64,000 nt of DNA from an uncultured Acidobacteriota bacterium. GTDB taxonomy: Bacteria; Acidobacteriota; Polarisedimenticolia; J045. Position 1 is the first letter of the stretch; each line of letters starts with the position of its first letter. The stretch lies in contig CAVPCQ010000019.1 of NCBI GenBank assembly GCA_963702425.1, positions 64,001-128,000 of the forward strand, written 5' to 3'. Under the pieces are notes generated by a model. The model did not search any database. It was not told the DNA's origin and saw only the letters and a list, made by a program, of their open reading frames with translations. A program made the position numbers and the translations under genes. Positions 1 to 64,000 of this stretch are shown piece by piece.

Positions 1-138
1 CGGGCGGACGTTCAGGTGACGGGCAACGCCGGCTACGACCTGCAGGCCCGTTTTCTCGGGGCGATCTACGGCTACGTCAACGCGCCCGTGGGGACGTGCG
101 TAGCCCTCGACAACTCCGTCTGCAGCCCGACCTACTGA
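1..138 (+). CDS. 3' end of a gene entering the window (…RADVQVTGNAGYDLQARFLGAIYGYVNAPVGTCVALDNSVCSPTY*); product unknown
   Basis: Frame 1 is open from base 1 to TGA at 136-138, with GC-rich third codon positions. Confidence 0.6.
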   Translation, partial: RADVQVTGNAGYDLQARFLGAIYGYVNAPVGTCVALDNSVCSPTY

Positions 139-349
139 GACGCATCGACGAGCCGGCGTGCTGCGTTCGGCGGAGCCGCCGGCTGGGGCGCCGGGCCGCA
201 AGGGCGACGGCGCGTTGCCGGCATGCGAGAGAAGAGTTGTGGGGCGACCATCGGTATGCCGGCGCAAAACCGAACCGGTCCGTCGAGTCCGTCGAGGAAT
301 GGGCAGGCGGCCGCGGCCCGGGAGGACCGCGACCGCCCTGAACCCTGAA

Positions 350-3300
350 TCAGGGGCAGCGCTGCGGGGAGGCGTAGTAGTTCCCCGGCTTGATCATCGT
401 GTCGGTGGTGGAGTTGCCTCCGCAGTCCGTCGCCGTGACGGTGACGACGGGGTTGCTCCAACGCCGCCGGCCGCAGAGCCGCACGAGCCGGCACATCTCG
501 TCCTCGGCGGCGGGAAGGACCTCGTCCAGCAGCACGCCGTCCCCGTCGCCAAAGCTGAGACCGTCGTACACCACGCAGCCGTCGACGGCGATCGTCTCGT
601 GCACGACCGACCCGGTCGCGCGGTCGTCGTCGCCGGAGGTGAAGAACGCTGCGAACGGGATGAACCGCGGGAAGGTCCAGCGCGAAGGCAGCACGAGGAT
701 GTCGACGGTCGGAGGCACTGTGTCGATCGTGAAGAGGACGGTGTCCTCGGCGGCGGCGTTCCCGGAGGCGTCGCTGGCGACCAGGCCGACGGTCCAGTCG
801 CCGTGCTCGGAGTAGACCGCGCCCTGAGGCAGGCTGTAGGAGCGCGTGACCTCCCCGGTGCACGAGTCCGTGTAGTCGTCGGTGACGATGACCGGAAGCG
901 CCGCCCGGCCGAAGCACTGCCCGTCGGAAGGCGCCGTGATCCGGCCGGTCGGTGGCGTCAGGTCGGCCACCGTCACGAACAGCTCGTCGGCGCTGGTGTC
1001 GGCCTGCGTGTCCGTGATCCGCAGGGTGATCGCGTGCGCTCCGACCGGCAGATTGACGGCGAGCCGCTCGCCTTCACCGAGCAGCGTGTCGCCCTCGTGC
1101 CATTGGTAGAGCGCGATTGCGTCGCGGCCATCGACGTGCCTGGACGAGGAGCCGTCGAGCGTCACGCTCGCGCCGCCCCCGCCGTCGCACTCGACGACCT
1201 GGTCGGGTCCGCCCTGGGCGATCAGCCGGACGACCGCCAGGTGCACCGGGACGGTGAGGCGCGGGGTGGTGGGATCGTTGCTCTCGAGCACGAGGTCGGC
1301 CGTGTAGTCGTTCGGCGTGATCTGACGTGCGTCGAATGTGACGGCGAGGTCCAGCGACGCCTCCGCGGGGACGGTGCCGGACAGCGGATCGACGGTGATC
1401 CAGCGCCGGGCGGCTCCGTAGGAGAAGGGGATCATGTTGACGAGCAGGAGGCCGCCGCTGTTGTTGTAGCTGTAGAGGTATTCGAGCGACTGGCCCGAGG
1501 CGACGACGAGTCCGGCTCCGTGGGAGTAGACGACGAGCGTCGGGCGCCGGTACTCGTCCTCAGCGAGCAGCGTCGCATCGGCGGGTATGGCGCTGAAGTA
1601 GGCGAGGCTGACGCCAGCGAGATAGATCGGCGACGGCACACCGGCCACGATCGGGTGGGTCTCGTCCAGGAGAAAGTTCATGGTGGCGAGGCCGCTCACG
1701 GCGGTCAGACCGCCCGGGACGGGAACGAGTGACGAATCGCCGTACTGCCAGCCGCCGTCTGCGGCGTGGAACTCGAGCACTCCCCCGCGCGACACGAACT
1801 CGTCCAGCTTCTGACCGAGGCCGGAGAGGTTGACGTAGAAGTCGTTCGGTTGATCGGACGACAGGATGACGACGAGATAGTTCGACAGATCGGTCGCGGC
1901 GAACGCCGAGGACGGGATCAGGTCGTATGGGATCCCGTCGAGATCCATGATCTGCGCGCTGGCGCTCACATCCCACGGCGGTATGTCCTCGACGAGGAGG
2001 ACCTTGGCCCCGTCCATCGTGCGCGGTGGCGTGGCCCGTTGCACGAAGCCTGCAGGGCGCGTGTCGCAGCGGTCCGGCGTCCCCTCGGGCGCCGGCGGCA
2101 ACCCGGCGCGGGCCGAGTTCTGGACGATCGCGACGTCGAAGCGCAGATCACTCCCGCCGCCGTTGTCGACCGCGAGCTGGAGCGTGGTGAACTCGCCCGG
2201 GAGCAGCCGCTCGAAGAGCGCGTCGGGCCGTGTCGAGATTTCCGGCGGGATCAGCCCGACCCCCTCGAGCGGGAGCGTCAACTCGGGCCGAACCGGGTCG
2301 TTGCTCGTGATCCGCAGCGTGCCCTGGAGAGGCCCCTCGGCCGCAGGGGAGTAGACCACCGGCACGAGCGCGAGCGAGCGCGGCGGGATCTCCAGCGCGG
2401 TCACGAGCGGGACCACCTCGCTCTGGTCGGAGGCGATCGATGAGATCACGAGCGTTTCCGTCCCGCTGTTGACCAGTTCCAGCTGCAGTTCCCGCGAAGT
2501 TCCGAGGAAGACCGGACCGAAGTCGAGGCGGTCGGAGGGCCCGAAGAACGCGATGCGCACTGTGTGCTGATTGACGGCACAGAAGCTGTCGACGCTGTAC
2601 GAGTTCATGACCGAGACGTCGACCTGTCCATCGGCGGCCAGTTCGGTCAGGGTGGCCTCGTCGATCGCGAATCTCCCTGAGGCCGGGTAGCAATCGGTAC
2701 CGGTCCCGCCGACGGAGCCCAGGGGGTGTCCCTCGGCGGAGGCCGTTGCCAACTCGCTCGGCCAGCCGTAGTCCCCCTCCGCGACGAGTTCCAGCTCGGC
2801 GTCGGTCACGGCGACATCGGGCACCGGGAAGCGATGCCCAGTCGCCGCACCGGATTGGTAGTAGGGCACCGTGGACTCTGCGTCGATTCGCGAGCCGCGC
2901 ACCTCGATGCGCGGCAAACCGGTGACGTGGAGCTGGATCGGAACGAGGACCCGAGGCTCGTCCGGGTCGTTGCTGGCGACCTCGAGGTCCGCCGCGTAGT
3001 CGCCGCCGAACAGGCCGGTGGCGTCGAAGGTCACCGCGAGATCGAGCCGTTCGCCCGCGGGAACCACCGCGATCTGCGGCTCGACGCGCAGCCAGGGAGG
3101 AGGCTCCTCGGCGGCGATCACGATCTCGTCCCACCAGGCTTCCGAGCCGGGCGACCAGTTGTAGAGATCGAGCCGCGCGACGTCGGTCGTGCTGTCCGCG
3201 TTGCGGAGCGGAATGCCGGACCTCACGAGCTGGCCGTTCACGAAGTAGTCGAAGCGCTTCGAGGCGAAGTCGACGTTGCGGAACTCGATGTGGTACCAGA

Positions 3301-6300
3301 CCTGGGCGACGTACGGGACACTCTCGTCCCCACCGACGTCGGCGTTCACGTAGAACATCCCGCCGCCCGTTGCGTAGAACCAGATCACTTCGTCGCCATG
3401 GCTGTCACGCAGCACGAAGTAGCCGTCCGAGGTGCTCGTCGATCCGGAGCGGACCCAGAAGGAGATGTAACGCGGCTGGACGGGACCGAGGTCCTGGTAG
3501 ACACCGGACATGTGTTCCCACTCCGTGACCGTCCGGTGATGGAAGCTGTAGCGGCCTCCGGGGGAGGCGGTCGTGTCCGTCACCTCGCTGGTGTTGCCGG
3601 TGAAGGGGACGACCTGCCAGCCGACGAAGTCCCCGTCCTCGAACCCGTCACGCAGCGGCAGGCCGCTCGGAGTGATGCCGTCGGCCCGCTCGAGGGGGCG
3701 GACCGGCTGTCCGGCGGTCTCGCTCGGGTGGAGCGGGCCGGGCGTCTCGTCTTCGGCGGCGCCGGGAGCCGCTCCCGCCGCACCCGACCGGAATCCGGGC
3801 CGCGGCAGGGCGTCGGCGCGGAAGACGAGGTCGGCGCCGCCCGTGTTCTCGATCGTCAGGGTGTGTGTCGCGACCTGGTCCGAGTAGAGCGACTCGCTCA
3901 GCTCCGAGGGGGTGACCTGGATGTCCGGGGGAACCAGGCCGATCCCGCTCAGAGCGACCGTCGTGACGGCCTCGTCTGGATCGGTGCTCTCGAGCGTCAG
4001 GGTGCCGTCGAACGACTGGACCGCTCCCGGGGTGAACGTGACGGCGAGCGTCGCCGAAGCGCGCGGCGCGAGGCTCAATGACGTCACGGCGGGCACGAAC
4101 TCCGGACGATCGCTGGCGATCGAGGACACTTCGAGCCAGCCGGTTCCGGTGTTGCGGACTTCGACCTCGAGGGTCTTCGACAGGCCGACGAAGAGCGCAC
4201 CGAAGTCGAGGCGATCGGCGGCGCCGCGGTAACGCAGGCGGACCGTGTGGCGGTTGACCGCGCAGTACGGATCGACGTAGTCGCTGTTCTGCACGTCGAC
4301 ACGCACGACACCGTCTGCGGCCAGCGCGAGCAGGTCGGCTGCTCCGACCGGGAAGAGTCCGGTCGCCGGAGCGCAGTAAGAGCCGGTTGCGCCGACGCTG
4401 CCCAGCGGCAGGCCCTCCGCGCTCGCCGTGGCTCGGTCGTAGTAGTAGCCGAACTCTCCTTCGGCGACCAGCTCGATCGAGCCGTCGCTCGCCGGGGCCA
4501 CGACGATCGGGAACGCGTGCTGCGTCAGGGCGCCGTACGTCGTGTAGTCGATCGCCGACTCGAGCAGCTGTTCGGGCCCGCTCAAGACGATGTCCGGCAC
4601 GCCGACCACGATCAGGTCCGCTGGTACCTCGACCAGCGGCGTGAGCGGATCGTTGCTGCGGATCTCGATCGTCGCCCCGTAGTCCCCGCCGAGCAGCAGG
4701 CTGCTGTCGAACGTCACGCCGAGGACCATGGCGCCGCCGGTCGCCACGCTCCCTGCGTCGGGCGCGACCCGCAGCCAGGCCGGCGCACCCACCAGGCGCG
4801 TGAACCCGGTGCCGTACTCGCCCTGGACGATGTAGAGTCCCGCCGGCCGGCCAGGCAGCCAGGCCAGACCGCCGGCTCTCACATCGAACGGCAGGGTCGA
4901 GACGGTCCAGGTTTCGTCGGTCAGCGAGAAGCGGTAGAGGTTCCTCCCGCCGTAAGGTCCGACCGCCGCGTACTCCTGCGCCAGCGGATCGATCGCCGCA
5001 CCCAACACCGCCCCGGCCGGCAGCGCCGGCAGCTGGCGCCAGGTGTTGCCGGCGACGTCGTAGACCGCGAACTCGGAGCGCCCGCTGCCGGCGTGGCCGT
5101 AGAGGCGCCCGCCCGAGTAGGCCAGCCCGCCCCACGGCTCGAACGCGAACGGAGGAGCCGCCAGGTCCACCTCGGCCAAGGTCGCAGGCTCGTAGCGCAC
5201 GAGCTGCTGCCCCTGGACGAAGTAGAGATACCGCTCCCCGTCGCTGGCGACGTTGGCCGTCCCCCCGAGAGCGGGTGCGGGCGGGTCGTCCAACGGTCGG
5301 TCGCGATGTCGTAGACGCCGAGTTCCATGCCCCATGCGGCGTAGCTGATGTAGATCGTGCCGCCCAGCAACGCCGCACCCCCCGCGCTGTAAGAGTAGGT
5401 CGGGAAATCGGCGAGGCGCTCCCAGGCCCCCGTCTCGGAGCGGAAGCGGTAGAAGTCGTACCCCGAGAGCGCCCGCGCGTAGATCGCGTGCCCGGCGATG
5501 TCGCCGGCGACGCAGGTCAGCGGCACCGGGCTGGGCGGGAGCGGCTCGAAGCTCGCGTCGGCACCGCGGAAGGGGGGCGGCTCCGCCTGTTCGGCATCGG
5601 ACATGGACGGTTCCGGCTCGTTCGACTGGCCGTCGCCGGCCGAGAGCCCGACGAACGCCACGCGCTGCAGGCCCGGTCCACGCGGCACGACCTCGGCGGT
5701 GAAGTCGAGGGCGCTGCCGCCTGAATTCGACACGGTCAGCGGCAGGGTCTCCTGCACGAACTGATTCAGCGTCGCGTCCAGCTCGGCCGGGTCGACCCCG
5801 ATGAGGGGCGGCTCGACGCCGAGGCCGGTCAGGCGCACGGTCGTCACCGGCTCGTCCGGATCGTTGCTGGTGAACGTCAGGGTACCGTCGAACGACTGGA
5901 CCGCTCCCGGGGTAAACGTGATGGCGAGCGTCGCCGAAGCGCGCGGCGCGAGGCTCAACGACGTCGGCGAGACCACGAACTCCGGACGATCGCTGGTGAT
6001 CGAGGACACCTCGAGCCAGCTCGTTCCGGCGTTGCGGACTTCGATTTCGAGGGTCCGCGACAGGCCGACGAAGAGTGCGCCGAAGTCGATGGGGTCGGCG
6101 GCGGCGCGGTAGCGCAGGCGGACCGTGTGCCGGTTGACCGCGCAGTACGGATCGACGCCGTAGCTGTTCTGCACGTCGACACGCACGACGCCGTCGGTGG
6201 CCAGCGCGAGTAGGTCAGCCGCCCCGATCGGGAAGAAACCGCTCATCGGAACGCAGCTCCGACCGGTTCCGCCCACACTACCCAACTGCAGGCCCTCGGC

Positions 6301-9300
6301 GCTCGCCGTGGCTCGGTCGTAGTAGTAGCCGTAGTCGCCGTCGGCGACGAGCTCGATCGAGCCGTCGCCCGCCGGCGGCACGACGATCGCCAGCGCATGC
6401 TGCGTGAGGGCGCCGTACACGGTGTAGTCGATCGCCGACTCGAGCAGCTGTTCGGACCCGCTCAAGGCGATGTCCGGCACGCCGACCACGATCAGGTCCG
6501 CTGGTACCTCGACCAGCGGCGTGGCCGGATCGTTGCTGCGGATCTCGATCGTCGCTCCGTAGTCGCCGCCCAGCAGCAGGCTGCCGTCGAACGCCACGTC
6601 GAGGATCGCGGTCGCACCGGCCGGCACGCTCCCCGCGTCGGGCGTCACCCGCAGCCAGGCCGGCGCGCCCACCAGGCGCGTGAACTGGGTGCCGTATCCG
6701 CCCTGCGCGATGTAGAGTCCCGCTGGCTGGCCGGGCAGCCAGGCCAGACCGCCGCCTCCCACGGCGAACGGCAGGGTCGAGACGGTCCAGGTCTCGTTGG
6801 TCAGCGAGAAGCGGTAGAGGTTGGTTCCACCGTAGGGTCCGACGGCGGCATACTCCTGCGCCAGCGAATCGATCGCCGCGCCCAACTCCGCGCCGGCCGG
6901 CAGCGACGGCAGTCGGCGCCACATGTCGCCTGCGACGTCGTAGACGGCGAACTCGGAGCGCCCGTTGCCGGCGTGGCCGTAGAGGCGCCCGTCCGAGTAG
7001 GCCAGTCCTCCTACAGGATCGAAGCTGAAGGGTGGAGACGCCAGGCTGGTCGTCCCCGAGGTCACGGGGTCGTAGCGCACGAGCCGCTGACCCTGGACGA
7101 GGTAGAGATACCGCTCCCCGTCGCTGGCGACATTGGCCGTCCCGCCCCCGAGTGGGTGCGGGCGCGTCGTCCAACTGTTGCTGACGATGTCGTAGATGCC
7201 GAGCGGCGAGTCGGTGCTCGTGTAGCTGGTGTAGATCGCACCCCCCAACAGCGCCGCTCCCCCGTTGTTGCCGGAGTAGATCGGAGCGTCGGCGAGGTGC
7301 TCCCAGATTCCTCGGTCCGGGCGGAATCGGTAGAAGTAGTAACTCGAGCTCGCCTGCGCGTAGACCGCGCGTCCCACGACGTCCCCGACGACGCAGGTCA
7401 GCGAGACCGGGCTGGCCGGGAGCGGTTCGAAGGTCGCGTCGGCGCCGCGGAAGGGTGTCGGTTGCGTCCGCTCCGCGCTGGACATGGCCGATTCCGGGTC
7501 GTTCGACGGCCCGTCCCCCGCTGAGAGCCCGGCGAACTTCACGCGCTGCAGGGCCGGCCCGCGAGGAACGATCTCCATGGCGAAGTCCAGCGCGCCGCCG
7601 CCCGAGTTAGAGACCGCGAGCGGCAGGGTCACCCGCGTGCCCTGGTCGAGCCTCGCATCCAACTCGGCCGGGTCGACCCCGATGAGCGGTGCCTCGACTC
7701 CGAGGCCGGTCAGCGCCACCGTCGTGACGGCCTCGTCCGGATCGTTGCTGGCCAGCGTCAGGGCGCCATCGAACGACTGGACCGCTCCGGGCGTGAACGT
7801 GAGGGCGAGGATCGTGGAAGCGCGCGATGCGAGTTTCAGCGACGTCACGGACGGCACGAACTCCGGGCGATCGCTGGCGATCGAGGAGATCTCGAGCGGG
7901 CTGGACCCGCGGTTCTTCACCTCGATCTCCAGAATCCGCGGAAGGCCGACGTACTGCACGCCGAAGTCGAGGCGGTCGGCGGCGCCGCGGTAGCGCAGGC
8001 GGACCGTGTGGCGGTTGATCGCGCAGTAGAGACCGACGTCGTAGCTGTTCTGCACGTCGACACGCACGACGCCGTCGGCGGCCAGCGCGAGCAGGTCGGC
8101 TGCTCCGACCGGGAAGCGTCCGGTTGCCGGAGCGCAGTAAGAGCCGGTTGCGCCGACGCTGCCCAGCTGCAGACCCTCGGTGCTCATCGTTGCCTGCTCG
8201 TAGTCGTTGCCGTACTCGCCCTCGGCGAGCAACTCGACCGAACCGTCGCTTGCCGGGGCCACGACGATCGGGAACGCGTGCTGCGTCAGGGCGCCGTACA
8301 CGGTGTAGTCGACCGCCGACTCGAGCTGTTGCTCGACCCCGCGCACCTCGATGTCGGGCACGCCGATCACCGTCAGATCGGCCGGCACCTCGAGCAGCGG
8401 CGTGAGCGGATCGTTGCTGCGGATCTCGATCGTCGCCCCGTAATCGCCGCCGAGCAGCAGGCTGCTGTCGAACGTCACGTCGAGAGCCGCGGTCTCGCCA
8501 GCCGCCACGCTCCCTGCGTCGGGCGCGACCCGCAGCCAGGTCGGCGCACCCACCAGGCGCGTGAACCCCGTCTGGTACTCGCCCTGCACGAGGTAGAGCC
8601 CCGCTGGCTGGCCGGGCAGCCAGGCCAGACCGCCGTCTCTCACAGCGAACGGCAGGGTCGAGACGGTCCAGGTCTCGTCGGTCAGCGAGAAGCGGTAGAG
8701 GTTGGCTCCACCGTGCGGCCCGACAGCGGCGTACTCCTGCGCCAGCGGATCGATCGCCGCACCCAGCACCGCCCCGGCCGGCAGCGCCGGCAGTTGGCGC
8801 CAGGAGTCGTGGGCGACGTCGTAGACCGCGAACTCGGAGCGCCCGTTGCCGGCGTGGCCGTAGAGCCGACCGCGCGAGTAGGCCAGCCCGCCCCACGGCT
8901 CGAACGCGAACGGGGGGGTCGCCAGGTCCACCGCCTCCAGGGTCACAGGCTCGTAGCGCACGAGCCGCTGCCCCTGGACGAAGTAGAGGTACTGCTCCCC
9001 GTCGCTGGCGACATCGGCCGTCCCGCCCCCGAGCGGGTGCGAGCGCGTCGTCCAACTGTCGGTGGCGATGTCGTAGACGCCGAGCTGCGTGCCGACGTCG
9101 GTGTAGCTGGCGTAGATCGTGCCCCCGAGGAGTGCCGCTCCCCCGTTGTTGCCGGAGTAGAGCGGGGCGTCGGCGAGGCCCTCCCAGGCCCCCGTTTCGG
9201 AGCGGAAGCGGTAGAAGCGCCGCCCTTGGTTCTCCTGCGCATAAACTGCGCGCCCCGCGACGTCACCGGCGACGCAGGTCAGCGGAGCCGCGCTGGCCGG

Positions 9301-12300
9301 GAGCGGCTCGAAGCTCACAGCCTCACCGCGGAAGGGGGGCGGCTCCGCCCGGTCGGCGCCGGACACGGAGGGCTCCGGGTTGTCCGACCGGCCGTCGCCA
9401 GCCGAAAGCCCGGTGAAGGTCATGCGCTGCAGCCCGGGCCCACGCGGCACGACCTCGGCCGTGAAGTCCAAGGCGCTGGCGCCTGAGTTCGAGACGGTGA
9501 GCGGCAGGGTCTGCTGCGTGCCCTCGTCGAGCGTCGCATCCAGTTCGGCCGGGTCGACCCCGACAATCGGCGGTTCGACGCCGAGGCCACTCAGCGTCAC
9601 CACCGTCACGGCCTCGTCCGGATCGTTGCTTTCGAGCGTCAGGCTGCCGTCGAACGACTGGACCGCTCCCGGGGTGAACGTGATGGCGAGCATCGCCGAC
9701 GTGTGCGGCGCGAGGCTCAACGACGTCTGCGACGCCACGAACTCCGCACTGTCGCTGGCGATCGAGGAGATCTCGAGCGGGCTGGACCCGCGGTTACTCA
9801 CCATGATCTCCAGGGTCCGCGGCTGGCCGACGTACTGCGCGCCGAAGTCGACGCGGTCGGCGGCGCCGCGGTAACGCAGGCGGACCGTGTGGCGGTTGAT
9901 CGCGCAGCTGGGATCGACGTTGTAGTCGTTCTGCACGTCGACGCGCACGACGCCGTCCGCGGCCAGCGCGAGCAGGTTGGACGCCCCGATCGCGAAGCGT
10001 CCGCTCGCTGGAGCGCAGTCCCAGCCGGCGTAGCCCACGCTGCCCAGCGGCAGGCCCTCCGCGCTCGCCGTGGCCCGCTCGTAGTAGTCGCCGAACTCTC
10101 CTTCGGCGACCAGCTCGATCGAGCCGTCGCTCACCGGGGCCACGACGATTGGGAACGCGTGCTGCGTGAGAGCGCCGTACCCGGTGTAGTCGATCGCCGA
10201 CTCGAGCTGCTGCTCGGCCCCGCCCAGTACGATGTCCGGCACCCCAATCACCGTCAGATCGGCCGGCACTTCGAGCAGCGGCGTGAGCGGATCGTTGCTG
10301 CGGATCTCGATCGTCGCCCCGTAGTCCCCGCCGAGCAGCAGGTTGCTGTCGAACGTCACGTCGAGAGCCACGGTCTCGCCAGCCGCCACGCTCCCGGCAT
10401 CGGGCGCGACCCGCAGCCAGGCCGGCGCACCCACCAGGCGCGTGAAGCCGGTGCCGTACTCGCCCTGGACGATGTAGAGTCCCGCCGGCCGGCCGGGCAG
10501 CCAGGCCAGACCGCCGGCTCTCACATCGAACGGCAGGGTCGAGACGGTCCAGGTTTCGTCGGTCAGCGAGAAGCGGTAGAGGTTCCTCCCGCCGTAAGGT
10601 CCGACCGCCGCGTACTCCTGCGCCAGCGGATCGATCGCCGCACCCAACACCGCCCCGGCCGGCAGCGCCGGCAGCTGGCGCCAGGTGTTGCCGGCGACGT
10701 CGTAGACCGCGAACTCGGAGCGCCCGCTGCCGGCGTGGCCGTAGAGGCGCCCGCCCGAGTAGGCCAGCCCGCCCCACGGCTCGAACGCGAACGGAGGAGC
10801 CGCCAGGTCCACCGCGGCCAAGGTCGCAGGCTCGTAGCGCACGAGCTGCTGCCCCTGGACGAAGTAGAGATACCGCTCCCCGTCGCTGGCGACGTTGGCC
10901 GTCCCCCCCGAGAGCGGGTGCGGGCGGGTCGTCCAACGGTCGGTCGCGATGTCGTAGACGCCGAGTTCCATGCCCCATGCGGCGTAGCTGATGTAGATCG
11001 TGCCGCCCAGCAACGCCGCACCCCCCGCGCTGTAAGAGTAGGTCGGGAAATCGGCGAGGCGCTCCCAGGCCCCCGTCTCGGAGCGGAAGCGGTAGAAGTC
11101 GTACCCCGAGAGCGCCCGCGCGTAGATCGCGTGCCCGGCGATGTCGCCGGCGACGCAGGTCAGCGGCACCGGGCTGGGCCGGAGCGGTTCGAAGCTCGCG
11201 TCGGCACCGCGGAAGGGGGGCGGCTCCGCCTGTTCGGCATCGGACATGGACGGTTCCGGCTCGTTCGACCGGCCGTCGCCGGCCGAGAGCCCGACGAACG
11301 CCACGCGCTGCAGGCCCGGTCCACGCGGCACGACCTCGGCGGTGAAGTCGAGGGCGCTGCCGCCTGAATTCGACACGGTCAGCGGCAGGGTCTCCTGCAC
11401 GAACTGATTCAGCGTCGCGTCCAGCTCGGCCGGGTCGACCCCGATGAGGGCCGGCTCGACGCCGAGGCCGGTCAGGCGCACGGTCGTCACCGGCTCGTCC
11501 GGATCGTTGCTGGTGAACGTCAGGGTACCGTCGAACGACTGGACCGCTGCCGGGGTGAACGTGACCGTGAGGACGGCCGAAGCTCGCGGTGCGAGACTGA
11601 GCGTCGTCAGCGAGGGCACGAACTCCGGACGATCGCTGGCGATCGAGGAGATCTCGAGCGGGCTGGATCCGTGGTTCGCTATTGCGATCTCCAGGGTCCG
11701 CGATAGACCGACGAAGAGCGCGCCGAAGTCGAGGCGGTCGGCGGCGCCGCGGTAGCGCAGGCGGACCGTGTGCCGGTTGACCGTGCAGTACGGATCGACG
11801 CCGTAGCTGTTCTGCACGTCGACACGCACGACGCCGTCCGTGGCCAGCGCGAGTAGGTCAGTCGCCCCGATCGGGAAGAAACCGCTCACCGGAACGCAGT
11901 TCGAACCGGTTCCGCCCACACTACCCAACTGCAGGCCCTCGGCGCTCGCCGCGGCTCGGTCGTAGTAGTAGCCGTAGTCGCCGTCGGCGACCAGCTCGAT
12001 CGAGCCGTCGCCCGCCGGCGGCACGACGATCGCCAGCGCATGCTGGGTGAGGGCGCCGTACCCGGTGTAGTCGATCGCCGACTCGAGCAGCTGTTCGGGC
12101 CCGCTCAAGACGATGTCCGGCACGCCGACCACGATCAGGTCCGCTGGTACCTCGACCAGCGGCGTGAGCGGATCGTTGCTGCGGATCTCGATCGTCGCCC
12201 CGTAGTCCCCGCCGAGCAGCAGGTTGCTGTCGAACGTCACGTCGAGAGCCACGGTCTCGCCAGCCGCCACGCTCCCGGCATCGGGCGCGACCCGCAGCCA

Positions 12301-15300
12301 GGCCGGCGCACCCACCAGGCGCGTGAAGCCGGTGCCGTACTCGCCCTGGACGATGTAGAGTCCCGCCGGCTGGCCAGGCAGCCAGGTCAGGCCCCCGTCA
12401 TACACCGAGAACGGCAGGGTCGAGACGGTCCAGGTTTCGTCGGTCAGCGAGAAGCGGTAGAGGTTTGTCCCGCCGTAAGGTCCGACCGCCGCGTACTCCT
12501 GCGCCAGCGGATCGATCGCCGCGCCCAGCACCGCCCCGGCCGGCAGCGCCGGCAGCACGCGCCAGGTGTTGCCGGCGACGTCGTAGACCGCGAACTCGGA
12601 GCGCCCGCTGCCGGTGTGGCCGTAGAGTCGCCCGCCTACGTAGGCCAGCCCGCCCCACGGCTCGAACGCGAACGGAGGAGCCGCCAGGTCCACCGCCTCC
12701 AGGGTCACGGGGTCGTAACGCACGAGCCGCTGTCCCTGGACGAAGTAGAGATACCGCTCCCCGTCGCTGGCGACGTTGGCCGTCCCCCCCGAGAGCGGGT
12801 GCGGGCGGGTCGTCCAACGGTCGGCCGCGATGTCGTAGACGCCGAGTTCCGTGCCCCATGCGGCGTAGCTGATGTAGATCGTGCCGCCCAGCAACGCCGC
12901 TCCCCCCGCGCCGTCGGAGTAGGTCGGGAAATCGGCGAGGCGCTCCCAGGCCCCCGTCTCGGAGCGGAAGCGGTAGAAGCCGTACCCCGAGAGCGCCCGC
13001 GCGTAGATCGCGTGCCCGGCGATGTCGCCGGCGACGCAAGTCAGCGGCACCGGGCTGGGCGGGAGCGGCTCGAAGCTCGCGTCGGCACCGCGGAAGGGGG
13101 GCGGCTCCGCCTGTTCGGCATCGGACATGGACGGTTCCGGCTCGTTCGACTGGCCGTCGCCGGCCGAGAGCCCGACGAACGCCACGCGCTGCAGGCCCGG
13201 TCCACGCGGCACGACCTCGGCGGTGAAGTCGAGGGCGCTGCCGCCTGAATTCGACACGGTCAGCGGCAGGGTCTCCTGCACGAACTGATTCAGCGTCGCA
13301 TCCAGCTCGGCCGGATCGACCCCAATGATGGGCGCCGCGACTCCGACGCCGGTCAGGCGCACGGTCGTCACCGGCTCGTCCGGGTCATCGCTCGCCAGCG
13401 TCAGGATCCCTTCGAACGAGTCGATCTCGCCGGGAGCGAAGCTGACCGCAACGTTCTCCCGGGCGAAGGGGGAGAGCGTCAGCGCCGTACGATCCGGGAC
13501 GAACTCCGGGCGGTCGCTGCCGATCGAGGCGACCTGGAGCGGCGCCGTCCCGGCGTTCTCGACGGCGAACGGCAGCGTGCGCGACCCGCCGAGGAAGACC
13601 TCCCCGAAGTCGAGCGTCGCGGGCGAAACGGCGATGTCCGGGGCTGCCGTGACGTCGAGGGAGACGGCGTGCGGGATCGCCGGACGTAGCGGGTCGTTCG
13701 ACAGGACGGTCAGGACGCCGTCGTAATGGCCTCCGAGGAGACGCGCGGCATCGATCGTGACGGCCACCTCCGCGCGCTCGCCGCTCCAGAGCCGGCCCGC
13801 CGTTGGCGTGGCGCGCAGCCAGTCCGGTGTCCGATCGATGCGGATCGCGAGGCCGTCGTGGACGTACGGCGCGTTGAAGGCGACCTGCAGTCCCTGGGTC
13901 TGCGTGCCGTCCTGGATCCCGATCGTCGCGCTGTCGACTCGGCCGACCATCGACTGGTATCGGAAGACGATCCGGCCATGCGGATAGAGCGAGACCTGGA
14001 ACGTGTAGACGCCATCGCCCCCGTATTGCGCGACGTTCGTGAACTGGATGGTGAACGACGAGCCGTCGGCGAGGTAGGACGCGCGCACCTGTCCCCCGAA
14101 GTCCAGATCGTCCCAGAACGGTGCAATCAGAAACTCCGGCGCCATGCCGCTGGGCAGCGGTTGGTTGTTGTATCCGGCGCCCGCGTTGGTGAAGCTCAGG
14201 AAGCCGTTGGTCGCGACGTTCACGGACTCGAAGGGCGTGCCGTAGAAGTCGAAGGGGAAGCCGATCGGGATCGCCCCCGAGGACTGGTCGTCGCCGGTCA
14301 GTGACTCGATGGGAGTCCCCGTGGCGGAGATGTCGACCCAGTCGAAGGCGGGCCCGTCCGGCTCGTCGCTGTCGACGAACCGGTAGCCGTACGGATCGGG
14401 CCCGCCGGAGGACGCCGGGGCCGGGCCCTGCCGCGGATCGGGCTGACCCTTCGCCAGCGTGAGCTCTTCGGCCGCGCCCGGCGGCGGCGGTTCGCCCGGA
14501 TCGGGGGGCGGAATGACCCAGTCCAGCGAGCCGACGCCGACGTTCTCGATCGTCAGGATCTGACCGCTCACCGCGCCGGTGATCAGGCTGGCCGAGAACG
14601 AAGGCGGAGAGGTCGCGATCGTCGGGGGATCGAGAGTCGTTCCCGAGGCGACGTTCGACAACGGGCTGGCGGTGCCCGATTCGTCGGAGCTGACCAGCGC
14701 GAAGTAGTAAAGGGTCGCAGCGTCGAGCCCACCGACCTCGGTCTGCTCCCTCGAGCCGGCCGGCTGCGGCGCCGGGGCGGTCGCCGGGGTCGCTGCCGCG
14801 AAGTTGTCGCCGTCGATCGGCGCCGTCGAGTAGCGCAGGTCGTACGCGCGGGCGGTCCCCTGGTCCCCGTCGTCGCCGGGTGCGGTCCAGACCAGCGAGA
14901 CCGACCCCGACGTGGTGGCTTCGACCGCGAGGTCGGCCACCGCGGCCGGCGGCACGTCGTCGACCGCAGAGAGCGCCCGGAACGCGTTGAGGCGCCCTCC
15001 CGTCACCGTGATCCCGCTCATGCTGGACACCGGCTCGACCGACTCGAGCAGGTGCCGCTTGAGTGCGACGACCCCCATCTCCGGGGCGATGGCGCGCATC
15101 AGGGCGGCGACGCCGCTGACGTGCGGCGTGGCCATCGAGGTACCGTTCTTGAGCCCGTGGCTGCCGCCCATCACGGCGCTGAGGATGTCCACTCCCGGGG
15201 CGCCGAGATCGACCGACTGGGCTCCCCAGTTCGAAAACCAGGCGCGCCCGTCCGCGCGGTCCGTCGCCGCGACGGCGAGGATGTTCGGGGCGTCGAGGCT

Positions 15301-16263
15301 GGCCGGATAGAACGGCCAGAGGTCGTTGTCGCTGTTGTAGTTCCCGGCCGCGGCGACGAACAGGATCTCCTGCTGCGCGGCGGCGTTGATCGCATCGAGC
15401 ATCGCCTGCGAGAACCCGCCCCCGCCCCAGGAGTTGTTCATCACGTCGACGCCAAGAAGGGTGGCGTACTCGATCGCGGCGATCGCGTCCTCGGTCGAGC
15501 CCGAGCCCCAACAGAGGAACTTGATCGGCACAATCGTCACCGACCAGGCGACTCCCGCGACGCCGAACCCGTCGTTTCCCAGTCCGCCGATCGTCCCGGC
15601 GACGTGCGTGCCGTGGCTGTCGTCGTCGGCGGGGTCGTTGTCGTCGGCACAGAAATCCCATCCGTGGACGTCGTCGACGAAGCCGTTTCCGTCATCGTCG
15701 AGACCGTTCGCTGGGATCTCCCCCGGGTTCGTCCAGATCTGTGCCGCGAGTTCGGGGTGGCTGGCCTCGATTCCCGTGTCGATGACCGCGACGCGGACGC
15801 GCCGATCACCGGTGGAGATGTCCCACGCGCGCTCGGCGTCGATGTCGGCGCCCGGGGTTCCGCCCTGCTGACCCGTGTTGTTCAGGCCCCACAGCTCCGG
15901 GTAACGCGGATCGTTGGGGGCGCGGACCGGGAAGACGCGGTAGTTCGGCTCGGCGTACGCCACGAGCGGGTGACCGATCAGCGTGCGCAGGGCCTCCTCG
16001 ACGCTGTGGCCCGGCCCCAGCAGCCAATGCTCCGCCCCGCTCCGGAAATGCCTGCCGATGCGGGCCGCGAGCTGGACGCGCAGCGACCGCATGGCTGGCT
16101 CGGGCGCATCGTCCCGGAACTTGACGAGCAGTTCGCCGGGCAGGTGATCGGCGGCGAGCATCTGCTCGATGGTGGGCGGACCGGCGAGCGCCACGGGCGA
16201 GGCGAGAGCCAGCAGACAGAGCGCGAGAACCAGCGCCCCGAGAGACGATCGGCGACGGCACAT
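350..16263 (-). CDS. Giant secreted S8 (subtilisin-family) serine protease, ~5,304 aa if the frameshift is repaired. Architecture: signal peptide, prodomain, S8, FN3-like, NIDO-like, 5x [Kelch-like beta-propeller, Ig-like, Cys-pair domain, ASH/choice-of-anchor-D-like Ig], LamG/concanavalin-like, GATase-like, PKD/Ig C-terminus
   Basis: ORFs 4921..16425 and 350..5335 join across a C6 run at 5261-5266 (C7 in sister repeats at ~10903 and ~12784). ATG 16263 has an AAGGGGG RBS and a hydrophobic leader. Catalytic motifs VIDTGI, HGTHVAGT, AAGN and GTSMATPHVSG are present. Accessory domain names are by motif resemblance only. Confidence 0.85.
3936..13340 (-). repeat. Five intragenic tandem repeats, period 1,881 bp (627 aa)
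   Basis: Homologous anchor positions at 5010, 6890, 8771, 10652 and 12533 (spacings 1880, 1881, 1881, 1881). Boundaries are approximate. Confidence 0.92.
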
Positions 16264-16414
16264 AGGACCCCCTTGCGCGCCTGACTCTCGGCCTCTCCGC
16301 CAGGATCGGTAACGGGGCCGGCGGTCTGACCGAGGGGACTCGATGAGGAGGATACGCCGACGACCTTGAGATACCGACGGATTGCCCGGTGTAAACGGCC
16401 AGGAAATATCCCTT

Positions 16415-16750
16415 CTAGCGGGCACAGCGGGTGACGGCGGGAGGTGATGCCCCCGCCGGTGCGCCCCTACCTTCCGAGCGCCTGTCCCGGGTTTCGGGGA
16501 GCCGCAGGATCAGCGCCGCGCCGAACAGGCTGAAGTAGCCGTGGCCGAAGAAGCCGACGAGCGGGCCGAGGACGAAGATCACGATTCCGTGTCCTGCGAA
16601 GAGGCCGTACGCCGGCACCAGCAGCGCCGGGGCGATGCCGGCGACGAACAGCGCACGCCAGCCGAAGCGCGGCAGGACCAGCACCGCGAGCACTGCGGCG
16701 AAGGTGTACCCGATCGCCCACCCGGACTGCATGATCCCGATCACCGTCCC
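16415..16750 (-). pseudogene. MFS transporter remnant with internal deletions
   Basis: Discontinuous MFS-like segments GIMQSGWAIGY…PRFGWRALF…GPLVGFFGHGYFSLFG…LPETR; no N-terminus. Confidence 0.65.
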
Positions 16751-17044
16751 GACGGATCCGCGGAACTCGTCCGGGGATTGACGTTCGGCGAGGTGACGGC
16801 CCGCAGGTTCAAGGACATCCTGGCCGCAGGCGACGACCGACACGTCCTGAACCGATTCGCCGCGGTCGGCGCCATCCCCGGCTTCGGTTCCTCCTTTGGC
16901 AGCGGCGGCGGCGGCGAGGGGATCGGCGGAATCCCGATCTCGGTGGCGGCGCCCTCACAGCAGTTCGAGGAACTGGAGTTGCAGCGGTCGAGCGGGCCGC
17001 CGCGCCGCCCGCCCCTCCTGCCGCATCCGTTCTTCGCCCGCTGA
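16745..17044 (+). pseudogene. C-terminal fragment of a TldD/PmbA-like metallopeptidase
   Basis: PDGSAELVRGLTFGEVTARRFKDILAAGDD…SVAAPSQQFEELEL…PPLLPHP resembles TldD-related C-termini; no 5' part. Confidence 0.5.
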
Positions 17045-17114
17045 CGCGCGGCCGGGCGGCGGCCGTCGCCGCCCGGTCCCGGCCGCAGAGCGGCGATCAC
17101 ATTCCGGCAGGCTG

Positions 17115-17159
17115 AGGCGGGGAGGCGGGTAGACGGGGAGACGGGGAGACGGGGAGACG
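17115..17159. repeat. Short tandem octamer repeat (AG[A/G]CGGGG), about 6 units
   Basis: aggcgggg aggcgggt agacgggg agacgggg agacgggg agacg. Confidence 0.75.
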
Positions 17160-17201
17160 ACAACGGTTCCCGGGTCGGGCTTCGCTCCGCCGGCCGCCGG
17201 C

Positions 17202-17250
17202 TTGACGCCGCGCCCGATGTGGTTCATCCTTCCATCCGGATGCACTGATG
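17202..17250 (+). promoter_or_regulatory. Putative sigma70 promoter of sahR-ahcY, overlapped by two CATC-N10-GATG palindromes (candidate SahR operator)
   Basis: TTGACG (17202-17207)-N17-CATCCT (17225-17230); palindromes at 17225-17242 and 17233-17250. Confidence 0.55.
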
Positions 17251-18201
17251 AATCCACTCGCCGCCCCCCGCCAGCTCGTCGGCCGCATGGAGGCCCTGGC
17301 CGACCCGGTCCGGCTGCGCCTGCTGCGCCTGCTGGAGCGGCAGGAACTGGGGGTCGCGGAGTTGTGCGAGATCGTGCAGCTGCCGCAGTCGACGGTCAGC
17401 CGGCACCTCAAGTTGCTGGCCGACCAGGGCTGGGTGACCAGCCACCGCGAAGGGACCTCGAACCTCTACCGCCTCGCCGGCGACGAGCTGGACGACGCCC
17501 CGCGCGCGCTCTGGGGCGTCGTGCGCCAGGAGGCCGCGCGCTGGCCGTCGTCCCGCCAGGACGATCTGCGGCTGGCGCGCCGGCTGGAGGAGCGGCGGCA
17601 GGAGTCGCTGTCGTTCTTCGCGGGCGCGGCGGCCTCGTGGGATGCGCTGCGGGGCGAGCTGTTCGGCGACGGGTTCACGCGCGCCGCTCTGCTCGCGCTG
17701 CTTCCCGCCGAGTGGACCGTGGCCGACCTCGGTTGCGGGACGGGAGCGCTGGTCGCGGAGCTGGCCGGTGCCGTGCGCCGCGTGATCGGTGTCGACCAGT
17801 CGGCCGAGATGCTGGCCGCCGCACGCGAGCGCGTCGCGGGGCTGCCGAACGTGACACTGCACGAGGGGGACCTCGAGGCACTGCCGCTGGGCGACGCCTC
17901 GTGCGACGCGGCGCTGATGCTGCTGTCCCTGGCCTACGCCCCGCACCCCGGCGCGGCGCTCGCCGAGCTGGCGCGCGTGCTGCGGCCGGTCGGGCGGGCC
18001 GTGATCATCGATCTCCTGCCGCACGACAGCGACGACGCGCGACGCCGGCTCGGTCAGACCGGGCTGGGGTTCGCGCCCGCGTCGATCCGCGCCCTGATGC
18101 AGCGCGCGGGCCTGAACGGCGTGCACGTGACGACCCTTCCGCCCGCCCCGGACGCCCGCGGGCCGGCGCTGTTCCTCGCCACTGCCAACCGGAGAGCCTG
18201 A
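17248..18201 (+). CDS. sahR: ArsR-family HTH fused to a SAM-dependent methyltransferase domain (SahR/SamR-type SAM-cycle regulator)
   Basis: ALADPVRLRLL…QSTVSRHLKLL (ArsR) and VADLGCGTG (motif I); lies directly upstream of ahcY. Confidence 0.85.
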   Translation: MNPLAAPRQLVGRMEALADPVRLRLLRLLERQELGVAELCEIVQLPQSTVSRHLKLLADQGWVTSHREGTSNLYRLAGDELDDAPRALWGVVRQEAARWPSSRQDDLRLARRLEERRQESLSFFAGAAASWDALRGELFGDGFTRAALLALLPAEWTVADLGCGTGALVAELAGAVRRVIGVDQSAEMLAAARERVAGLPNVTLHEGDLEALPLGDASCDAALMLLSLAYAPHPGAALAELARVLRPVGRAVIIDLLPHDSDDARRRLGQTGLGFAPASIRALMQRAGLNGVHVTTLPPAPDARGPALFLATANRRA

Positions 18202-18213
18202 ACCGATACGTTG

Positions 18214-18300
18214 CGGGCCGGCACAGAGGCCGGCCCCTACAGCCCGTGCCAGAAACCGCGCGCCGCACAACCCGTAGGGGCCGCCCTCCGTGGCGGCCCG
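18214..18300. repeat. Inverted pair of GTAG-type REP elements (REPIN-like)
   Basis: GTAGGGGCCGGCCTCTGTGCCGGCCCG on the minus strand (18214-18240) and GTAGGGGCCGCCCTCCGTGGCGGCCCG on the plus strand (18274-18300); each is GTAG followed by a GC hairpin. Confidence 0.75.
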
Positions 18301-18318
18301 ACCCAAGGAGACACTTCC

Positions 18319-19782
18319 ATGACCCGCACCCTCGCCGAATCGACCGGCACCCTCGAATACAAGGTCCTCGACCTGTCGCTCGCCGACTGGGGCCGCAAGG
18401 AGATCGTGCTGGCCGAGCAGGAGATGCCCGGCCTGATGGCGGTGCGCGAGCGGTACCTCGCTTCGCAGCCGCTCAAGGGCCACCGCGTCACCGGCTCGCT
18501 GCACATGACGATCCAGACCGCCGTGCTGATCGAGACGCTCGCCGCGCTCGGGGCCGACGTGCGCTGGGCCTCGTGCAACATCTTCTCGACGCAGGACCAC
18601 GCCGCGGCGGCGGCCGTCGTCGGCCCCCACGGCACGCCGGAGGAGCCGAAGGGCGTCCCCGTCTTCGCCTGGAAGGGCGAGACGCTCGAGGAGTACTGGT
18701 GGTGCACGCTGCGTGCGCTCGACTTCGGCGCCGGCCGCGGACCGACCCAGATCGTCGACGACGGCGGCGACGCGACGCTGCTGATCCACCTCGGCGACGA
18801 GTTCGAGCGGGCCGGCGCGGTCCCGCAGCCCAAGCCGGACGACAGCGAGGAGTACCGGATCATCCTCGACGTGCTGCGCGAGCTGCACCGTGTCAACCCC
18901 ACGTACTGGCGGAAGGTCGCCGCCGAGTGCAAGGGCGTGACCGAGGAGACCACCACCGGCGTCCACCGGCTCTACGACCGGATGAAGGCCGGCACGCTGC
19001 TCTTCCCGGCGATCAACGTCAACGACAGCGTGACCAAGAGCAAGTTCGACAACCTCTACGGCTGCCGCCACTCCTGCGTCGACGGGATCATGCGGGCCTC
19101 GGACGTGATGCTGGCCGGTAAGCTCGTCGTGGTCTGCGGCTACGGGGACGTCGGCAAGGGCTGCGCCCAGTCGCTGCGCGGCCAGGGGGCGCGCGTCGTC
19201 GTCACCGAGATCGACCCGATCTGCGCGCTGCAGGCCGCGATGGAAGGCTACCAGGTCGCGCCGGTCGAGGACGTACTCGGAACCGCGGACATCTTCATCA
19301 CCGCCACCGGCAACCGCGACGTCATCACGGCGACTCACATGGCGAAGATGAAGGACGGCGCGATCATCGGGAACATCGGCCACTTCGACAACGAGATCGA
19401 CATGGCCGGGCTCAAGAACGTGCGCGGGGTCGTGAGGACGAACATCAAGCCGCAGTACGACAAGTGGACCTTCGCCGACGGGCACAGCGTGCTGATCCTG
19501 GCCGAGGGGCGGCTGCTGAACCTCGGTTGCGCCACCGGCCACCCGAGCTTCGTGATGTCGAACAGCTTCACCAACCAGACGCTGGCGCAGATCGAGCTGG
19601 CGCTGCACCCCGAGGCCTACCGTCGCAAGGTCTACACGCTGCCCAAGCACCTCGACGAGATGGTGGCGCGGCTGCACCTCGAGAAGATCGGCGTGAGGCT
19701 GACGACGCTGACGCCGGAGCAGGCGGCCTACATCGGGGTCGCCCCGGACGGGCCGTACAAGCCGGACCACTACCGGTACTGA
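18319..19782 (+). CDS. ahcY: Adenosylhomocysteinase (SAH hydrolase)
   Basis: [56 protein letters not shown] and C-terminal KPDHYRY; AAGGAG RBS before ATG 18319. Confidence 0.97.
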
Positions 19783-19791
19783 GGCCGAGCC

Positions 19792-20427
19792 GTGACCAGC
19801 GAACGACGGTACGGCGCAGGCGATTCCGTCTCCGACCTGTGTCGCGCGTGCAAGTCCGAGCGGCGGCACACGGTGATCGTGGCCGAGCCGGGCGGGCGGC
19901 CGTTGCGCGTCACCTGCGATTTCTGCGGCAGCCAGCACAACTTCCGCGGCGGCGCCACGGCTACCGCGGTCTCCGGATCGACGACCGGCACGGCGCGCGG
20001 CAGCGCGGGCCGTGCCGCTTTCCCGCTCGCCACCGAGCGCGAGCGCCGGGAGCCCCCGATGGCCATCGATGTGAAGGACGGCTCCATCGCCGATCTCGAG
20101 ACCCTGCTGCGCCGCGTGATCCGCGAGGAATGCGGCATCACCCCGGTGGCCCCCGCCGAGAAGTGGCGCGGTGGCGAGATGATCCTCAGGCCGGGCCGGC
20201 CGGGCGTGGCGGACAAGAGCTGGCCGCTCGAGACGCTGTTCCAGAAGATCGTCGCGATCCGCAACCGGCTCCGCGTGCTCGAGCAGCAGGTCAACGCCGC
20301 CGAGGAGCTGTCGCCCGAGGCCAAGCTCAAGCTCCAGGGGTACATCACCGGCTGCTACGGCTCGCTCACCAGCTTCAACGTCCTCTTTGCCGACGACGAC
20401 GACCGGTTCAAGGGCGGCGGCGATTGA
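19792..20427 (+). CDS. Hypothetical protein with an N-terminal zinc ribbon (CRAC…CDFC)
   Basis: Starts 9 bp after ahcY; coding-like codon bias; two CxxC pairs. Confidence 0.75.
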   Translation: MTSERRYGAGDSVSDLCRACKSERRHTVIVAEPGGRPLRVTCDFCGSQHNFRGGATATAVSGSTTGTARGSAGRAAFPLATERERREPPMAIDVKDGSIADLETLLRRVIREECGITPVAPAEKWRGGEMILRPGRPGVADKSWPLETLFQKIVAIRNRLRVLEQQVNAAEELSPEAKLKLQGYITGCYGSLTSFNVLFADDDDRFKGGGD

Positions 20428-20475
20428 GCGCCGACCGGCGCTGATCCGGACGGGCTTCCGGCGGGGTCCGGGGAG

Positions 20476-21366
20476 TCAGGCGAGCAGTGCCGCACGCAGT
20501 GCGGACACGTGCTCAGGCGTCGTTCCGCAGCAGCCGCCGACCAAGCGCGCTCCCGCGGCGACGATCGCCGGCGCGTGCGTCGCGAAGAACTCCGGCGATT
20601 CGGGCCAGGCGAGCGCGCCGTCGACGAGCTGCGGCAGCCCGGCGTTCGGTCGTACGGCGACCGGGACCTCCGAGTGCCCCGCCAGGTCCGCGACCACGCT
20701 CACCATCCCCTCGATCCCGTTCCCGCAGTTCGCGCCGACGACGTCGGCGCCGGCCCCGGCGAGCGCCGCCGCCGCCCGCGCCGGGGTGACCCCCATCACG
20801 GTGAAGATCCCGCGCGGGGTCGCGTCGAAGGTCATCGTCGCGACGATCGGCACGCCGGGTGCGACGCGCTTCGCCGCGCGCACCGCGAGCAGCGCCTCCG
20901 CCAGGTCGGTCATCGTCTCGATGCAGATCAGGTCGACCCCCGCGCCGGCCAAGGCGGCGAGCTGGCGCTCGAACGCCGCCTCGACCTCCTCCGGCCGCGC
21001 CGGGCCGAGCGGTGCGAGCAGCGTCCCGCTCGGCCCGACCGAGCCCGAGACGAGCGCGCGGCCCCCGGCTTCCGCGCGCAGCAGCTCGACCGCGCGCCGG
21101 TTGATCTCCTCGCAGCGCGCCGCCAGCCCATGCGCCGCGAGGCGCAGCGGCGTTCCGCCGAAGGTGTTCGTCGTTAGGATCTCCGCGCCGGCTTCGAGGT
21201 AGCGCCGGGCGATCGCGCCGACGATCTCCGGCGCGTCGAAGATCACCCGCTCCGGCGGGGCTCCGGGCGGAAGCCCGGCCTCGGCGATCAGCATCGTGCC
21301 CCACGCGCCGTCCCCGACGACGACCTCCCCGCGCCGCAGCCGCTCGAGCAGCGCGGCGCCGGTCAC
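20476..21366 (-). CDS. Homocysteine S-methyltransferase domain protein (stand-alone MetH Hcy module)
   Basis: DGAWGT, GAEILTTNTFG, GANCG, PNAGLP and GGCCGTTPEH zinc motifs; GTG start overlaps the upstream stop (GTGA). Confidence 0.92.
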   Translation of the reverse strand: MTGAALLERLRRGEVVVGDGAWGTMLIAEAGLPPGAPPERVIFDAPEIVGAIARRYLEAGAEILTTNTFGGTPLRLAAHGLAARCEEINRRAVELLRAEAGGRALVSGSVGPSGTLLAPLGPARPEEVEAAFERQLAALAGAGVDLICIETMTDLAEALLAVRAAKRVAPGVPIVATMTFDATPRGIFTVMGVTPARAAAALAGAGADVVGANCGNGIEGMVSVVADLAGHSEVPVAVRPNAGLPQLVDGALAWPESPEFFATHAPAIVAAGARLVGGCCGTTPEHVSALRAALLA

Positions 21367-22001
21367 GCCGCGCCCACGAGCTGCTTCACGCGCAGCGCCG
21401 CGCTCGCCGCGTCGTACGCGAAGCCGTCGGCCCCGATCTCGCGCGCGAACGTCTCGGTCACCGGTGCCCCGCCGACGATCACCTTCACCCGGCCCGCGAG
21501 TCCGCGCGCGCGCACCTGCTCGACGACGTCGCGCATCCCGGTCATCGTCGTCGTCAGCAGCGCGGAGACGCCGATCACCACCGCCCCGCGCTCGACCGCC
21601 GCGTCGACGAATCGTTCGGCGGAGACATCGACACCGAGATCCGTGACATCGAAGCCGGCGCCGCCGAGCAGGATCCCGACCAGGTTCTTGCCGATGTCGT
21701 GCAGGTCCCCGCGCACCGTGCCGAGCACGACCCGTCCCGCCGTCGGTACCCCGCCCGCCGCGAGGTGCGGCCGCAGGACGTCGAGCCCGGCGTGCATCGC
21801 CTTCGCGGCCAGCAGCACGTCGGGGAGGAAGATCTCGTGGCGGCGGAAGGCCTCGCCGACGACCGTCATCCCCGCGATCAGGCCGAGGCGCAGGATGTCG
21901 GCCGGCGCAGCCCCGGCCGCCAGCGCCTCGCCCGCGAGCGCGCGCACGGCGTCGGGCTCGCCGGCCCGGACCTCGTCCGCCAGGCGCGTCAAGCGCTCCA
22001 C
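21363..22001 (-). CDS. Corrinoid (cobalamin-binding) protein, MttC/MtgC-like
   Basis: GDLHDIGKNLV, SALLTTTM and VGGAPV; AAGGAG RBS before GTG 22001. Confidence 0.93.
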   Translation of the reverse strand: MERLTRLADEVRAGEPDAVRALAGEALAAGAAPADILRLGLIAGMTVVGEAFRRHEIFLPDVLLAAKAMHAGLDVLRPHLAAGGVPTAGRVVLGTVRGDLHDIGKNLVGILLGGAGFDVTDLGVDVSAERFVDAAVERGAVVIGVSALLTTTMTGMRDVVEQVRARGLAGRVKVIVGGAPVTETFAREIGADGFAYDAASAALRVKQLVGAA

Positions 22002-22744
22002 GTGATTGCTCCTTCCGAGGCCGCGGGCGGGCGGGGCACGGGCCACGGCAGCGCGCGCGCACGGCACTCGTGCGTCGCGCAGGCGGCGCAGGCCGGGAAG
22101 TCGGGCTCGATCCGGTGCGCGTCCGGCGCCGCCGCGAGCAGCGCCCCCGACACCGACTTGAGCGGGGCCATCAGGCAGCTCGCGCCGAGCGAGATCCCGG
22201 CGGCGTCGGGCGCCAGCGCGCGGAACAGCGCCTGCTGCCCGCTGAGGTGCCAGCCGCAGTAGCCGGGGCTGTAGGGAACCACGTGTGCCGCACCGCGGGC
22301 CCGCCCCGCGTCGACGAGCCGCTCGCGCCACGACGCGCCGAGCCGCCAGGAGAGCCCGTCGACGGCCTCCGAGGCCAGCGCATCGAGCACGAACCCGAGC
22401 GGCAGGTCTTCGCCCCCCGTGAGTGCGCCGATCCGCGCGCACAGCGGCTCGCCCAGCGTGGCCGCGAACAGCGCGACCGCCTCCGCCCGGGGGAGCACGC
22501 GCTCGAGCGCCGTTCGATCGTCGTTGTGTCCGCTGCCGCGGTAGACGGTGGCGAAGTCGTCGACGGGCAGTTCGGCGACGACCCCGCGCGGCTCGGCCAG
22601 CGCGTCGAACAGCAGGGCTGCGTCGTCGAGCAGGCGCCGCGTCCGCGCCGACGGCTCGACGCCGGCGGGGATCCCGGCCCGCAGCAGCACGGCCGCGGGG
22701 TCGGGCGCGATCTGGCGGGGCGAAAAGCGGGCGATCCCCCTCAC
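21989..22744 (-). CDS. B12-dependent methionine synthase activation (AdoMet-binding) domain protein with a C-terminal CxxCxxxxC
   Basis: FAATLG, YSPGYCGW, CLMAPLKSVSG and CAACATHEC. Confidence 0.82.
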   Translation of the reverse strand: MRGIARFSPRQIAPDPAAVLLRAGIPAGVEPSARTRRLLDDAALLFDALAEPRGVVAELPVDDFATVYRGSGHNDDRTALERVLPRAEAVALFAATLGEPLCARIGALTGGEDLPLGFVLDALASEAVDGLSWRLGASWRERLVDAGRARGAAHVVPYSPGYCGWHLSGQQALFRALAPDAAGISLGASCLMAPLKSVSGALLAAAPDAHRIEPDFPACAACATHECRARALPWPVPRPPAASEGAITWSA

Positions 22745-22776
22745 GCATCCCCTCTCGCCGGCGAGGCGTCCAGCCC
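22741..22776 (-). repeat. Diverged copy of the last 12 codons of the mttB-family gene (matches 32872..32907)
   Basis: GLDASPARGDA* versus GLDALPARDDA*; both stops are followed by a G run. Confidence 0.7.
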
Positions 22777-22829
22777 GCACCTCACGATGCGGAAAGGGTA
22801 GCACCGGGTCGCGGAAGCGGCGGGGAGCG

Positions 22830-23450
22830 CTACCTCCTGGGACCGCCGTAGCCCCCGGTGAGGCCCACCCCGCGCGTGCCGGCCCCCACGCCGTGGAAAC
22901 CGGGGCCGACACCGCCACCCACACCGATCCAATCGATGAACAGCGCGGTCGCTCCGCCAGACTTGGGCATCACGCCATCGATCAGCTTGTAGCTGTAGAC
23001 CAGGTCCTTCCCGTCGACGACCGGATGGCTGATCTCGATCACGGCGAGCACGTTGTCCTTGCGCCCCGGCTCGTAGACCGAGAGCGTCGCGTTGGGCGGG
23101 TCGGCTGCGAAATTGTCCGGTCCCTCGCCCGCCTTCCACTCATCCAGGTAGGCCGGCATCGTCAGGTTGCCGGCAACTCGCACCGGGCGATCCGAGAAGT
23201 AGAGCGTCTGCTGGTTCACGTTTACCAGCCGGAGCGTCTTCGCCGCAGGGTCCGCCTTGAGGTCTTCGGAGGTCTGCACGAACATCAGCTGTACCTTCTC
23301 CGCGGAAGGGGCGGCCTTCGGAGGCGCCGTGCCCTGCTGAGCGAAAGCGGCGGCTACCGCAACCCCTGCCATCGCCAGCGATGCCGCTGCCAGCAGCAGC
23401 AAGCGATGGGAGCGGTCCTGCATCCCGTCGGTTCGATCCGAACTCTTCAT
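22830..23450 (-). CDS. Secreted hypothetical protein with a Gly-rich tail; paralog of 25852..26718
   Basis: Signal-like hydrophobic stretch; shared core FVQTS…TLxFxxRP…PPNATLSV…LFID. Confidence 0.75.
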   Translation of the reverse strand: MKSSDRTDGMQDRSHRLLLLAAASLAMAGVAVAAAFAQQGTAPPKAAPSAEKVQLMFVQTSEDLKADPAAKTLRLVNVNQQTLYFSDRPVRVAGNLTMPAYLDEWKAGEGPDNFAADPPNATLSVYEPGRKDNVLAVIEISHPVVDGKDLVYSYKLIDGVMPKSGGATALFIDWIGVGGGVGPGFHGVGAGTRGVGLTGGYGGPRR

Positions 23451-23954
23451 GGTCGATCCCCTCGTCTCTGCGGTTGGAAACCGGTTGGTGTTGCGCTGCC
23501 CCAGGCACGGCAGGACGCCTCGATTCCCCGATCGGGGCCGTCGAACCGATAGGGTGGCACCGGGGTGGCCGGCTTGTAAACAGGGCCGATGCAGCGGGCG
23601 CGGGGTGGGTTCCGCACCCGCAGCGGGCGCTCGGCGAGCGCCTTCCGGACCCGAGCGAAGTCCCCGCGTCCCCGCGCCCCCGCTTTCCATGCCCGGCGCC
23701 CCCCGTGTAGCATCGCGGGACGCGGGCCCGGCCGCTTCTCCGCACGAATCGCGAATCGGACGGGTTCCGGTCGGCCTCGATGACCGGACGTCGATCCACG
23801 AGCGAGCCCACATGAACACACCGAGAACTCGAGGGCGTCGGAATCCGGGGCACTCGATCCGGGTGGCAGACGGGACGGCGTGCGAGCGGCCTTCCCGTCA
23901 CGCGGCGAGGGGGCTCCGCTTTCCCGTCCTCGCGCCGCGGCCGGAGGCCCGCGA

Positions 23955-24672
23955 GTGAGCGTTCCCCGCCGCATCTCGCGCTGGGCCTTTTTCGCGTCCG
24001 TGGCCGTATGGACCGCGTGGGTTCCAGGCGGGTGCGCATTCGCGGGCGATCCATGGCAGCTCTGGCCGGAAGTCGGCGTCTACGTCGGCCTGTCCCCCGC
24101 GACGCGGCTCTTCTTCGATCTGCCCTACTCGGTCGAGGGCGACACCGACACCAAGTCGCTCGAGATCGCCGCGTACTTCGACGTTTCGCTCAAGCCGGTC
24201 CTGCGGCGCTCGCTCCAGGAGGGAGACTGGGCGCGTAGCCGGTACTTCTGGATGAGGTTCGGGTTCGATCACATCTTCAACGTGACCAACGGCCAGGAGG
24301 ACGAGCCCGAGGAGCGCGGCGTCATCGAGATCCGCGGACGAGCCCCGACGCTCTGGGAGATCTGGCTCGAGGCGCGCGTCCGCGCCGACCTCCGCTGGAT
24401 CGGGGGCGAGTACTCGACGCGCTACCGCTTCCGGATCGAGGCCAACCGCGAGTTCAAGATCCGCGGCCGGCCGGCGACGCCCTACGTCAACGTCGAGTGG
24501 TTCTACGACGACGCGCTACGACGCCTGGTCGCGGACCCTCTACCAGGCCGGAGCGGAGTTCACCTTCACCGACCACTTCCGGTTCGAGGCCTACGTGGCG
24601 CGGCAGGTGGACGAGGTCCCGGATGCGTCGGGCCTCTACGCCCTGGGCCTCTTCGCGAAGTGGTACTACTGA
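23955..24672 (+). CDS. Outer-membrane beta-barrel protein (DUF2490-like) with a 1-bp frameshift near 24510
   Basis: GGAGG RBS and signal peptide; removing one G restores FYDTRYDAWSRTLYQAG…LFAKWYY* with an aromatic C-terminus. Confidence 0.7.
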
Positions 24673-25655
24673 GCGCCGGCCGGAGCCGTCTGCTCCCTGG
24701 CGAGCTTCTTCAGCGCCAGCGTGAGCGGGATCGCCAGGATGGCGCCCGGCAGGCCGAGGACGAACGCCCACAGGACCAGTGCGAGGGTCGCCTCGAGGAA
24801 CGAGATCTCGGCCACGCGCTTCATGAAGAGCGGCGCGACGAAGTTGTCCACTACGAGGTTCGTCACCACGAGGCAGGCGGCTACCACCAGCGCCCGCTGC
24901 CAGCCATACAGGAGCAGCGCCAGGACGGTCGGAGGGAACAGGGCGATCAGGTAGCCGATCGACGGGATGAAGTTCAGGAAGAAGTAGAGCACGCACCACA
25001 GGACCGGATACTCGACGCCGGCCAGCAGCAGGACGGCCAGGTTGGCCGTCGCGTTGATCGCGTTGGTCCTTGCCGCGGTTGCGACGAAGCGCTGGATGTC
25101 ACCGCCATGCCAGGCGAGCCGCTCGCCGAGGCGGCTCCGCCGCCCATCGGCATCCTCCGCCATCTCGACCAGCAGGAGCACGGTCAACAGCGCAATCAGG
25201 AGGCCGTTCGAGAGCAGGCTGCCCGCCTCGGGGAGGACCCACCGCGCGGCCTCGAGCAGGCGCTCGGGCGTGATCATCTTCGTCGCCGTGAGGCTGGCCG
25301 CGTCGAGACCGTACCCGCTGAGGAACGCCGCGACGTTCCCCGAGAGGGTCTTCACCTGCTCGGCGTAGACCGGGAACCGCTCGCGCATCCGGACGATGTC
25401 CACGCTGAGCAGCAGGAGCGCCACGATCTGCACCGCGCCCACGGCAGCCGCCGCGACGAGCAGCGCCACAGTCTTGCGGAGTTGGAACCGCCGCATGAGT
25501 CCGTGGGGGAACCAGAGGGCGCCGTAGGCGAGCAGGAGGGAGAGCAGGATCGGCGCCAGGATCGGTGACGCGAGCTTCATCCCCCAGAGTACGACGACGG
25601 CATAGGCCGCGCGCTCGAGGAGACGGGAGGGCGGAGCCGGCGGGAGGTCCGTCAT
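24666..25655 (-). CDS. AI-2E family transporter
   Basis: Multiple transmembrane segments; LNFIPSIG and W…LGLPGAILAIPLT; GGAGGA RBS. Confidence 0.88.
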   Translation of the reverse strand: MTDLPPAPPSRLLERAAYAVVVLWGMKLASPILAPILLSLLLAYGALWFPHGLMRRFQLRKTVALLVAAAAVGAVQIVALLLLSVDIVRMRERFPVYAEQVKTLSGNVAAFLSGYGLDAASLTATKMITPERLLEAARWVLPEAGSLLSNGLLIALLTVLLLVEMAEDADGRRSRLGERLAWHGGDIQRFVATAARTNAINATANLAVLLLAGVEYPVLWCVLYFFLNFIPSIGYLIALFPPTVLALLLYGWQRALVVAACLVVTNLVVDNFVAPLFMKRVAEISFLEATLALVLWAFVLGLPGAILAIPLTLALKKLAREQTAPAGAQ

Positions 25656-25851
25656 CGGGGTCGTCCTCCGGCGTGCCGCCGGCCTCTCCCGCGGCACGAT
25701 GCGGGCAGCCGGGCCCGGGCCGCCTTCAGCTCCCGTTGCCCCGCTGCCCGCGCACCCCGCTCGTCCGACCCGAGGGTCGGACCTTCCCGCTGCCATCGAC
25801 CGCCACGAACGGGACCCACCCGACCGGCCGCGAGTCAGCGGACGCCGTCGG

Positions 25852-26718
25852 TCAGGAGATCTGGGCCAGGATCTTCGCCTTCGCAGCGTTGTAGTCGCTC
25901 TCCGTGATGAGCCCCTGCTTGTACAGGTTCTGGAGCTGTTCGAGCTGCTGCTGGGGCGTCTGGGCCGAAGCCGGATGCTGCGCCGCTGCGGCCGCCGCAG
26001 CGGCGGCCTGGCTGGCCGCGGCGGCAGAGGCAGCAGCCGCCTGGGACGCGGCGGCGGCGGACTGGGCCGAGGCGGCCTGCGTGGCCGCGGCCTGTTGCTG
26101 GGCTGCAGCCTGCTGCTTGGCGGCGGCGCTCTCCTCTGCCGCGGCCGTCGTGGCGACCGCGGCCGTGGTGGCACCGGCGACCACCACGGTCCGCCGGGCG
26201 GCGCGACGCCAGACACCGAGGATGTCGATGAAGAGCGAAGCCGGCCCGGCCCGCTCGGGCAGCCGGCCATTCAGCAGGATGACGTCGTAGGTGAGGTCGT
26301 CACCGGAGAGCCGCGGGTTCATCAACGTGACCACGACGAGAGCGGGTTGCTCGCTCCCCTGCGGCACGACGGAGAGCGTGGCATTCGGCGGCTGGACGCG
26401 GAAGCTGTTGTCGCCCTCGCCCCAGAGCTGCAGGAACTCCCCGGTCGAGAGGTGCCCGGCATCCTTGTCGGGCCGGTTGGCGAAGAACAGCGTCGCCGGG
26501 TTCAGTCCCGTGAGGGTCAGGGTCCGCGCCGCCTCGTCCAGGACGACGCCCTTCGAAGTCTGCACGAACAGCGCCTGCACCTCGGACTGCCCGGGCTCCG
26601 CTCCCGCTGCGCTCGGGGCGTTCGCCAGCGCCAGGGCGGGGGCGGCACACAGCACGAGGATCAGCGTGCACAGCATGAAGCGTGCACGGACACCATTCAT
26701 CGGAAGCACTTTCGTCAT
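25852..26718 (-). CDS. Secreted protein with an Ala/Gln-rich linker and a C-terminal SHOCT domain
   Basis: Signal peptide; QLEQLQNLYKQGLITESDYNAAKAKIL fits the SHOCT pattern. Confidence 0.8.
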   Translation of the reverse strand: MTKVLPMNGVRARFMLCTLILVLCAAPALALANAPSAAGAEPGQSEVQALFVQTSKGVVLDEAARTLTLTGLNPATLFFANRPDKDAGHLSTGEFLQLWGEGDNSFRVQPPNATLSVVPQGSEQPALVVVTLMNPRLSGDDLTYDVILLNGRLPERAGPASLFIDILGVWRRAARRTVVVAGATTAAVATTAAAEESAAAKQQAAAQQQAAATQAASAQSAAAASQAAAASAAAASQAAAAAAAAAQHPASAQTPQQQLEQLQNLYKQGLITESDYNAAKAKILAQIS

Positions 26719-26799
26719 GGGATATCTCCTCTGTCTCTCTGCGATCGTCTCGGCACGGATCGTCTATCTCTGTTCCGTAAACGCCGGGCACCGGGAGGA

Positions 26800-27408
26800 C
26801 TACTTCCTGGTGTACTGGATCTCCATCATCTTGAACATCTTGCCGTCCGGGCCCGGGCCCCAGATCTGGCTGACGAAGCCGGCCCCGGTGTTCGCCACCG
26901 AGACCTTGACCTCGACGGGAGACGGCTTCCCGGTGACCGGGTCGGCGACGGTTCCGTTGAACATCCAGTTCGTGCCCGTGGCATCGGCGGTCCCGGTGTA
27001 CCACTCCATGCTGGTGCTCCCCGAGTCCATGGCGGTCATGACGAACTTCTTCAGGACGTTGTCGTAGCCCACGTAGTCGATCGCGCTGATGATCTCGCCC
27101 TGCGAAACTGCGGCGAGCATGAGCTGGAGATAGCGGTCGCCGAGCACCATGGTGTTGATCGACGTCCCCACGAACTCGGACGGGGGCCCGGACGGATCGG
27201 TCCAGGACTTGCCCACGGCGCTGAAGGTCCCCACCAGGAGCCGCAGGTCACGGTGCGCCGCGCCCGGGGTCATCGCCTCGGCTTCGGCTCTTGCTGCCGC
27301 CGTCGTGCCGGGCGGGTTCGAAGCGGCCTTGGCCGCCTGGGAGAAGGCGGAGGCCGTGAAACACAGGCCGATGATCAGTACGGCCACGAACTGGGGGAAC
27401 CGTTTCAT
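26800..27408 (-). CDS. DUF1579-like secreted protein
   Basis: Signal peptide; PGAAHRDL..LVG, MVLGDRYL, GYDNVLKKFV…DS and KMMEIQYTRK; AGGAGG RBS. Confidence 0.78.
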   Translation of the reverse strand: MKRFPQFVAVLIIGLCFTASAFSQAAKAASNPPGTTAAARAEAEAMTPGAAHRDLRLLVGTFSAVGKSWTDPSGPPSEFVGTSINTMVLGDRYLQLMLAAVSQGEIISAIDYVGYDNVLKKFVMTAMDSGSTSMEWYTGTADATGTNWMFNGTVADPVTGKPSPVEVKVSVANTGAGFVSQIWGPGPDGKMFKMMEIQYTRK

Positions 27409-27420
27409 GCGCAGCCTCCT

Positions 27421-27468
27421 TGGCTTGTGAAGCGCCTGGCTTGTGAAGAGCTTGGTTTGTGAAGGGAA
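27421..27468. repeat. Three 16-bp direct repeats (TGGYTTGTGAAG core) just upstream of the DUF1579 RBS
   Basis: tggcttgtgaagcgcc / tggcttgtgaagagct / tggtttgtgaagggaa. Confidence 0.7.
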
Positions 27469-27715
27469 TGTCCGGGCTGACGGCGCCCCCGGGGAGGAAC
27501 GAGGGGCTGCCGGACCCGGGCAACACGAGAAGGACTGCTCCATTGCTGACCTCAACGGTCGGCGCGCCCTGGCGCACGATTCGGCGGTTACGATACACCC
27601 GCTCGGGGGGGGGGGGGTGGGCTAGAATCCAAGCGCCGTTGTCCCCATCCAGCTCGATCAGCCCGGCGACCGCCGCCGGCTCGAGCGGCAGGGATCGACT
27701 TCAAGGAGGATTGCG

Positions 27716-30244
27716 ATGCGCACACGCAGACCGGGTTCCCGTCCGGGGAGGGCGGCGTTCGCCCTCATGGCTCTCGTCCTGGCCGGCCTCGGTATCTTCC
27801 TGGCCGGCGCGCAGCAGGCGGCCCCCCCGGGCTCGCCCGCCGCGACCACCACCATCAGCGGCGAGCAGCTCCCGGCACCGCCGGGGAAGTTCGAAGGCAC
27901 GATCGATCGCACCGTGGCGGGGTCGAAGCCCTACTGGCAGCCGCGCGTCGTGCCGCCGAAGGGCGCACCGAACGTGCTGCTGATCATGACCGATGACACC
28001 GGCTATGGGACGCCCAGCACGTTCGGCGGCGTGATCCCGACGCCGAACCTCGACCGCGTGGCCGCCGGCGGCCTGCGCTACACCAACTTCCACTCGACCG
28101 CGCTCTGCTCGCCGACGCGCGCGGCGCTGATCACGGGGCGCAACCACCACTCGGCCGGCTTCGGTGTGGTCGCGGAGCAGGCGACCGGCTACCCCGGCTA
28201 CGACAGCATCATCACCAAGGACAAGGCGACGATCGGCACGATCCTGCGGGACAACGGCTACCGTACCTCGTGGTTCGGCAAGAACCACAACACGCCGTCC
28301 TTCCAGGCGTCGGCGATCGGACCGTTCGACCAGTGGCCGACCGGGATGGGGTTCGAGTACTTCTACGGCTTCATGGGCGGCGACACCAGCCAATGGCAGC
28401 CGGCGAACCTGGCCCGCAACACGACCTACATCTACCCCTTCCAGGGGAATCCCAAGTTCAACCTGATCACCGCGATGGCCGACGAGGCGATCGCCTACAT
28501 GAACCAGGTCAACACGCTGACCCCGGACCAGCCGTTCTTCGTCTACTACGTGCCCGGGGCCGCGCACGCGCCACACCATCCGACGCCCGAGTGGATCGAC
28601 AAGATCAGCAAGATGCACCTGTTCGACCAGGGCTGGAACAAGCTGCGCGAGCAGGTCTTCGCGAACCAGAAGAAGCTCGGCGTGATCCCCGCCAACGCCA
28701 GGCTGACGCCGTGGCCGAAGGAGCTGCTGAAGGAGTGGGACCAGCTCACGGCCGACGAGAAGAAGATGTTCATCCGGCAGGCCGACGTGTTCGCCGCCTT
28801 CGTGGCCTACACCGACTACGAGATCGGCCGCGTGATCCAGGCGGTCGAGGACATGGGGAAGCTCGACAACACGCTGGTCATCTACATCAGCGGCGACAAC
28901 GGCGGCAGCGCCGAGGGAACGCTGATCGGCACGCCCAACGAGGTCGCGATGTTCAACGGCGCCGAGGTGCCGGTCGCGGACCAGCTCAAGTACTTCTACG
29001 ACGTCTGGGGCTCCGACCGGACCTACAACCACATGGCGGTGGGCTGGTCCTGGGCCTTCGACACCCCGTTCTCGTGGACCAAGCAGGTCGCCTCGCACTT
29101 CGGCGGGACCCGGCAGGGCATGGCGATCATGTGGCCCAGGGTGATCACCGACAAGGGCGGCATCCGCAACCAGTTCCACCACATCATCGACATCGTGCCG
29201 ACGATCCTCGAAGCGACCAAGATCAGGCAGCCGGACTTCGTGGATGGCATCAAGCAGAGCCCGATCGAGGGCGTCAGCATGGCGTACACCTTCGACAAGG
29301 CCAACGCCGGCGCCCCCTCGACGCGGAAGACGCAGTACTTCGAGATGATGGGCGACCACGCCATCTACCACGAAGGCTGGATGGCGAGCACGAAGGTCAT
29401 GCGGCCGCCCTGGGACATCGCGGGCGGCGTCGGGAGCGACCCCGCCGACTACCCGTGGGAGCTGTACGACCTCGCCAACGACTGGACGCAGTCCGAGGAC
29501 GTGGCCGCCAAGCACCCGGACAAGCTGAAGGAGCTCCAGCGGATCTTCTGGGAGGAGGCGCGGAAGTACCAGGTGCTGCCCCTCGACTCCACGGTGGTGA
29601 CGCGGCTGATCACCCCGCGCCCGAGCATCACGGCCGGCCGCAACGTGTTCACCTGGACCGCCCCGCTGACCGGGACGCCCAACGGCGACGCACCGAGCAT
29701 CCTGAACGCCTCGTACAACTTCAAGGCGGAGGTCGAGGTCCCGCAGGGCGGCGGTGACGGGATGCTCATCACGCAGGGCGGCCGCTTCGCGGGGTACGGC
29801 TTCTACATGCTGAAAGGGAAGCCGGTGTTCCTCTGGAACATGGTCGATCTGAAACGCCTGCGCTGGGAAGGGCCCGAGGTGCTCTCGCCCGGCAAGCACG
29901 TGCTCGAATTCGACTTCAAGTACGACGGCCTCGGCATGGCGACGCTGGAGTTCAACAACATGAGCGGCATCGGCCGCAGCGGCACCGGCGTGCTCAAGGT
30001 CGACGGCAAGGCGGTGGCGACGCAGAAGATGGAGCGGACCATCCCGTTCATCCTGGCTTGGGACGAGAACCTCGACGTCGGGTCCGACACCGGGAGCCCG
30101 GTGGCCGACCAGGACTACCAGTGCCCGTTCGCCTTCAATGGGAAGATCGGCAGGATTACGTTGACGATCGACCGGCCGAAGCTGACGCCTGAGGACATCA
30201 AGCAGCTCCAGGCCGCGCAGCGCAACAACAAGACCAGCGAGTGA
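27716..30244 (+). CDS. Exported Cys-type arylsulfatase
   Basis: PNVLLIMTDD, LCSPTRAALITGR (formylglycine motif CxPxR), FGKNH and GDNG; AGGAGG RBS. Confidence 0.93.
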   Translation: MRTRRPGSRPGRAAFALMALVLAGLGIFLAGAQQAAPPGSPAATTTISGEQLPAPPGKFEGTIDRTVAGSKPYWQPRVVPPKGAPNVLLIMTDDTGYGTPSTFGGVIPTPNLDRVAAGGLRYTNFHSTALCSPTRAALITGRNHHSAGFGVVAEQATGYPGYDSIITKDKATIGTILRDNGYRTSWFGKNHNTPSFQASAIGPFDQWPTGMGFEYFYGFMGGDTSQWQPANLARNTTYIYPFQGNPKFNLITAMADEAIAYMNQVNTLTPDQPFFVYYVPGAAHAPHHPTPEWIDKISKMHLFDQGWNKLREQVFANQKKLGVIPANARLTPWPKELLKEWDQLTADEKKMFIRQADVFAAFVAYTDYEIGRVIQAVEDMGKLDNTLVIYISGDNGGSAEGTLIGTPNEVAMFNGAEVPVADQLKYFYDVWGSDRTYNHMAVGWSWAFDTPFSWTKQVASHFGGTRQGMAIMWPRVITDKGGIRNQFHHIIDIVPTILEATKIRQPDFVDGIKQSPIEGVSMAYTFDKANAGAPSTRKTQYFEMMGDHAIYHEGWMASTKVMRPPWDIAGGVGSDPADYPWELYDLANDWTQSEDVAAKHPDKLKELQRIFWEEARKYQVLPLDSTVVTRLITPRPSITAGRNVFTWTAPLTGTPNGDAPSILNASYNFKAEVEVPQGGGDGMLITQGGRFAGYGFYMLKGKPVFLWNMVDLKRLRWEGPEVLSPGKHVLEFDFKYDGLGMATLEFNNMSGIGRSGTGVLKVDGKAVATQKMERTIPFILAWDENLDVGSDTGSPVADQDYQCPFAFNGKIGRITLTIDRPKLTPEDIKQLQAAQRNNKTSE

Positions 30245-30467
30245 TCGATGCGGGAAGCCGGCCCGCCCCACCCGGGGCTTGCTTGCTCCCGCCGCGGGGC
30301 GGGATCAATTCCGGTCCGGCCAGGAGGGCCTTCTGGCGTCCCTGGCCACCCGTGTCGCCGTGCGACTCGCGACAGCGTGGTGATGTGAACAGGGAAACGC
30401 ACGCCCGATCGCCGGCGTGAACGGCCGTGCCCAGCGCAGCCGCTCGCCAACACAAGGGGGAATCCGA

Positions 30468-31367
30468 ATGACCGGAACCGGAAGCTTCAGGCTCGCGGGA
30501 CTCGCCAGCCTGGCCCTGCTGGCCGCTGTGGCCTGTGGTGGGCCGCAGAATGGGAAGAGCTCGAGCGCCTCCCGGAATCCTGCCGCGGCTGGTTCCACAC
30601 CGGGCGGAGCCGTGGCCGGCAGCCCGCCTGCGGGCAGCGCGGCAGCCTCAGACACTCGCGCGCAGGGAAGCGAGGCGATGGCCTTCCTGAAGGCCATGTC
30701 GGACTACGTGGGCAGCCAAGCGACGATCGAGCTCACTTTCGACAGCGACATCGAGGTCATCACCCCGCAACTGGAGAAGATCCAGTTCGCCAGTTCCGGC
30801 GAACTGCTGTTGAGCCGCCCGGACAGGCTGCGTGCGCATCGGGTCGGTGGATATTCCGATGTGGAGTTGATCTTCGACGGCAAGACCGTCAGCATCAACG
30901 GACGGAGCGTCAACGGCTACGCGCAGTTCGAAGCCTCAGGGAACCTCGATAACCTGTTCCATGCGCTGCGGGAGGGGCACGGCGTCGCGCTGCCGGCCGC
31001 GGACTTCCTGCTGGCCAATTCCTACGACGTTCTCGTGGCTGGGGTCCAGGAGGCCAAGTACATGGGCCGCGGCGTGATCGACGGCCGGGAGTGCGAGCAC
31101 CTCGCCTACCGCAATTTCGACACCGACTGGCAGCTTTGGCTGGACGTCGGCGAGCGGCCCGTTCCGCGCAAGGTGGTGATCACCAGCAAGACTGTGAACG
31201 GCGCGCCCCAGTACACCATTCGCATCAAGAGCTGGAAGACCGGCGGCAAGCCTGCGCGGGACGCCTTCGTGTTCGTCCCGCCGGCCGGGGCGACGCGGCT
31301 CGACCAGGACGAACTGATCGAACTCGACGAATTGCCGCCGGACTCGCCGGCAGGAGGGACTCGATGA
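30468..31367 (+). CDS. DUF2092-family lipoprotein
   Basis: Lipobox-like LAAVAC; [11 protein letters not shown]…RPDRL, CEHLAYR…DWQLW and APQYT. Confidence 0.8.
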
Positions 31368-31732
31368 CACGCGACACTCGCAGATACGGGCTCGTATTCT
31401 GCCTGACGGCTGCGGCATGGGTGTGGAGTGGCACCGACGCGGAGGCCGTAGTCGGAAGGCCGGCGACGCCGGTCAGCTATGCCGGTGTGGCCCGGCGCTC
31501 CACCGTCGGGGCGGGGGCGCCGGGCGTGGGCGTTGCTCCCGGGGTCGGAGTCGGCGCGCCAGGGGTCGGCGTTGCGCCCGGGGTCGGGGCGCCGGGAGTC
31601 GGCGTTACTCCCGGGGTCGGGGCCGGGGCGCCGGGAGTCGGCGTTGCGCCCGGGGTCGGGGCCGGTGCGCCCGGTGCCGGCGCCGCTCCGGCGAATCGCG
31701 GCGGACCCGTGAACAGGGTCGGGGTGAGGTGA
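31364..31732 (+). CDS. Small secreted Gly/Val/Pro-rich protein with elastin-like VGVAPG repeats
   Basis: ATGA overlap with the DUF2092 gene; signal peptide, then [16 protein letters not shown] and the repeats. Confidence 0.75.
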
Positions 31733-31811
31733 GCGCCGGCGAGCGGACGCCCGCTCACCGGTCGCCGTGACGGAGTCCGGCGCGAAGGAAGATCGCGGGA
31801 GAGGCAGGACC

Positions 31812-32813
31812 ATGGCCGGCATCGGAGAGGTCATACACGGCGGTCCGGTGACCCGGGAGGACTTCGCCCGCATCCGCGAAACGCTGCTGTTCGAGGAGCC
31901 GGGCCGCAGCCGGAAGCTGGTGCGCTTTGCCTGCCTGATCGTCCTGGCGGCGGCGATCGCCACGTTCGGCCTGCTTGCGGACTCCGAGGCCACCGTGATC
32001 GGCGCGATGATCGTCGCTCCGCTGATGCTGCCGATCATGGGCCTGGCGTTCGGGACGAGCATCGCCGACCGCAGGGCGATGGCGAGCTCGATCACCGTGT
32101 CGCTCGGGGGCATCGCGGCCGCGATCGCCGTCGGGCTGGTGTTGTCGCTGCCGATCCGGTCGTTGCTCCACGTCGAAGCCAGCACGCAGATCATGGCGCG
32201 CACCTCCCCGCGGCTGATCGACCTGCTGGCGGCCCTGGCGACCGGCCTCGCCGGCGGCTTCGCGACCAGCCGGAAGGACGTCTCCGATACGCTGCCCGGG
32301 GTGGCCATCGCGATCTCGCTGGTCCCGCCGCTCACCAACGCCGGGATCCTGCTCGCGGCCGGTCGGGTCGAGTTGGCGCTCGGGAGCCTGCTGCTCTTCG
32401 TCACGAACTTCCTGGCGATCGTGCTGACCGGCACGCTGCTGTTCGCGGTCATGGGCTTCCCGCGCGCCGCCCTGAGCGAGGCGTCGCCGAAGGCGCGACG
32501 GAACGCGCTGGCCCTGGTCCTGACACTCGTGCTCGTCATTGCCGTGCCGCTAGGTTCGTCCAGCTACCGGGCGGTGACCGACTCGCTGGCCGAGCAGCGC
32601 GCCGCGAAGGCCGCGCGCGCCTGGATCCGGGGGAGCGACTACCGGCTCGTGTCGGCGCGAGGCGAGAGAACCTTCGTGCGCGTGACCGTCGCGGGGCAGG
32701 GGGACCTGCCGCCCCTCGACGACCTCCAGGCGGCGCTTCGCGGCCGGCTCTGCGGCAAGTCGCTTGCCGTCGACGCGGTAACGGAGTTCAGGAGGACCGT
32801 GCCCATCGAATAG
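31812..32813 (+). CDS. DUF389-family membrane protein
   Basis: DSEATVIGAMIVAPLM, ARTSPRLIDL and LPGVAIAISLVPPL; an alternative GTG start lies at 31767. Confidence 0.85.
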   Translation: MAGIGEVIHGGPVTREDFARIRETLLFEEPGRSRKLVRFACLIVLAAAIATFGLLADSEATVIGAMIVAPLMLPIMGLAFGTSIADRRAMASSITVSLGGIAAAIAVGLVLSLPIRSLLHVEASTQIMARTSPRLIDLLAALATGLAGGFATSRKDVSDTLPGVAIAISLVPPLTNAGILLAAGRVELALGSLLLFVTNFLAIVLTGTLLFAVMGFPRAALSEASPKARRNALALVLTLVLVIAVPLGSSSYRAVTDSLAEQRAAKAARAWIRGSDYRLVSARGERTFVRVTVAGQGDLPPLDDLQAALRGRLCGKSLAVDAVTEFRRTVPIE

Positions 32814-32871
32814 GCGAGACGGTGCGCTCGGAAACGCGGCCGCCGATCGCGCGGCGGCGGAAGCCCCCCCC

Positions 32872-34335
32872 TCATGCGTCATCCCGTGCCGGGAGCGCGT
32901 CCAGCCCCGCGCTGCGCGCCGAGTCCTCCATCCGCTGTACCAGCACCCGCTTCGCGTCGTCGCCGAGGCGCGAGGGGCGCCACGCCGCGACGAGCCGCTC
33001 GACCTCGCGCGTCGCGCGCGCCCGCAGCGGGAGCGCGCCCTCCTCGCGCCAGCGCGCCTCGGAGGCGCGGTCGATGACCGGCCCGGGGAACCGGATCTGG
33101 CTCGCGAGGTGCCGCCGCGTGTGCGCGGCGATCAGCAGGTGCTTCTCGCGCAGCAGCTCCTCGAGCAGCGGTCGCGCCGGGAAGTCGTCGCGCGGCTCGA
33201 TCCCCTGCACCAGCCGCAGCGCCATCCCGCAGGCCTCGTTGTCGACGACCAGCTTCTCCAGGCTCTGCGCGTTCTCGAGGTCGAGCATGCCGGGTCCCGA
33301 GACGGAGTTCACTCCGGAGAGCGCGGCCAGCACCGCGCCGGCGCCGGTCTCGAGCCCGGCCTGGGCGTCGAGCGCCTTGGCGTCGCTGAGCGCGATGTAG
33401 GCCTGGGTCGGCAAGCCGAGCTGGCGGCCGATCTCGTTCGCGCCGCAGGCCAGCATCATCGTCTCGATCGCACCCAGCGGGGCGGTCTCATAGCGGATGT
33501 CGAAGACCGCGGCCGAGCAGCCCCAGAGCAGCGGCGCGCCCGGCGCGGCGAGCTGTGCGATCACGACGCCGCTCAGGTTCTCGGCGGCGTGCTGCACGAG
33601 CGTGCCGACCAGCGTCACCGGGGCGAGGAATCCGGAGAAGGGGACCGCGACGACCTCGACCGGGATCCCGGCGCGCGCGCAGTCGACGAGGTTCGAGACG
33701 GTCGACTCGCTCCACTGCAGGGGCGAGGTCGGGCAGCAGGTGAAGAGCGCGAGCGGCCGCGCGCGCAGCGCCGCCTCGCTGCCGCGCGCGACGACGAGCA
33801 GGTCGCGCATCACCGCGAAGGCCTCGGCGGTGAAGGCCCCGGTCACGACCGGCTTCTCGCCGTAGAGCAGGGCGAGAAAGAGCCGGTAGCTGTCGGAGAT
33901 CGCGGCCGGAACGTCGGCCGGGATGAAGGCGGTGCTCTGCGCTGCGAGGTGCGGAAGCCCGGCGACGAGTTTCGCGTAGCGGACGTAGTCGGCGGTGACG
34001 GGCGCGCGCAGCTCGCCGGTGGCGCCGTCGAGGATCCGGATCGCGGCGGAACCCGGCGTGAAGTGGACGTTCCAGCCGGAGAAGTCGTGGGTCGGCTCGC
34101 CCGTCACGTCGAACAGACGGAAGGCGTGCGGCACGGTGGCCAGGGCGCAGTCGACGAGATCGCCCGGCAGACGGGCCCGGCGCGACGCGCGGTCGACCTC
34201 GGCGCCGTGGCCGGCGAGCAGATCGAGCACGCCGTCGTGGTGGATCTCGACGCCGAGGGTCGCGAGGACGTCCCGGGCCTCGGAGACGATCCGGTCGGCG
34301 AGGCGGTCGTCGAGCAGGCGGAGGGTCGGGCGCAT
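32872..34335 (-). CDS. Trimethylamine methyltransferase (MttB) superfamily protein, non-pyrrolysine
   Basis: SPLQW, APVTLVGTLVQHAAENLSG, SDAKALDAQAGLE and GMLD…SLEKLVVDNE; no in-frame TAG. Confidence 0.9.
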   Translation of the reverse strand: MRPTLRLLDDRLADRIVSEARDVLATLGVEIHHDGVLDLLAGHGAEVDRASRRARLPGDLVDCALATVPHAFRLFDVTGEPTHDFSGWNVHFTPGSAAIRILDGATGELRAPVTADYVRYAKLVAGLPHLAAQSTAFIPADVPAAISDSYRLFLALLYGEKPVVTGAFTAEAFAVMRDLLVVARGSEAALRARPLALFTCCPTSPLQWSESTVSNLVDCARAGIPVEVVAVPFSGFLAPVTLVGTLVQHAAENLSGVVIAQLAAPGAPLLWGCSAAVFDIRYETAPLGAIETMMLACGANEIGRQLGLPTQAYIALSDAKALDAQAGLETGAGAVLAALSGVNSVSGPGMLDLENAQSLEKLVVDNEACGMALRLVQGIEPRDDFPARPLLEELLREKHLLIAAHTRRHLASQIRFPGPVIDRASEARWREEGALPLRARATREVERLVAAWRPSRLGDDAKRVLVQRMEDSARSAGLDALPARDDA

Positions 34336-34388
34336 GGTGGAAGGATGCGCGAAGGGCGGGGGGGCGGTCCACGTCTCTGGCTGCCTAT

Positions 34389-34423
34389 CATGCCGTCATT
34401 TTTCGTGATAAAGTGACGGCATG
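34389..34423. promoter_or_regulatory. Inverted repeat CATGCCGTCA-N15-TGACGGCATG overlapping the ATG of the AAA/DUF4143 gene, in the divergent intergenic region
   Basis: 10-bp perfect arms at 34389-34398 and 34414-34423 around an AT-rich centre. Confidence 0.5.
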
Positions 34424-35584
34424 GTTGCCGCCCGCCTCTACCCCCGGCTGCTCCGTCCCCCCCGTGGCAGCTTCTTCCTCTTCGGCGTCCGCGGCGCGGG
34501 GAAGAGCACGTGGGCCGAACAGCACTTCCGCGCGGCGCGGCGCATCGACTTGCTCGACGAAGGCGTCCACCACGAGCTGCTCGGGGATCCCGCGCTCTTC
34601 GCAGCCCAGCTCCTGGACCTGCCCCGGGGGACCTGGGTGCTCGTCGACGAAGTCCAGCGCATTCCCAGCCTGCTCAACGAGGTCCACCGGCTGATCGAGC
34701 AGCGCGGTCTGCGCTTCGCCCTGCTCGGGTCGAGCGCGCGCAAGCTGAAGGCGGCCGGGACCAACCTGCTGGCCGGGCGCGCGACCTGGAAGACGATCTT
34801 CCCGTTCACGCCGGAGGAGCTGGGCGGCGACTTCTCCCTCGAAGCGGTCCTCACGCGCGGGAGCATCCCGCTGGTCTGGAGCGCGGAGGACCCGCGCCGG
34901 GCTCTCGAGGCCTATGTGCAACTCTACCTGCGGGAGGAGATCCGCGCCGAGGCGCTGGTGCGCAACCTCCCCGGGTTCGTGCGCTTCCTGCCGATCGCCG
35001 CGCTCTTCCACGGGCAGGTCGTGAACGTCTCCGGCATCGCACGCGACGCCGGGACGGCGCGGACGACCGTGGTCGGCTACCTCGACATCCTCGAGGACAC
35101 CCTGCTCGCCACGCGGCTGCCGGCCTACGAGGCGCGCCTGAGAGTGCGCGAGCGAAAACACCCGAAGCTCTACTGGGTCGATCCCGGGCTCGTGCGCGCT
35201 GCCAAGCGGCAGCTCGGTCCGCTGGCGATCGAGGAGCGAGGCGCGCTGCTGAAAGGATGGCTCTTCACCCTGCTCCGGACCTATGCCGAGGAGCGGGAGC
35301 TGTACGACGAGATCTTCTACTGGTCGCCGCCCTCCGCATCCGCGACGGAGGTCGACTTCCTGCTTCGCCGGGGACGTGAGTTTCTCGCGCTCGAGGTCAA
35401 GTCCTCGGCGCGCGCAGTGCCCGAGCTGACGAAGGGGCTGCGCGCGATCTCCGACCTGCCGCGCCTCGTGCGCCGGATCGCCGTCTACGCGGGGCCGCGC
35501 TCGCTGACGACGCCGGAGGGAATCGAGGTCTGGCCGGTCCGCCGCTTCCTGGAAGAACTCGCCGGGGGCACGCTCTGGCCCTGA
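34421..35584 (+). CDS. ATP-binding protein (AAA_14 plus DUF4143)
   Basis: GVRGAGKST, VDEVQ, GSSARKLK, LAGRA, HPKLYWVDPG, EVDF and EVK. Confidence 0.9.
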   Translation: MVAARLYPRLLRPPRGSFFLFGVRGAGKSTWAEQHFRAARRIDLLDEGVHHELLGDPALFAAQLLDLPRGTWVLVDEVQRIPSLLNEVHRLIEQRGLRFALLGSSARKLKAAGTNLLAGRATWKTIFPFTPEELGGDFSLEAVLTRGSIPLVWSAEDPRRALEAYVQLYLREEIRAEALVRNLPGFVRFLPIAALFHGQVVNVSGIARDAGTARTTVVGYLDILEDTLLATRLPAYEARLRVRERKHPKLYWVDPGLVRAAKRQLGPLAIEERGALLKGWLFTLLRTYAEERELYDEIFYWSPPSASATEVDFLLRRGREFLALEVKSSARAVPELTKGLRAISDLPRLVRRIAVYAGPRSLTTPEGIEVWPVRRFLEELAGGTLWP

Positions 35585-35641
35585 GGCGGGCGCTGACCCG
35601 GCTTGCTGTCGCAGCCGCCTTCCGAAATTCCGAGCCGATCG

Positions 35642-37832
35642 CTACGGGCAGGTCGCCGGCGCCGCCGCGATCCCCGCGTCGCGCGACCCGAGCTGCGAGG
35701 GGCTGCCGGAGTCGTAGCTCCCGCCCTCGCAGCCGCTCGCGCGCACCACGTAGAAGAACCCCGACGCCGGGGCCGGGACCGCAGTGTCGTCGATTGCGCT
35801 CGCAGCGATGTTGTTCGCGAGGCAGGCGTCCACCGCGGCGGCGAAGTTCCCGCGCGTGGCGACGAGCGTGGTCAGCGCTCCGCGAACGACGTCGAACGAG
35901 GTGCCGCGCGCCGCGGCGGCCCAGGCCAGGCGCGCGACCCTGCCGGGCAGCGGGGCCAGGCGGAGATCCGCAACGAGCCCCGGCCGGCAGCCCACGGAGA
36001 AGCCGGAGATCTGGTAGTTGTCGATGCGCGTCGGCGCGGGGTCGGCCGGCGACGGATTCGAGTAGATCCCCGCGGCGATCACCTTCGACAGCTCGGCCGC
36101 GCTGAGCGATCGCGACGCGGCCGGGTTCGGGACCAGCCGCGCGTCCGCGACGGCGCCGGGATCGACCGCCAACGGCACGAAGGTCATCGTGGGACCGATC
36201 GGTCCGGTGCCCAGCATGCCGTGGGTCACCGCCTGCGTGGTGTTGCCCGCCAGCGCCTGTCCGTGGACGAACCACTGCCCGGTCGAGAGCTGGAAAGCGA
36301 ACTGCAGCGCGGGACCGGCGCTGGCCGCATCCCCGTTCGCGTAGTCGACGGACACCGACGCGCCGTTGAGGTCGATGCTGGACGCGTTGTTCGAGGCCAG
36401 GAACTCGTTGGTGAAGAGCAGCGCGTCGCCTCGCCCCTGCGCCGTGGGGTCCGCCGCGAGGAAGTCGTTCTCCAGGAACAGGTGCCCGGACCCGAACTGC
36501 GAGCCGGCATCGTCCTGCGAAGTCAGCTTGGCGGCATTCACGCCGTCGTTCAGCGCGAACTCGGCGGAAGGCCCGCTGGGGTTCACGGTGCCGGCGAGGA
36601 AGCCCCAGCCCGTCGCGAGTGTCGAGGCGTCGTCGGCCTGCCCGTCGAACGTCTCGGTGAAGCTCCTCGGCACGACGGTGGGCGTGTAGGCCTCGGCCCG
36701 CGCGGTGAAGAGCCCCGATGCGCCGTCGACGCCGCCCGCCACCAGCACCTGCCCGTTGGAGAGAACCGTCGCCGAGTGCGACTCGCGCGCGACCGCCATG
36801 GAGCCCGTGCGCGACCACGCACCCGACTGCGGGTCGAAGATCTCGCAGCGCGGGATGTCGACGAACGAGTGCAGCTGGACCTGCTCGCCGCCGATGGCCA
36901 GCGCGCGGCCGTCCTCGAGGGCGACCAGGGGGAAGTACATCCGCGCGTCGAACATGTCGGGAACCGGGGTCCAGGTCGCCGTCGCGGGGTCGCCGACGTC
37001 GCTGGCGCCGTTGATCGCGCCCCACGTGTCCATGCCCCCGGCTGCCAGGACCTGCCCGGAGGAGAGGGTCGCCGCCGCGTGGCTGGAGCGGCCGACCGTC
37101 ATCAGGCCGCCGTCGGTCCACTGGTTGGTCCGGGGATCGAAGATCTCGGTGGTGTCCCAGCCGACCGCGTCGCCGCCGACCGCCATCACGCGTCCGTCGG
37201 GGAGGAGCGCCGCGGCGTGGGAGGCTCGCGCCTGGAGCATCGGTCCCGTGACCGACCACGCGCCGGTCGCGGGATCGTAGATTTCTCCGTTCGGGGCCGC
37301 CGCGGCGCAGCCCGCGGCGTTACACCCTCCGACCACGAGGACGCGCCCGTCCTTCAGCAGCGTCGCGGTGAAGTAGTAGCGCGGCGACGCCATGCTCGCC
37401 GCGGGGGACCAGAGCTTCGTTGCAGGGTTCCAGAGCTCGGCCGTCGCCGTGGGGCCCGCAACATCGGCGATCCCCTCCCATGACGAGGACGCGGCCGTCG
37501 CGGAGCGTGACCGCCTGGTGGTAAGCGCGCGCCCGGCTCATCGAACCGGCCGGGGTCCACGTGCCGGTCGCGGCGTCGTACAGCTCCGCCTCGGCGAGGT
37601 AGACCGTCTTGTTGCCGTGCGGCACGGGTACGATGCTGAGGCCCCCGATGGCCAGCGCCCGGTTTCCCGGCAGCGCGGCCAGCGGGAACTCGTTACGGGG
37701 CTTGAGCATCGCGCCGGTCTCGGACCAGGTGCCGGGGGCACCGGCGAGGCACACCGGGGCGAGCAGCGCCGCGACGAGGAACGCGACGGAGATCCTTGCG
37801 CCGGATCCGGTCCAACTGCGGCGAGCGGCCAT
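35642..37832 (-). CDS. Secreted Kelch-repeat (galactose-oxidase-like propeller) protein with a Cys-containing C-terminal domain; 1-bp frameshift at ~37472-37475
   Basis: ORFs 37320..37874 and 35642..37393 join when one G is removed (…MGGIADVAGPTATAELWNP…); repeated R.xH.A.xL.DGRVLV.GG…E.YDP…W motifs; GGAGGAG RBS. Confidence 0.8.
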
Positions 37833-37949
37833 GATCGACTCCTCCGTCGAATGTTGGACCGCCGCCTGTCGCATGGGGGGGGAAGAGGGCGACAGGCGGC
37901 GGTCTTGGTGCAGTTCCTCGGTCCTCTGAGGGGGGTGTCAGTCTTCTAC

Positions 37950-37965
37950 TGCAACATGAATGCCA
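37950..37965 (-). promoter_or_regulatory. sigma54 (-24/-12) promoter of the Kelch gene
   Basis: TGGCATTCATGTTGCA (GG-N10-GC), ~120 bp upstream of the ATG and next to an NtrC-type activator gene. Confidence 0.75.
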
Positions 37966-38094
37966 TCGCATCGATAGGGACGAGCCGCGGAAACGGCGCC
38001 TGCGAGCGGGTCCGGGCCACCGCGTGGTCCCGCCGGCGTATGAAAACCCCGACGAGGCCCCGGCCGATGCTCTAAAATTCGGACAGACGTCGTC

Positions 38095-39498
38095 TCAGGA
38101 ACGACCGCCGACTTCGAGCCCCAGCCTCTTGATCTTGTAGGCGATGTCGCTGCGCGAAAGGCCGAGCTGCCGGGCGGCCTCGGCCTGGACGCCGCCAGCC
38201 ACGCGCAGCGCGCGTCCGACCAGTTGCTTCTCGATCGACTCCAGGGTGGCGCGGATGTCGATCGGGGCCGGGAATGCCGCGTCCCAGTCCACGGACGCCG
38301 GCCCGGCCGACGCCGCAGCCGTCGCCGCCCCGCGGACGGCCACCGGTCCGATGTCCTCGAGCCCGATCTCCTCTCCCGTCGCGAGGATCAGCGCCCGCTC
38401 GACGATGTTGCGCAGCTCGCGGATGTTCCCGGGGAACGCATACCCCGAGAGGGCGTGGAGCGCCGCAGGAGCGACGCGGCGCGGGGCGGCGCTCATCGCG
38501 TGCGAGAACTGGCGGATGAAGTGCTCGACGAGTTCCGGCAGGTCCTCGATGTGTTCGCGCAGCGGCGGGACGGGGAGCGGCACGACCGCCAGCCGGTAGT
38601 ACAGGTCCTCGCGAAAGGCCCCCGCGGCGATGCGGGCCGCGAGGTCGCGGTGGGTCGCCGAGAGGATCCGGACGTCGACCTTGACCGGCTTGTGCGCACC
38701 CAGGCGCAGGACCTGCCCGTCGGTCAGCACGCGGAGCAGCTTGGCCTGCAACGCGAGCGGCATCTCGCCCGCTTCGTCGAGGAACAGCGTTCCGTGGTGG
38801 GCCGCCTCGAAGAGGCCCTGGCGGCTCCGGTCGGCCCCCGTGAACGCGCCCTTCTCGTGGCCGAACAGCTCGCTCTCGAGCAGGCTCTCGGGAAAGGCGG
38901 CACAGTTGATGGCGACGAAGGGGCCGGCGCGGCGCGCGCTCCCGTCATGAATCGCGCGGGCGACCAGCTCCTTCCCGGTTCCGGTCTCGCCGGTGATCAG
39001 GACGGTTGCCCCGGTCGGGGCCACGCGCGCGATCCGTTCCCGCACGGCCCCGATCGCTGCGCTCGTGCCCAGGATCTCGCCGGCGGAGCCCAGGCGCCGC
39101 ACCTCGTGGTGCAGCCGATCGTTCTCGCGGACCAGGTGCGCCCGCTCGGCGGCGCGGCGGACGACGGCCTTCACGACTTCCGGCATGAAGGGCTTGGTGA
39201 TGAAGTCGAACGCGCCGCGCCGCATCGCCTCGACCGCCAGGTCCACCGTGGCGAACGCGGTCAGGACCACCACGGGCAGCGCGGGATCGGCGTCATGGCA
39301 GGCGTCGAGGACCGCGAGGCCGTCCCCGTCGGACAGCCGGTAGTCGGTCAGGACGATGTCGAACGCGGCGGAGCCGACGATCTGGAGCGCCTGCGCGACC
39401 CCCTCGGCCTCGGTGACCTCGTGCCGCTCCTGGGCGAGGATCATCGCCAAGATCTGCCGCATGTGGATTTCGTCGTCGACCACCAGGATCCGCGCCAT
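38095..39498 (-). CDS. sigma54-dependent NtrC-family response regulator
   Basis: Receiver ILVVDDE; [14 protein letters not shown] and FLDE; Fis-type HTH; GGAGGAG RBS. Confidence 0.95.
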
Positions 39499-39527
39499 TC
39501 GCGCTCCTCCGAGGGACGCCCGGGATC

Positions 39528-40829
39528 TCAGTCCGCGGGGACCCAGAAGGTGAACTGCACGCCGTCCGCCTCGTTCCGTGACAGGGTGAGGTCGCCTCCG
39601 TGCGCACGCGCGATGTTGCGCGAGATCGCGAGCCCGAGGCCTGTGCCGGTCCGCTTGGTCGTGAAGAACGGCTCGAAAATCCGGTCCGACGCGCTCTCCG
39701 CGATGGGCGTGCCGCTGTTGAGCACCGTCAGTGCCACGCGCCGGGAGGCGACTCCCTGCGGTTCCTCGCGTGCTCCGAGGACCACGCGTCCGCCGCTTCC
39801 CGTCGCCTCGATCGCGTTGAGCACGAGGTTGAGCAGCGCCTGCTGCAGCTGAAAGAGGTCGAGGCCCGCGGAGAGACCGGCCGGACACTGGACCTCGAGC
39901 GTCACTCCCAGCTCCGCGGCCCGCGCGCGCGCGATTCCGGCGACGTACGCGAGGAGCGGCTCGATCGCACAGACCTGCCTGTCCGGCGGCCGGGCGCGGG
40001 CGTAGGCCAGGAAGTCGTCCGTCAGCTTCTCGAGCCGCGCCGCCTCGGCCCCGGCGATCGCGAACAGCTTCTCGCGGTCGGCCTCGCCCAGCTCTCCGCG
40101 CTGGGCCGCCGCGACCGAGCTGGCGATCATCCCGACGGGATTGCGGATCTCGTGCGCGATCGAGCTGGACAGTCGGCCGACGGCGGCGAGCTTCTCCTCG
40201 GCGATCAGCCGGTCGCGCGTCCGGTGCAGCTCCTCCATGCTCGCCGTGAGCTTCAGCTCCTCGCGGTGCAACTGGCCGGCGAGGAACCAGACCACCAGCC
40301 CGACGAGGACGAAGATCAGCGCGATCGTGGCGGCCTCGAAGTACTCACCCGGCATGATCGGGCCCTGCGCGAGGTCGAAGTCCCACGGCTGGTAGACCAC
40401 CAGCGCGGAGACGACCAGCAGAACGCCGATCAGGCCGGTCAGCGAGAAGCGGAACCCGGCCGCGATCACCGCCGGGATCATCAGGATCGGGTACGGACTG
40501 TCCACGGTCTGGCGCAGCGAAGATGCGAGCTGGGCGAACGCGATCGTGACCCACACCGAGGCGATCGAGTAGAAGCGCATCGCGCGCGGGCCGAGCGGCC
40601 GGCGCAGGGAGCGAAGCCAGACCAGCGCCGCCCCCTCGAGCAGGAAGAAGCACCCCAGGACGATCAGCACGCGGCGCGAAGGGAAGCCGAGCACCGGCTC
40701 GAACAGGACGTGGACCCCGACGAGCGCCGCCACCGCCGAGAGCGTGAGCAGGGCGAGCACCGACTCCTGCCGCTTGAAGCGCTGGAACGCGGAGCTGTCG
40801 GTCACGCGGGGGGGCTCCGTGGGGGACAC
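39528..40829 (-). CDS. Membrane sensor histidine kinase
   Basis: N-terminal TM helices; [22 protein letters not shown] and GTGLGL. Confidence 0.93.
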
Positions 40830-41078
40830 CGATCGGCCGCCGGGCGCGGCCTCCCGGCCGCGCTCCCGGAGAGGGACCGGATCTTGTCACGGAAGCCGGC
40901 CGGTCGCGACGCGGCGGGCGCCGGGATCGTGCGGCACGGGGGTCGCATTCCGACCGGGACCGTGCGAGCGGCCCTGGGGATCGCCAACGGCTCGACGATC
41001 CTCGGCAGCGACACCGGTGCCGTTGGCGCCGATTAAGACTGCGTAGTCGCGCTCGCCCGTCAGGAGTAGTCTCGGTCC

Positions 41079-42014
41079 GTGCGAGCGGAACAGGCGGTCG
41101 CGAGGATGCTGGTCGTGACCCTCCTGGCGGCGTTTTCGCCGGGTCTGGGTGCATACGCCGGGCCGTTCGACCCGAAGGCAGCCGCACCGGTCGACGCGAA
41201 GCCGGCCGCCCCGGCTGAGCCCCGCCCGTACTGGCGACAGAACCTCTTCCGCAGGATCTGGTTCGACCAGCGCCCCCTCCTTCTCGACTGGTGGCCCGCG
41301 GAGTTCGCGCGGCCCAACTTCTCCGTCCCGCTCGGCTTCACGACCCTCGTCGCGCTGACCTCGGACTGGGGCGACACCGGCGGGATCGACGTCACGATCG
41401 AGCGCACCATCCACGGTCAGTGCGGGACCCGCTGCACGAGCGCGAGCAACGCGCTGACGACCCTTGGCAACTGGCCGGTGCTCGCCGCGGGGATGGGGAT
41501 CGCGTGGTGGGCCGGAGCGCGCGCGGGCAACGAGCGCCTCGCCGAAGCGTCGAGCCTCGGTCTCGAAGCGCTGGCGACGACGGGCCTCTGGAACGAGGCG
41601 CTCAAGCAGCTCACGGCGCGCGCCCGTCCGCCCGGCGGGTCGCTCGGCGCCTTCTGGAACTACGGCGGGGCGCCGCCCGGGCAGGAGCTCGGCTCGTTCC
41701 CATCCGGCCACGCCCAGACCGCCTTCACCGTCGCGGCGGTCTACGCGACGGTCTATCGCGACCGGCCGTGGGTCGCGTGGCTGGCGTACGGCACGGCGTC
41801 GATGATCTCGCTCTCGCGGGTCTCGCTGGGTCGGCACTTCCCGACCGACGTCATCGTCGGCGGGATGCTCGGCGCGAGCGTCGGACGCTTCACCGTCGCC
41901 CGGGCCCACGGCGACCCGCACGCCGGCCGGGCGCTGCGCGGGATGCAGGGCTGGCAGCCGTCCATCGATCTCGGGCGCGGGACCTACGCGGTCTACTACG
42001 GGCGGACTTGGTAG
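41079..42014 (+). CDS. PAP2-family phosphatase
   Basis: KQLTARARP, SFPSGHA and SRVSLGRHFPTDV; AGGAG RBS. Confidence 0.88.
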   Translation: MRAEQAVARMLVVTLLAAFSPGLGAYAGPFDPKAAAPVDAKPAAPAEPRPYWRQNLFRRIWFDQRPLLLDWWPAEFARPNFSVPLGFTTLVALTSDWGDTGGIDVTIERTIHGQCGTRCTSASNALTTLGNWPVLAAGMGIAWWAGARAGNERLAEASSLGLEALATTGLWNEALKQLTARARPPGGSLGAFWNYGGAPPGQELGSFPSGHAQTAFTVAAVYATVYRDRPWVAWLAYGTASMISLSRVSLGRHFPTDVIVGGMLGASVGRFTVARAHGDPHAGRALRGMQGWQPSIDLGRGTYAVYYGRTW

Positions 42015-42368
42015 ACCGAGAGCCGCGCGGCCGGCTCGCGCCGAGCGCGGCTTCGGGCGTCCCCGAGGCGGTGCCGGACGGAGCATGCTTCGGGCAGCGG
42101 CGTGCCGCGGGGGGCCCTCCCCGGAGGGGCGACGCGAACCCGTCCCCGCGAAGCAGAGCGAACCAGTCGGGACGAAGCGGGCAGAGCAAGCCCGAAGAAA
42201 ATGAACAAAAAAGGATAAATAAAGACACTTACGGTTAATCGTGATCAACTCCTCTTGAGAACCCTGGACCCGCGTCGCAGGTTTCCACTTGCACATCGGT
42301 CCAAAGCCCCGTATCAATCTGTGGAAAGCCGCACCAGTACTGTTGATTACGGCGGCATAAGAGTTCGG

Positions 42369-42414
42369 TCAGGACGCGGCTGGCGTCTCACTTACGAGAC
42401 CGAGCCGAACCTGA
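42369..42414 (+). other. Three-stem hairpin in the 5' leader of the putative precursor gene
   Basis: Nested pairings tcagg/cctga, cggct/agccg and gtctc/gagac, ending ~10 nt before the GGGAGGA RBS. Confidence 0.35.
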
Positions 42415-42438
42415 GCGGGCTTCGGGAGGATCAAGACC

Positions 42439-42627
42439 ATGAGCGCCCCATCTCGGCTTCCTCGTCGCCCCTATCGTCGGCCGAGCGTGAAGACGCTTGA
42501 CACCCGGGCGCTTCTGGAGGCCCTCGGCCCTGCCCACTGCGACTACGGCCCCAGCCCCGAGAATCCCACCGGGGGTGGCCACGGCCACGGCAACGGCCAC
42601 GGCCACGGCCCCGGCCACGGTCACTAG
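42439..42627 (+). CDS. Putative RiPP precursor peptide (62 aa) with a YxxPxV leader motif and a Gly-His repeat tail
   Basis: Strong GGGAGGA RBS; PYRRPSVKTL; tail encoded by eight GGCCAC-like hexamers at 42577-42624; lies directly upstream of kinase and PqqD genes. Confidence 0.72.
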   Translation: MSAPSRLPRRPYRRPSVKTLDTRALLEALGPAHCDYGPSPENPTGGGHGHGNGHGHGPGHGH

Positions 42628-42669
42628 GTCCCGCCGCACTCGGGGCCAGCCGCCCCGGCAGTGAGTTGA

Positions 42670-43771
42670 GTGCCAGCGCGACGTTTCCAGATCCTAGACG
42701 CCACGATCGAACTGCGCGGCCCCGCTGCGTCGGTCGAGCCGATTGCATACGCCTACCGCCGCTTCGCCGCGGACGAGTCCCTTCCCCCCGAAAGGGGAAC
42801 GGCGGCGGTTCCCGACGCCCCCCCATCCGTCAACGGCCGCCCGATCGGTCCGATCGACGGGTATGACCCCGCGCTGCAGCTCTACAGCGAGTTCCTCCTC
42901 GAGACGCGCCGCCTCATTACTTCGACGGCGCTGATTCACGGTGCCAGTCTTGTCGACTCGTCCGGAGGGGCGACGCTCATCGCTGCGCCGTCCGCTCACG
43001 GAAAGACCTCGCTCGCGCTGGCCCTGCTCGCGCGGGGCCAGCGCCTGCTCAGCGACGACTACTCGCCGCTGGACCTCCGGACCGGCGACGTCCGCCCCTT
43101 CCCGCGCGCCGTGGCGGTCGATCCCGGACGGCAGCGCGCCCCTTCCCGCAGTCTTCCGCGCCGCCGCGGCGCGGCCGGGTACTCCGCGGCTCCTGGGGAA
43201 GGTGCTGCTCGACATCGGGGAGGTCCTGGGGGAGGACGCGCTGCAGCGCGAGCCGGCCCCGCTGCGTCGCGTGGTGCTGTTGACCGGCGACACGGCGCAT
43301 GCCCTCGATCGCGAGCCGCGGGTCGACCTGCGGGTCGGCGCCCTCGCCGAGCACTCCCTCCGCCTCGAGCGGGCGCTGGAGGGGGTTCCCGGCGTCGCCG
43401 TGGCGGACCGCGGGACGCGGGGCGCGATGCGCATCTGGATCCTCTCGCTCGACCTCTCGCACCGCCCCTCCGAGCCCCTTTCCCGCCTCTTCGACGACCC
43501 GGCGATCGTCTTCGTCGAGCGCTGGGGCGAGGCGACGCCGGCGTTCGAAGGGGAGCCGGAGTCGCGCCCGATCCCGCGCTCCGAAGCGGCACTGCTGCTG
43601 GCCCGCGAGATGCTCAACCGCCGCGAGGGCGGGGGGGCGCTGGCGGCCTACGGCGGTCGGCTCGCCCCGCTCGTCCTCGACCTGGCCGGGGCGCTGCGGG
43701 ATGCCGTCTGCTTCTCGGTCAAGCCCGGGGGGGACCTTGACCGGACCGCTGCGATGACCGAGAACTTGTAG
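42670..43771 (+). CDS. HPr-kinase-like (lasso-peptide-kinase-like) P-loop kinase with a 1-bp frameshift at ~43120
   Basis: IHGASL, Walker A APSAHGKTS, LLSDD and PFPRA; reading continues in frame 42941..43771 after one G is removed. Confidence 0.78.
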
Positions 43772-43802
43772 GGAAGACGCGAAGGACCGCGACGAGGCTC
43801 CC

Positions 43803-44078
43803 ATGCCGGCCCAGACCGACCGCCCGCGCGCCCAGGATCTCCTGACGGGGCGGGACCTCAAGGACGAGTACGTTCTTCTCGGGCGCACCGGGGACCGGCT
43901 CCACGTGCTCAACGACACGGCGCGGGAGATCTTCCTGCTCTGCGACGGCCGCCGGACGATCGCCGAGATCGTGTGCACGATCACCGAGCGGTTCGAGGTC
44001 ACGGAAGAGCAGGCCGCCGACGACGTGCGGGCCACGCTCTCGGAGTTCGTCGCGCTCGGGATCGTCACGCTCGACTGA
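43803..44078 (+). CDS. PqqD-family RiPP recognition element (stand-alone RRE)
   Basis: DEYVLL…LHVLNDTAREIFLLCDGRRTIAEI…ERFEV…DV…L..LGIV. Confidence 0.9.
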   Translation: MPAQTDRPRAQDLLTGRDLKDEYVLLGRTGDRLHVLNDTAREIFLLCDGRRTIAEIVCTITERFEVTEEQAADDVRATLSEFVALGIVTLD

Positions 44079-44138
44079 GCGGGCCGAGGCGAGCGTCGTG
44101 CTGTGCGACGAATCGTCGCCAGCGCTTCGCGCGGGGCG

Positions 44139-44363
44139 CTACGGCCTTCTTGCTCCCGACACGTCCCGGATTTCTCTCAACAGCAGGGCCACGACGAAGA
44201 GCAGGGCGACCACCGAGAACTCCAAGAGTCGACTAGGTGCGTACCTTCCCTGAAGCACCGTGTAACCGACAATGTTCGCCAACTTCTCCCAGACCGCCAG
44301 ACCTGCGAGCAGGAACGCCCCAACGAACAGGACGCGGCAAAGGACGCTCGTCAGCAGTTTCAT
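44139..44363 (-). CDS. Small two-TM membrane protein (74 aa)
   Basis: GGAGG RBS; two hydrophobic helices; 11 bp downstream of the lipoprotein gene. Confidence 0.7.
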   Translation of the reverse strand: MKLLTSVLCRVLFVGAFLLAGLAVWEKLANIVGYTVLQGRYAPSRLLEFSVVALLFVVALLLREIRDVSGARRP

Positions 44364-44374
44364 CGTTCCGCCTC

Positions 44375-44662
44375 CTAGCCCCGGGGAATCAGGCTGGCGT
44401 TCCACAGTTCGCCGGTCGCCACGCTGAACACGACCATGCGGACATTCAGGCTATCGTCCTGGAACCACAGTTGCACCAGATCCGGATACTGCGGCGCACT
44501 TGAAACCCCCACGAGCCGCCCCCACTCCGGCGGGATCGAAGCGGGGGTGCGGAGTACCTCCTTCGCAACCCCCGCCTTTGGAGCAGTCGGCAGTTTCTGG
44601 CACGCCGGCATCAGCGCGACGAGAGCCAGGATCAGCAGGACCCCAACGATTCGACGTGACAT
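44375..44662 (-). CDS. Small lipoprotein (95 aa)
   Basis: GAGGAGG RBS; signal MSRRIVGVLLILALVALMPA-C. Confidence 0.75.
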   Translation of the reverse strand: MSRRIVGVLLILALVALMPACQKLPTAPKAGVAKEVLRTPASIPPEWGRLVGVSSAPQYPDLVQLWFQDDSLNVRMVVFSVATGELWNASLIPRG

Positions 44663-44762
44663 GGACAATCCTCCTCGTGCGGGAGAGTCGCTGCGGGCGA
44701 TTGCACGCATGTTTCGCGCGGGGGATTCCCCCTCCTCCGGCAGCGACCCGCATCGCACGGCC

Positions 44763-44778
44763 TGCAATACCATAGCCA
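44763..44778 (-). promoter_or_regulatory. sigma54 promoter of the lipoprotein/membrane-protein pair
   Basis: TGGCTATGGTATTGCA (GG-N10-GC), ~100 bp upstream of ATG 44662. Confidence 0.6.
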
Positions 44779-44899
44779 CCGGCGCAGGTCAACCCCCGGC
44801 GCGATCACCTCGGTGGGGCCCGCAGCAGCGGGCGCACGATCCCCGCTGGCCGCCGGTGGCAGGTCGGGTGTCGGTCGCCCGTCCCTCGTCCGCCTTGCG

Positions 44900-45790
44900 A
44901 GTCAAAGAGATGCCGAAGCCGATGATGCCCCGCGTCCCTTCGCGCCAGCGGACGGTCTGCCAGGTGGAGTTCGACAGCGTGGCCGTGAGCACGGCGAGGG
45001 GCATCGGCTGATGCTCCGGCGTGCGCCGCACCCGGCGCGGTGGCCGCCCCGGACCGGCCGCGCGAGGGCGCGGCGGCAGCGGCGTCTGCCGGGGGGCCAG
45101 ACGGAGATGTCGGCCGTGACGTCTGCGGCATAGGACAAGCCGCACGCCGTCAGCGCCTCGCGGAACGCCGTCGTCGCACCGTACCCCGCGTCCGCGACGA
45201 CGGGGGCGTGCGGCAGATCGTCGGCCAACAGGTCGTCCAGCAGGCTGATCGCCAGCGACCACTTGGTCTGGAACCGAACCGCTATCAGAGTCCCCGCCGC
45301 TTCACGCCGCGTTGGCGGCCGAAATCGCCACGGCGACGTGGCAGTTGTCCTGCTCGCCGAGCGGGCCGCAGTACTGCCGCGCGCCCCCCACCGAAAACTG
45401 ACCCCTCTTCGGCATCCCGGTGTCGTCGATGAGCCACGCTTCCACCGGAGCGTGCCGCACGAGTTGGGTCAGCGCGTGATCCCGTGCCACGCGGATCACG
45501 TCGTTCGCCTCTCCGGCCTCGTTGGCGACGAATTGGTGCAAGGACTGGTGCTGCGCCGCTGCCCGCCGCGGATCGAGCCGGGCCGCCATCCGCTCCACGC
45601 TCTTCCACTCGCCGGTCAGGAGCAGCCCCATCAGGTACCCGCGCAGGGGATCGTGCCGGTCGGCATGGCCGAGCACCGCACGGACCCGCGACACGAACTC
45701 CGCCAAGCGGCCTTACGGCGGCGCAGCAGCCCGGCTCATGCGCCGATGCTCGCACAGGCGCGCTCAACCCGTCACCTTCTGACGCAGTAG
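44900..45790 (-). mobile_element. Degenerate IS701-family element
   Basis: KSVERMAA, HQSLHQFV, IDDTGMPKRG.FSVG.ARQYCG.LGEQDNC, VVADAGYG and WQTVRWREGT; multiple frameshifts and deletions. Confidence 0.85.
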
Positions 45791-46847
45791 TTCTGGGCGG
45801 AGGAGCGACCAAAGCCTCGGGGCCGACCGGCGGCTTCTGACCAATAGCGTGGACCGACCGCTCCGAGATGTGTCAGCGTCGGGAAACGCCAGCCTGCGTA
45901 TGTCAGGCTTTCAGAAGAACCTGCGTCTCCAGCCGCGTCATCATGCCGATCAATTCTTCCCTCTCCGCGGCCGCTCGGAGGCCTCCGCGGCGACAGTCTC
46001 GGGGCGTGCCCCGGGACTGGAAGACCGGCAGAGCCGATCGAAGTTCGACCGGCAGAACTTCCTGGAGCCCGCAACGGCACTCGCGGCCACCCATGATGTC
46101 CGGGGCGCGAGAGCGTCGATCGCATCGTCAACTTCACGGGCGATCCCATCCCGTCGTCACTGGTCCGGCACCGACGGCCGCCAGACCATGAAGCCCTGAT
46201 CCGGTACGGCATCCAACCAAACGCCCGACTTCACGCATTCGTTCCGGTCTTCTCGGCGCCAGTCGCGGGCTTTCTGGCTGCTGATGCCGCACTCATTGAC
46301 TCCTTCGAACTCGCAGCCGATCGCGACTGCCGCACGAGGATGTCGGCGAGACGAACGGTTTGCGCTCCGGTCTCGAGGATGTGTGCCCCGTTGGAGAGGC
46401 GTTCGACAACGACCTCGCACATCCTCTGGCGGGGGAAGTTCATCATCCACCCGCTGCAGGGCTACCCGTCCCACGGCAGCCACCACACCGATCGGCTCTT
46501 CGAAGTCGTCAGTCGGCGCTACGGCCAGTGCTCGACGGTCGCCGCTTCCGCCAGGCCTTTCAGCGAACTGCTCGCCGATTTCTGCGACCCTGACAGCCCC
46601 GAGCGGATCCGGCGCTTCAGTTGGCATGACGACGTCCATCCGCCCGGGTGCGCCCGCCCGCGACGCTCTCCGTGGCTGGAGTCGGTGCGAGCGCCGGGAA
46701 CGACTCTCGTCGCCGACACCGAAGGCTCGCTCGCGACGAGCCCCATCTCCGCGCTCTCGGAACTCCGGCAAGACAGCCCGACTATGCTAAACTCGCCAAC
46801 CAGTTGCGTCTGCCGCGGGCGGGCCAGCGCTAGACCGCCGAGGATCG

Positions 46848-48392
46848 ATGATGGATGAACTGGCCGAGTTGAGGCGACGCCTGGCCGAAGCGCACGCGGG
46901 CGGCGGCTCGGAACGAACTGCCAAACAGCATGCTTCCGGGAAGCTCACCGCCCGCGAGCGCATCGAGTTGCTGTGCGATCAGGGCAGTTTCGAAGAATCC
47001 GGAGCGTTCGTGGTCCATCGTTGCCGAGAGTTCGGTATGGATCGTCGCACGATCGCAGGAGACGGGGTAGTGACAGGGCTCGCACTGGTCGATGGGCGGC
47101 CCGTCGCGGTGTTTGCGCAGGACTTCACCGCTTTCGGCGGCACGCTGTCGGAACCACATGCCGGGAAGATCTGCAGCATCATGGACCGGGCGATCAGCAT
47201 CGGATGCCCGATCATCGGCTTGAACGACTCCGGCGGGGCGCGCATTCACGAAGGACCGGCAAGTCAGGCAGGCTACGCCGAGATCTTCTGGCGCAACACG
47301 ATCGCGTCAGGGGTTGTGCCGCAGATCTCCGTGATCATGGGCCCCTGCGCCGGCGGAGCCACATATTCGCCGGCGATCACCGATTTCACGATCATGGTTG
47401 CCGAGACTTCCTACATGTTCATCACGGGACCAGATGTCGTGCGTCAGGTGATCCGCGAAGAGGTGACGAAGGAGGCACTGGGGGGGCCAGTGGTTCACGC
47501 CAGCAAGAGTGGCGTGGCCCACTTCATCGCTTCAAGTGATGCTGAAGCGCTGGAATTGGTACGGTCGCTGCTCTCGTTCCTGCCTTCAAGCAACCGCAGC
47601 GATCCTCCGCGGCGTCGGCCCGATCCCGATCCGCTGAGGCTCGACGAGGGCTTGCGTACCCTGATCCCCGACGAGCCGCAGAAGCCATACAACGTGAAAG
47701 ATCTCATCCGCCGCCTCGTAGACAACGGGGAGTTTTTCGAGGTGCATGAGAGGTGGGCTCGCAATCTCGTGGTGGGCATTGCCCGACTCGACGGCCAGCC
47801 GATCGGGATCGTGGCGAATCAGCCCGCGTTTCTGGCCGGCGTCCTGGACATCGATGCCTCGCGCAAGGGTACGCGCTTCGTTCGCTTCTGCGATTGCTTC
47901 AACATTCCTCTCGTGGTACTGGAAGACGTGCCCGGATTCCTGCCGGGTACCGGGCAAGAGCACGGTGGGATCATCTCGCACGGTGCGAAGTTGCTGTTCG
48001 CTTTTGCGGAGGCGACCGTACCCAAGTTGACGGTCATCACGCGCAAGGGCTACGGAGGAGCCTACTGCGTCATGGCGAGCAAGCATGTGCGCGGGGACCT
48101 CAACCTGGCCTGGCCGGGGGCGGAGATCGCGGTGATGGGCGCCGAATCGGCAGTCGAGATCCTGTATCGGAACGAGCTGAGCGGGGCCGCCGATCGAGAC
48201 GATCTCAAGCGCGAACTCTCCGCGGGGTACCGAGCCGCATACGGAAACCCCTATGTGGCTGCGGAGCGAGGCTACATTGACGCGGTGATCGACCCCGCAG
48301 AAACACGTTACCGACTGATCGTCGGGCTGCGACGGTTGGAGACCAAGGTGGACGCACTCCCGCGGAAAAAGCACGGTAACATGCCGGTCTGA
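46848..48392 (+). CDS. Acyl-CoA carboxylase carboxyltransferase subunit (PccB/MmdA-like)
   Basis: GKLTARERI, DSGGARIHEG, GPCAGGA.YSPA.TDF, DVPGFLPG and KKHGNMP. Confidence 0.92.
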   Translation: MMDELAELRRRLAEAHAGGGSERTAKQHASGKLTARERIELLCDQGSFEESGAFVVHRCREFGMDRRTIAGDGVVTGLALVDGRPVAVFAQDFTAFGGTLSEPHAGKICSIMDRAISIGCPIIGLNDSGGARIHEGPASQAGYAEIFWRNTIASGVVPQISVIMGPCAGGATYSPAITDFTIMVAETSYMFITGPDVVRQVIREEVTKEALGGPVVHASKSGVAHFIASSDAEALELVRSLLSFLPSSNRSDPPRRRPDPDPLRLDEGLRTLIPDEPQKPYNVKDLIRRLVDNGEFFEVHERWARNLVVGIARLDGQPIGIVANQPAFLAGVLDIDASRKGTRFVRFCDCFNIPLVVLEDVPGFLPGTGQEHGGIISHGAKLLFAFAEATVPKLTVITRKGYGGAYCVMASKHVRGDLNLAWPGAEIAVMGAESAVEILYRNELSGAADRDDLKRELSAGYRAAYGNPYVAAERGYIDAVIDPAETRYRLIVGLRRLETKVDALPRKKHGNMPV

Positions 48393-48587
48393 TCGGATCG
48401 TACCCGGTGGTGCGGCGCGACGACACTGGATCGCGTTCTACCTTGAGCTGCGGGAGCATGGAGGTGGGGCGGGGGTGATTACGATCATGGGAGACACAGT
48501 CCGTCCCGCGGTGCGGGCCATCAAGTCCGTTCCGAGAACCCGGACCGGCAAGCGCGTTTCCATCGACGAGGAAGCCGAGAAGGCGCG

Positions 48588-49793
48588 ATGAGCCAGGGTA
48601 GTGCGGTGCCCGTGCTCATGTACCACGGCGTCGGTCCCGGGATTCCCGGCTGGCGTTGGAACTCCCTGGTCATGCCGGTGGACGTGTTCGAGGACCAACT
48701 TCGATGGCTCGGCCGGGAGGGCTACCGGGCGGCGGATCTCGACGATCTCCACCGGCACATGAGTGGGACGGTGACGCTGCCCCCGAAGTCGGTCGTACTC
48801 ACGTTCGACGACGGATACCTCGACAACTGGGTCCATGCAGCCCCCCTTCTCGAGCAGCACGGCTTTCGCGGGACGGTCTTCGTCAATCCCGAGTTCGTCG
48901 ATCCGCGGGACGTCGTGCGACCCACGCTCCGCGACGTGCGCGAGGGTCGATCGCGATTGGAGGATCTCGAGAGCCGGGGGTTCCTCTCGTGGGAAGAGCT
49001 CAAGCGGCTGACGGCGTCCCGGGTCCTGCTGGCCGAGTCCCACCTTCTCACACACACCTGGTATCCGGTCGGGGCGGAGGTCGTGGACTTCCACCGACCT
49101 GGAGATGGCCAGTACTGGCTGGACTGGAACGCCGCGCCCGAGCGCAAGCCGTTCTACCTACTCGATCCCGACGCGAGCCGGGTGCCGTGGGGTGTTCCGA
49201 TCTACGAGCACAGGAAATCGATGGAGGCGCGCTGCTACCACCCCGACCCCGAAGAGGCCAGTGTTCTTGCCGAGCACGTCGCCTCGCGAGGCGGCCCGGA
49301 CTTCTTCGCGGGGAGCGGTTGGCGGGAGGAACTTCGCCGCCGCCTCATGGCGTACCGGGAGACGGCGGGGGTCCGCGGCCGCGCCGAGTCGGATGACGAG
49401 AGGCGGACCCGGCTGCTGGCCGAGGTCGTGGACTCGAAGCGGATCCTGGAAGAGCGGCTCGGGCGCCCGATCCGGCACCTCTGCTGGCCGGGTGGCGGCT
49501 ACGACGAGATGGCGCGCGAGGCCGCCGATGCGCATTACCTGACGACCACCCTCCGCTCACACGAGGGGCCGGAGCGCCGCAACCGCCCCGGCGAGGACCC
49601 GCGGAGGATCCGGCGCTGGGGCGCGCCGGACGACGAGCGCGGGGATACGGTCCACTGGTACGGCGGCCGCTACCTGGTGAGATATCTCGACGAGTTTCGG
49701 GGTGTGCCATTCGCGCGGACGCGGCGACAGGTCATCAAGGCGACCTCGCTCGCCCGGCGGGCGCTCGGCATGCGGCCGCCGCGAGGACGTTGA
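48588..49793 (+). CDS. Polysaccharide deacetylase (NodB/CE4-like) with a large insertion
   Basis: VPVLMYH, LTFDDGY, ESH..TH and CWPGG. Confidence 0.85.
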   Translation: MSQGSAVPVLMYHGVGPGIPGWRWNSLVMPVDVFEDQLRWLGREGYRAADLDDLHRHMSGTVTLPPKSVVLTFDDGYLDNWVHAAPLLEQHGFRGTVFVNPEFVDPRDVVRPTLRDVREGRSRLEDLESRGFLSWEELKRLTASRVLLAESHLLTHTWYPVGAEVVDFHRPGDGQYWLDWNAAPERKPFYLLDPDASRVPWGVPIYEHRKSMEARCYHPDPEEASVLAEHVASRGGPDFFAGSGWREELRRRLMAYRETAGVRGRAESDDERRTRLLAEVVDSKRILEERLGRPIRHLCWPGGGYDEMAREAADAHYLTTTLRSHEGPERRNRPGEDPRRIRRWGAPDDERGDTVHWYGGRYLVRYLDEFRGVPFARTRRQVIKATSLARRALGMRPPRGR

Positions 49794-49829
49794 GCGGGGT
49801 CACGGTCCGGCGCCCACGGAGGGAACGCG

Positions 49830-51335
49830 GTGCTGAAAAACGTAGGAGCGACCTGGGGCAAAGTCCTCGTCAGCATCCTGCTGTCGTACATCCTCACGCC
49901 CTTCATCATCTCGACGCTCGGCCAGGAGCGCTATGGGGCCTGGGTCTTGATCAACTCGATCATGGGGTATCTGGCGATCCTCGCGCTGGGAGTCCCCGCG
50001 GCGTCGGTACGCTACCTCTCGGAGGCGCTGGCCCGGAAGGATCTCGAGGACTTCAACCGGACATCAGGGGCTTGCGGAGGACTGTACGTTGTCCTTGGCG
50101 GCGCGGCGCTCGTTGCGACACTCCCGCTGTTCCTCTTTTTCACGACATACGATCTGGACGCCGCGGTGCGGGCCGACGCGTACCTTGCTTTTGTGCTCGT
50201 TGGCGCAGCGAGCGCCGTAGGATTCTACGCGCTGTTGCCTGCAGGGATCCTGAGCGCCAAGAGCGCATTCGTGGCGCTGAGCGGCATCCAGGTCTTCACC
50301 CAGGTTCTCCGTTTCGCGGTGACGATCGTCGGGCTTCGGATGGAGGCGTCGATCGCCCTGCTCGCAGCAATTCAAGTCGGTCTTGCGTTCGTTGAGTTCA
50401 TCGTGTCGGCTATGTACTTGAGGCGCACGTATCCCGAGATTCGACTCGGCCGGCCGAGGTTCGACCCCGGGCGAATTCGGAAGATTTTCTCCTTCAGTGT
50501 CTACGTGCTGCTCCTGAGCCTCGGGCTCCGGCTTCACTTCCAGACCGACGCGATCGTGATCGGCGGCCTCCTCGACGTCCGTGAAATCCCCTACTTCGAT
50601 GTCGCGAACAGCCTGCTTCTGTATCTGATGGAGTTTGTCGTTGCCATTGGCGCCGTGTTGATGCCGGCCGCTTCGCGGCACGGCACTCTCGGCGAATGGA
50701 ACGTGCTGCGGGACCTCTACTTCAAGTGGGCGAAGATCGCGGTTTCCCTGACGTGCGTCGCGGCGCTCTATCTCATGGTCTTCGGTCCGGCGTTCATCGG
50801 AAGATGGATCGGTCCTTCCTTCACTGAACCCGCGGGGCTCGTGCTGCGGATCCTGGTCGTGGCAAACCTGCTGTTCCTCCCGGCCCGTGGCGTTGCGATC
50901 CCGCTTCTCCTGGGGATCGGCCAGGCGCGGGTGGCCATGTTCTCGTTTGCCGGTTTCGCCATCCTGAACCTCGTCGCCAGCCTGGCGCTGGCACGCCCGC
51001 TCGGGCTCGCCGGGGTGGCTATCGGCACGGCGGTGCCGATCGCGCTGTTCGCGGTTCATGTGCTCGCCTACGCGGCCCGGAAGGTGCAGGCGCGGGTCGG
51101 CTCCTTCTTCCTCTACGTTTTCGGCAGGAACCTGCTCGCGCTCGGGGCAGGGCTCCTGATACTGCGAGCGTCCCAGGTGTGGTTCGACATGAGCGGCTAT
51201 CCGGGGCTCGTAGCGGCGGGGTTCTTCACCGTTGGCCTTGCGGCCGTACTCTGGGTCGGGTTCGTGCACCGTCGCGACCCGCACCTCGATCTGTTCGCAG
51301 AGGTTCGCGCGAGGCTTGGGCGAGGTGCCGCATGA
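49830..51335 (+). CDS. Polysaccharide flippase (Wzx/MOP family)
   Basis: About 12-14 TM segments; LTPFIISTLGQERYGAW; glycan-locus context. Confidence 0.85.
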   Translation: MLKNVGATWGKVLVSILLSYILTPFIISTLGQERYGAWVLINSIMGYLAILALGVPAASVRYLSEALARKDLEDFNRTSGACGGLYVVLGGAALVATLPLFLFFTTYDLDAAVRADAYLAFVLVGAASAVGFYALLPAGILSAKSAFVALSGIQVFTQVLRFAVTIVGLRMEASIALLAAIQVGLAFVEFIVSAMYLRRTYPEIRLGRPRFDPGRIRKIFSFSVYVLLLSLGLRLHFQTDAIVIGGLLDVREIPYFDVANSLLLYLMEFVVAIGAVLMPAASRHGTLGEWNVLRDLYFKWAKIAVSLTCVAALYLMVFGPAFIGRWIGPSFTEPAGLVLRILVVANLLFLPARGVAIPLLLGIGQARVAMFSFAGFAILNLVASLALARPLGLAGVAIGTAVPIALFAVHVLAYAARKVQARVGSFFLYVFGRNLLALGAGLLILRASQVWFDMSGYPGLVAAGFFTVGLAAVLWVGFVHRRDPHLDLFAEVRARLGRGAA

Positions 51336-52513
51336 CGGCGAGCTTGCTGCTGATTGCCTGGTTCCTCGTGGGGGGCGCCCTGGCCGCCGCGGCGGCGGAG
51401 ATCGTATGCCGGGCCGTCCTGCGCGCTCGCCATCGGCGCTTCGTGTACATTCCGCGGTGGCGCGTTCAAGTCGAACTGAACCCAGATTACCACCCCGCAC
51501 TGAACGGCACCGTGATGTTCGAGACGAATCGGTTCGGGCAGCGCGGCGACGATCCGCCGGCTGGCGACGGCATCTTCCGAGTCTTGGCGTCGGGTGGTAG
51601 CGCAGTCGAGTGCTTCCTTCTCGATGGCCCCCGTTCTTGGCCGGCCGTTCTGGAGTCGGTCCTGTCGGAGCGCGAGGCTTGCGCGCTGCTCCACGCGCGC
51701 TGCGTTCACGTTGCCAACATCGGGCGCTCCGGGATCGACACGGAGAAACTCGCGGAAGTCTTTGAGTCGGGCACTTTTCCGGCAGATCGGTACGATATCG
51801 TCCTAATCATGACCGGCGCGGCGGACGTTCTCCGGTGGCTCGCCGCGGGCGCGGCCGCGGATCCGCCCGTCCCACAGCCATCGCTCGACGAGGTGTTCCA
51901 CTGGCGAAGCGACTCGCTGTACGGGTGGAGGCCTTCGAGCGCCGCGTCAGTCAAGGTGGCGAAGATGCTCGTGCGCGCGTTCGTGCGTCCCGTCGAAACC
52001 CGCCGGGATGGCGGAGGCTGGATGATCGCGGCGCGTGCCTCTCGGGTAGCCACGACGAGTTTCATCGAGGACGTTCCGGATCCGGCGCCGATGTACCGTC
52101 ACTACGAGGAGGCGCTCGGGCGGGCGATCCGAGCGGCAGCACGGAGGGCCGACCGTGTCCTGGTCGTCGAACAAGCGTGGTTTGACCGGAATCCCACTCC
52201 GGAGGAGGCGCTCCAACTCTGGAACCCCGCCCTCGGGGCTCCGTGGAAGGACGGTGGCAAGGCGTTCTATTCCCATGACCTCGCGATGCGCCTCATGCGC
52301 GGATTGACGGATGCGACGCGGCGGACGGCTGAGGCCTGCGGGGTCGAGTTCATGGATTTGCGGCCTCACGTGCCTGGCAACCGCGAAACCTTCTACGACA
52401 TGTTCCACTACACGAACGAGGGGGCGGCTATCGTCGGCCGAGCAGTTGCGGATCGGATACTCGAGATCAGCAGCCGATACGAATCCGCTTCCCGCGTGGA
52501 TGAGCGTGCATGA
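51332..52513 (+). CDS. SGNH/GDSL hydrolase-family protein
   Basis: N-terminal TM anchor; ASGGSA, VANIGRSG and DMFHYTNEG; ATGA overlaps on both sides. Confidence 0.75.
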   Translation: MTASLLLIAWFLVGGALAAAAAEIVCRAVLRARHRRFVYIPRWRVQVELNPDYHPALNGTVMFETNRFGQRGDDPPAGDGIFRVLASGGSAVECFLLDGPRSWPAVLESVLSEREACALLHARCVHVANIGRSGIDTEKLAEVFESGTFPADRYDIVLIMTGAADVLRWLAAGAAADPPVPQPSLDEVFHWRSDSLYGWRPSSAASVKVAKMLVRAFVRPVETRRDGGGWMIAARASRVATTSFIEDVPDPAPMYRHYEEALGRAIRAAARRADRVLVVEQAWFDRNPTPEEALQLWNPALGAPWKDGGKAFYSHDLAMRLMRGLTDATRRTAEACGVEFMDLRPHVPGNRETFYDMFHYTNEGAAIVGRAVADRILEISSRYESASRVDERA

Positions 52514-53514
52514 GAGTACTGGTCGTCGAGAACCTGTGGGATAGCGAGCCCATCTGGTGGCTGCGCCACATCGTCACCGAGGCCCGCGACTGCGAGCTCG
52601 ATGTGCTCAAACTCTCCGAAGAACGCCCACTGCGCGCTGCTCTCCCGATCATGCGCCTCTGGATCTCAGTCCTCCGGGATTACGACGCGGTGGTCACCCA
52701 GCAGGACGGATACTCGACCCTCGCCCTTGCGTTCCTTCGTCGCTTTGCGCTCCGCCGCGACTGCCGCCACTACGTCAACGAGTTTATTACTCGCGAGCCC
52801 GAGTCGTCGCTCTACTCCAGGCTCAAGTACGCCTTCCTCCGCTTCGCAATGCACTCTGTGCAGGGAGTGTTTTGCTGTTCCCGTCGAGAAACGACTCTCT
52901 ACCCCCGAATCCTCGGGATGGATCCCTCGCGCTTCCACTTCGCGCCGCTCGCCACGGACCCCGCCTTCCTCGAGCAACCGGAGCAGGATCCGGGCGACTA
53001 CCTCATCGCAGCGGGGAGGACCGGCCGAGACTACGCGACCTTGATCGACGCAGTGCGTGGGCTTCCTATTGGCGTCGTGCTCGTGGCTGCGCCGGGAAAC
53101 CTCCACTCGATCACGATCCCGGAGAACGTCAGCGTCCGCACGAACATCCCGCTCCGCGACCTGCTCGCCCTAACGGCTCGGGCGAGATTCGCGGTCCTGC
53201 CCCTTCAGGATCGTCCGGTCTCCATCGGGCAGAGCGTTCTCCTTCAGGCCATGTCGCTCGGCAAGGCGACGATCGCGACCAGGACCACCGGAACCGAGGA
53301 CTACCTCCGGGACGGCGTCACCGGTTTCCTGGTCCCGCCTCGGGACTCGGCGGCCATGCGGAGCGCCATCGAGCGACTTGCCGGGGATCAGGCACTTGCG
53401 GACCGCATGGGAGAGGCGGCGCGGCGGGAGGTGCGTTTGCGCCACCACCCGAGGATCCAGGCGACCCGGATTGCCTCGGTAGTCCGGCGGGACGGGGGGT
53501 CTCGCCCACCGTAA
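52510..53514 (+). CDS. GT4 (group 1) glycosyltransferase; the stop codon is supplied by the IS66 end
   Basis: AAGRTGRDY, LQAMSLGK and DGVTGFLVPP; the TAA lies inside GTAAGCG. Confidence 0.85.
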   Translation: MRVLVVENLWDSEPIWWLRHIVTEARDCELDVLKLSEERPLRAALPIMRLWISVLRDYDAVVTQQDGYSTLALAFLRRFALRRDCRHYVNEFITREPESSLYSRLKYAFLRFAMHSVQGVFCCSRRETTLYPRILGMDPSRFHFAPLATDPAFLEQPEQDPGDYLIAAGRTGRDYATLIDAVRGLPIGVVLVAAPGNLHSITIPENVSVRTNIPLRDLLALTARARFAVLPLQDRPVSIGQSVLLQAMSLGKATIATRTTGTEDYLRDGVTGFLVPPRDSAAMRSAIERLAGDQALADRMGEAARREVRLRHHPRIQATRIASVVRRDGGSRPP

Positions 53515-53982
53515 GCGGTCCGGGAGCGGCGTTCTTCCCCTCGGCGTGACGGTCGTCTACGAATAGCCCCGCGCCCGGCGATCGGGCGGGCCGTGAAGAC
53601 GGCGAGGAGCGGGGCGTGTCGGTTCTCGAGACAGGCGTGTGCGGCGGAGCGAGCGGGACTGGGCGGCGATCCTGCGGCGGTACGAAGCGAGCGGGTTGGG
53701 TTCGCGGGCGTTCTGCCGGCAGGAAGGGGTGGCGGCGAGCAGCTTCCAGCGCTGGCGCCAGCGACTCCGCGGCCAGCGAGCGGTGCGTCGTCGCGCTCGG
53801 TTCGTGGAGCTGGTGCCGCCGCCGGCACCGGAGACGGCCGTGGCCAGGCCCGGCAGTTCCGGCTGGTCCCTGGAGCTGGAGCTCCCCGGCGGCGTCATCG
53901 TCCGTTGGGGGGGGAGCCGATGTTCCTGTCGTCGGCACCGCCGCGGATCCTGGCCTACCGCGAGCCGGTGGACATGCGCAAT
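53511..53982 (+). mobile_element. Truncated IS66-family element (terminus, tnpA, 5' tnpB)
   Basis: Begins with GTAAGCG; SGLGSRAFCRQEGV…FQRWRQRL (TnpA-like); YREPVDMR (IS66 TnpB) followed by an abrupt break. Confidence 0.82.
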
Positions 53983-54580
53983 TATGCCGGGCACATCGTT
54001 ATGCGGAGTCCAGTGGTGGCATCGCGTCGCGTGCAAGGCGTTGAGGAGTGAGTCGCATAGGGTTATCCTGAGGGACACCGTTGGTAGGGGGTCGCCTGCA
54101 ACCGCTGGACTCACTCGGATCGCATCGCGGCGTTCTGGACAATCTCCAGCGCCGTCCCACCGTATTTGACGTTGTTCGCGGCCAGGATTCGCAAGGCTTG
54201 GCTCCTGGTTGTAGCATCGAGTCAGGGTGGGCCATGCTTCCGCCGCCTCCGAGTGTCCTCGCAACAACAAGGAGGACCGATCTTGGCCGGCCACAGCAAG
54301 CCCCCCCGAGGACGCGCGCCCGTCGTGCTTTCCACTCCGTCGTCGTCGCTTCGCTCCTGCGCCTCCGCAGAGAGAACGATCAACAACCCAGAACTAGGAA
54401 CGTCTTCGCGCTGCCCTCGGAGACAACTTGAAGCAGCGACGCTGTACCCCAAGTTTCAGCCAACATGCCATGAAGTCGTAACATCGACACTCCATGGCAG
54501 CGTGGAGCGATCGACCGAGCTGCGTTGACCCGGCAGCGGTCCGCTCGTCGCCGGGTCCGGCCGCAAGAAGGGGGAGAGGT

Positions 54581-56385
54581 ATGAAGCGCCTCACCCAGGT
54601 CCTGATGTCGCTGGCAGTCGCCGGCCTCATTCTCTACGCTCTCCTGCGCCACTTCGACATCCAGCAGACAATCGCATCGATCCGCACGGCACAGCCGCAG
54701 ATGCTGGTGCTAGGTTTCGCTCTGATGATGTTTTCCTATCTCCTCCGTGGAGCGCGGTGGCCAATCTGGGAACGCAGCCTGACTTTCTGGGACTCGTTGC
54801 GAGTAATCCTGATTGGGTTCATGGGCAACAACATCCTGCCTGCCCGCCTAGGTGAAATCCTGCGGGCGCACTGCGCGGCGGCCAAGACCAGTGACGATCA
54901 TGGGCGCACGGCCATTCTCGCGTCCATCACGGCCGAGCGGCTCCTCGACGGGCTGATCCTGGCCTTTTCTAGTCTCGTCGGGCTTGCGCTCGTACCTGTC
55001 GACCGTCGGCTTCAGTGGGTACTGCTCGTGGTGTCGGCAGCGTTCGCAGCACTCACCTCGGGGCTCATCTTGGGCATCAAGTTCCACGAGCGCATTCGGT
55101 CTTTCGTCGCCGTCGTGAACCACCGGTTCCCAGGCCACATGACCGCCTTCGCGATGGAGAAATCGACATACTTCCTGGAAGGCCTCCTCCCGCTGGGAAT
55201 GACGTCGCGCATGATCACTGCCATTGGTGCCACCGTGATCATCTGGAGCGTTGAGCTTGGCTCCTACTATTTCATTGGCGTGGCTGTCTGGAATGACATG
55301 AACCTGAGGACCGCCCTCCTCTTCCTGGTCGTCGTCAACTTCGCATCGCTCGTACCGTTCACGATGGGTGGTATCGGAACGATCGAGGCCGCTGCGACGG
55401 CGTTCCTGATTAGTTCGGGAGTTCCTCGTTACCTTGCCCTCGCGATGGTGCTGCTGCAGCACGCGGGGCAGTACTTTTTCACGACGATTGCCGGGGGTCT
55501 GCTTTACCTGACTGGCGGCTTCTACCGTATACCGCTCACTCAGCCCAAGGCCTTCGCAGCCCCGATCAGACGACCGAGCGAGCCGGCACCTTCCTGTGTT
55601 GTGGAAGAAGCGCGCTCGGATCTACGCCGGCTCAGCACCGCAGCGCAGCTGAACCGGCACCTCTCAGCGAGATCCTGCTCTCGATCGTTATCCCGGCGTA
55701 CAACGAGCAGGCCCGCCTGCCTCGCACCGTACTTGAGACAGTTCTTTGGTGCACAACGCACAATGTCGACTTTGAACTAATCATCGCTGACGACGGCAGC
55801 CGCGACGCGACGCTAGAGCTGGCACGGTTGTTCGAGGAGGGCGACGTCCGAATCCGGGCCCTCGCCTGCCCACATCTCGGGAAGGGCGCCACCGTGCGCA
55901 TGGGGATGCTCAATGCCAAAGGCCGATTTGTGCTGTTCATGGATGCGGACGGGGCCACACCGCTGGACGAGATACCGAAGCTGTTGGCGGCCCTCGGCCA
56001 GAGACATGACATAGCGATCGGCTCGAGGGTCGTCCAGCATCCCGGCGAGACTGAAGTCAGGGCTGCGCTGCACCGGCGCTTGATCGGGCGTGTTTTCGCG
56101 TTCTTCGTCAATGTCTTCGCCATCGGCGGCATCGCGGACACGCAGTGCGGTTTCAAGATGTTCCGCCACGAGGCGGCGATCGCGGGCTTCTCCCGCCAGA
56201 AGCTGGCGGGCTTTGCCTTTGACGTCGAGATTCTGTTCATCGCGCGGCAGCTGTCACTGTCGATCATCGAGATCCCTGTGAACTGGGTCGCGCAACCGGG
56301 TTCCAAGGTCAGTCTCGTCAGGGACTCGATTAGAATGTTGCTAGAGATCAGTCGCATTCGGTGGTTACACCGAAACATCCGTTAG
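54581..56385 (+). CDS. LPG-synthase-TM (UPF0104 flippase-like) domain fused to a dolichyl-phosphate glucosyltransferase-like GT2; 1-bp frameshift at ~55652
   Basis: NNILPARLGE, ERLLD and GGIGTIE, then in the shifted frame LSIVIPAYNE…DDGSRD, GKG, DAD, DTQCGFK and FDVE; the GT2 half has no start codon of its own. Confidence 0.75.
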
Positions 56386-56502
56386 CCGGAATGCCGGAGT
56401 CCTGACCTACGCAGGATCATTTCTGCAACACCGGAGCCTCGAAGTGGAGCCGGAGGTCCGTTCGCGGGTAGATCGGCGCGTCGTCGTTGACGAAGGTGTG
56501 AG

Positions 56503-56647
56503 GCGGAACGAGATCTCGTCGACGCCGATGACGTAGAGGTTCTCCAGGCGCTGGGGATCGAGGCGCTCCTGGACGATCCGCGTCACGATCGTGCCGACGG
56601 TCCGCCAGTCGATGCCCATCAGCAGCCGCACCGCCGTTCGGTCCACC
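56503..56647 (-). mobile_element. ISL3-family transposase fragment
   Basis: DRTAVRLLMGIDWRTVGTIV…LYVIGVDEISFR. Confidence 0.75.
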
Positions 56648-56704
56648 GTAAGCGGTCCGGGAGCGGCGTTCTTCCCCTCGGCGTGACGGTCGTCTACGAA
56701 TAGC
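56643..56704 (+). repeat. 62-bp exact direct repeat of 53506..53567 (CCACC plus the IS66 terminus)
   Basis: ccaccgtaagcggtccgggagcggcgttcttcccctcggcgtgacggtcgtctacgaatagc occurs at both sites. Confidence 0.9.
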
Positions 56705-56790
56705 TGGCAGTTCCGGCGATCGTGATCACGCGATCCGGGATCGTAATCACTGATTCCGCTGATGGTGATCACGCGTCGGAGCGAAGCGAC
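56705..56790. mobile_element. IS21-family terminal region
   Basis: Starts with TG; three ~21-bp repeats of the type TTCCG..GATCGTGATCAC. Confidence 0.7.
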
Positions 56791-57105
56791 GGTCGGTTCG
56801 TTCTGGTTTCGCCTCCTGTCAAGGCTCGGCAGATTCTAACGCGGGATCCCGATCGGTTGAAGGCTGGGTGGCAGCAGGGCCTGTGGGGCCTGTGGGCGGC
56901 GCGGCCGTTCGCGCTGTCCAAGGGGCGGTGGGAAACGCGGCGTCATGCGTTTTCCAGGGCCCCGCCAGGATCCGTAGGCCGTCGCGCGTCAGCGCGAGTT
57001 CGGAGCGCAGCGACGATCATCGGGTTGTGGAGCGTCACTCTGGGGTCCGGAAGTGAAGGGGCGACGTTTCGGACTGTGCTGCTGAAGAGAGCCGTGGCGG
57101 GCTAA

Positions 57106-58398
57106 GGGCTTGTAACGAAATTAGGTGACTAGTTGTGATCTCCCGCGAGGAAGGATACTGTAGTTCCAGTCGCCGTGGAATTGTTTCTGGCTTCAGGTTG
57201 ATCGCGCCCATCTGTGCCGCCGTCGGCTTGACTGCTTTGGGATACGTTCTGACAGTGTCCAGTACACATCGTACCTTGAGTCCGGTCGCCGTGGTTCGGG
57301 TGGCCGCGATGTGGTTGACGACTGCCGCATGGGTGAGCAATGGCTGGCCGCGCCAGTTTTCTGTGATGAACGAGAACAGCCGGTGCTCGATTTTGTTCCA
57401 TTTGCTCGTGCCCGGAGGAAGATGGCAGACCGAAATCATCAGTCCCGTCTGTCGGGCCAACTGCTGGAGCCCCCATTTCCAAAGTCGGATGCGGGGGCCG
57501 TTGCTGCCGCCGCCGTCGGCGGTGATGAGCAGTGACGGGGCACGCTGGTAATGCTGACGACCCAACTCGCCCCACCAGCGACGGATGGTCGCCGCCACGA
57601 AGGCGGCGGTATCGTGGTCCACCCCCACGCTGACCCAGCCCTGATTGCGACCAAGTCAAACACGCCGTAGGGGATGGCCTCGCCGGTCCGGGCTCCAGGA
57701 AGTCATGGACCGGCAGTACCGGAGATCCTTGCGGTCGCCAGTTTTGGCCCGGATTCTTGAAACCGTCCACCAGTTCTTTCTTTTTCGTGTCCACTGAGAT
57801 GACCGGTTGGCCGTGCTTCAACTGGGGCTTCTCACGCGGGTTGATGTGCTCGAACTGAGCGTCTCGGTCGGGGTGGGCTGGCCCCCTCATAGCGTCTTCC
57901 GGTTGGCCTGCAGGCTGTAGTCCAGATCGTGTTCAAGCCCCGCCACCAACGTATGGCTGACTTCGAACCCCTGCCCGTTCAACTCACCGGCCAAATGGCG
58001 CGTACTCTTGCTCGTCCACCGCAACGGAGACTCGGGATCCCGCGTGTTACTGGCTCGACCAACTCTTCCAACGCCGCCGCCAGCCCGGGCACCACAATGG
58101 TCATCCGTTTTCGGCCCGCACCAGGACGGCGCACCCGGTCGGCGGGCAACGGCTTCTTCTGGGTCAGCTCTTCCAGCCCGCGAACAATTGTGTTGCGCGC
58201 AAGGCCGGTCGCGCGGGCGACAACGGCAATACCCCCACGCCCAAGCGCTTGCGCCTCCGCACCAGCCCACAACCGGCGATGGCGCTCGTCCATCGAAGGC
58301 AGCAAAGCGCGATACTTCGCGCGAATTCCTTGTTCGACTTCCATGAAACCAAAATCCCAGAGACTGGCCTTATGGTCAAGTTATATCTTTACGAGCCC
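57106..58398 (-). mobile_element. ISAzo13-family IS with a frameshifted transposase and a TAA target duplication
   Basis: Ends GGGCTTGTAACGAAAT and (revcomp) GGGCTCGTAAAGATAT; TAA at 57103-57105 and 58399-58401; motifs DRDAQF, ISVDTKKKE, ITADGGGSNG and GTSKWNKIEHRLFS. Confidence 0.9.
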
Positions 58399-58475
58399 TA
58401 AGCTGCGCGTCGCGTTTTCCGGCACGCAGGTTAGCCCGCCACGGAGGAGCGTGGCGATCGAGGGTCAGTCTCGTT

Positions 58476-59264
58476 TTGCGGCGCGATGCCCCTCGAGCGC
58501 CACCACCCAGCGTCAGTTTACTCGACCTCGAGCTCGGGGACTATTGCGTCGCGATCGAGCGCCGCGGCTGGGAGGTGGCGGGGCTGATCGCGGAGTCCGG
58601 GGTGTGCTGTCCCCGTTGCGGGTCGTCTCCGGGGTGCACGCGGGCTCATGCGTGGCGCCACCGCGGTCCGGTGCGCGACTTGGCCGCCCATCGGGTGTTC
58701 GCGGACGTCCCGGTGCTGCGGGTGATGTTCTGTACCGGGGCCACGATCTCGTTGATGCCGGCGGCGTTGTGGCGTGGGCGAAGCACGATCGCCTCGGTCG
58801 TGGCCGCGGCCGGGCAACTGCTGGCCCACGGACTCGAGCGCGGCCACGACTGGGTGCGCGTTCAGATCCCCGGCGGGCCTGGCGTCTCGCGCAGCACGCT
58901 CGGTCGGTGGCGTGAGGCGGTCGTGCCGCGCGTGTCGGCCGCGGCGCTGGCGCTCGTCGCGCTGCCGCCAGGGGCCGATGGGCAGTCCTGCGCGGAGCCG
59001 GTGGAGAGGATGGCGCGGCTCGCGGCCGCGCTGACGCCGCGCGTGCTGGCCGGCTTCCGAGCCCGCTTCGGCCGGGCGGTGCTCGACCTGGCGCGCCCCC
59101 TCGCGCGGCGCGAGGTCCACGACGCCAGCGCTACCGATCCCGGGTCGTCTCGCTCCGGCCCCGCCACCCGCAACGGGCGGACCCCGTCTTCCGCGCGGCG
59201 CAAGGTCCCGCTCGCGCCCCCGGGGACCGCCCCGGGACGGGCGCGCGAAGGAGACGACGGATGA
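58476..59264 (+). CDS. Transposon accessory protein with a Cys/His zinc-finger-like N-terminus (DUF6431-like)
   Basis: CCPRCG…HAWRHR…FC; ATGA-coupled to the downstream transposase; start uncertain. Confidence 0.55.
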   Translation: MRRDAPRAPPPSVSLLDLELGDYCVAIERRGWEVAGLIAESGVCCPRCGSSPGCTRAHAWRHRGPVRDLAAHRVFADVPVLRVMFCTGATISLMPAALWRGRSTIASVVAAAGQLLAHGLERGHDWVRVQIPGGPGVSRSTLGRWREAVVPRVSAAALALVALPPGADGQSCAEPVERMARLAAALTPRVLAGFRARFGRAVLDLARPLARREVHDASATDPGSSRSGPATRNGRTPSSARRKVPLAPPGTAPGRAREGDDG

Positions 59265-59961
59265 TTGAAGACAAGTCCCGGCCCCCACGACCCGGCGCCC
59301 GTGATTGGGCGGTGTTTCGGTACGGACTGATCAGCGAGGCCCTGCGTCCGCTCGCCGGTCAGCCGGTCTCCGAGCTGCTGGCGCGGCGGGCGGCGCAGCA
59401 GCACGCCCTGCCCGACGGCATGCTGCGCCGCTTCAGCGCCGCGACCCTGCGCAGCTGGCTGATCCGCTACCAGCGCGAAGGGCTCGACGGCCTGTTGCCG
59501 CGCAGCCGCGCCGACAAAGGCACCTTCCGCAAGATCGACGACGATCTCGGCGAGCTGATCGCCCGGCACCGCGTCCAGCACCGGCAGCTCTCGGTCAAGC
59601 TCTTCTAGCAGGTGTTGCATCAGGACGACGTCCTGCCCGCCGGCAAGCGGGTCTGCGAGGCCACCCTGCGCCGCTTCCTCCGACTGCGCGGGCTCGACCG
59701 CCCGGTGCGCGGGATCGACAAGGCCCGGGCCAAGTACGAGATGCCCCACCCCAACGACCTCTGGATCGGTGACTTCATGCACGGCCCGTTGGTCGGTACG
59801 GGATCGTCGAAGCGCAAGGCGATCCTCTGCGGGATCATCGACGATCACTCCCGCGTCCTCGTCGGCGGCCGCTTCGCGCTCGGCGAAGAGACCGCCGACC
59901 TGCTCCACACGCTGCGCGACGCCCTGGCCACCTTTGGGGTGTGCAAGCGCTTCTACTGTGA
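59261..59961 (+). pseudogene. 5' part of a Mu-like/rve DDE transposase (in-frame TAG at 59606-59608; interrupted by the RIT element)
   Basis: FRYGLI, GLDGLLPRSRAD.G, LWIGDFMHG, IIDDHSR and GVCKRFYCD. Confidence 0.85.
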
Positions 59962-59981
59962 TTCTGTGCCGCGGCACAGAA

Positions 59982-60084
59982 TCACAGTTCTGTGCCCTGG
60001 CCCGTTATGTGGCGTGGCCACGCGCAATGCGGCGTCGTGATCGCCTGGCCATCGATTCCGCGTGGCCACCGCCACATAACGGGG
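59982..60084. repeat. 103-bp perfect inverted repeat (partner at 63377..63479)
   Basis: Base-by-base reverse-complement identity; each copy has internal arms CCCGTTATGTGGCG…CGCCACATAACGGG. Confidence 0.92.
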
Positions 60085-60088
60085 CTCG

Positions 60089-61102
60089 TCAAAGGGCGTC
60101 GAGCCAGTCGAGCAGAGCCGCGTCGCTATTCCATGACTTCTTGCCTTGTGACTTCTGCATGGCCACTGGCGGTGCGCAGGAAGCGAGTGCTGCCTCCTTG
60201 ATTCGCGCGGTGATTTCCGCGTAGCGGTTGGTCGTTTCGAGGCGAGCATGACCAAGCCACGCACGGATGACGTTGATCTCGACGCCTGCCTCGAGCAGGT
60301 GAACGGCGGTCGTGTGACGGAAGACATGCGGGGTGACGCGCCGCCCGCGTCGGCGGGAATCGGCATCGAACGCGGCAGCATGCCTTCGAACGACCTTGTG
60401 AATACCGAAGCGCGTAAGCGGGCCGCCGACGGTGGACCGAAACACCGGGTCATCGGGGGCGGCGTTGCCGCCCGTTTCGTCGAGGAGCGCGTGCAGTGCG
60501 GTAGCCGTTTCCTGCCACAGTGGGCATGTACGCCACTTGTCACCCTTGCCGTGCAGCCGCACACGGTACGGACCATCGAGGTCGAGGTTACCGACGCGCA
60601 GGTCGGCGACCTCCTGTGCCCGTGCCCCGGTGTTGTAGAGGAAGAGCAGCAGCGTGCGGTCGCGTGCGGCCGTGCGCGGCCCGAGCGGCCATCGATCGAA
60701 CAGCAGCTCGACGTCGCGCTGCTCGAGATGGAACGTTTCGGGCGGCGCAACGCGCTTGCCGGGGATGCGCATCACCTGCTCGGCGACGGGCAGCATCTCT
60801 GGCACCCGCCCCCCGATGTAGTTGAAGAATGAGTGCAGGATCGCGAGCCGCTGGTTGCGCGTGCGGGGGTGGTTATGCCGGTCCTGCTCGAGCGCGTCGA
60901 GAAAGTGCAGGACGCTGTCGGCCGTGAGCGTTTCGAGCGGCAGCCGCGCGATGCTGTCCCTGGCTCCTTGGGCAACGGAGCATAGGTAGAGGCGGATGCC
61001 GTCGCGATAGCTGGCGATCGATGAGGGACGAAGACCCCGTGTCGAACGCAGGTGGTCGAGGAAGTACGACCGGACGAGTTGGCCGAGCGTGAGGGTGCTC
61101 AT
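60089..61102 (-). CDS. Tyrosine recombinase, RitC-like
   Basis: TGARAQE, GKGDK, HVFRHT and LGHARLETTNRY. Confidence 0.92.
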   Translation of the reverse strand: MSTLTLGQLVRSYFLDHLRSTRGLRPSSIASYRDGIRLYLCSVAQGARDSIARLPLETLTADSVLHFLDALEQDRHNHPRTRNQRLAILHSFFNYIGGRVPEMLPVAEQVMRIPGKRVAPPETFHLEQRDVELLFDRWPLGPRTAARDRTLLLFLYNTGARAQEVADLRVGNLDLDGPYRVRLHGKGDKWRTCPLWQETATALHALLDETGGNAAPDDPVFRSTVGGPLTRFGIHKVVRRHAAAFDADSRRRGRRVTPHVFRHTTAVHLLEAGVEINVIRAWLGHARLETTNRYAEITARIKEAALASCAPPVAMQKSQGKKSWNSDAALLDWLDAL

Positions 61103-62064
61103 CGTAAACGCCCGATGGCGGAGGAGGCTTCGAAGCGCCGACCGCCACGTAGAGCAGATCAGGGGTGATCGTGAGGTAGACCGCGGTGGACTCGGGTCTT
61201 GCGTGGCCCATGAAGGTCGAAAGCTGCAGCAGGCGTGCTCCGGGATCGGCGCCGGAACGGTACCAGCGGAGTAGCGTATTCACGGCGAACGAATGACGCA
61301 GATCGTGGACCCGCGGTGCCGCCAGCGACTCCAGGCCCAACTGCGGCACGATCTGCCGAAACACCCGACCGATCGTCTGTCGTCTCAACCGCGCGGTCGA
61401 CCACACCGTCAGGAGCGGGGCATCGTCGACGAGTCCGCCATCGATGTTGCGGCGGCGCGCAAGGTAGGACGTGAGCGCCTCATGCAATCGCGGACCGAAA
61501 GGGACCAACCGATCCTTCCCGAACTTGGTGTTGCGCACGACGAGAAGCCGACGCCGCGGATCGAAGTCCGACACATCGAAGCGACAGACCTCGCCGACGC
61601 GCAGCCCGAGGCCGTAAAGCAAGGCGAAGGCGAGATGGAAGCTCTGTCCGCGGAGACGCGTGCCGGGCAGATCGGGGAGCGCGGCCGCGAGTTGCAACAG
61701 CCGACTTGCGTGCTCCGGACCGAACAAGACGGCATGCCGCCGGACCCTCGCGTCGCGGCAGCACCCGCAACGGCGAGTGCTCCAGGGTGCCTCGCGCGAC
61801 GAGCCACTCGAAGAAGCGGCGCAGGACGCCGACGAGGTGGTTGAAGCTTCGAGGATGATGGCGTGGCCGCGAGCAGAGGAAGGCCTCGACGATCGTGGGC
61901 GTGACCTCCGAGAGCGAGTGAACGCCCGCGGCAGACAAGCAGCGATCGAACAGGGCGAGCGCCGCGGCCTCGGTGTCGAAGCGTCGCCCGAGCGCACGCC
62001 GGTGCGCGACGAAGCGAGCGGCTTCGCCCGCCACCGGACCGGACGAGCCTTCGGCGGGCCTCAT
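61099..62064 (-). CDS. Tyrosine recombinase, RitB-like (frameshifted)
   Basis: N-terminus in ORF 61480..62064; catalytic half in ORF 60873..61997 (GLRVGE, TKFGK, HDLRHSFA, MGH…STAVY). Confidence 0.8.
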
Positions 62065-63320
62065 AGGAGGTCCTCGATGTCGCCGAGCGCGACCTCGCGC
62101 AGGTCTTCGACAGCCGCCTTGGCGTAGATCCGCGTCGAGGATGTCTGGCGGTGGCCAAGGAAGTCACCGACCACCTGGAGTGTGAATCCGGCGTCCACCA
62201 ACCGTTGTGCGCACGTGTGCCGCAGCGTGTGCGACCCAGCGTGCCGCACCTCCACGCCCGCCCGTTTCAGCACTCGGGTCGCGCGGGAAGAAACGATCTG
62301 GTGCGTGACAGCGACACGCGGGGCCCGCGCGGAGAGGAAGACGTGACGCGCGATCGTCTGCGGTCGTCCGCGCCGGATGTAGTCGATCAATGCATCGGCG
62401 ACATCGGCTCGCAACGGATACGCCGCGGCGTGGCCCGCCTTGCGTGAGCGCACATGCAATGTAGCAGTCCGCCAATCCAGGTCGTCGAGCGTCAGAGCGG
62501 CGACTTCGCTGGCCCGCAGCCCATATACAGCGAGCAGCAGCAACATCGCGAGATCCCGGCGCCCCAGAGCCGATCGGGTGTCGATCGACCGCAGCGTCCG
62601 CGCGAGGTCCTCGGTGCTGATCGACCGGGGAACGCCGGAGAGAGCGTACCGGAGTGGCCCGTCAACGGTCGCAGCGAGGTCCCGAGCGATGACTCGCTCG
62701 CGGAACAGGTAGCGAAGGAACGAGCGCAGGGCGGAGCAGGTCGGGCCGAGAGAATTCGCTGCGACCGTCGATCTGCGCTCCTCGATGAACAGGTCCAGGA
62801 TCGCGGGCGTGAGTCCGGAGGCATCGCCGACACCACGGCCGCCGATGAAGCGCTCGAAGAACGACAACTGCGTTGCGTAGCCAGCGACTGTCGCAGGCGC
62901 CAATCCCCGCTCGTGCCGCAGATGTCGCTCGAAACCGGGTGCCCAACGCGACAGCGGGAACTCATCCGGCATGTCCGCAACTCCGTCCGACCGAACGACT
63001 CGAAGGAAGTGCCCGACGACGCTGCGGATCTCGGCAAGGTAGCGGCTGCGTGGCACGGAAGCAGCGTGTGACCTCGATCGCCGCCGCCAACACGCCTCGG
63101 CAAATGGCTGAAGGAGCTTTTCCAAACCACCGATCTCCGCGACGTGCCTTCTGTGGGCAAAGTCCCCCAACCGAACGAGCAACGGCACCCGACGGTGAAT
63201 GCACCGCGGGCTGTACTGGTGCGCGTCAAGCCAGCCCACGTACGTCTCGACGGCATTCTTGAGCCACGAAGCCTCGATGCGATCGATGGTTTCGGGTAGG
63301 GCGAAGAATCGGTCGAGCAT
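62061..63320 (-). CDS. Tyrosine recombinase, RitA-like
   Basis: GLRASEV, HTLRHT and LGHRQTSSTRIY; AAGGAG RBS before ATG 63320. Confidence 0.9.
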   Translation of the reverse strand: MLDRFFALPETIDRIEASWLKNAVETYVGWLDAHQYSPRCIHRRVPLLVRLGDFAHRRHVAEIGGLEKLLQPFAEACWRRRSRSHAASVPRSRYLAEIRSVVGHFLRVVRSDGVADMPDEFPLSRWAPGFERHLRHERGLAPATVAGYATQLSFFERFIGGRGVGDASGLTPAILDLFIEERRSTVAANSLGPTCSALRSFLRYLFRERVIARDLAATVDGPLRYALSGVPRSISTEDLARTLRSIDTRSALGRRDLAMLLLLAVYGLRASEVAALTLDDLDWRTATLHVRSRKAGHAAAYPLRADVADALIDYIRRGRPQTIARHVFLSARAPRVAVTHQIVSSRATRVLKRAGVEVRHAGSHTLRHTCAQRLVDAGFTLQVVGDFLGHRQTSSTRIYAKAAVEDLREVALGDIEDLL

Positions 63321-63472
63321 GGTCCGTCTCCTTTTCCCCGATGCGCGGGGAGGCGGGCCATGCTCACTCTGCTGGTCCCCGTTATGTGGCGGTGGCCACG
63401 CGGAATCGATGGCCAGGCGATCACGACGCCGCATTGCGCGTGGCCACGCCACATAACGGGCCAGGGCACAGA

Positions 63473-64000
63473 ACTGTGACAACGGCCCGGCCTTTTCCTC
63501 CCAGTACCTGGCCGAGACCTGTGCCCGGATCGGCGTCACGCTGCTGCACTCCGAGCCCTACGACGCCCCCTCGCGCGGCAAGATCGAGCGCTTCTTCCGC
63601 ACCGTCCGCCTGCGCTTCCTGCCGCTCGTCACCGACGACGAGCTCGTCGGGCTCGAGACACTCCAGGAGCGCTTCGAGCGCTGGCTGCGCGACGACTACC
63701 ACTTCAAGCGCCACAACGGCATCGGCATGAAGCCGATCGACCGCTATCTCGCCGGCGCCCAGGAAACCCTCGTCGAGCGCCTCGCCCCCGAAGAACTCGA
63801 CCACGCCTTCATGGGACGCCTCGTCCGCGTCGTCCGCAACGACGCCACCGTCAAGATCGACGGCACCTTCTACGAGGTCCCGCCCGACTTCATCGGCGCC
63901 CGCGCCGACCTGCGCTTTCCCGTCGGACGGCCCGACGAGCTCTTCCTCTACCAGGACGACCGCCCGGTCGGACCGATCAAGCCGGTCGATCCGGCCCACA
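63473..64000 (+). pseudogene. 3' part of the interrupted DDE transposase; runs off the window
   Basis: CDNGPAFSS…HSEPYDAPSRGKIERFFRTVR…RVVRNDATVKIDGTFYEVP continues the frame of 59261..59961. Confidence 0.85.

Follow-up and report, generated by a model that had tools for sequence, protein, structure and literature searches.

Which methyl donor feeds a methionine synthase that is encoded as separate proteins and lacks a module for methyl-THF? The question arises from a locus in the window, by which we mean the whole stretch of 64,000 nucleotides analyzed here, from an uncultured Acidobacteriota bacterium. The preliminary description of this DNA proposed that an MttB-family methyltransferase passes a methyl group from an amine to a corrinoid protein and from there to homocysteine. 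The features concerned are as follows.

17248..18201, plus strand: sahR-like, regulator with an ArsR HTH and a SAM-methyltransferase domain (Pfam HTH_5 and Methyltransf_11/25)
18211..19782, plus strand: ahcY, S-adenosylhomocysteine hydrolase (PF05221 at 472 bits)
20476..21366, minus strand: hmt, homocysteine S-methyltransferase of 296 aa, proposed methyl-corrinoid:homocysteine methyltransferase (MT2)
21363..22001, minus strand: cor, corrinoid (B12-binding) protein of 212 aa (B12-binding PF02310 and B12-binding_2 PF02607)
21989..22744, minus strand: act, stand-alone protein of 251 aa resembling the MetH activation domain, proposed SAM-dependent corrinoid reactivator
22830..32813, no single strand: intervening block, in which Pfam identifies a secreted 206-aa protein, AI-2E transporter, SHOCT, DUF1579, sulfatase, DUF2092 and DUF389
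32872..34335, minus strand: mttB, non-pyrrolysine MttB-family methyltransferase of 487 aa, proposed methyl-donor:corrinoid methyltransferase (MT1)

The genes act, cor and hmt are separate, overlapping minus-strand genes, as had been described, with overlaps of 13 nt between act and cor and of 4 nt between cor and hmt, where the cor stop and the hmt start share GTGA. The window is also free of pterin modules as claimed, with zero PF00809 matches on its contig. The statement that mttB is upstream of the cluster and shares its strand is correct to the letter, since both mttB and act are on the minus strand, but the two genes are 10,131 nt apart and separated by seven genes, three of which are on the opposite strand. 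Thus, mttB lies outside the act-cor-hmt operon, the window by itself gives no operon link, and with the genes 10 kb apart the window alone does not support a path from MttB via the corrinoid to homocysteine. At the other end, sahR, ahcY and then an uncharacterised 211-aa gene converge on hmt. The sahR-ahcY pair (17248-19782, plus strand) lies just outside the segment that had been described (20476-34335), and its reported position, adjoining and convergent with the cluster, was confirmed.

Analysis of the individual proteins identified MetH-like features in HMT and ACT. HMT matched PF02574 at 217 bits, its best PDB match was T. maritima MetH (1q7m), and it contains the motifs GANCG and GGCCG, which we take to be the Cys zinc ligands as in MetH. 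ACT gave only a weak Pfam match to Met_synt_B12 (PF02965; 22 bits, under the 25-bit cut-off). Its AlphaFold (AF2) model had a pLDDT of 87.4, and a Foldseek search with this model returned the TM0269 activation domain as the best match (1j6r; E 1.6e-10, TMt 0.81), followed by the E. coli and human MetH reactivation domains. On the basis of the model, ACT is predicted to have the MetH activation fold. Residues C219, C222, C227 and R230 are kept in 80-81 of 81 sequences, and the C-terminal CxxCxxxxC tail of ACT is absent from the genome's own MetH.

For COR, the NCBIfam scores were 204 bits for MtgC, 195 bits for pyl_corrinoid and 140 bits for metH, all below the respective cut-offs, and the scores against PDB sequences were 194 bits for 1y80, 151 bits for MttC and about 100 bits for MetH. 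Judged by sequence, COR is nearer to the methylotrophic (methylamine-type) corrinoid proteins than to the B12 domain of MetH. The protein carries GDLHDIGKN, in which D99, H101 and G104 are invariant in 26 sequences and presumably represent the DxHxxG motif of the B12 domain.

MttB matched PF06253 at 229 bits and TIGR02369 at 323 bits (cut-off 525). A pyrrolysine-dependent trimethylamine methyltransferase was ruled out, based on this sub-cut-off score, the alignment of a Leu with the pyrrolysine position of 7xcl, and the lack of any in-frame stop, and hence of UAG, in the mttB ORF. With the MttB genes found directly upstream of ACT in other phyla (among the best 80 of at least 578 ACT matches), the protein shares 55-72% identity. 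Despite this conservation across phyla, the clade scores only about 155-159 bits against solved structures (159 bits to MttB 7xcl, 155 bits to MtgB 9yce/2qne). The window's genome encodes one MttB in total, one ACT and, according to tblastn, one free corrinoid protein, COR.

Relatives of ACT were found in at least 578 species-level genomes from Acidobacteriota, Gemmatimonadota, WOR-3, Fidelibacterota, Planctomycetota, Actinomycetota and others. Gene order was compared in the best 80 of these at least 578 matches, which were chosen by two ACT motifs and represent the closest relatives from many phyla rather than a random sample; most are MAGs of completeness not established. Within this set, MttB was located directly upstream of ACT on the same strand at 68 of 80 loci, or at 65 of the 75 that have 1.5 kb of room or more; COR followed directly downstream at 66 and HMT downstream at 54. 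The colinear order mttB-act-cor-hmt was observed at 46 of the 63 loci among these best 80 that had room on both sides. The other 17 deviate: five have no HMT, three consist of MttB and ACT only, six have ACT with COR and/or HMT without MttB, and three have ACT alone. Further gene families were common to 11 of the 80 loci at most. Across phyla, no other gene is as tightly linked to ACT as MttB in this set of the best 80 of at least 578, and the synteny on which the preliminary description had staked its proposal is conserved. A pterin match was present in the flanks of only two of the 80 loci in a search with one MetH query, which would miss a highly diverged pterin module. HMT and an ACT-like gene again accompany MttB, arranged in other orders, in a further, divergent clade whose MttB is 42-50% identical.

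Comparison within the genus suggests how the window acquired its present layout. In genus member G003, sahR-ahcY converge on a contiguous hmt-cor-act-mttB cluster followed by a Kelch gene, with flanks as in the window and without the seven-gene block. The gap between act and mttB measures 107 nt in G003, about 2 kb in G001, about 6 kb in G004 and 10.1 kb in the window, and the G004 block has no sulfatase and no DUF2092. Since the one-cluster layout is seen both in G003 and at 46 of the 63 roomy loci from other phyla, the copy in the window is a disrupted one. For all four genes, dN/dS is 0.18-0.51 within the genus, and 0.18-0.21 for mttB. The series of gaps shows an operon pulled apart while purifying selection holds on all four genes, which helps in deciding how much reliance to place on gene neighbourhood. 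The sahR-ahcY adjacency was found in all three genus members examined, partially in one: sahR adjoins the cluster in G003 and G004, ahcY converges on hmt in G000, G003 and G004, and G001 has a 60-codon ahcY fragment right beside hmt at the contig start. In other lineages, weak SahR-like matches were obtained at four of the best 80 of at least 578 loci, none adjoining the cluster. Among the genomes of 41 relatives, ACT and MttB occur together in 12 and are both missing from 23, while four have only ACT and two only MttB; one genome of the same class (G026) has an MttB-COR-pterin form without ACT or HMT.

The same cluster has already been published. In the part of their paper used here, Williams et al. 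2022 (Environ Microbiol, PMC9324843) report it in diverse bacteria, note that a full MetH coexists with it, and hypothesize corrinoid-dependent methionine synthesis from an unidentified methyl donor. Likened by component description, the window holds the same four components, namely a non-pyrrolysine MttB/MtgB homologue and separate HMT, corrinoid and SAM-binding activation proteins. It differs from that cluster in that mttB has been split off by the 10.1-kb insertion, so that the four genes no longer form one cluster, and in its position beside sahR-ahcY. To judge from its components, the window cluster is one more example of this widespread four-gene B12 system, which probably makes methionine without folate.

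A second comparison is offered by MtgBCDE of Ruegeria pomeroyi, which corresponds to the split MetH of Phaeobacter inhibens (PMC12478193; Price et al. 2018, PMC5764234, in the portions consulted, as for the other statements on these papers). Genetics in Mausz et al. 2025 PNAS (PMC12478193) links betaine demethylation and methionine synthesis via MtgB, MtgC and MtgE. Matched by families, the window has counterparts of all three: a PF06253 methyltransferase, a free corrinoid protein that would be the one shared cobalamin carrier, and a PF02574 HMT. Unlike the window's genome, which has no free pterin module, the Ruegeria system needs the pterin-binding protein MtgD, which exchanges methyl groups with THF, for methionine synthesis (PMC12478193). 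For reactivation it relies on RamA-like and DUF1638 proteins (PMC12478193), whereas profile searches with PF14574 and PF07796 gave zero matches to either type in the window's genome, where a MetH-type activation protein is found instead. The Ruegeria genes are also scattered, in contrast to the single ancestral operon of the window type.

The likeness to canonical MetH extends to the homocysteine-binding barrel with Cys motifs, the B12 cap and B12 domain, and the predicted activation-domain fold. The differences are that the parts are separate proteins with no pterin/methyl-THF module in the cluster or contig, that COR is closer to methylamine-type corrinoid proteins, and that ACT has the extra C-terminal tail. 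Quaternary-amine:THF systems of the MtgB-MtgC-MtgA type occur in anaerobes such as D. hafniense and E. limosum. They share with the window a non-Pyl MttB-family MT1 and its cognate corrinoid protein, but their MT2 is a pterin/THF methyltransferase and their reactivation relies on RamA, as opposed to the proposed HMT and MetH-like activator.

From the gene content, homology, fold, synteny and co-occurrence we infer the chemical steps, the donor and the physiological role as follows. It is likely that MttB, ACT, COR and HMT constitute one cobalamin-dependent methyl-transfer system that makes methionine without folate. MttB would transfer the methyl group of a small methylated compound onto the Co(I) corrinoid of COR, and HMT would pass it from methyl-Co(III)-COR to homocysteine, yielding methionine. 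ACT would rescue the Co(II) cofactor by reductive methylation with SAM, like the activation domain of MetH, and a folate-binding module would take no part. As methyl donor, the leading guess is a quaternary amine, for instance glycine betaine, by analogy with characterised non-Pyl MttB relatives; a literature search retrieved no biochemical or genetic test of this MttB clade. The proposed link from MttB via the corrinoid to homocysteine without a pterin protein is supported by the synteny elsewhere and by the single MttB and single free corrinoid protein of the genome. The ancestral layout would be a tight mttB-act-cor-hmt operon, into which unrelated genes were apparently inserted between mttB and act in this genus, up to about 10 kb in the window's genome; mttB is therefore now transcribed apart from act, with which it cannot share a transcript in the window. 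More tentatively, and possible rather than probable in our view, the operon may be a self-contained folate-independent methionine synthase that depends on B12 and is the only one in some lineages, with a donor new to MttB clades and with a Cys4 metal or Fe-S site in ACT (C163 and CxxCxxxxC) that is absent from MetH. Such a site would make ACT a new kind of corrinoid reactivator.

The remaining genes of the window's genome bear on whether ACT, COR and HMT could instead form an ordinary split MetH that receives methyl-THF through a pterin module encoded elsewhere, with MttB unrelated. HMT and ACT are indeed MetH-like, and Phaeobacter and Ruegeria do have a split MetH whose pterin gene lies at a distance (PMC5764234; PMC12478193, in the parts cited). 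However, the genome, which is 91% complete, contains PF00809 only in FolP and in a full MetH, and no free pterin module was found. This explanation is made highly improbable also by the tight linkage of MttB to ACT across phyla (best 80 of at least 578), by the contiguity of the four genes in one genus member and by the methylotrophic affinity of COR. We regard it as scarcely conceivable that HMT acts alone as a BHMT/MmuM-type enzyme for which betaine, DMSP or S-methylmethionine is the direct methyl source, with COR, ACT and MttB serving another acceptor. Bmt, the homologue in P. inhibens, yields methionine from DMSP or betaine in vitro with no cobalamin involved, according to the part of PMC12366255 consulted, and HMT scores 212 bits against the NCBIfam BHMT model, although the cut-off is 338. 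Against this stand the GTGA shared by cor and hmt, a cor-hmt order kept at 50 of 68 loci with room, and the finding of no conserved alternative MT2 in the flanks, both among the best 80 of at least 578 loci.

The same four-protein chemistry could also be mainly catabolic or scavenging, with an abundant methylated osmolyte being demethylated and homocysteine as the acceptor, which would feed the SAM pool or start degradation of the donor rather than secure the methionine supply. Besides a complete MetH with all four modules, the window's genome encodes a YitJ-like HMT-MTHFR fusion, and a second pterin module is present in 35 of 50 genomes that bear the operon. Of the genes that the preliminary description wanted checked in the genome, a free pterin module is absent but a full MetH is present, so that the system is not the sole methionine route. 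MtgBCD of Ruegeria rise on betaine while MtgE does not (PMC12478193, in the part cited), and the sahR-ahcY adjacency in the genus fits a tuning of the methyl cycle. Yet one methionine is formed per methyl group, a stoichiometry that cannot sustain bulk catabolism without turnover of methionine or SAM, and the operon has neither transporters nor genes for downstream demethylation as conserved neighbours in the best 80 of at least 578 loci. Moreover, nine of the 50 carriers, one of them a WOR-3 record titled as a chromosome, show neither a MetH-type pterin module nor PF01717 (MetE-family), so that another methionine synthase was not seen. We consider a mainly catabolic role unlikely. Returning to methionine synthesis, the system would be an extra route feeding methyl groups of the donor into the methionine/SAM cycle, additional to and not needed beside MetH in this organism, because a complete MetH is present.

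The window contributes no new principle, and the contiguous layout of G003 provides a handy four-gene construct for testing. If the proposed reading is true, many uncultured bacteria are able to make methionine from homocysteine without methyl-THF, and their methionine supply and SAM cycle would be tied to the availability of an environmental methylated compound and of B12. Next to the core-MetE families, it would represent a fifth type of methionine synthesis that needs no folate, and it would give a function to an MttB clade that is large, highly conserved and as yet uncharacterised.

At a G+C content of approximately 70%, raw ORF lists for the window are noisy; gene calls were settled by Pfam and NCBIfam, together with inspection of the gene junctions. 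The resulting layout is listed below, where ACT, COR and HMT denote the MetH-activation-like protein, the corrinoid protein and the homocysteine S-methyltransferase, and MttB the non-pyrrolysine MttB-family methyltransferase.

17248–18201, plus strand: sahR (ArsR HTH and SAM-methyltransferase protein)
18211–19782, plus strand: ahcY
19792–20427, plus strand: gene of 211 aa, no assignment
21366–20476, minus strand: hmt (HMT, 296 aa)
22001–21363, minus strand: cor (COR, 212 aa)
22744–21989, minus strand: act (ACT, 251 aa)
Upstream of act, minus strand: genes for a secreted 206-aa protein, an AI-2E transporter, a SHOCT protein and a DUF1579 protein
Between the DUF1579 gene and mttB, plus strand: sulfatase, DUF2092 and DUF389 genes
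34335–32872, minus strand: mttB (MttB, 487 aa)

The act, cor and hmt genes converge on sahR, ahcY and the 211-aa gene. ACT overlaps with COR by 13 nt, a GGAAGGAG Shine-Dalgarno sequence lies ahead of the COR start, and the COR stop and HMT start have GTGA in common. The preliminary description had placed an MttB-family gene upstream of this split synthase on the same strand. Both are present as observed there, but the distance from act to mttB and the intervening genes rule out a shared transcript. Elsewhere in the window, two very long open frames on the minus strand (3,863 codons at 4921–16509; 1,955 codons at 350–6214) show coding-type GC3 and probably represent a giant protein gene.

HMT matched the homocysteine S-methyltransferase family (PF02574) with 217 bits, and its closest solved relative is T. 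maritima MetH. It carries the cysteine motifs GANCG and GGCCG, which we take to be zinc ligands. COR contains B12 cap and B12-binding domains, and residues D99, H101 and G104 of the DxHxxG motif were invariant among 26 sequences. Methylotrophic corrinoid proteins outscored MetH as matches to COR, both in NCBIfam (MtgC 204, pyl_corrinoid 195 and metH 140 bits, every score being under the family cut-off) and in the PDB (1y80 194, MttC 151 and MetH approximately 100 bits). For ACT, a sub-threshold Met_synt_B12 match was the only result in Pfam. An AlphaFold model of ACT from 22 homologues (pLDDT 87.4) had its best structural match in the stand-alone activation domain TM0269 (1j6r; E 1.6e-10, TMt 0.81), followed by the MetH reactivation domains of E. 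coli, human and Thermus. The MttB frame is intact and matched PF06253, with the pyrrolysine of 7xcl aligned to Leu. MttB was approximately equidistant from Pyl-MttB (159 bits) and MtgB (155 bits); statements on MttB clades are based on percent identities and PDB bit scores. The accessible text of the MttB-MttC structure paper holds no list of active-site residues for non-Pyl MttB. The complex prediction for MttB and COR scored 0.31, against a mark of 0.32, and is weighed neither for nor against their pairing.

The ACT family is widespread: 492 of 8,000 scored candidates matched at E ≤ 1e-3. With one genome taken per GTDB species, a motif scan yielded at least 599 stretches, of which tblastn confirmed at least 578. 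The best 80 of these at least 578 loci, which are the nearest relatives of the window's ACT and thus a non-random sample, were searched with the window's proteins in flanks of up to 10 kb. According to the record titles, they come from Acidobacteriota, Gemmatimonadota, WOR-3, Fidelibacterota, Ignavibacteria, Planctomycetota, Cloacimonadota and others. MttB, 55–72% identical to that of the window, was immediately upstream of ACT on the same strand in 68 of the 80 loci (65 of the 75 with room), COR immediately downstream in 66 (65 of 78 with room), and HMT next in 54 (50 of 68 with room). Among the best-80 loci with room on both sides, mttB-act-cor-hmt was colinear in 46 of 63, and the synteny on which the proposed pathway had been made to depend is thus conserved.

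The 17 deviating loci consisted of five with MttB-ACT-COR and no HMT, three with MttB-ACT alone, six with ACT and COR and/or HMT but no MttB, and three with a lone ACT. A Pfam search of 10 ORFs in eight deviating loci, mostly just 3' of COR or ACT, found neither a pterin nor an HMT domain; one each was a histidine kinase, a tRNA-synthetase-like protein, a radical SAM protein and an aromatic lyase, and six had no match. Pterin matches, with the pterin domain of the genome's own MetH as the query, occurred in the flanks of two of the 80 loci. When 5,024 flank ORFs were compared all against all, no other family extended beyond 11 of the 80 loci.

In an alignment from these loci (L008–L087), ACT residues C163, C219-x2-C222-x4-C227 near the C-terminus and R230 were conserved in 80–81 of 81 sequences. 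The loci had been picked by two ACT motifs, so that conservation within those motifs is circular; C163 falls within one of them, and the C-terminal CxxCxxxxC tail lies outside. The genome's own MetH stops short of such a tail. The four cysteines may form a Cys4 site for a metal or an Fe-S cluster on this MetH-type activation domain.

Among 41 genomes (the window's own and 40 relatives), ACT and MttB were both found in 12 and neither in 23. ACT occurred without MttB in four (one contig-edge case, two weak matches inside MetH-sized frames, and G034) and MttB without ACT in two. The gap between act and mttB was 107 nt in G003, 1,985 nt in G001 and 6,097 nt in G004, all of the same genus, and 10,131 nt in the window; the two genes are adjacent in the further relatives G006, G015, G027 and G033. 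In G003, sahR-ahcY converges on hmt-cor-act-mttB, and the Kelch gene that follows mttB in the window follows it there as well. Thus, insertions have broken up an originally contiguous operon in the window. The sulfatase and DUF2092 genes are absent from the otherwise similar insertion in G004, and therefore appear to be the latest addition. The segment that holds them (27716–31367) has a G+C content of 0.66, as compared to approximately 0.70–0.73 nearby. From within-genus dN/dS values (mttB 0.18–0.21, act 0.33–0.51, cor 0.24–0.30, hmt 0.25–0.30), all four genes are judged to be still under purifying selection.

A second MttB clade in the same class, 42–50% identical to the MttB of the window, is coupled to HMT and an ACT-like gene in G028, G036, G040 and G032 (L093–L096). 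The gene order is hmt-mttB-act or cor-hmt-act-mttB, and no adjoining COR was seen in three of these four loci. In contrast, G026 has a classical MttB-COR-pterin arrangement and lacks ACT and HMT. Thus, a homocysteine methyltransferase and an activator of the MetH type accompany MttB where other systems have a THF methyltransferase.

An Rfam scan of positions 16000–38000 (E ≤ 1) gave no matches and hence no riboswitch, and a promoter and terminator scan of 19500–35000 found nothing exceeding shuffles. No operator common to the sahR, act and mttB upstream regions was detected. The sole find was a perfect inverted repeat (two 10-nt arms, 15-nt spacer) at 34389–34423, in an A+T-rich patch between mttB and a divergent AAA/DUF4143 gene, with a single occurrence in the window and none in shuffled sequences. 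It is missing from the mttB leaders of G001, G003 and G004 and, being unique to this genome and on the inserted side, was dropped as a regulator site. Among the listed sequencing runs matching positions 20476–24000 there was no RNA run, and the DNA contig shares were at most 0.23.

The window's genome (5.1 Mb, 91% complete) had been proposed to pass methyl groups from MttB through a corrinoid protein to homocysteine without a pterin module. Its PF00809 matches are confined to a FolP-like gene and a complete MetH (approximately 1,177 aa); no free pterin module and no MetE-family gene were found. With MetH complete, the MttB-ACT-COR-HMT system is not the only methionine route of the organism. 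PF02574 matches are MetH, the HMT of the window, a YitJ-like HMT-MTHFR fusion and one further HMT-like gene. Searches for DUF1638 and a RamA-type protein found neither. The genome has one MttB copy, and tblastn with COR retrieved COR itself and the MetH B12 domain, nothing more; ACT retrieved itself alone. COR is thus the sole candidate corrinoid partner for MttB, and, the MetH-fused module aside, MttB is the sole candidate methyl supplier for COR.

Our best reading, drawn at every step from homology and linkage, is a four-protein relay. MttB would transfer a methyl group from its donor onto Co(I)-COR, HMT would pass it from methyl-Co(III)-COR to homocysteine, and ACT would carry out SAM-dependent reductive reactivation. 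According to Mausz et al. 2025 (PMC12478193), quaternary amines are the substrates of all characterized non-Pyl MttB members, and our leading guess for the donor is therefore glycine betaine or a similar compound. The same study shows by genetics that, in Ruegeria, one shared corrinoid protein connects a betaine methyltransferase of the MttB family with a pterin protein and a homocysteine methyltransferase. Price et al. 2018 (PMC5764234) defined the split MetH of Phaeobacter, with reactivation by RamA-like and DUF1638 proteins. Exactly this four-gene cluster was reported in Ca. Electryoneota and "diverse bacteria" by Williams et al. 2022 (PMC9324843), who proposed corrinoid-dependent methionine synthesis from an unspecified methyl donor and noted a full MetH alongside. 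A literature search found no experiments on the ACT-containing cluster. The window holds a rearranged new example of an already described, experimentally uncharacterized cluster type. The present analysis contributes synteny in quantitative form, a series of stages in the opening of the operon within one genus, an argument from the parts list of the genome, the invariance of the CxxCxxxxC tail in ACT, and carriers without another recognizable methionine synthase.

These carriers emerged from a PF00809 search of 50 operon-bearing genomes, representing 50 of 52 full-operon loci. A second match besides the FolP-like one was present in 35 (frames of at least 950 aa in 25 and of 590–841 aa in 10), the FolP-like match stood alone in 14, and one 1.1-Mb bin had no match. 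Among the 14 FolP-only carriers, PF01717 (MetE-type) was present in five and absent from nine, including a WOR-3 record titled as a chromosome, in which the sole full PF02574 gene is the operon HMT. In these MAGs, the counts are only suggestive of the operon as the sole methionine synthase of nine carriers.

The single MTHFR (PF02219) match in the window's genome is the C-terminal half of the HMT-MTHFR fusion (G000:C15:39958-41968, L004), which has one frameshift; the orthologues in the relatives G002, G003 and G004 have intact frames of 668–697 aa. The frameshift reflects an assembly error or, alternatively, a recent loss; in the case of a real loss, MetH would be less well supplied with methyl-THF, and the MttB route would gain in importance.
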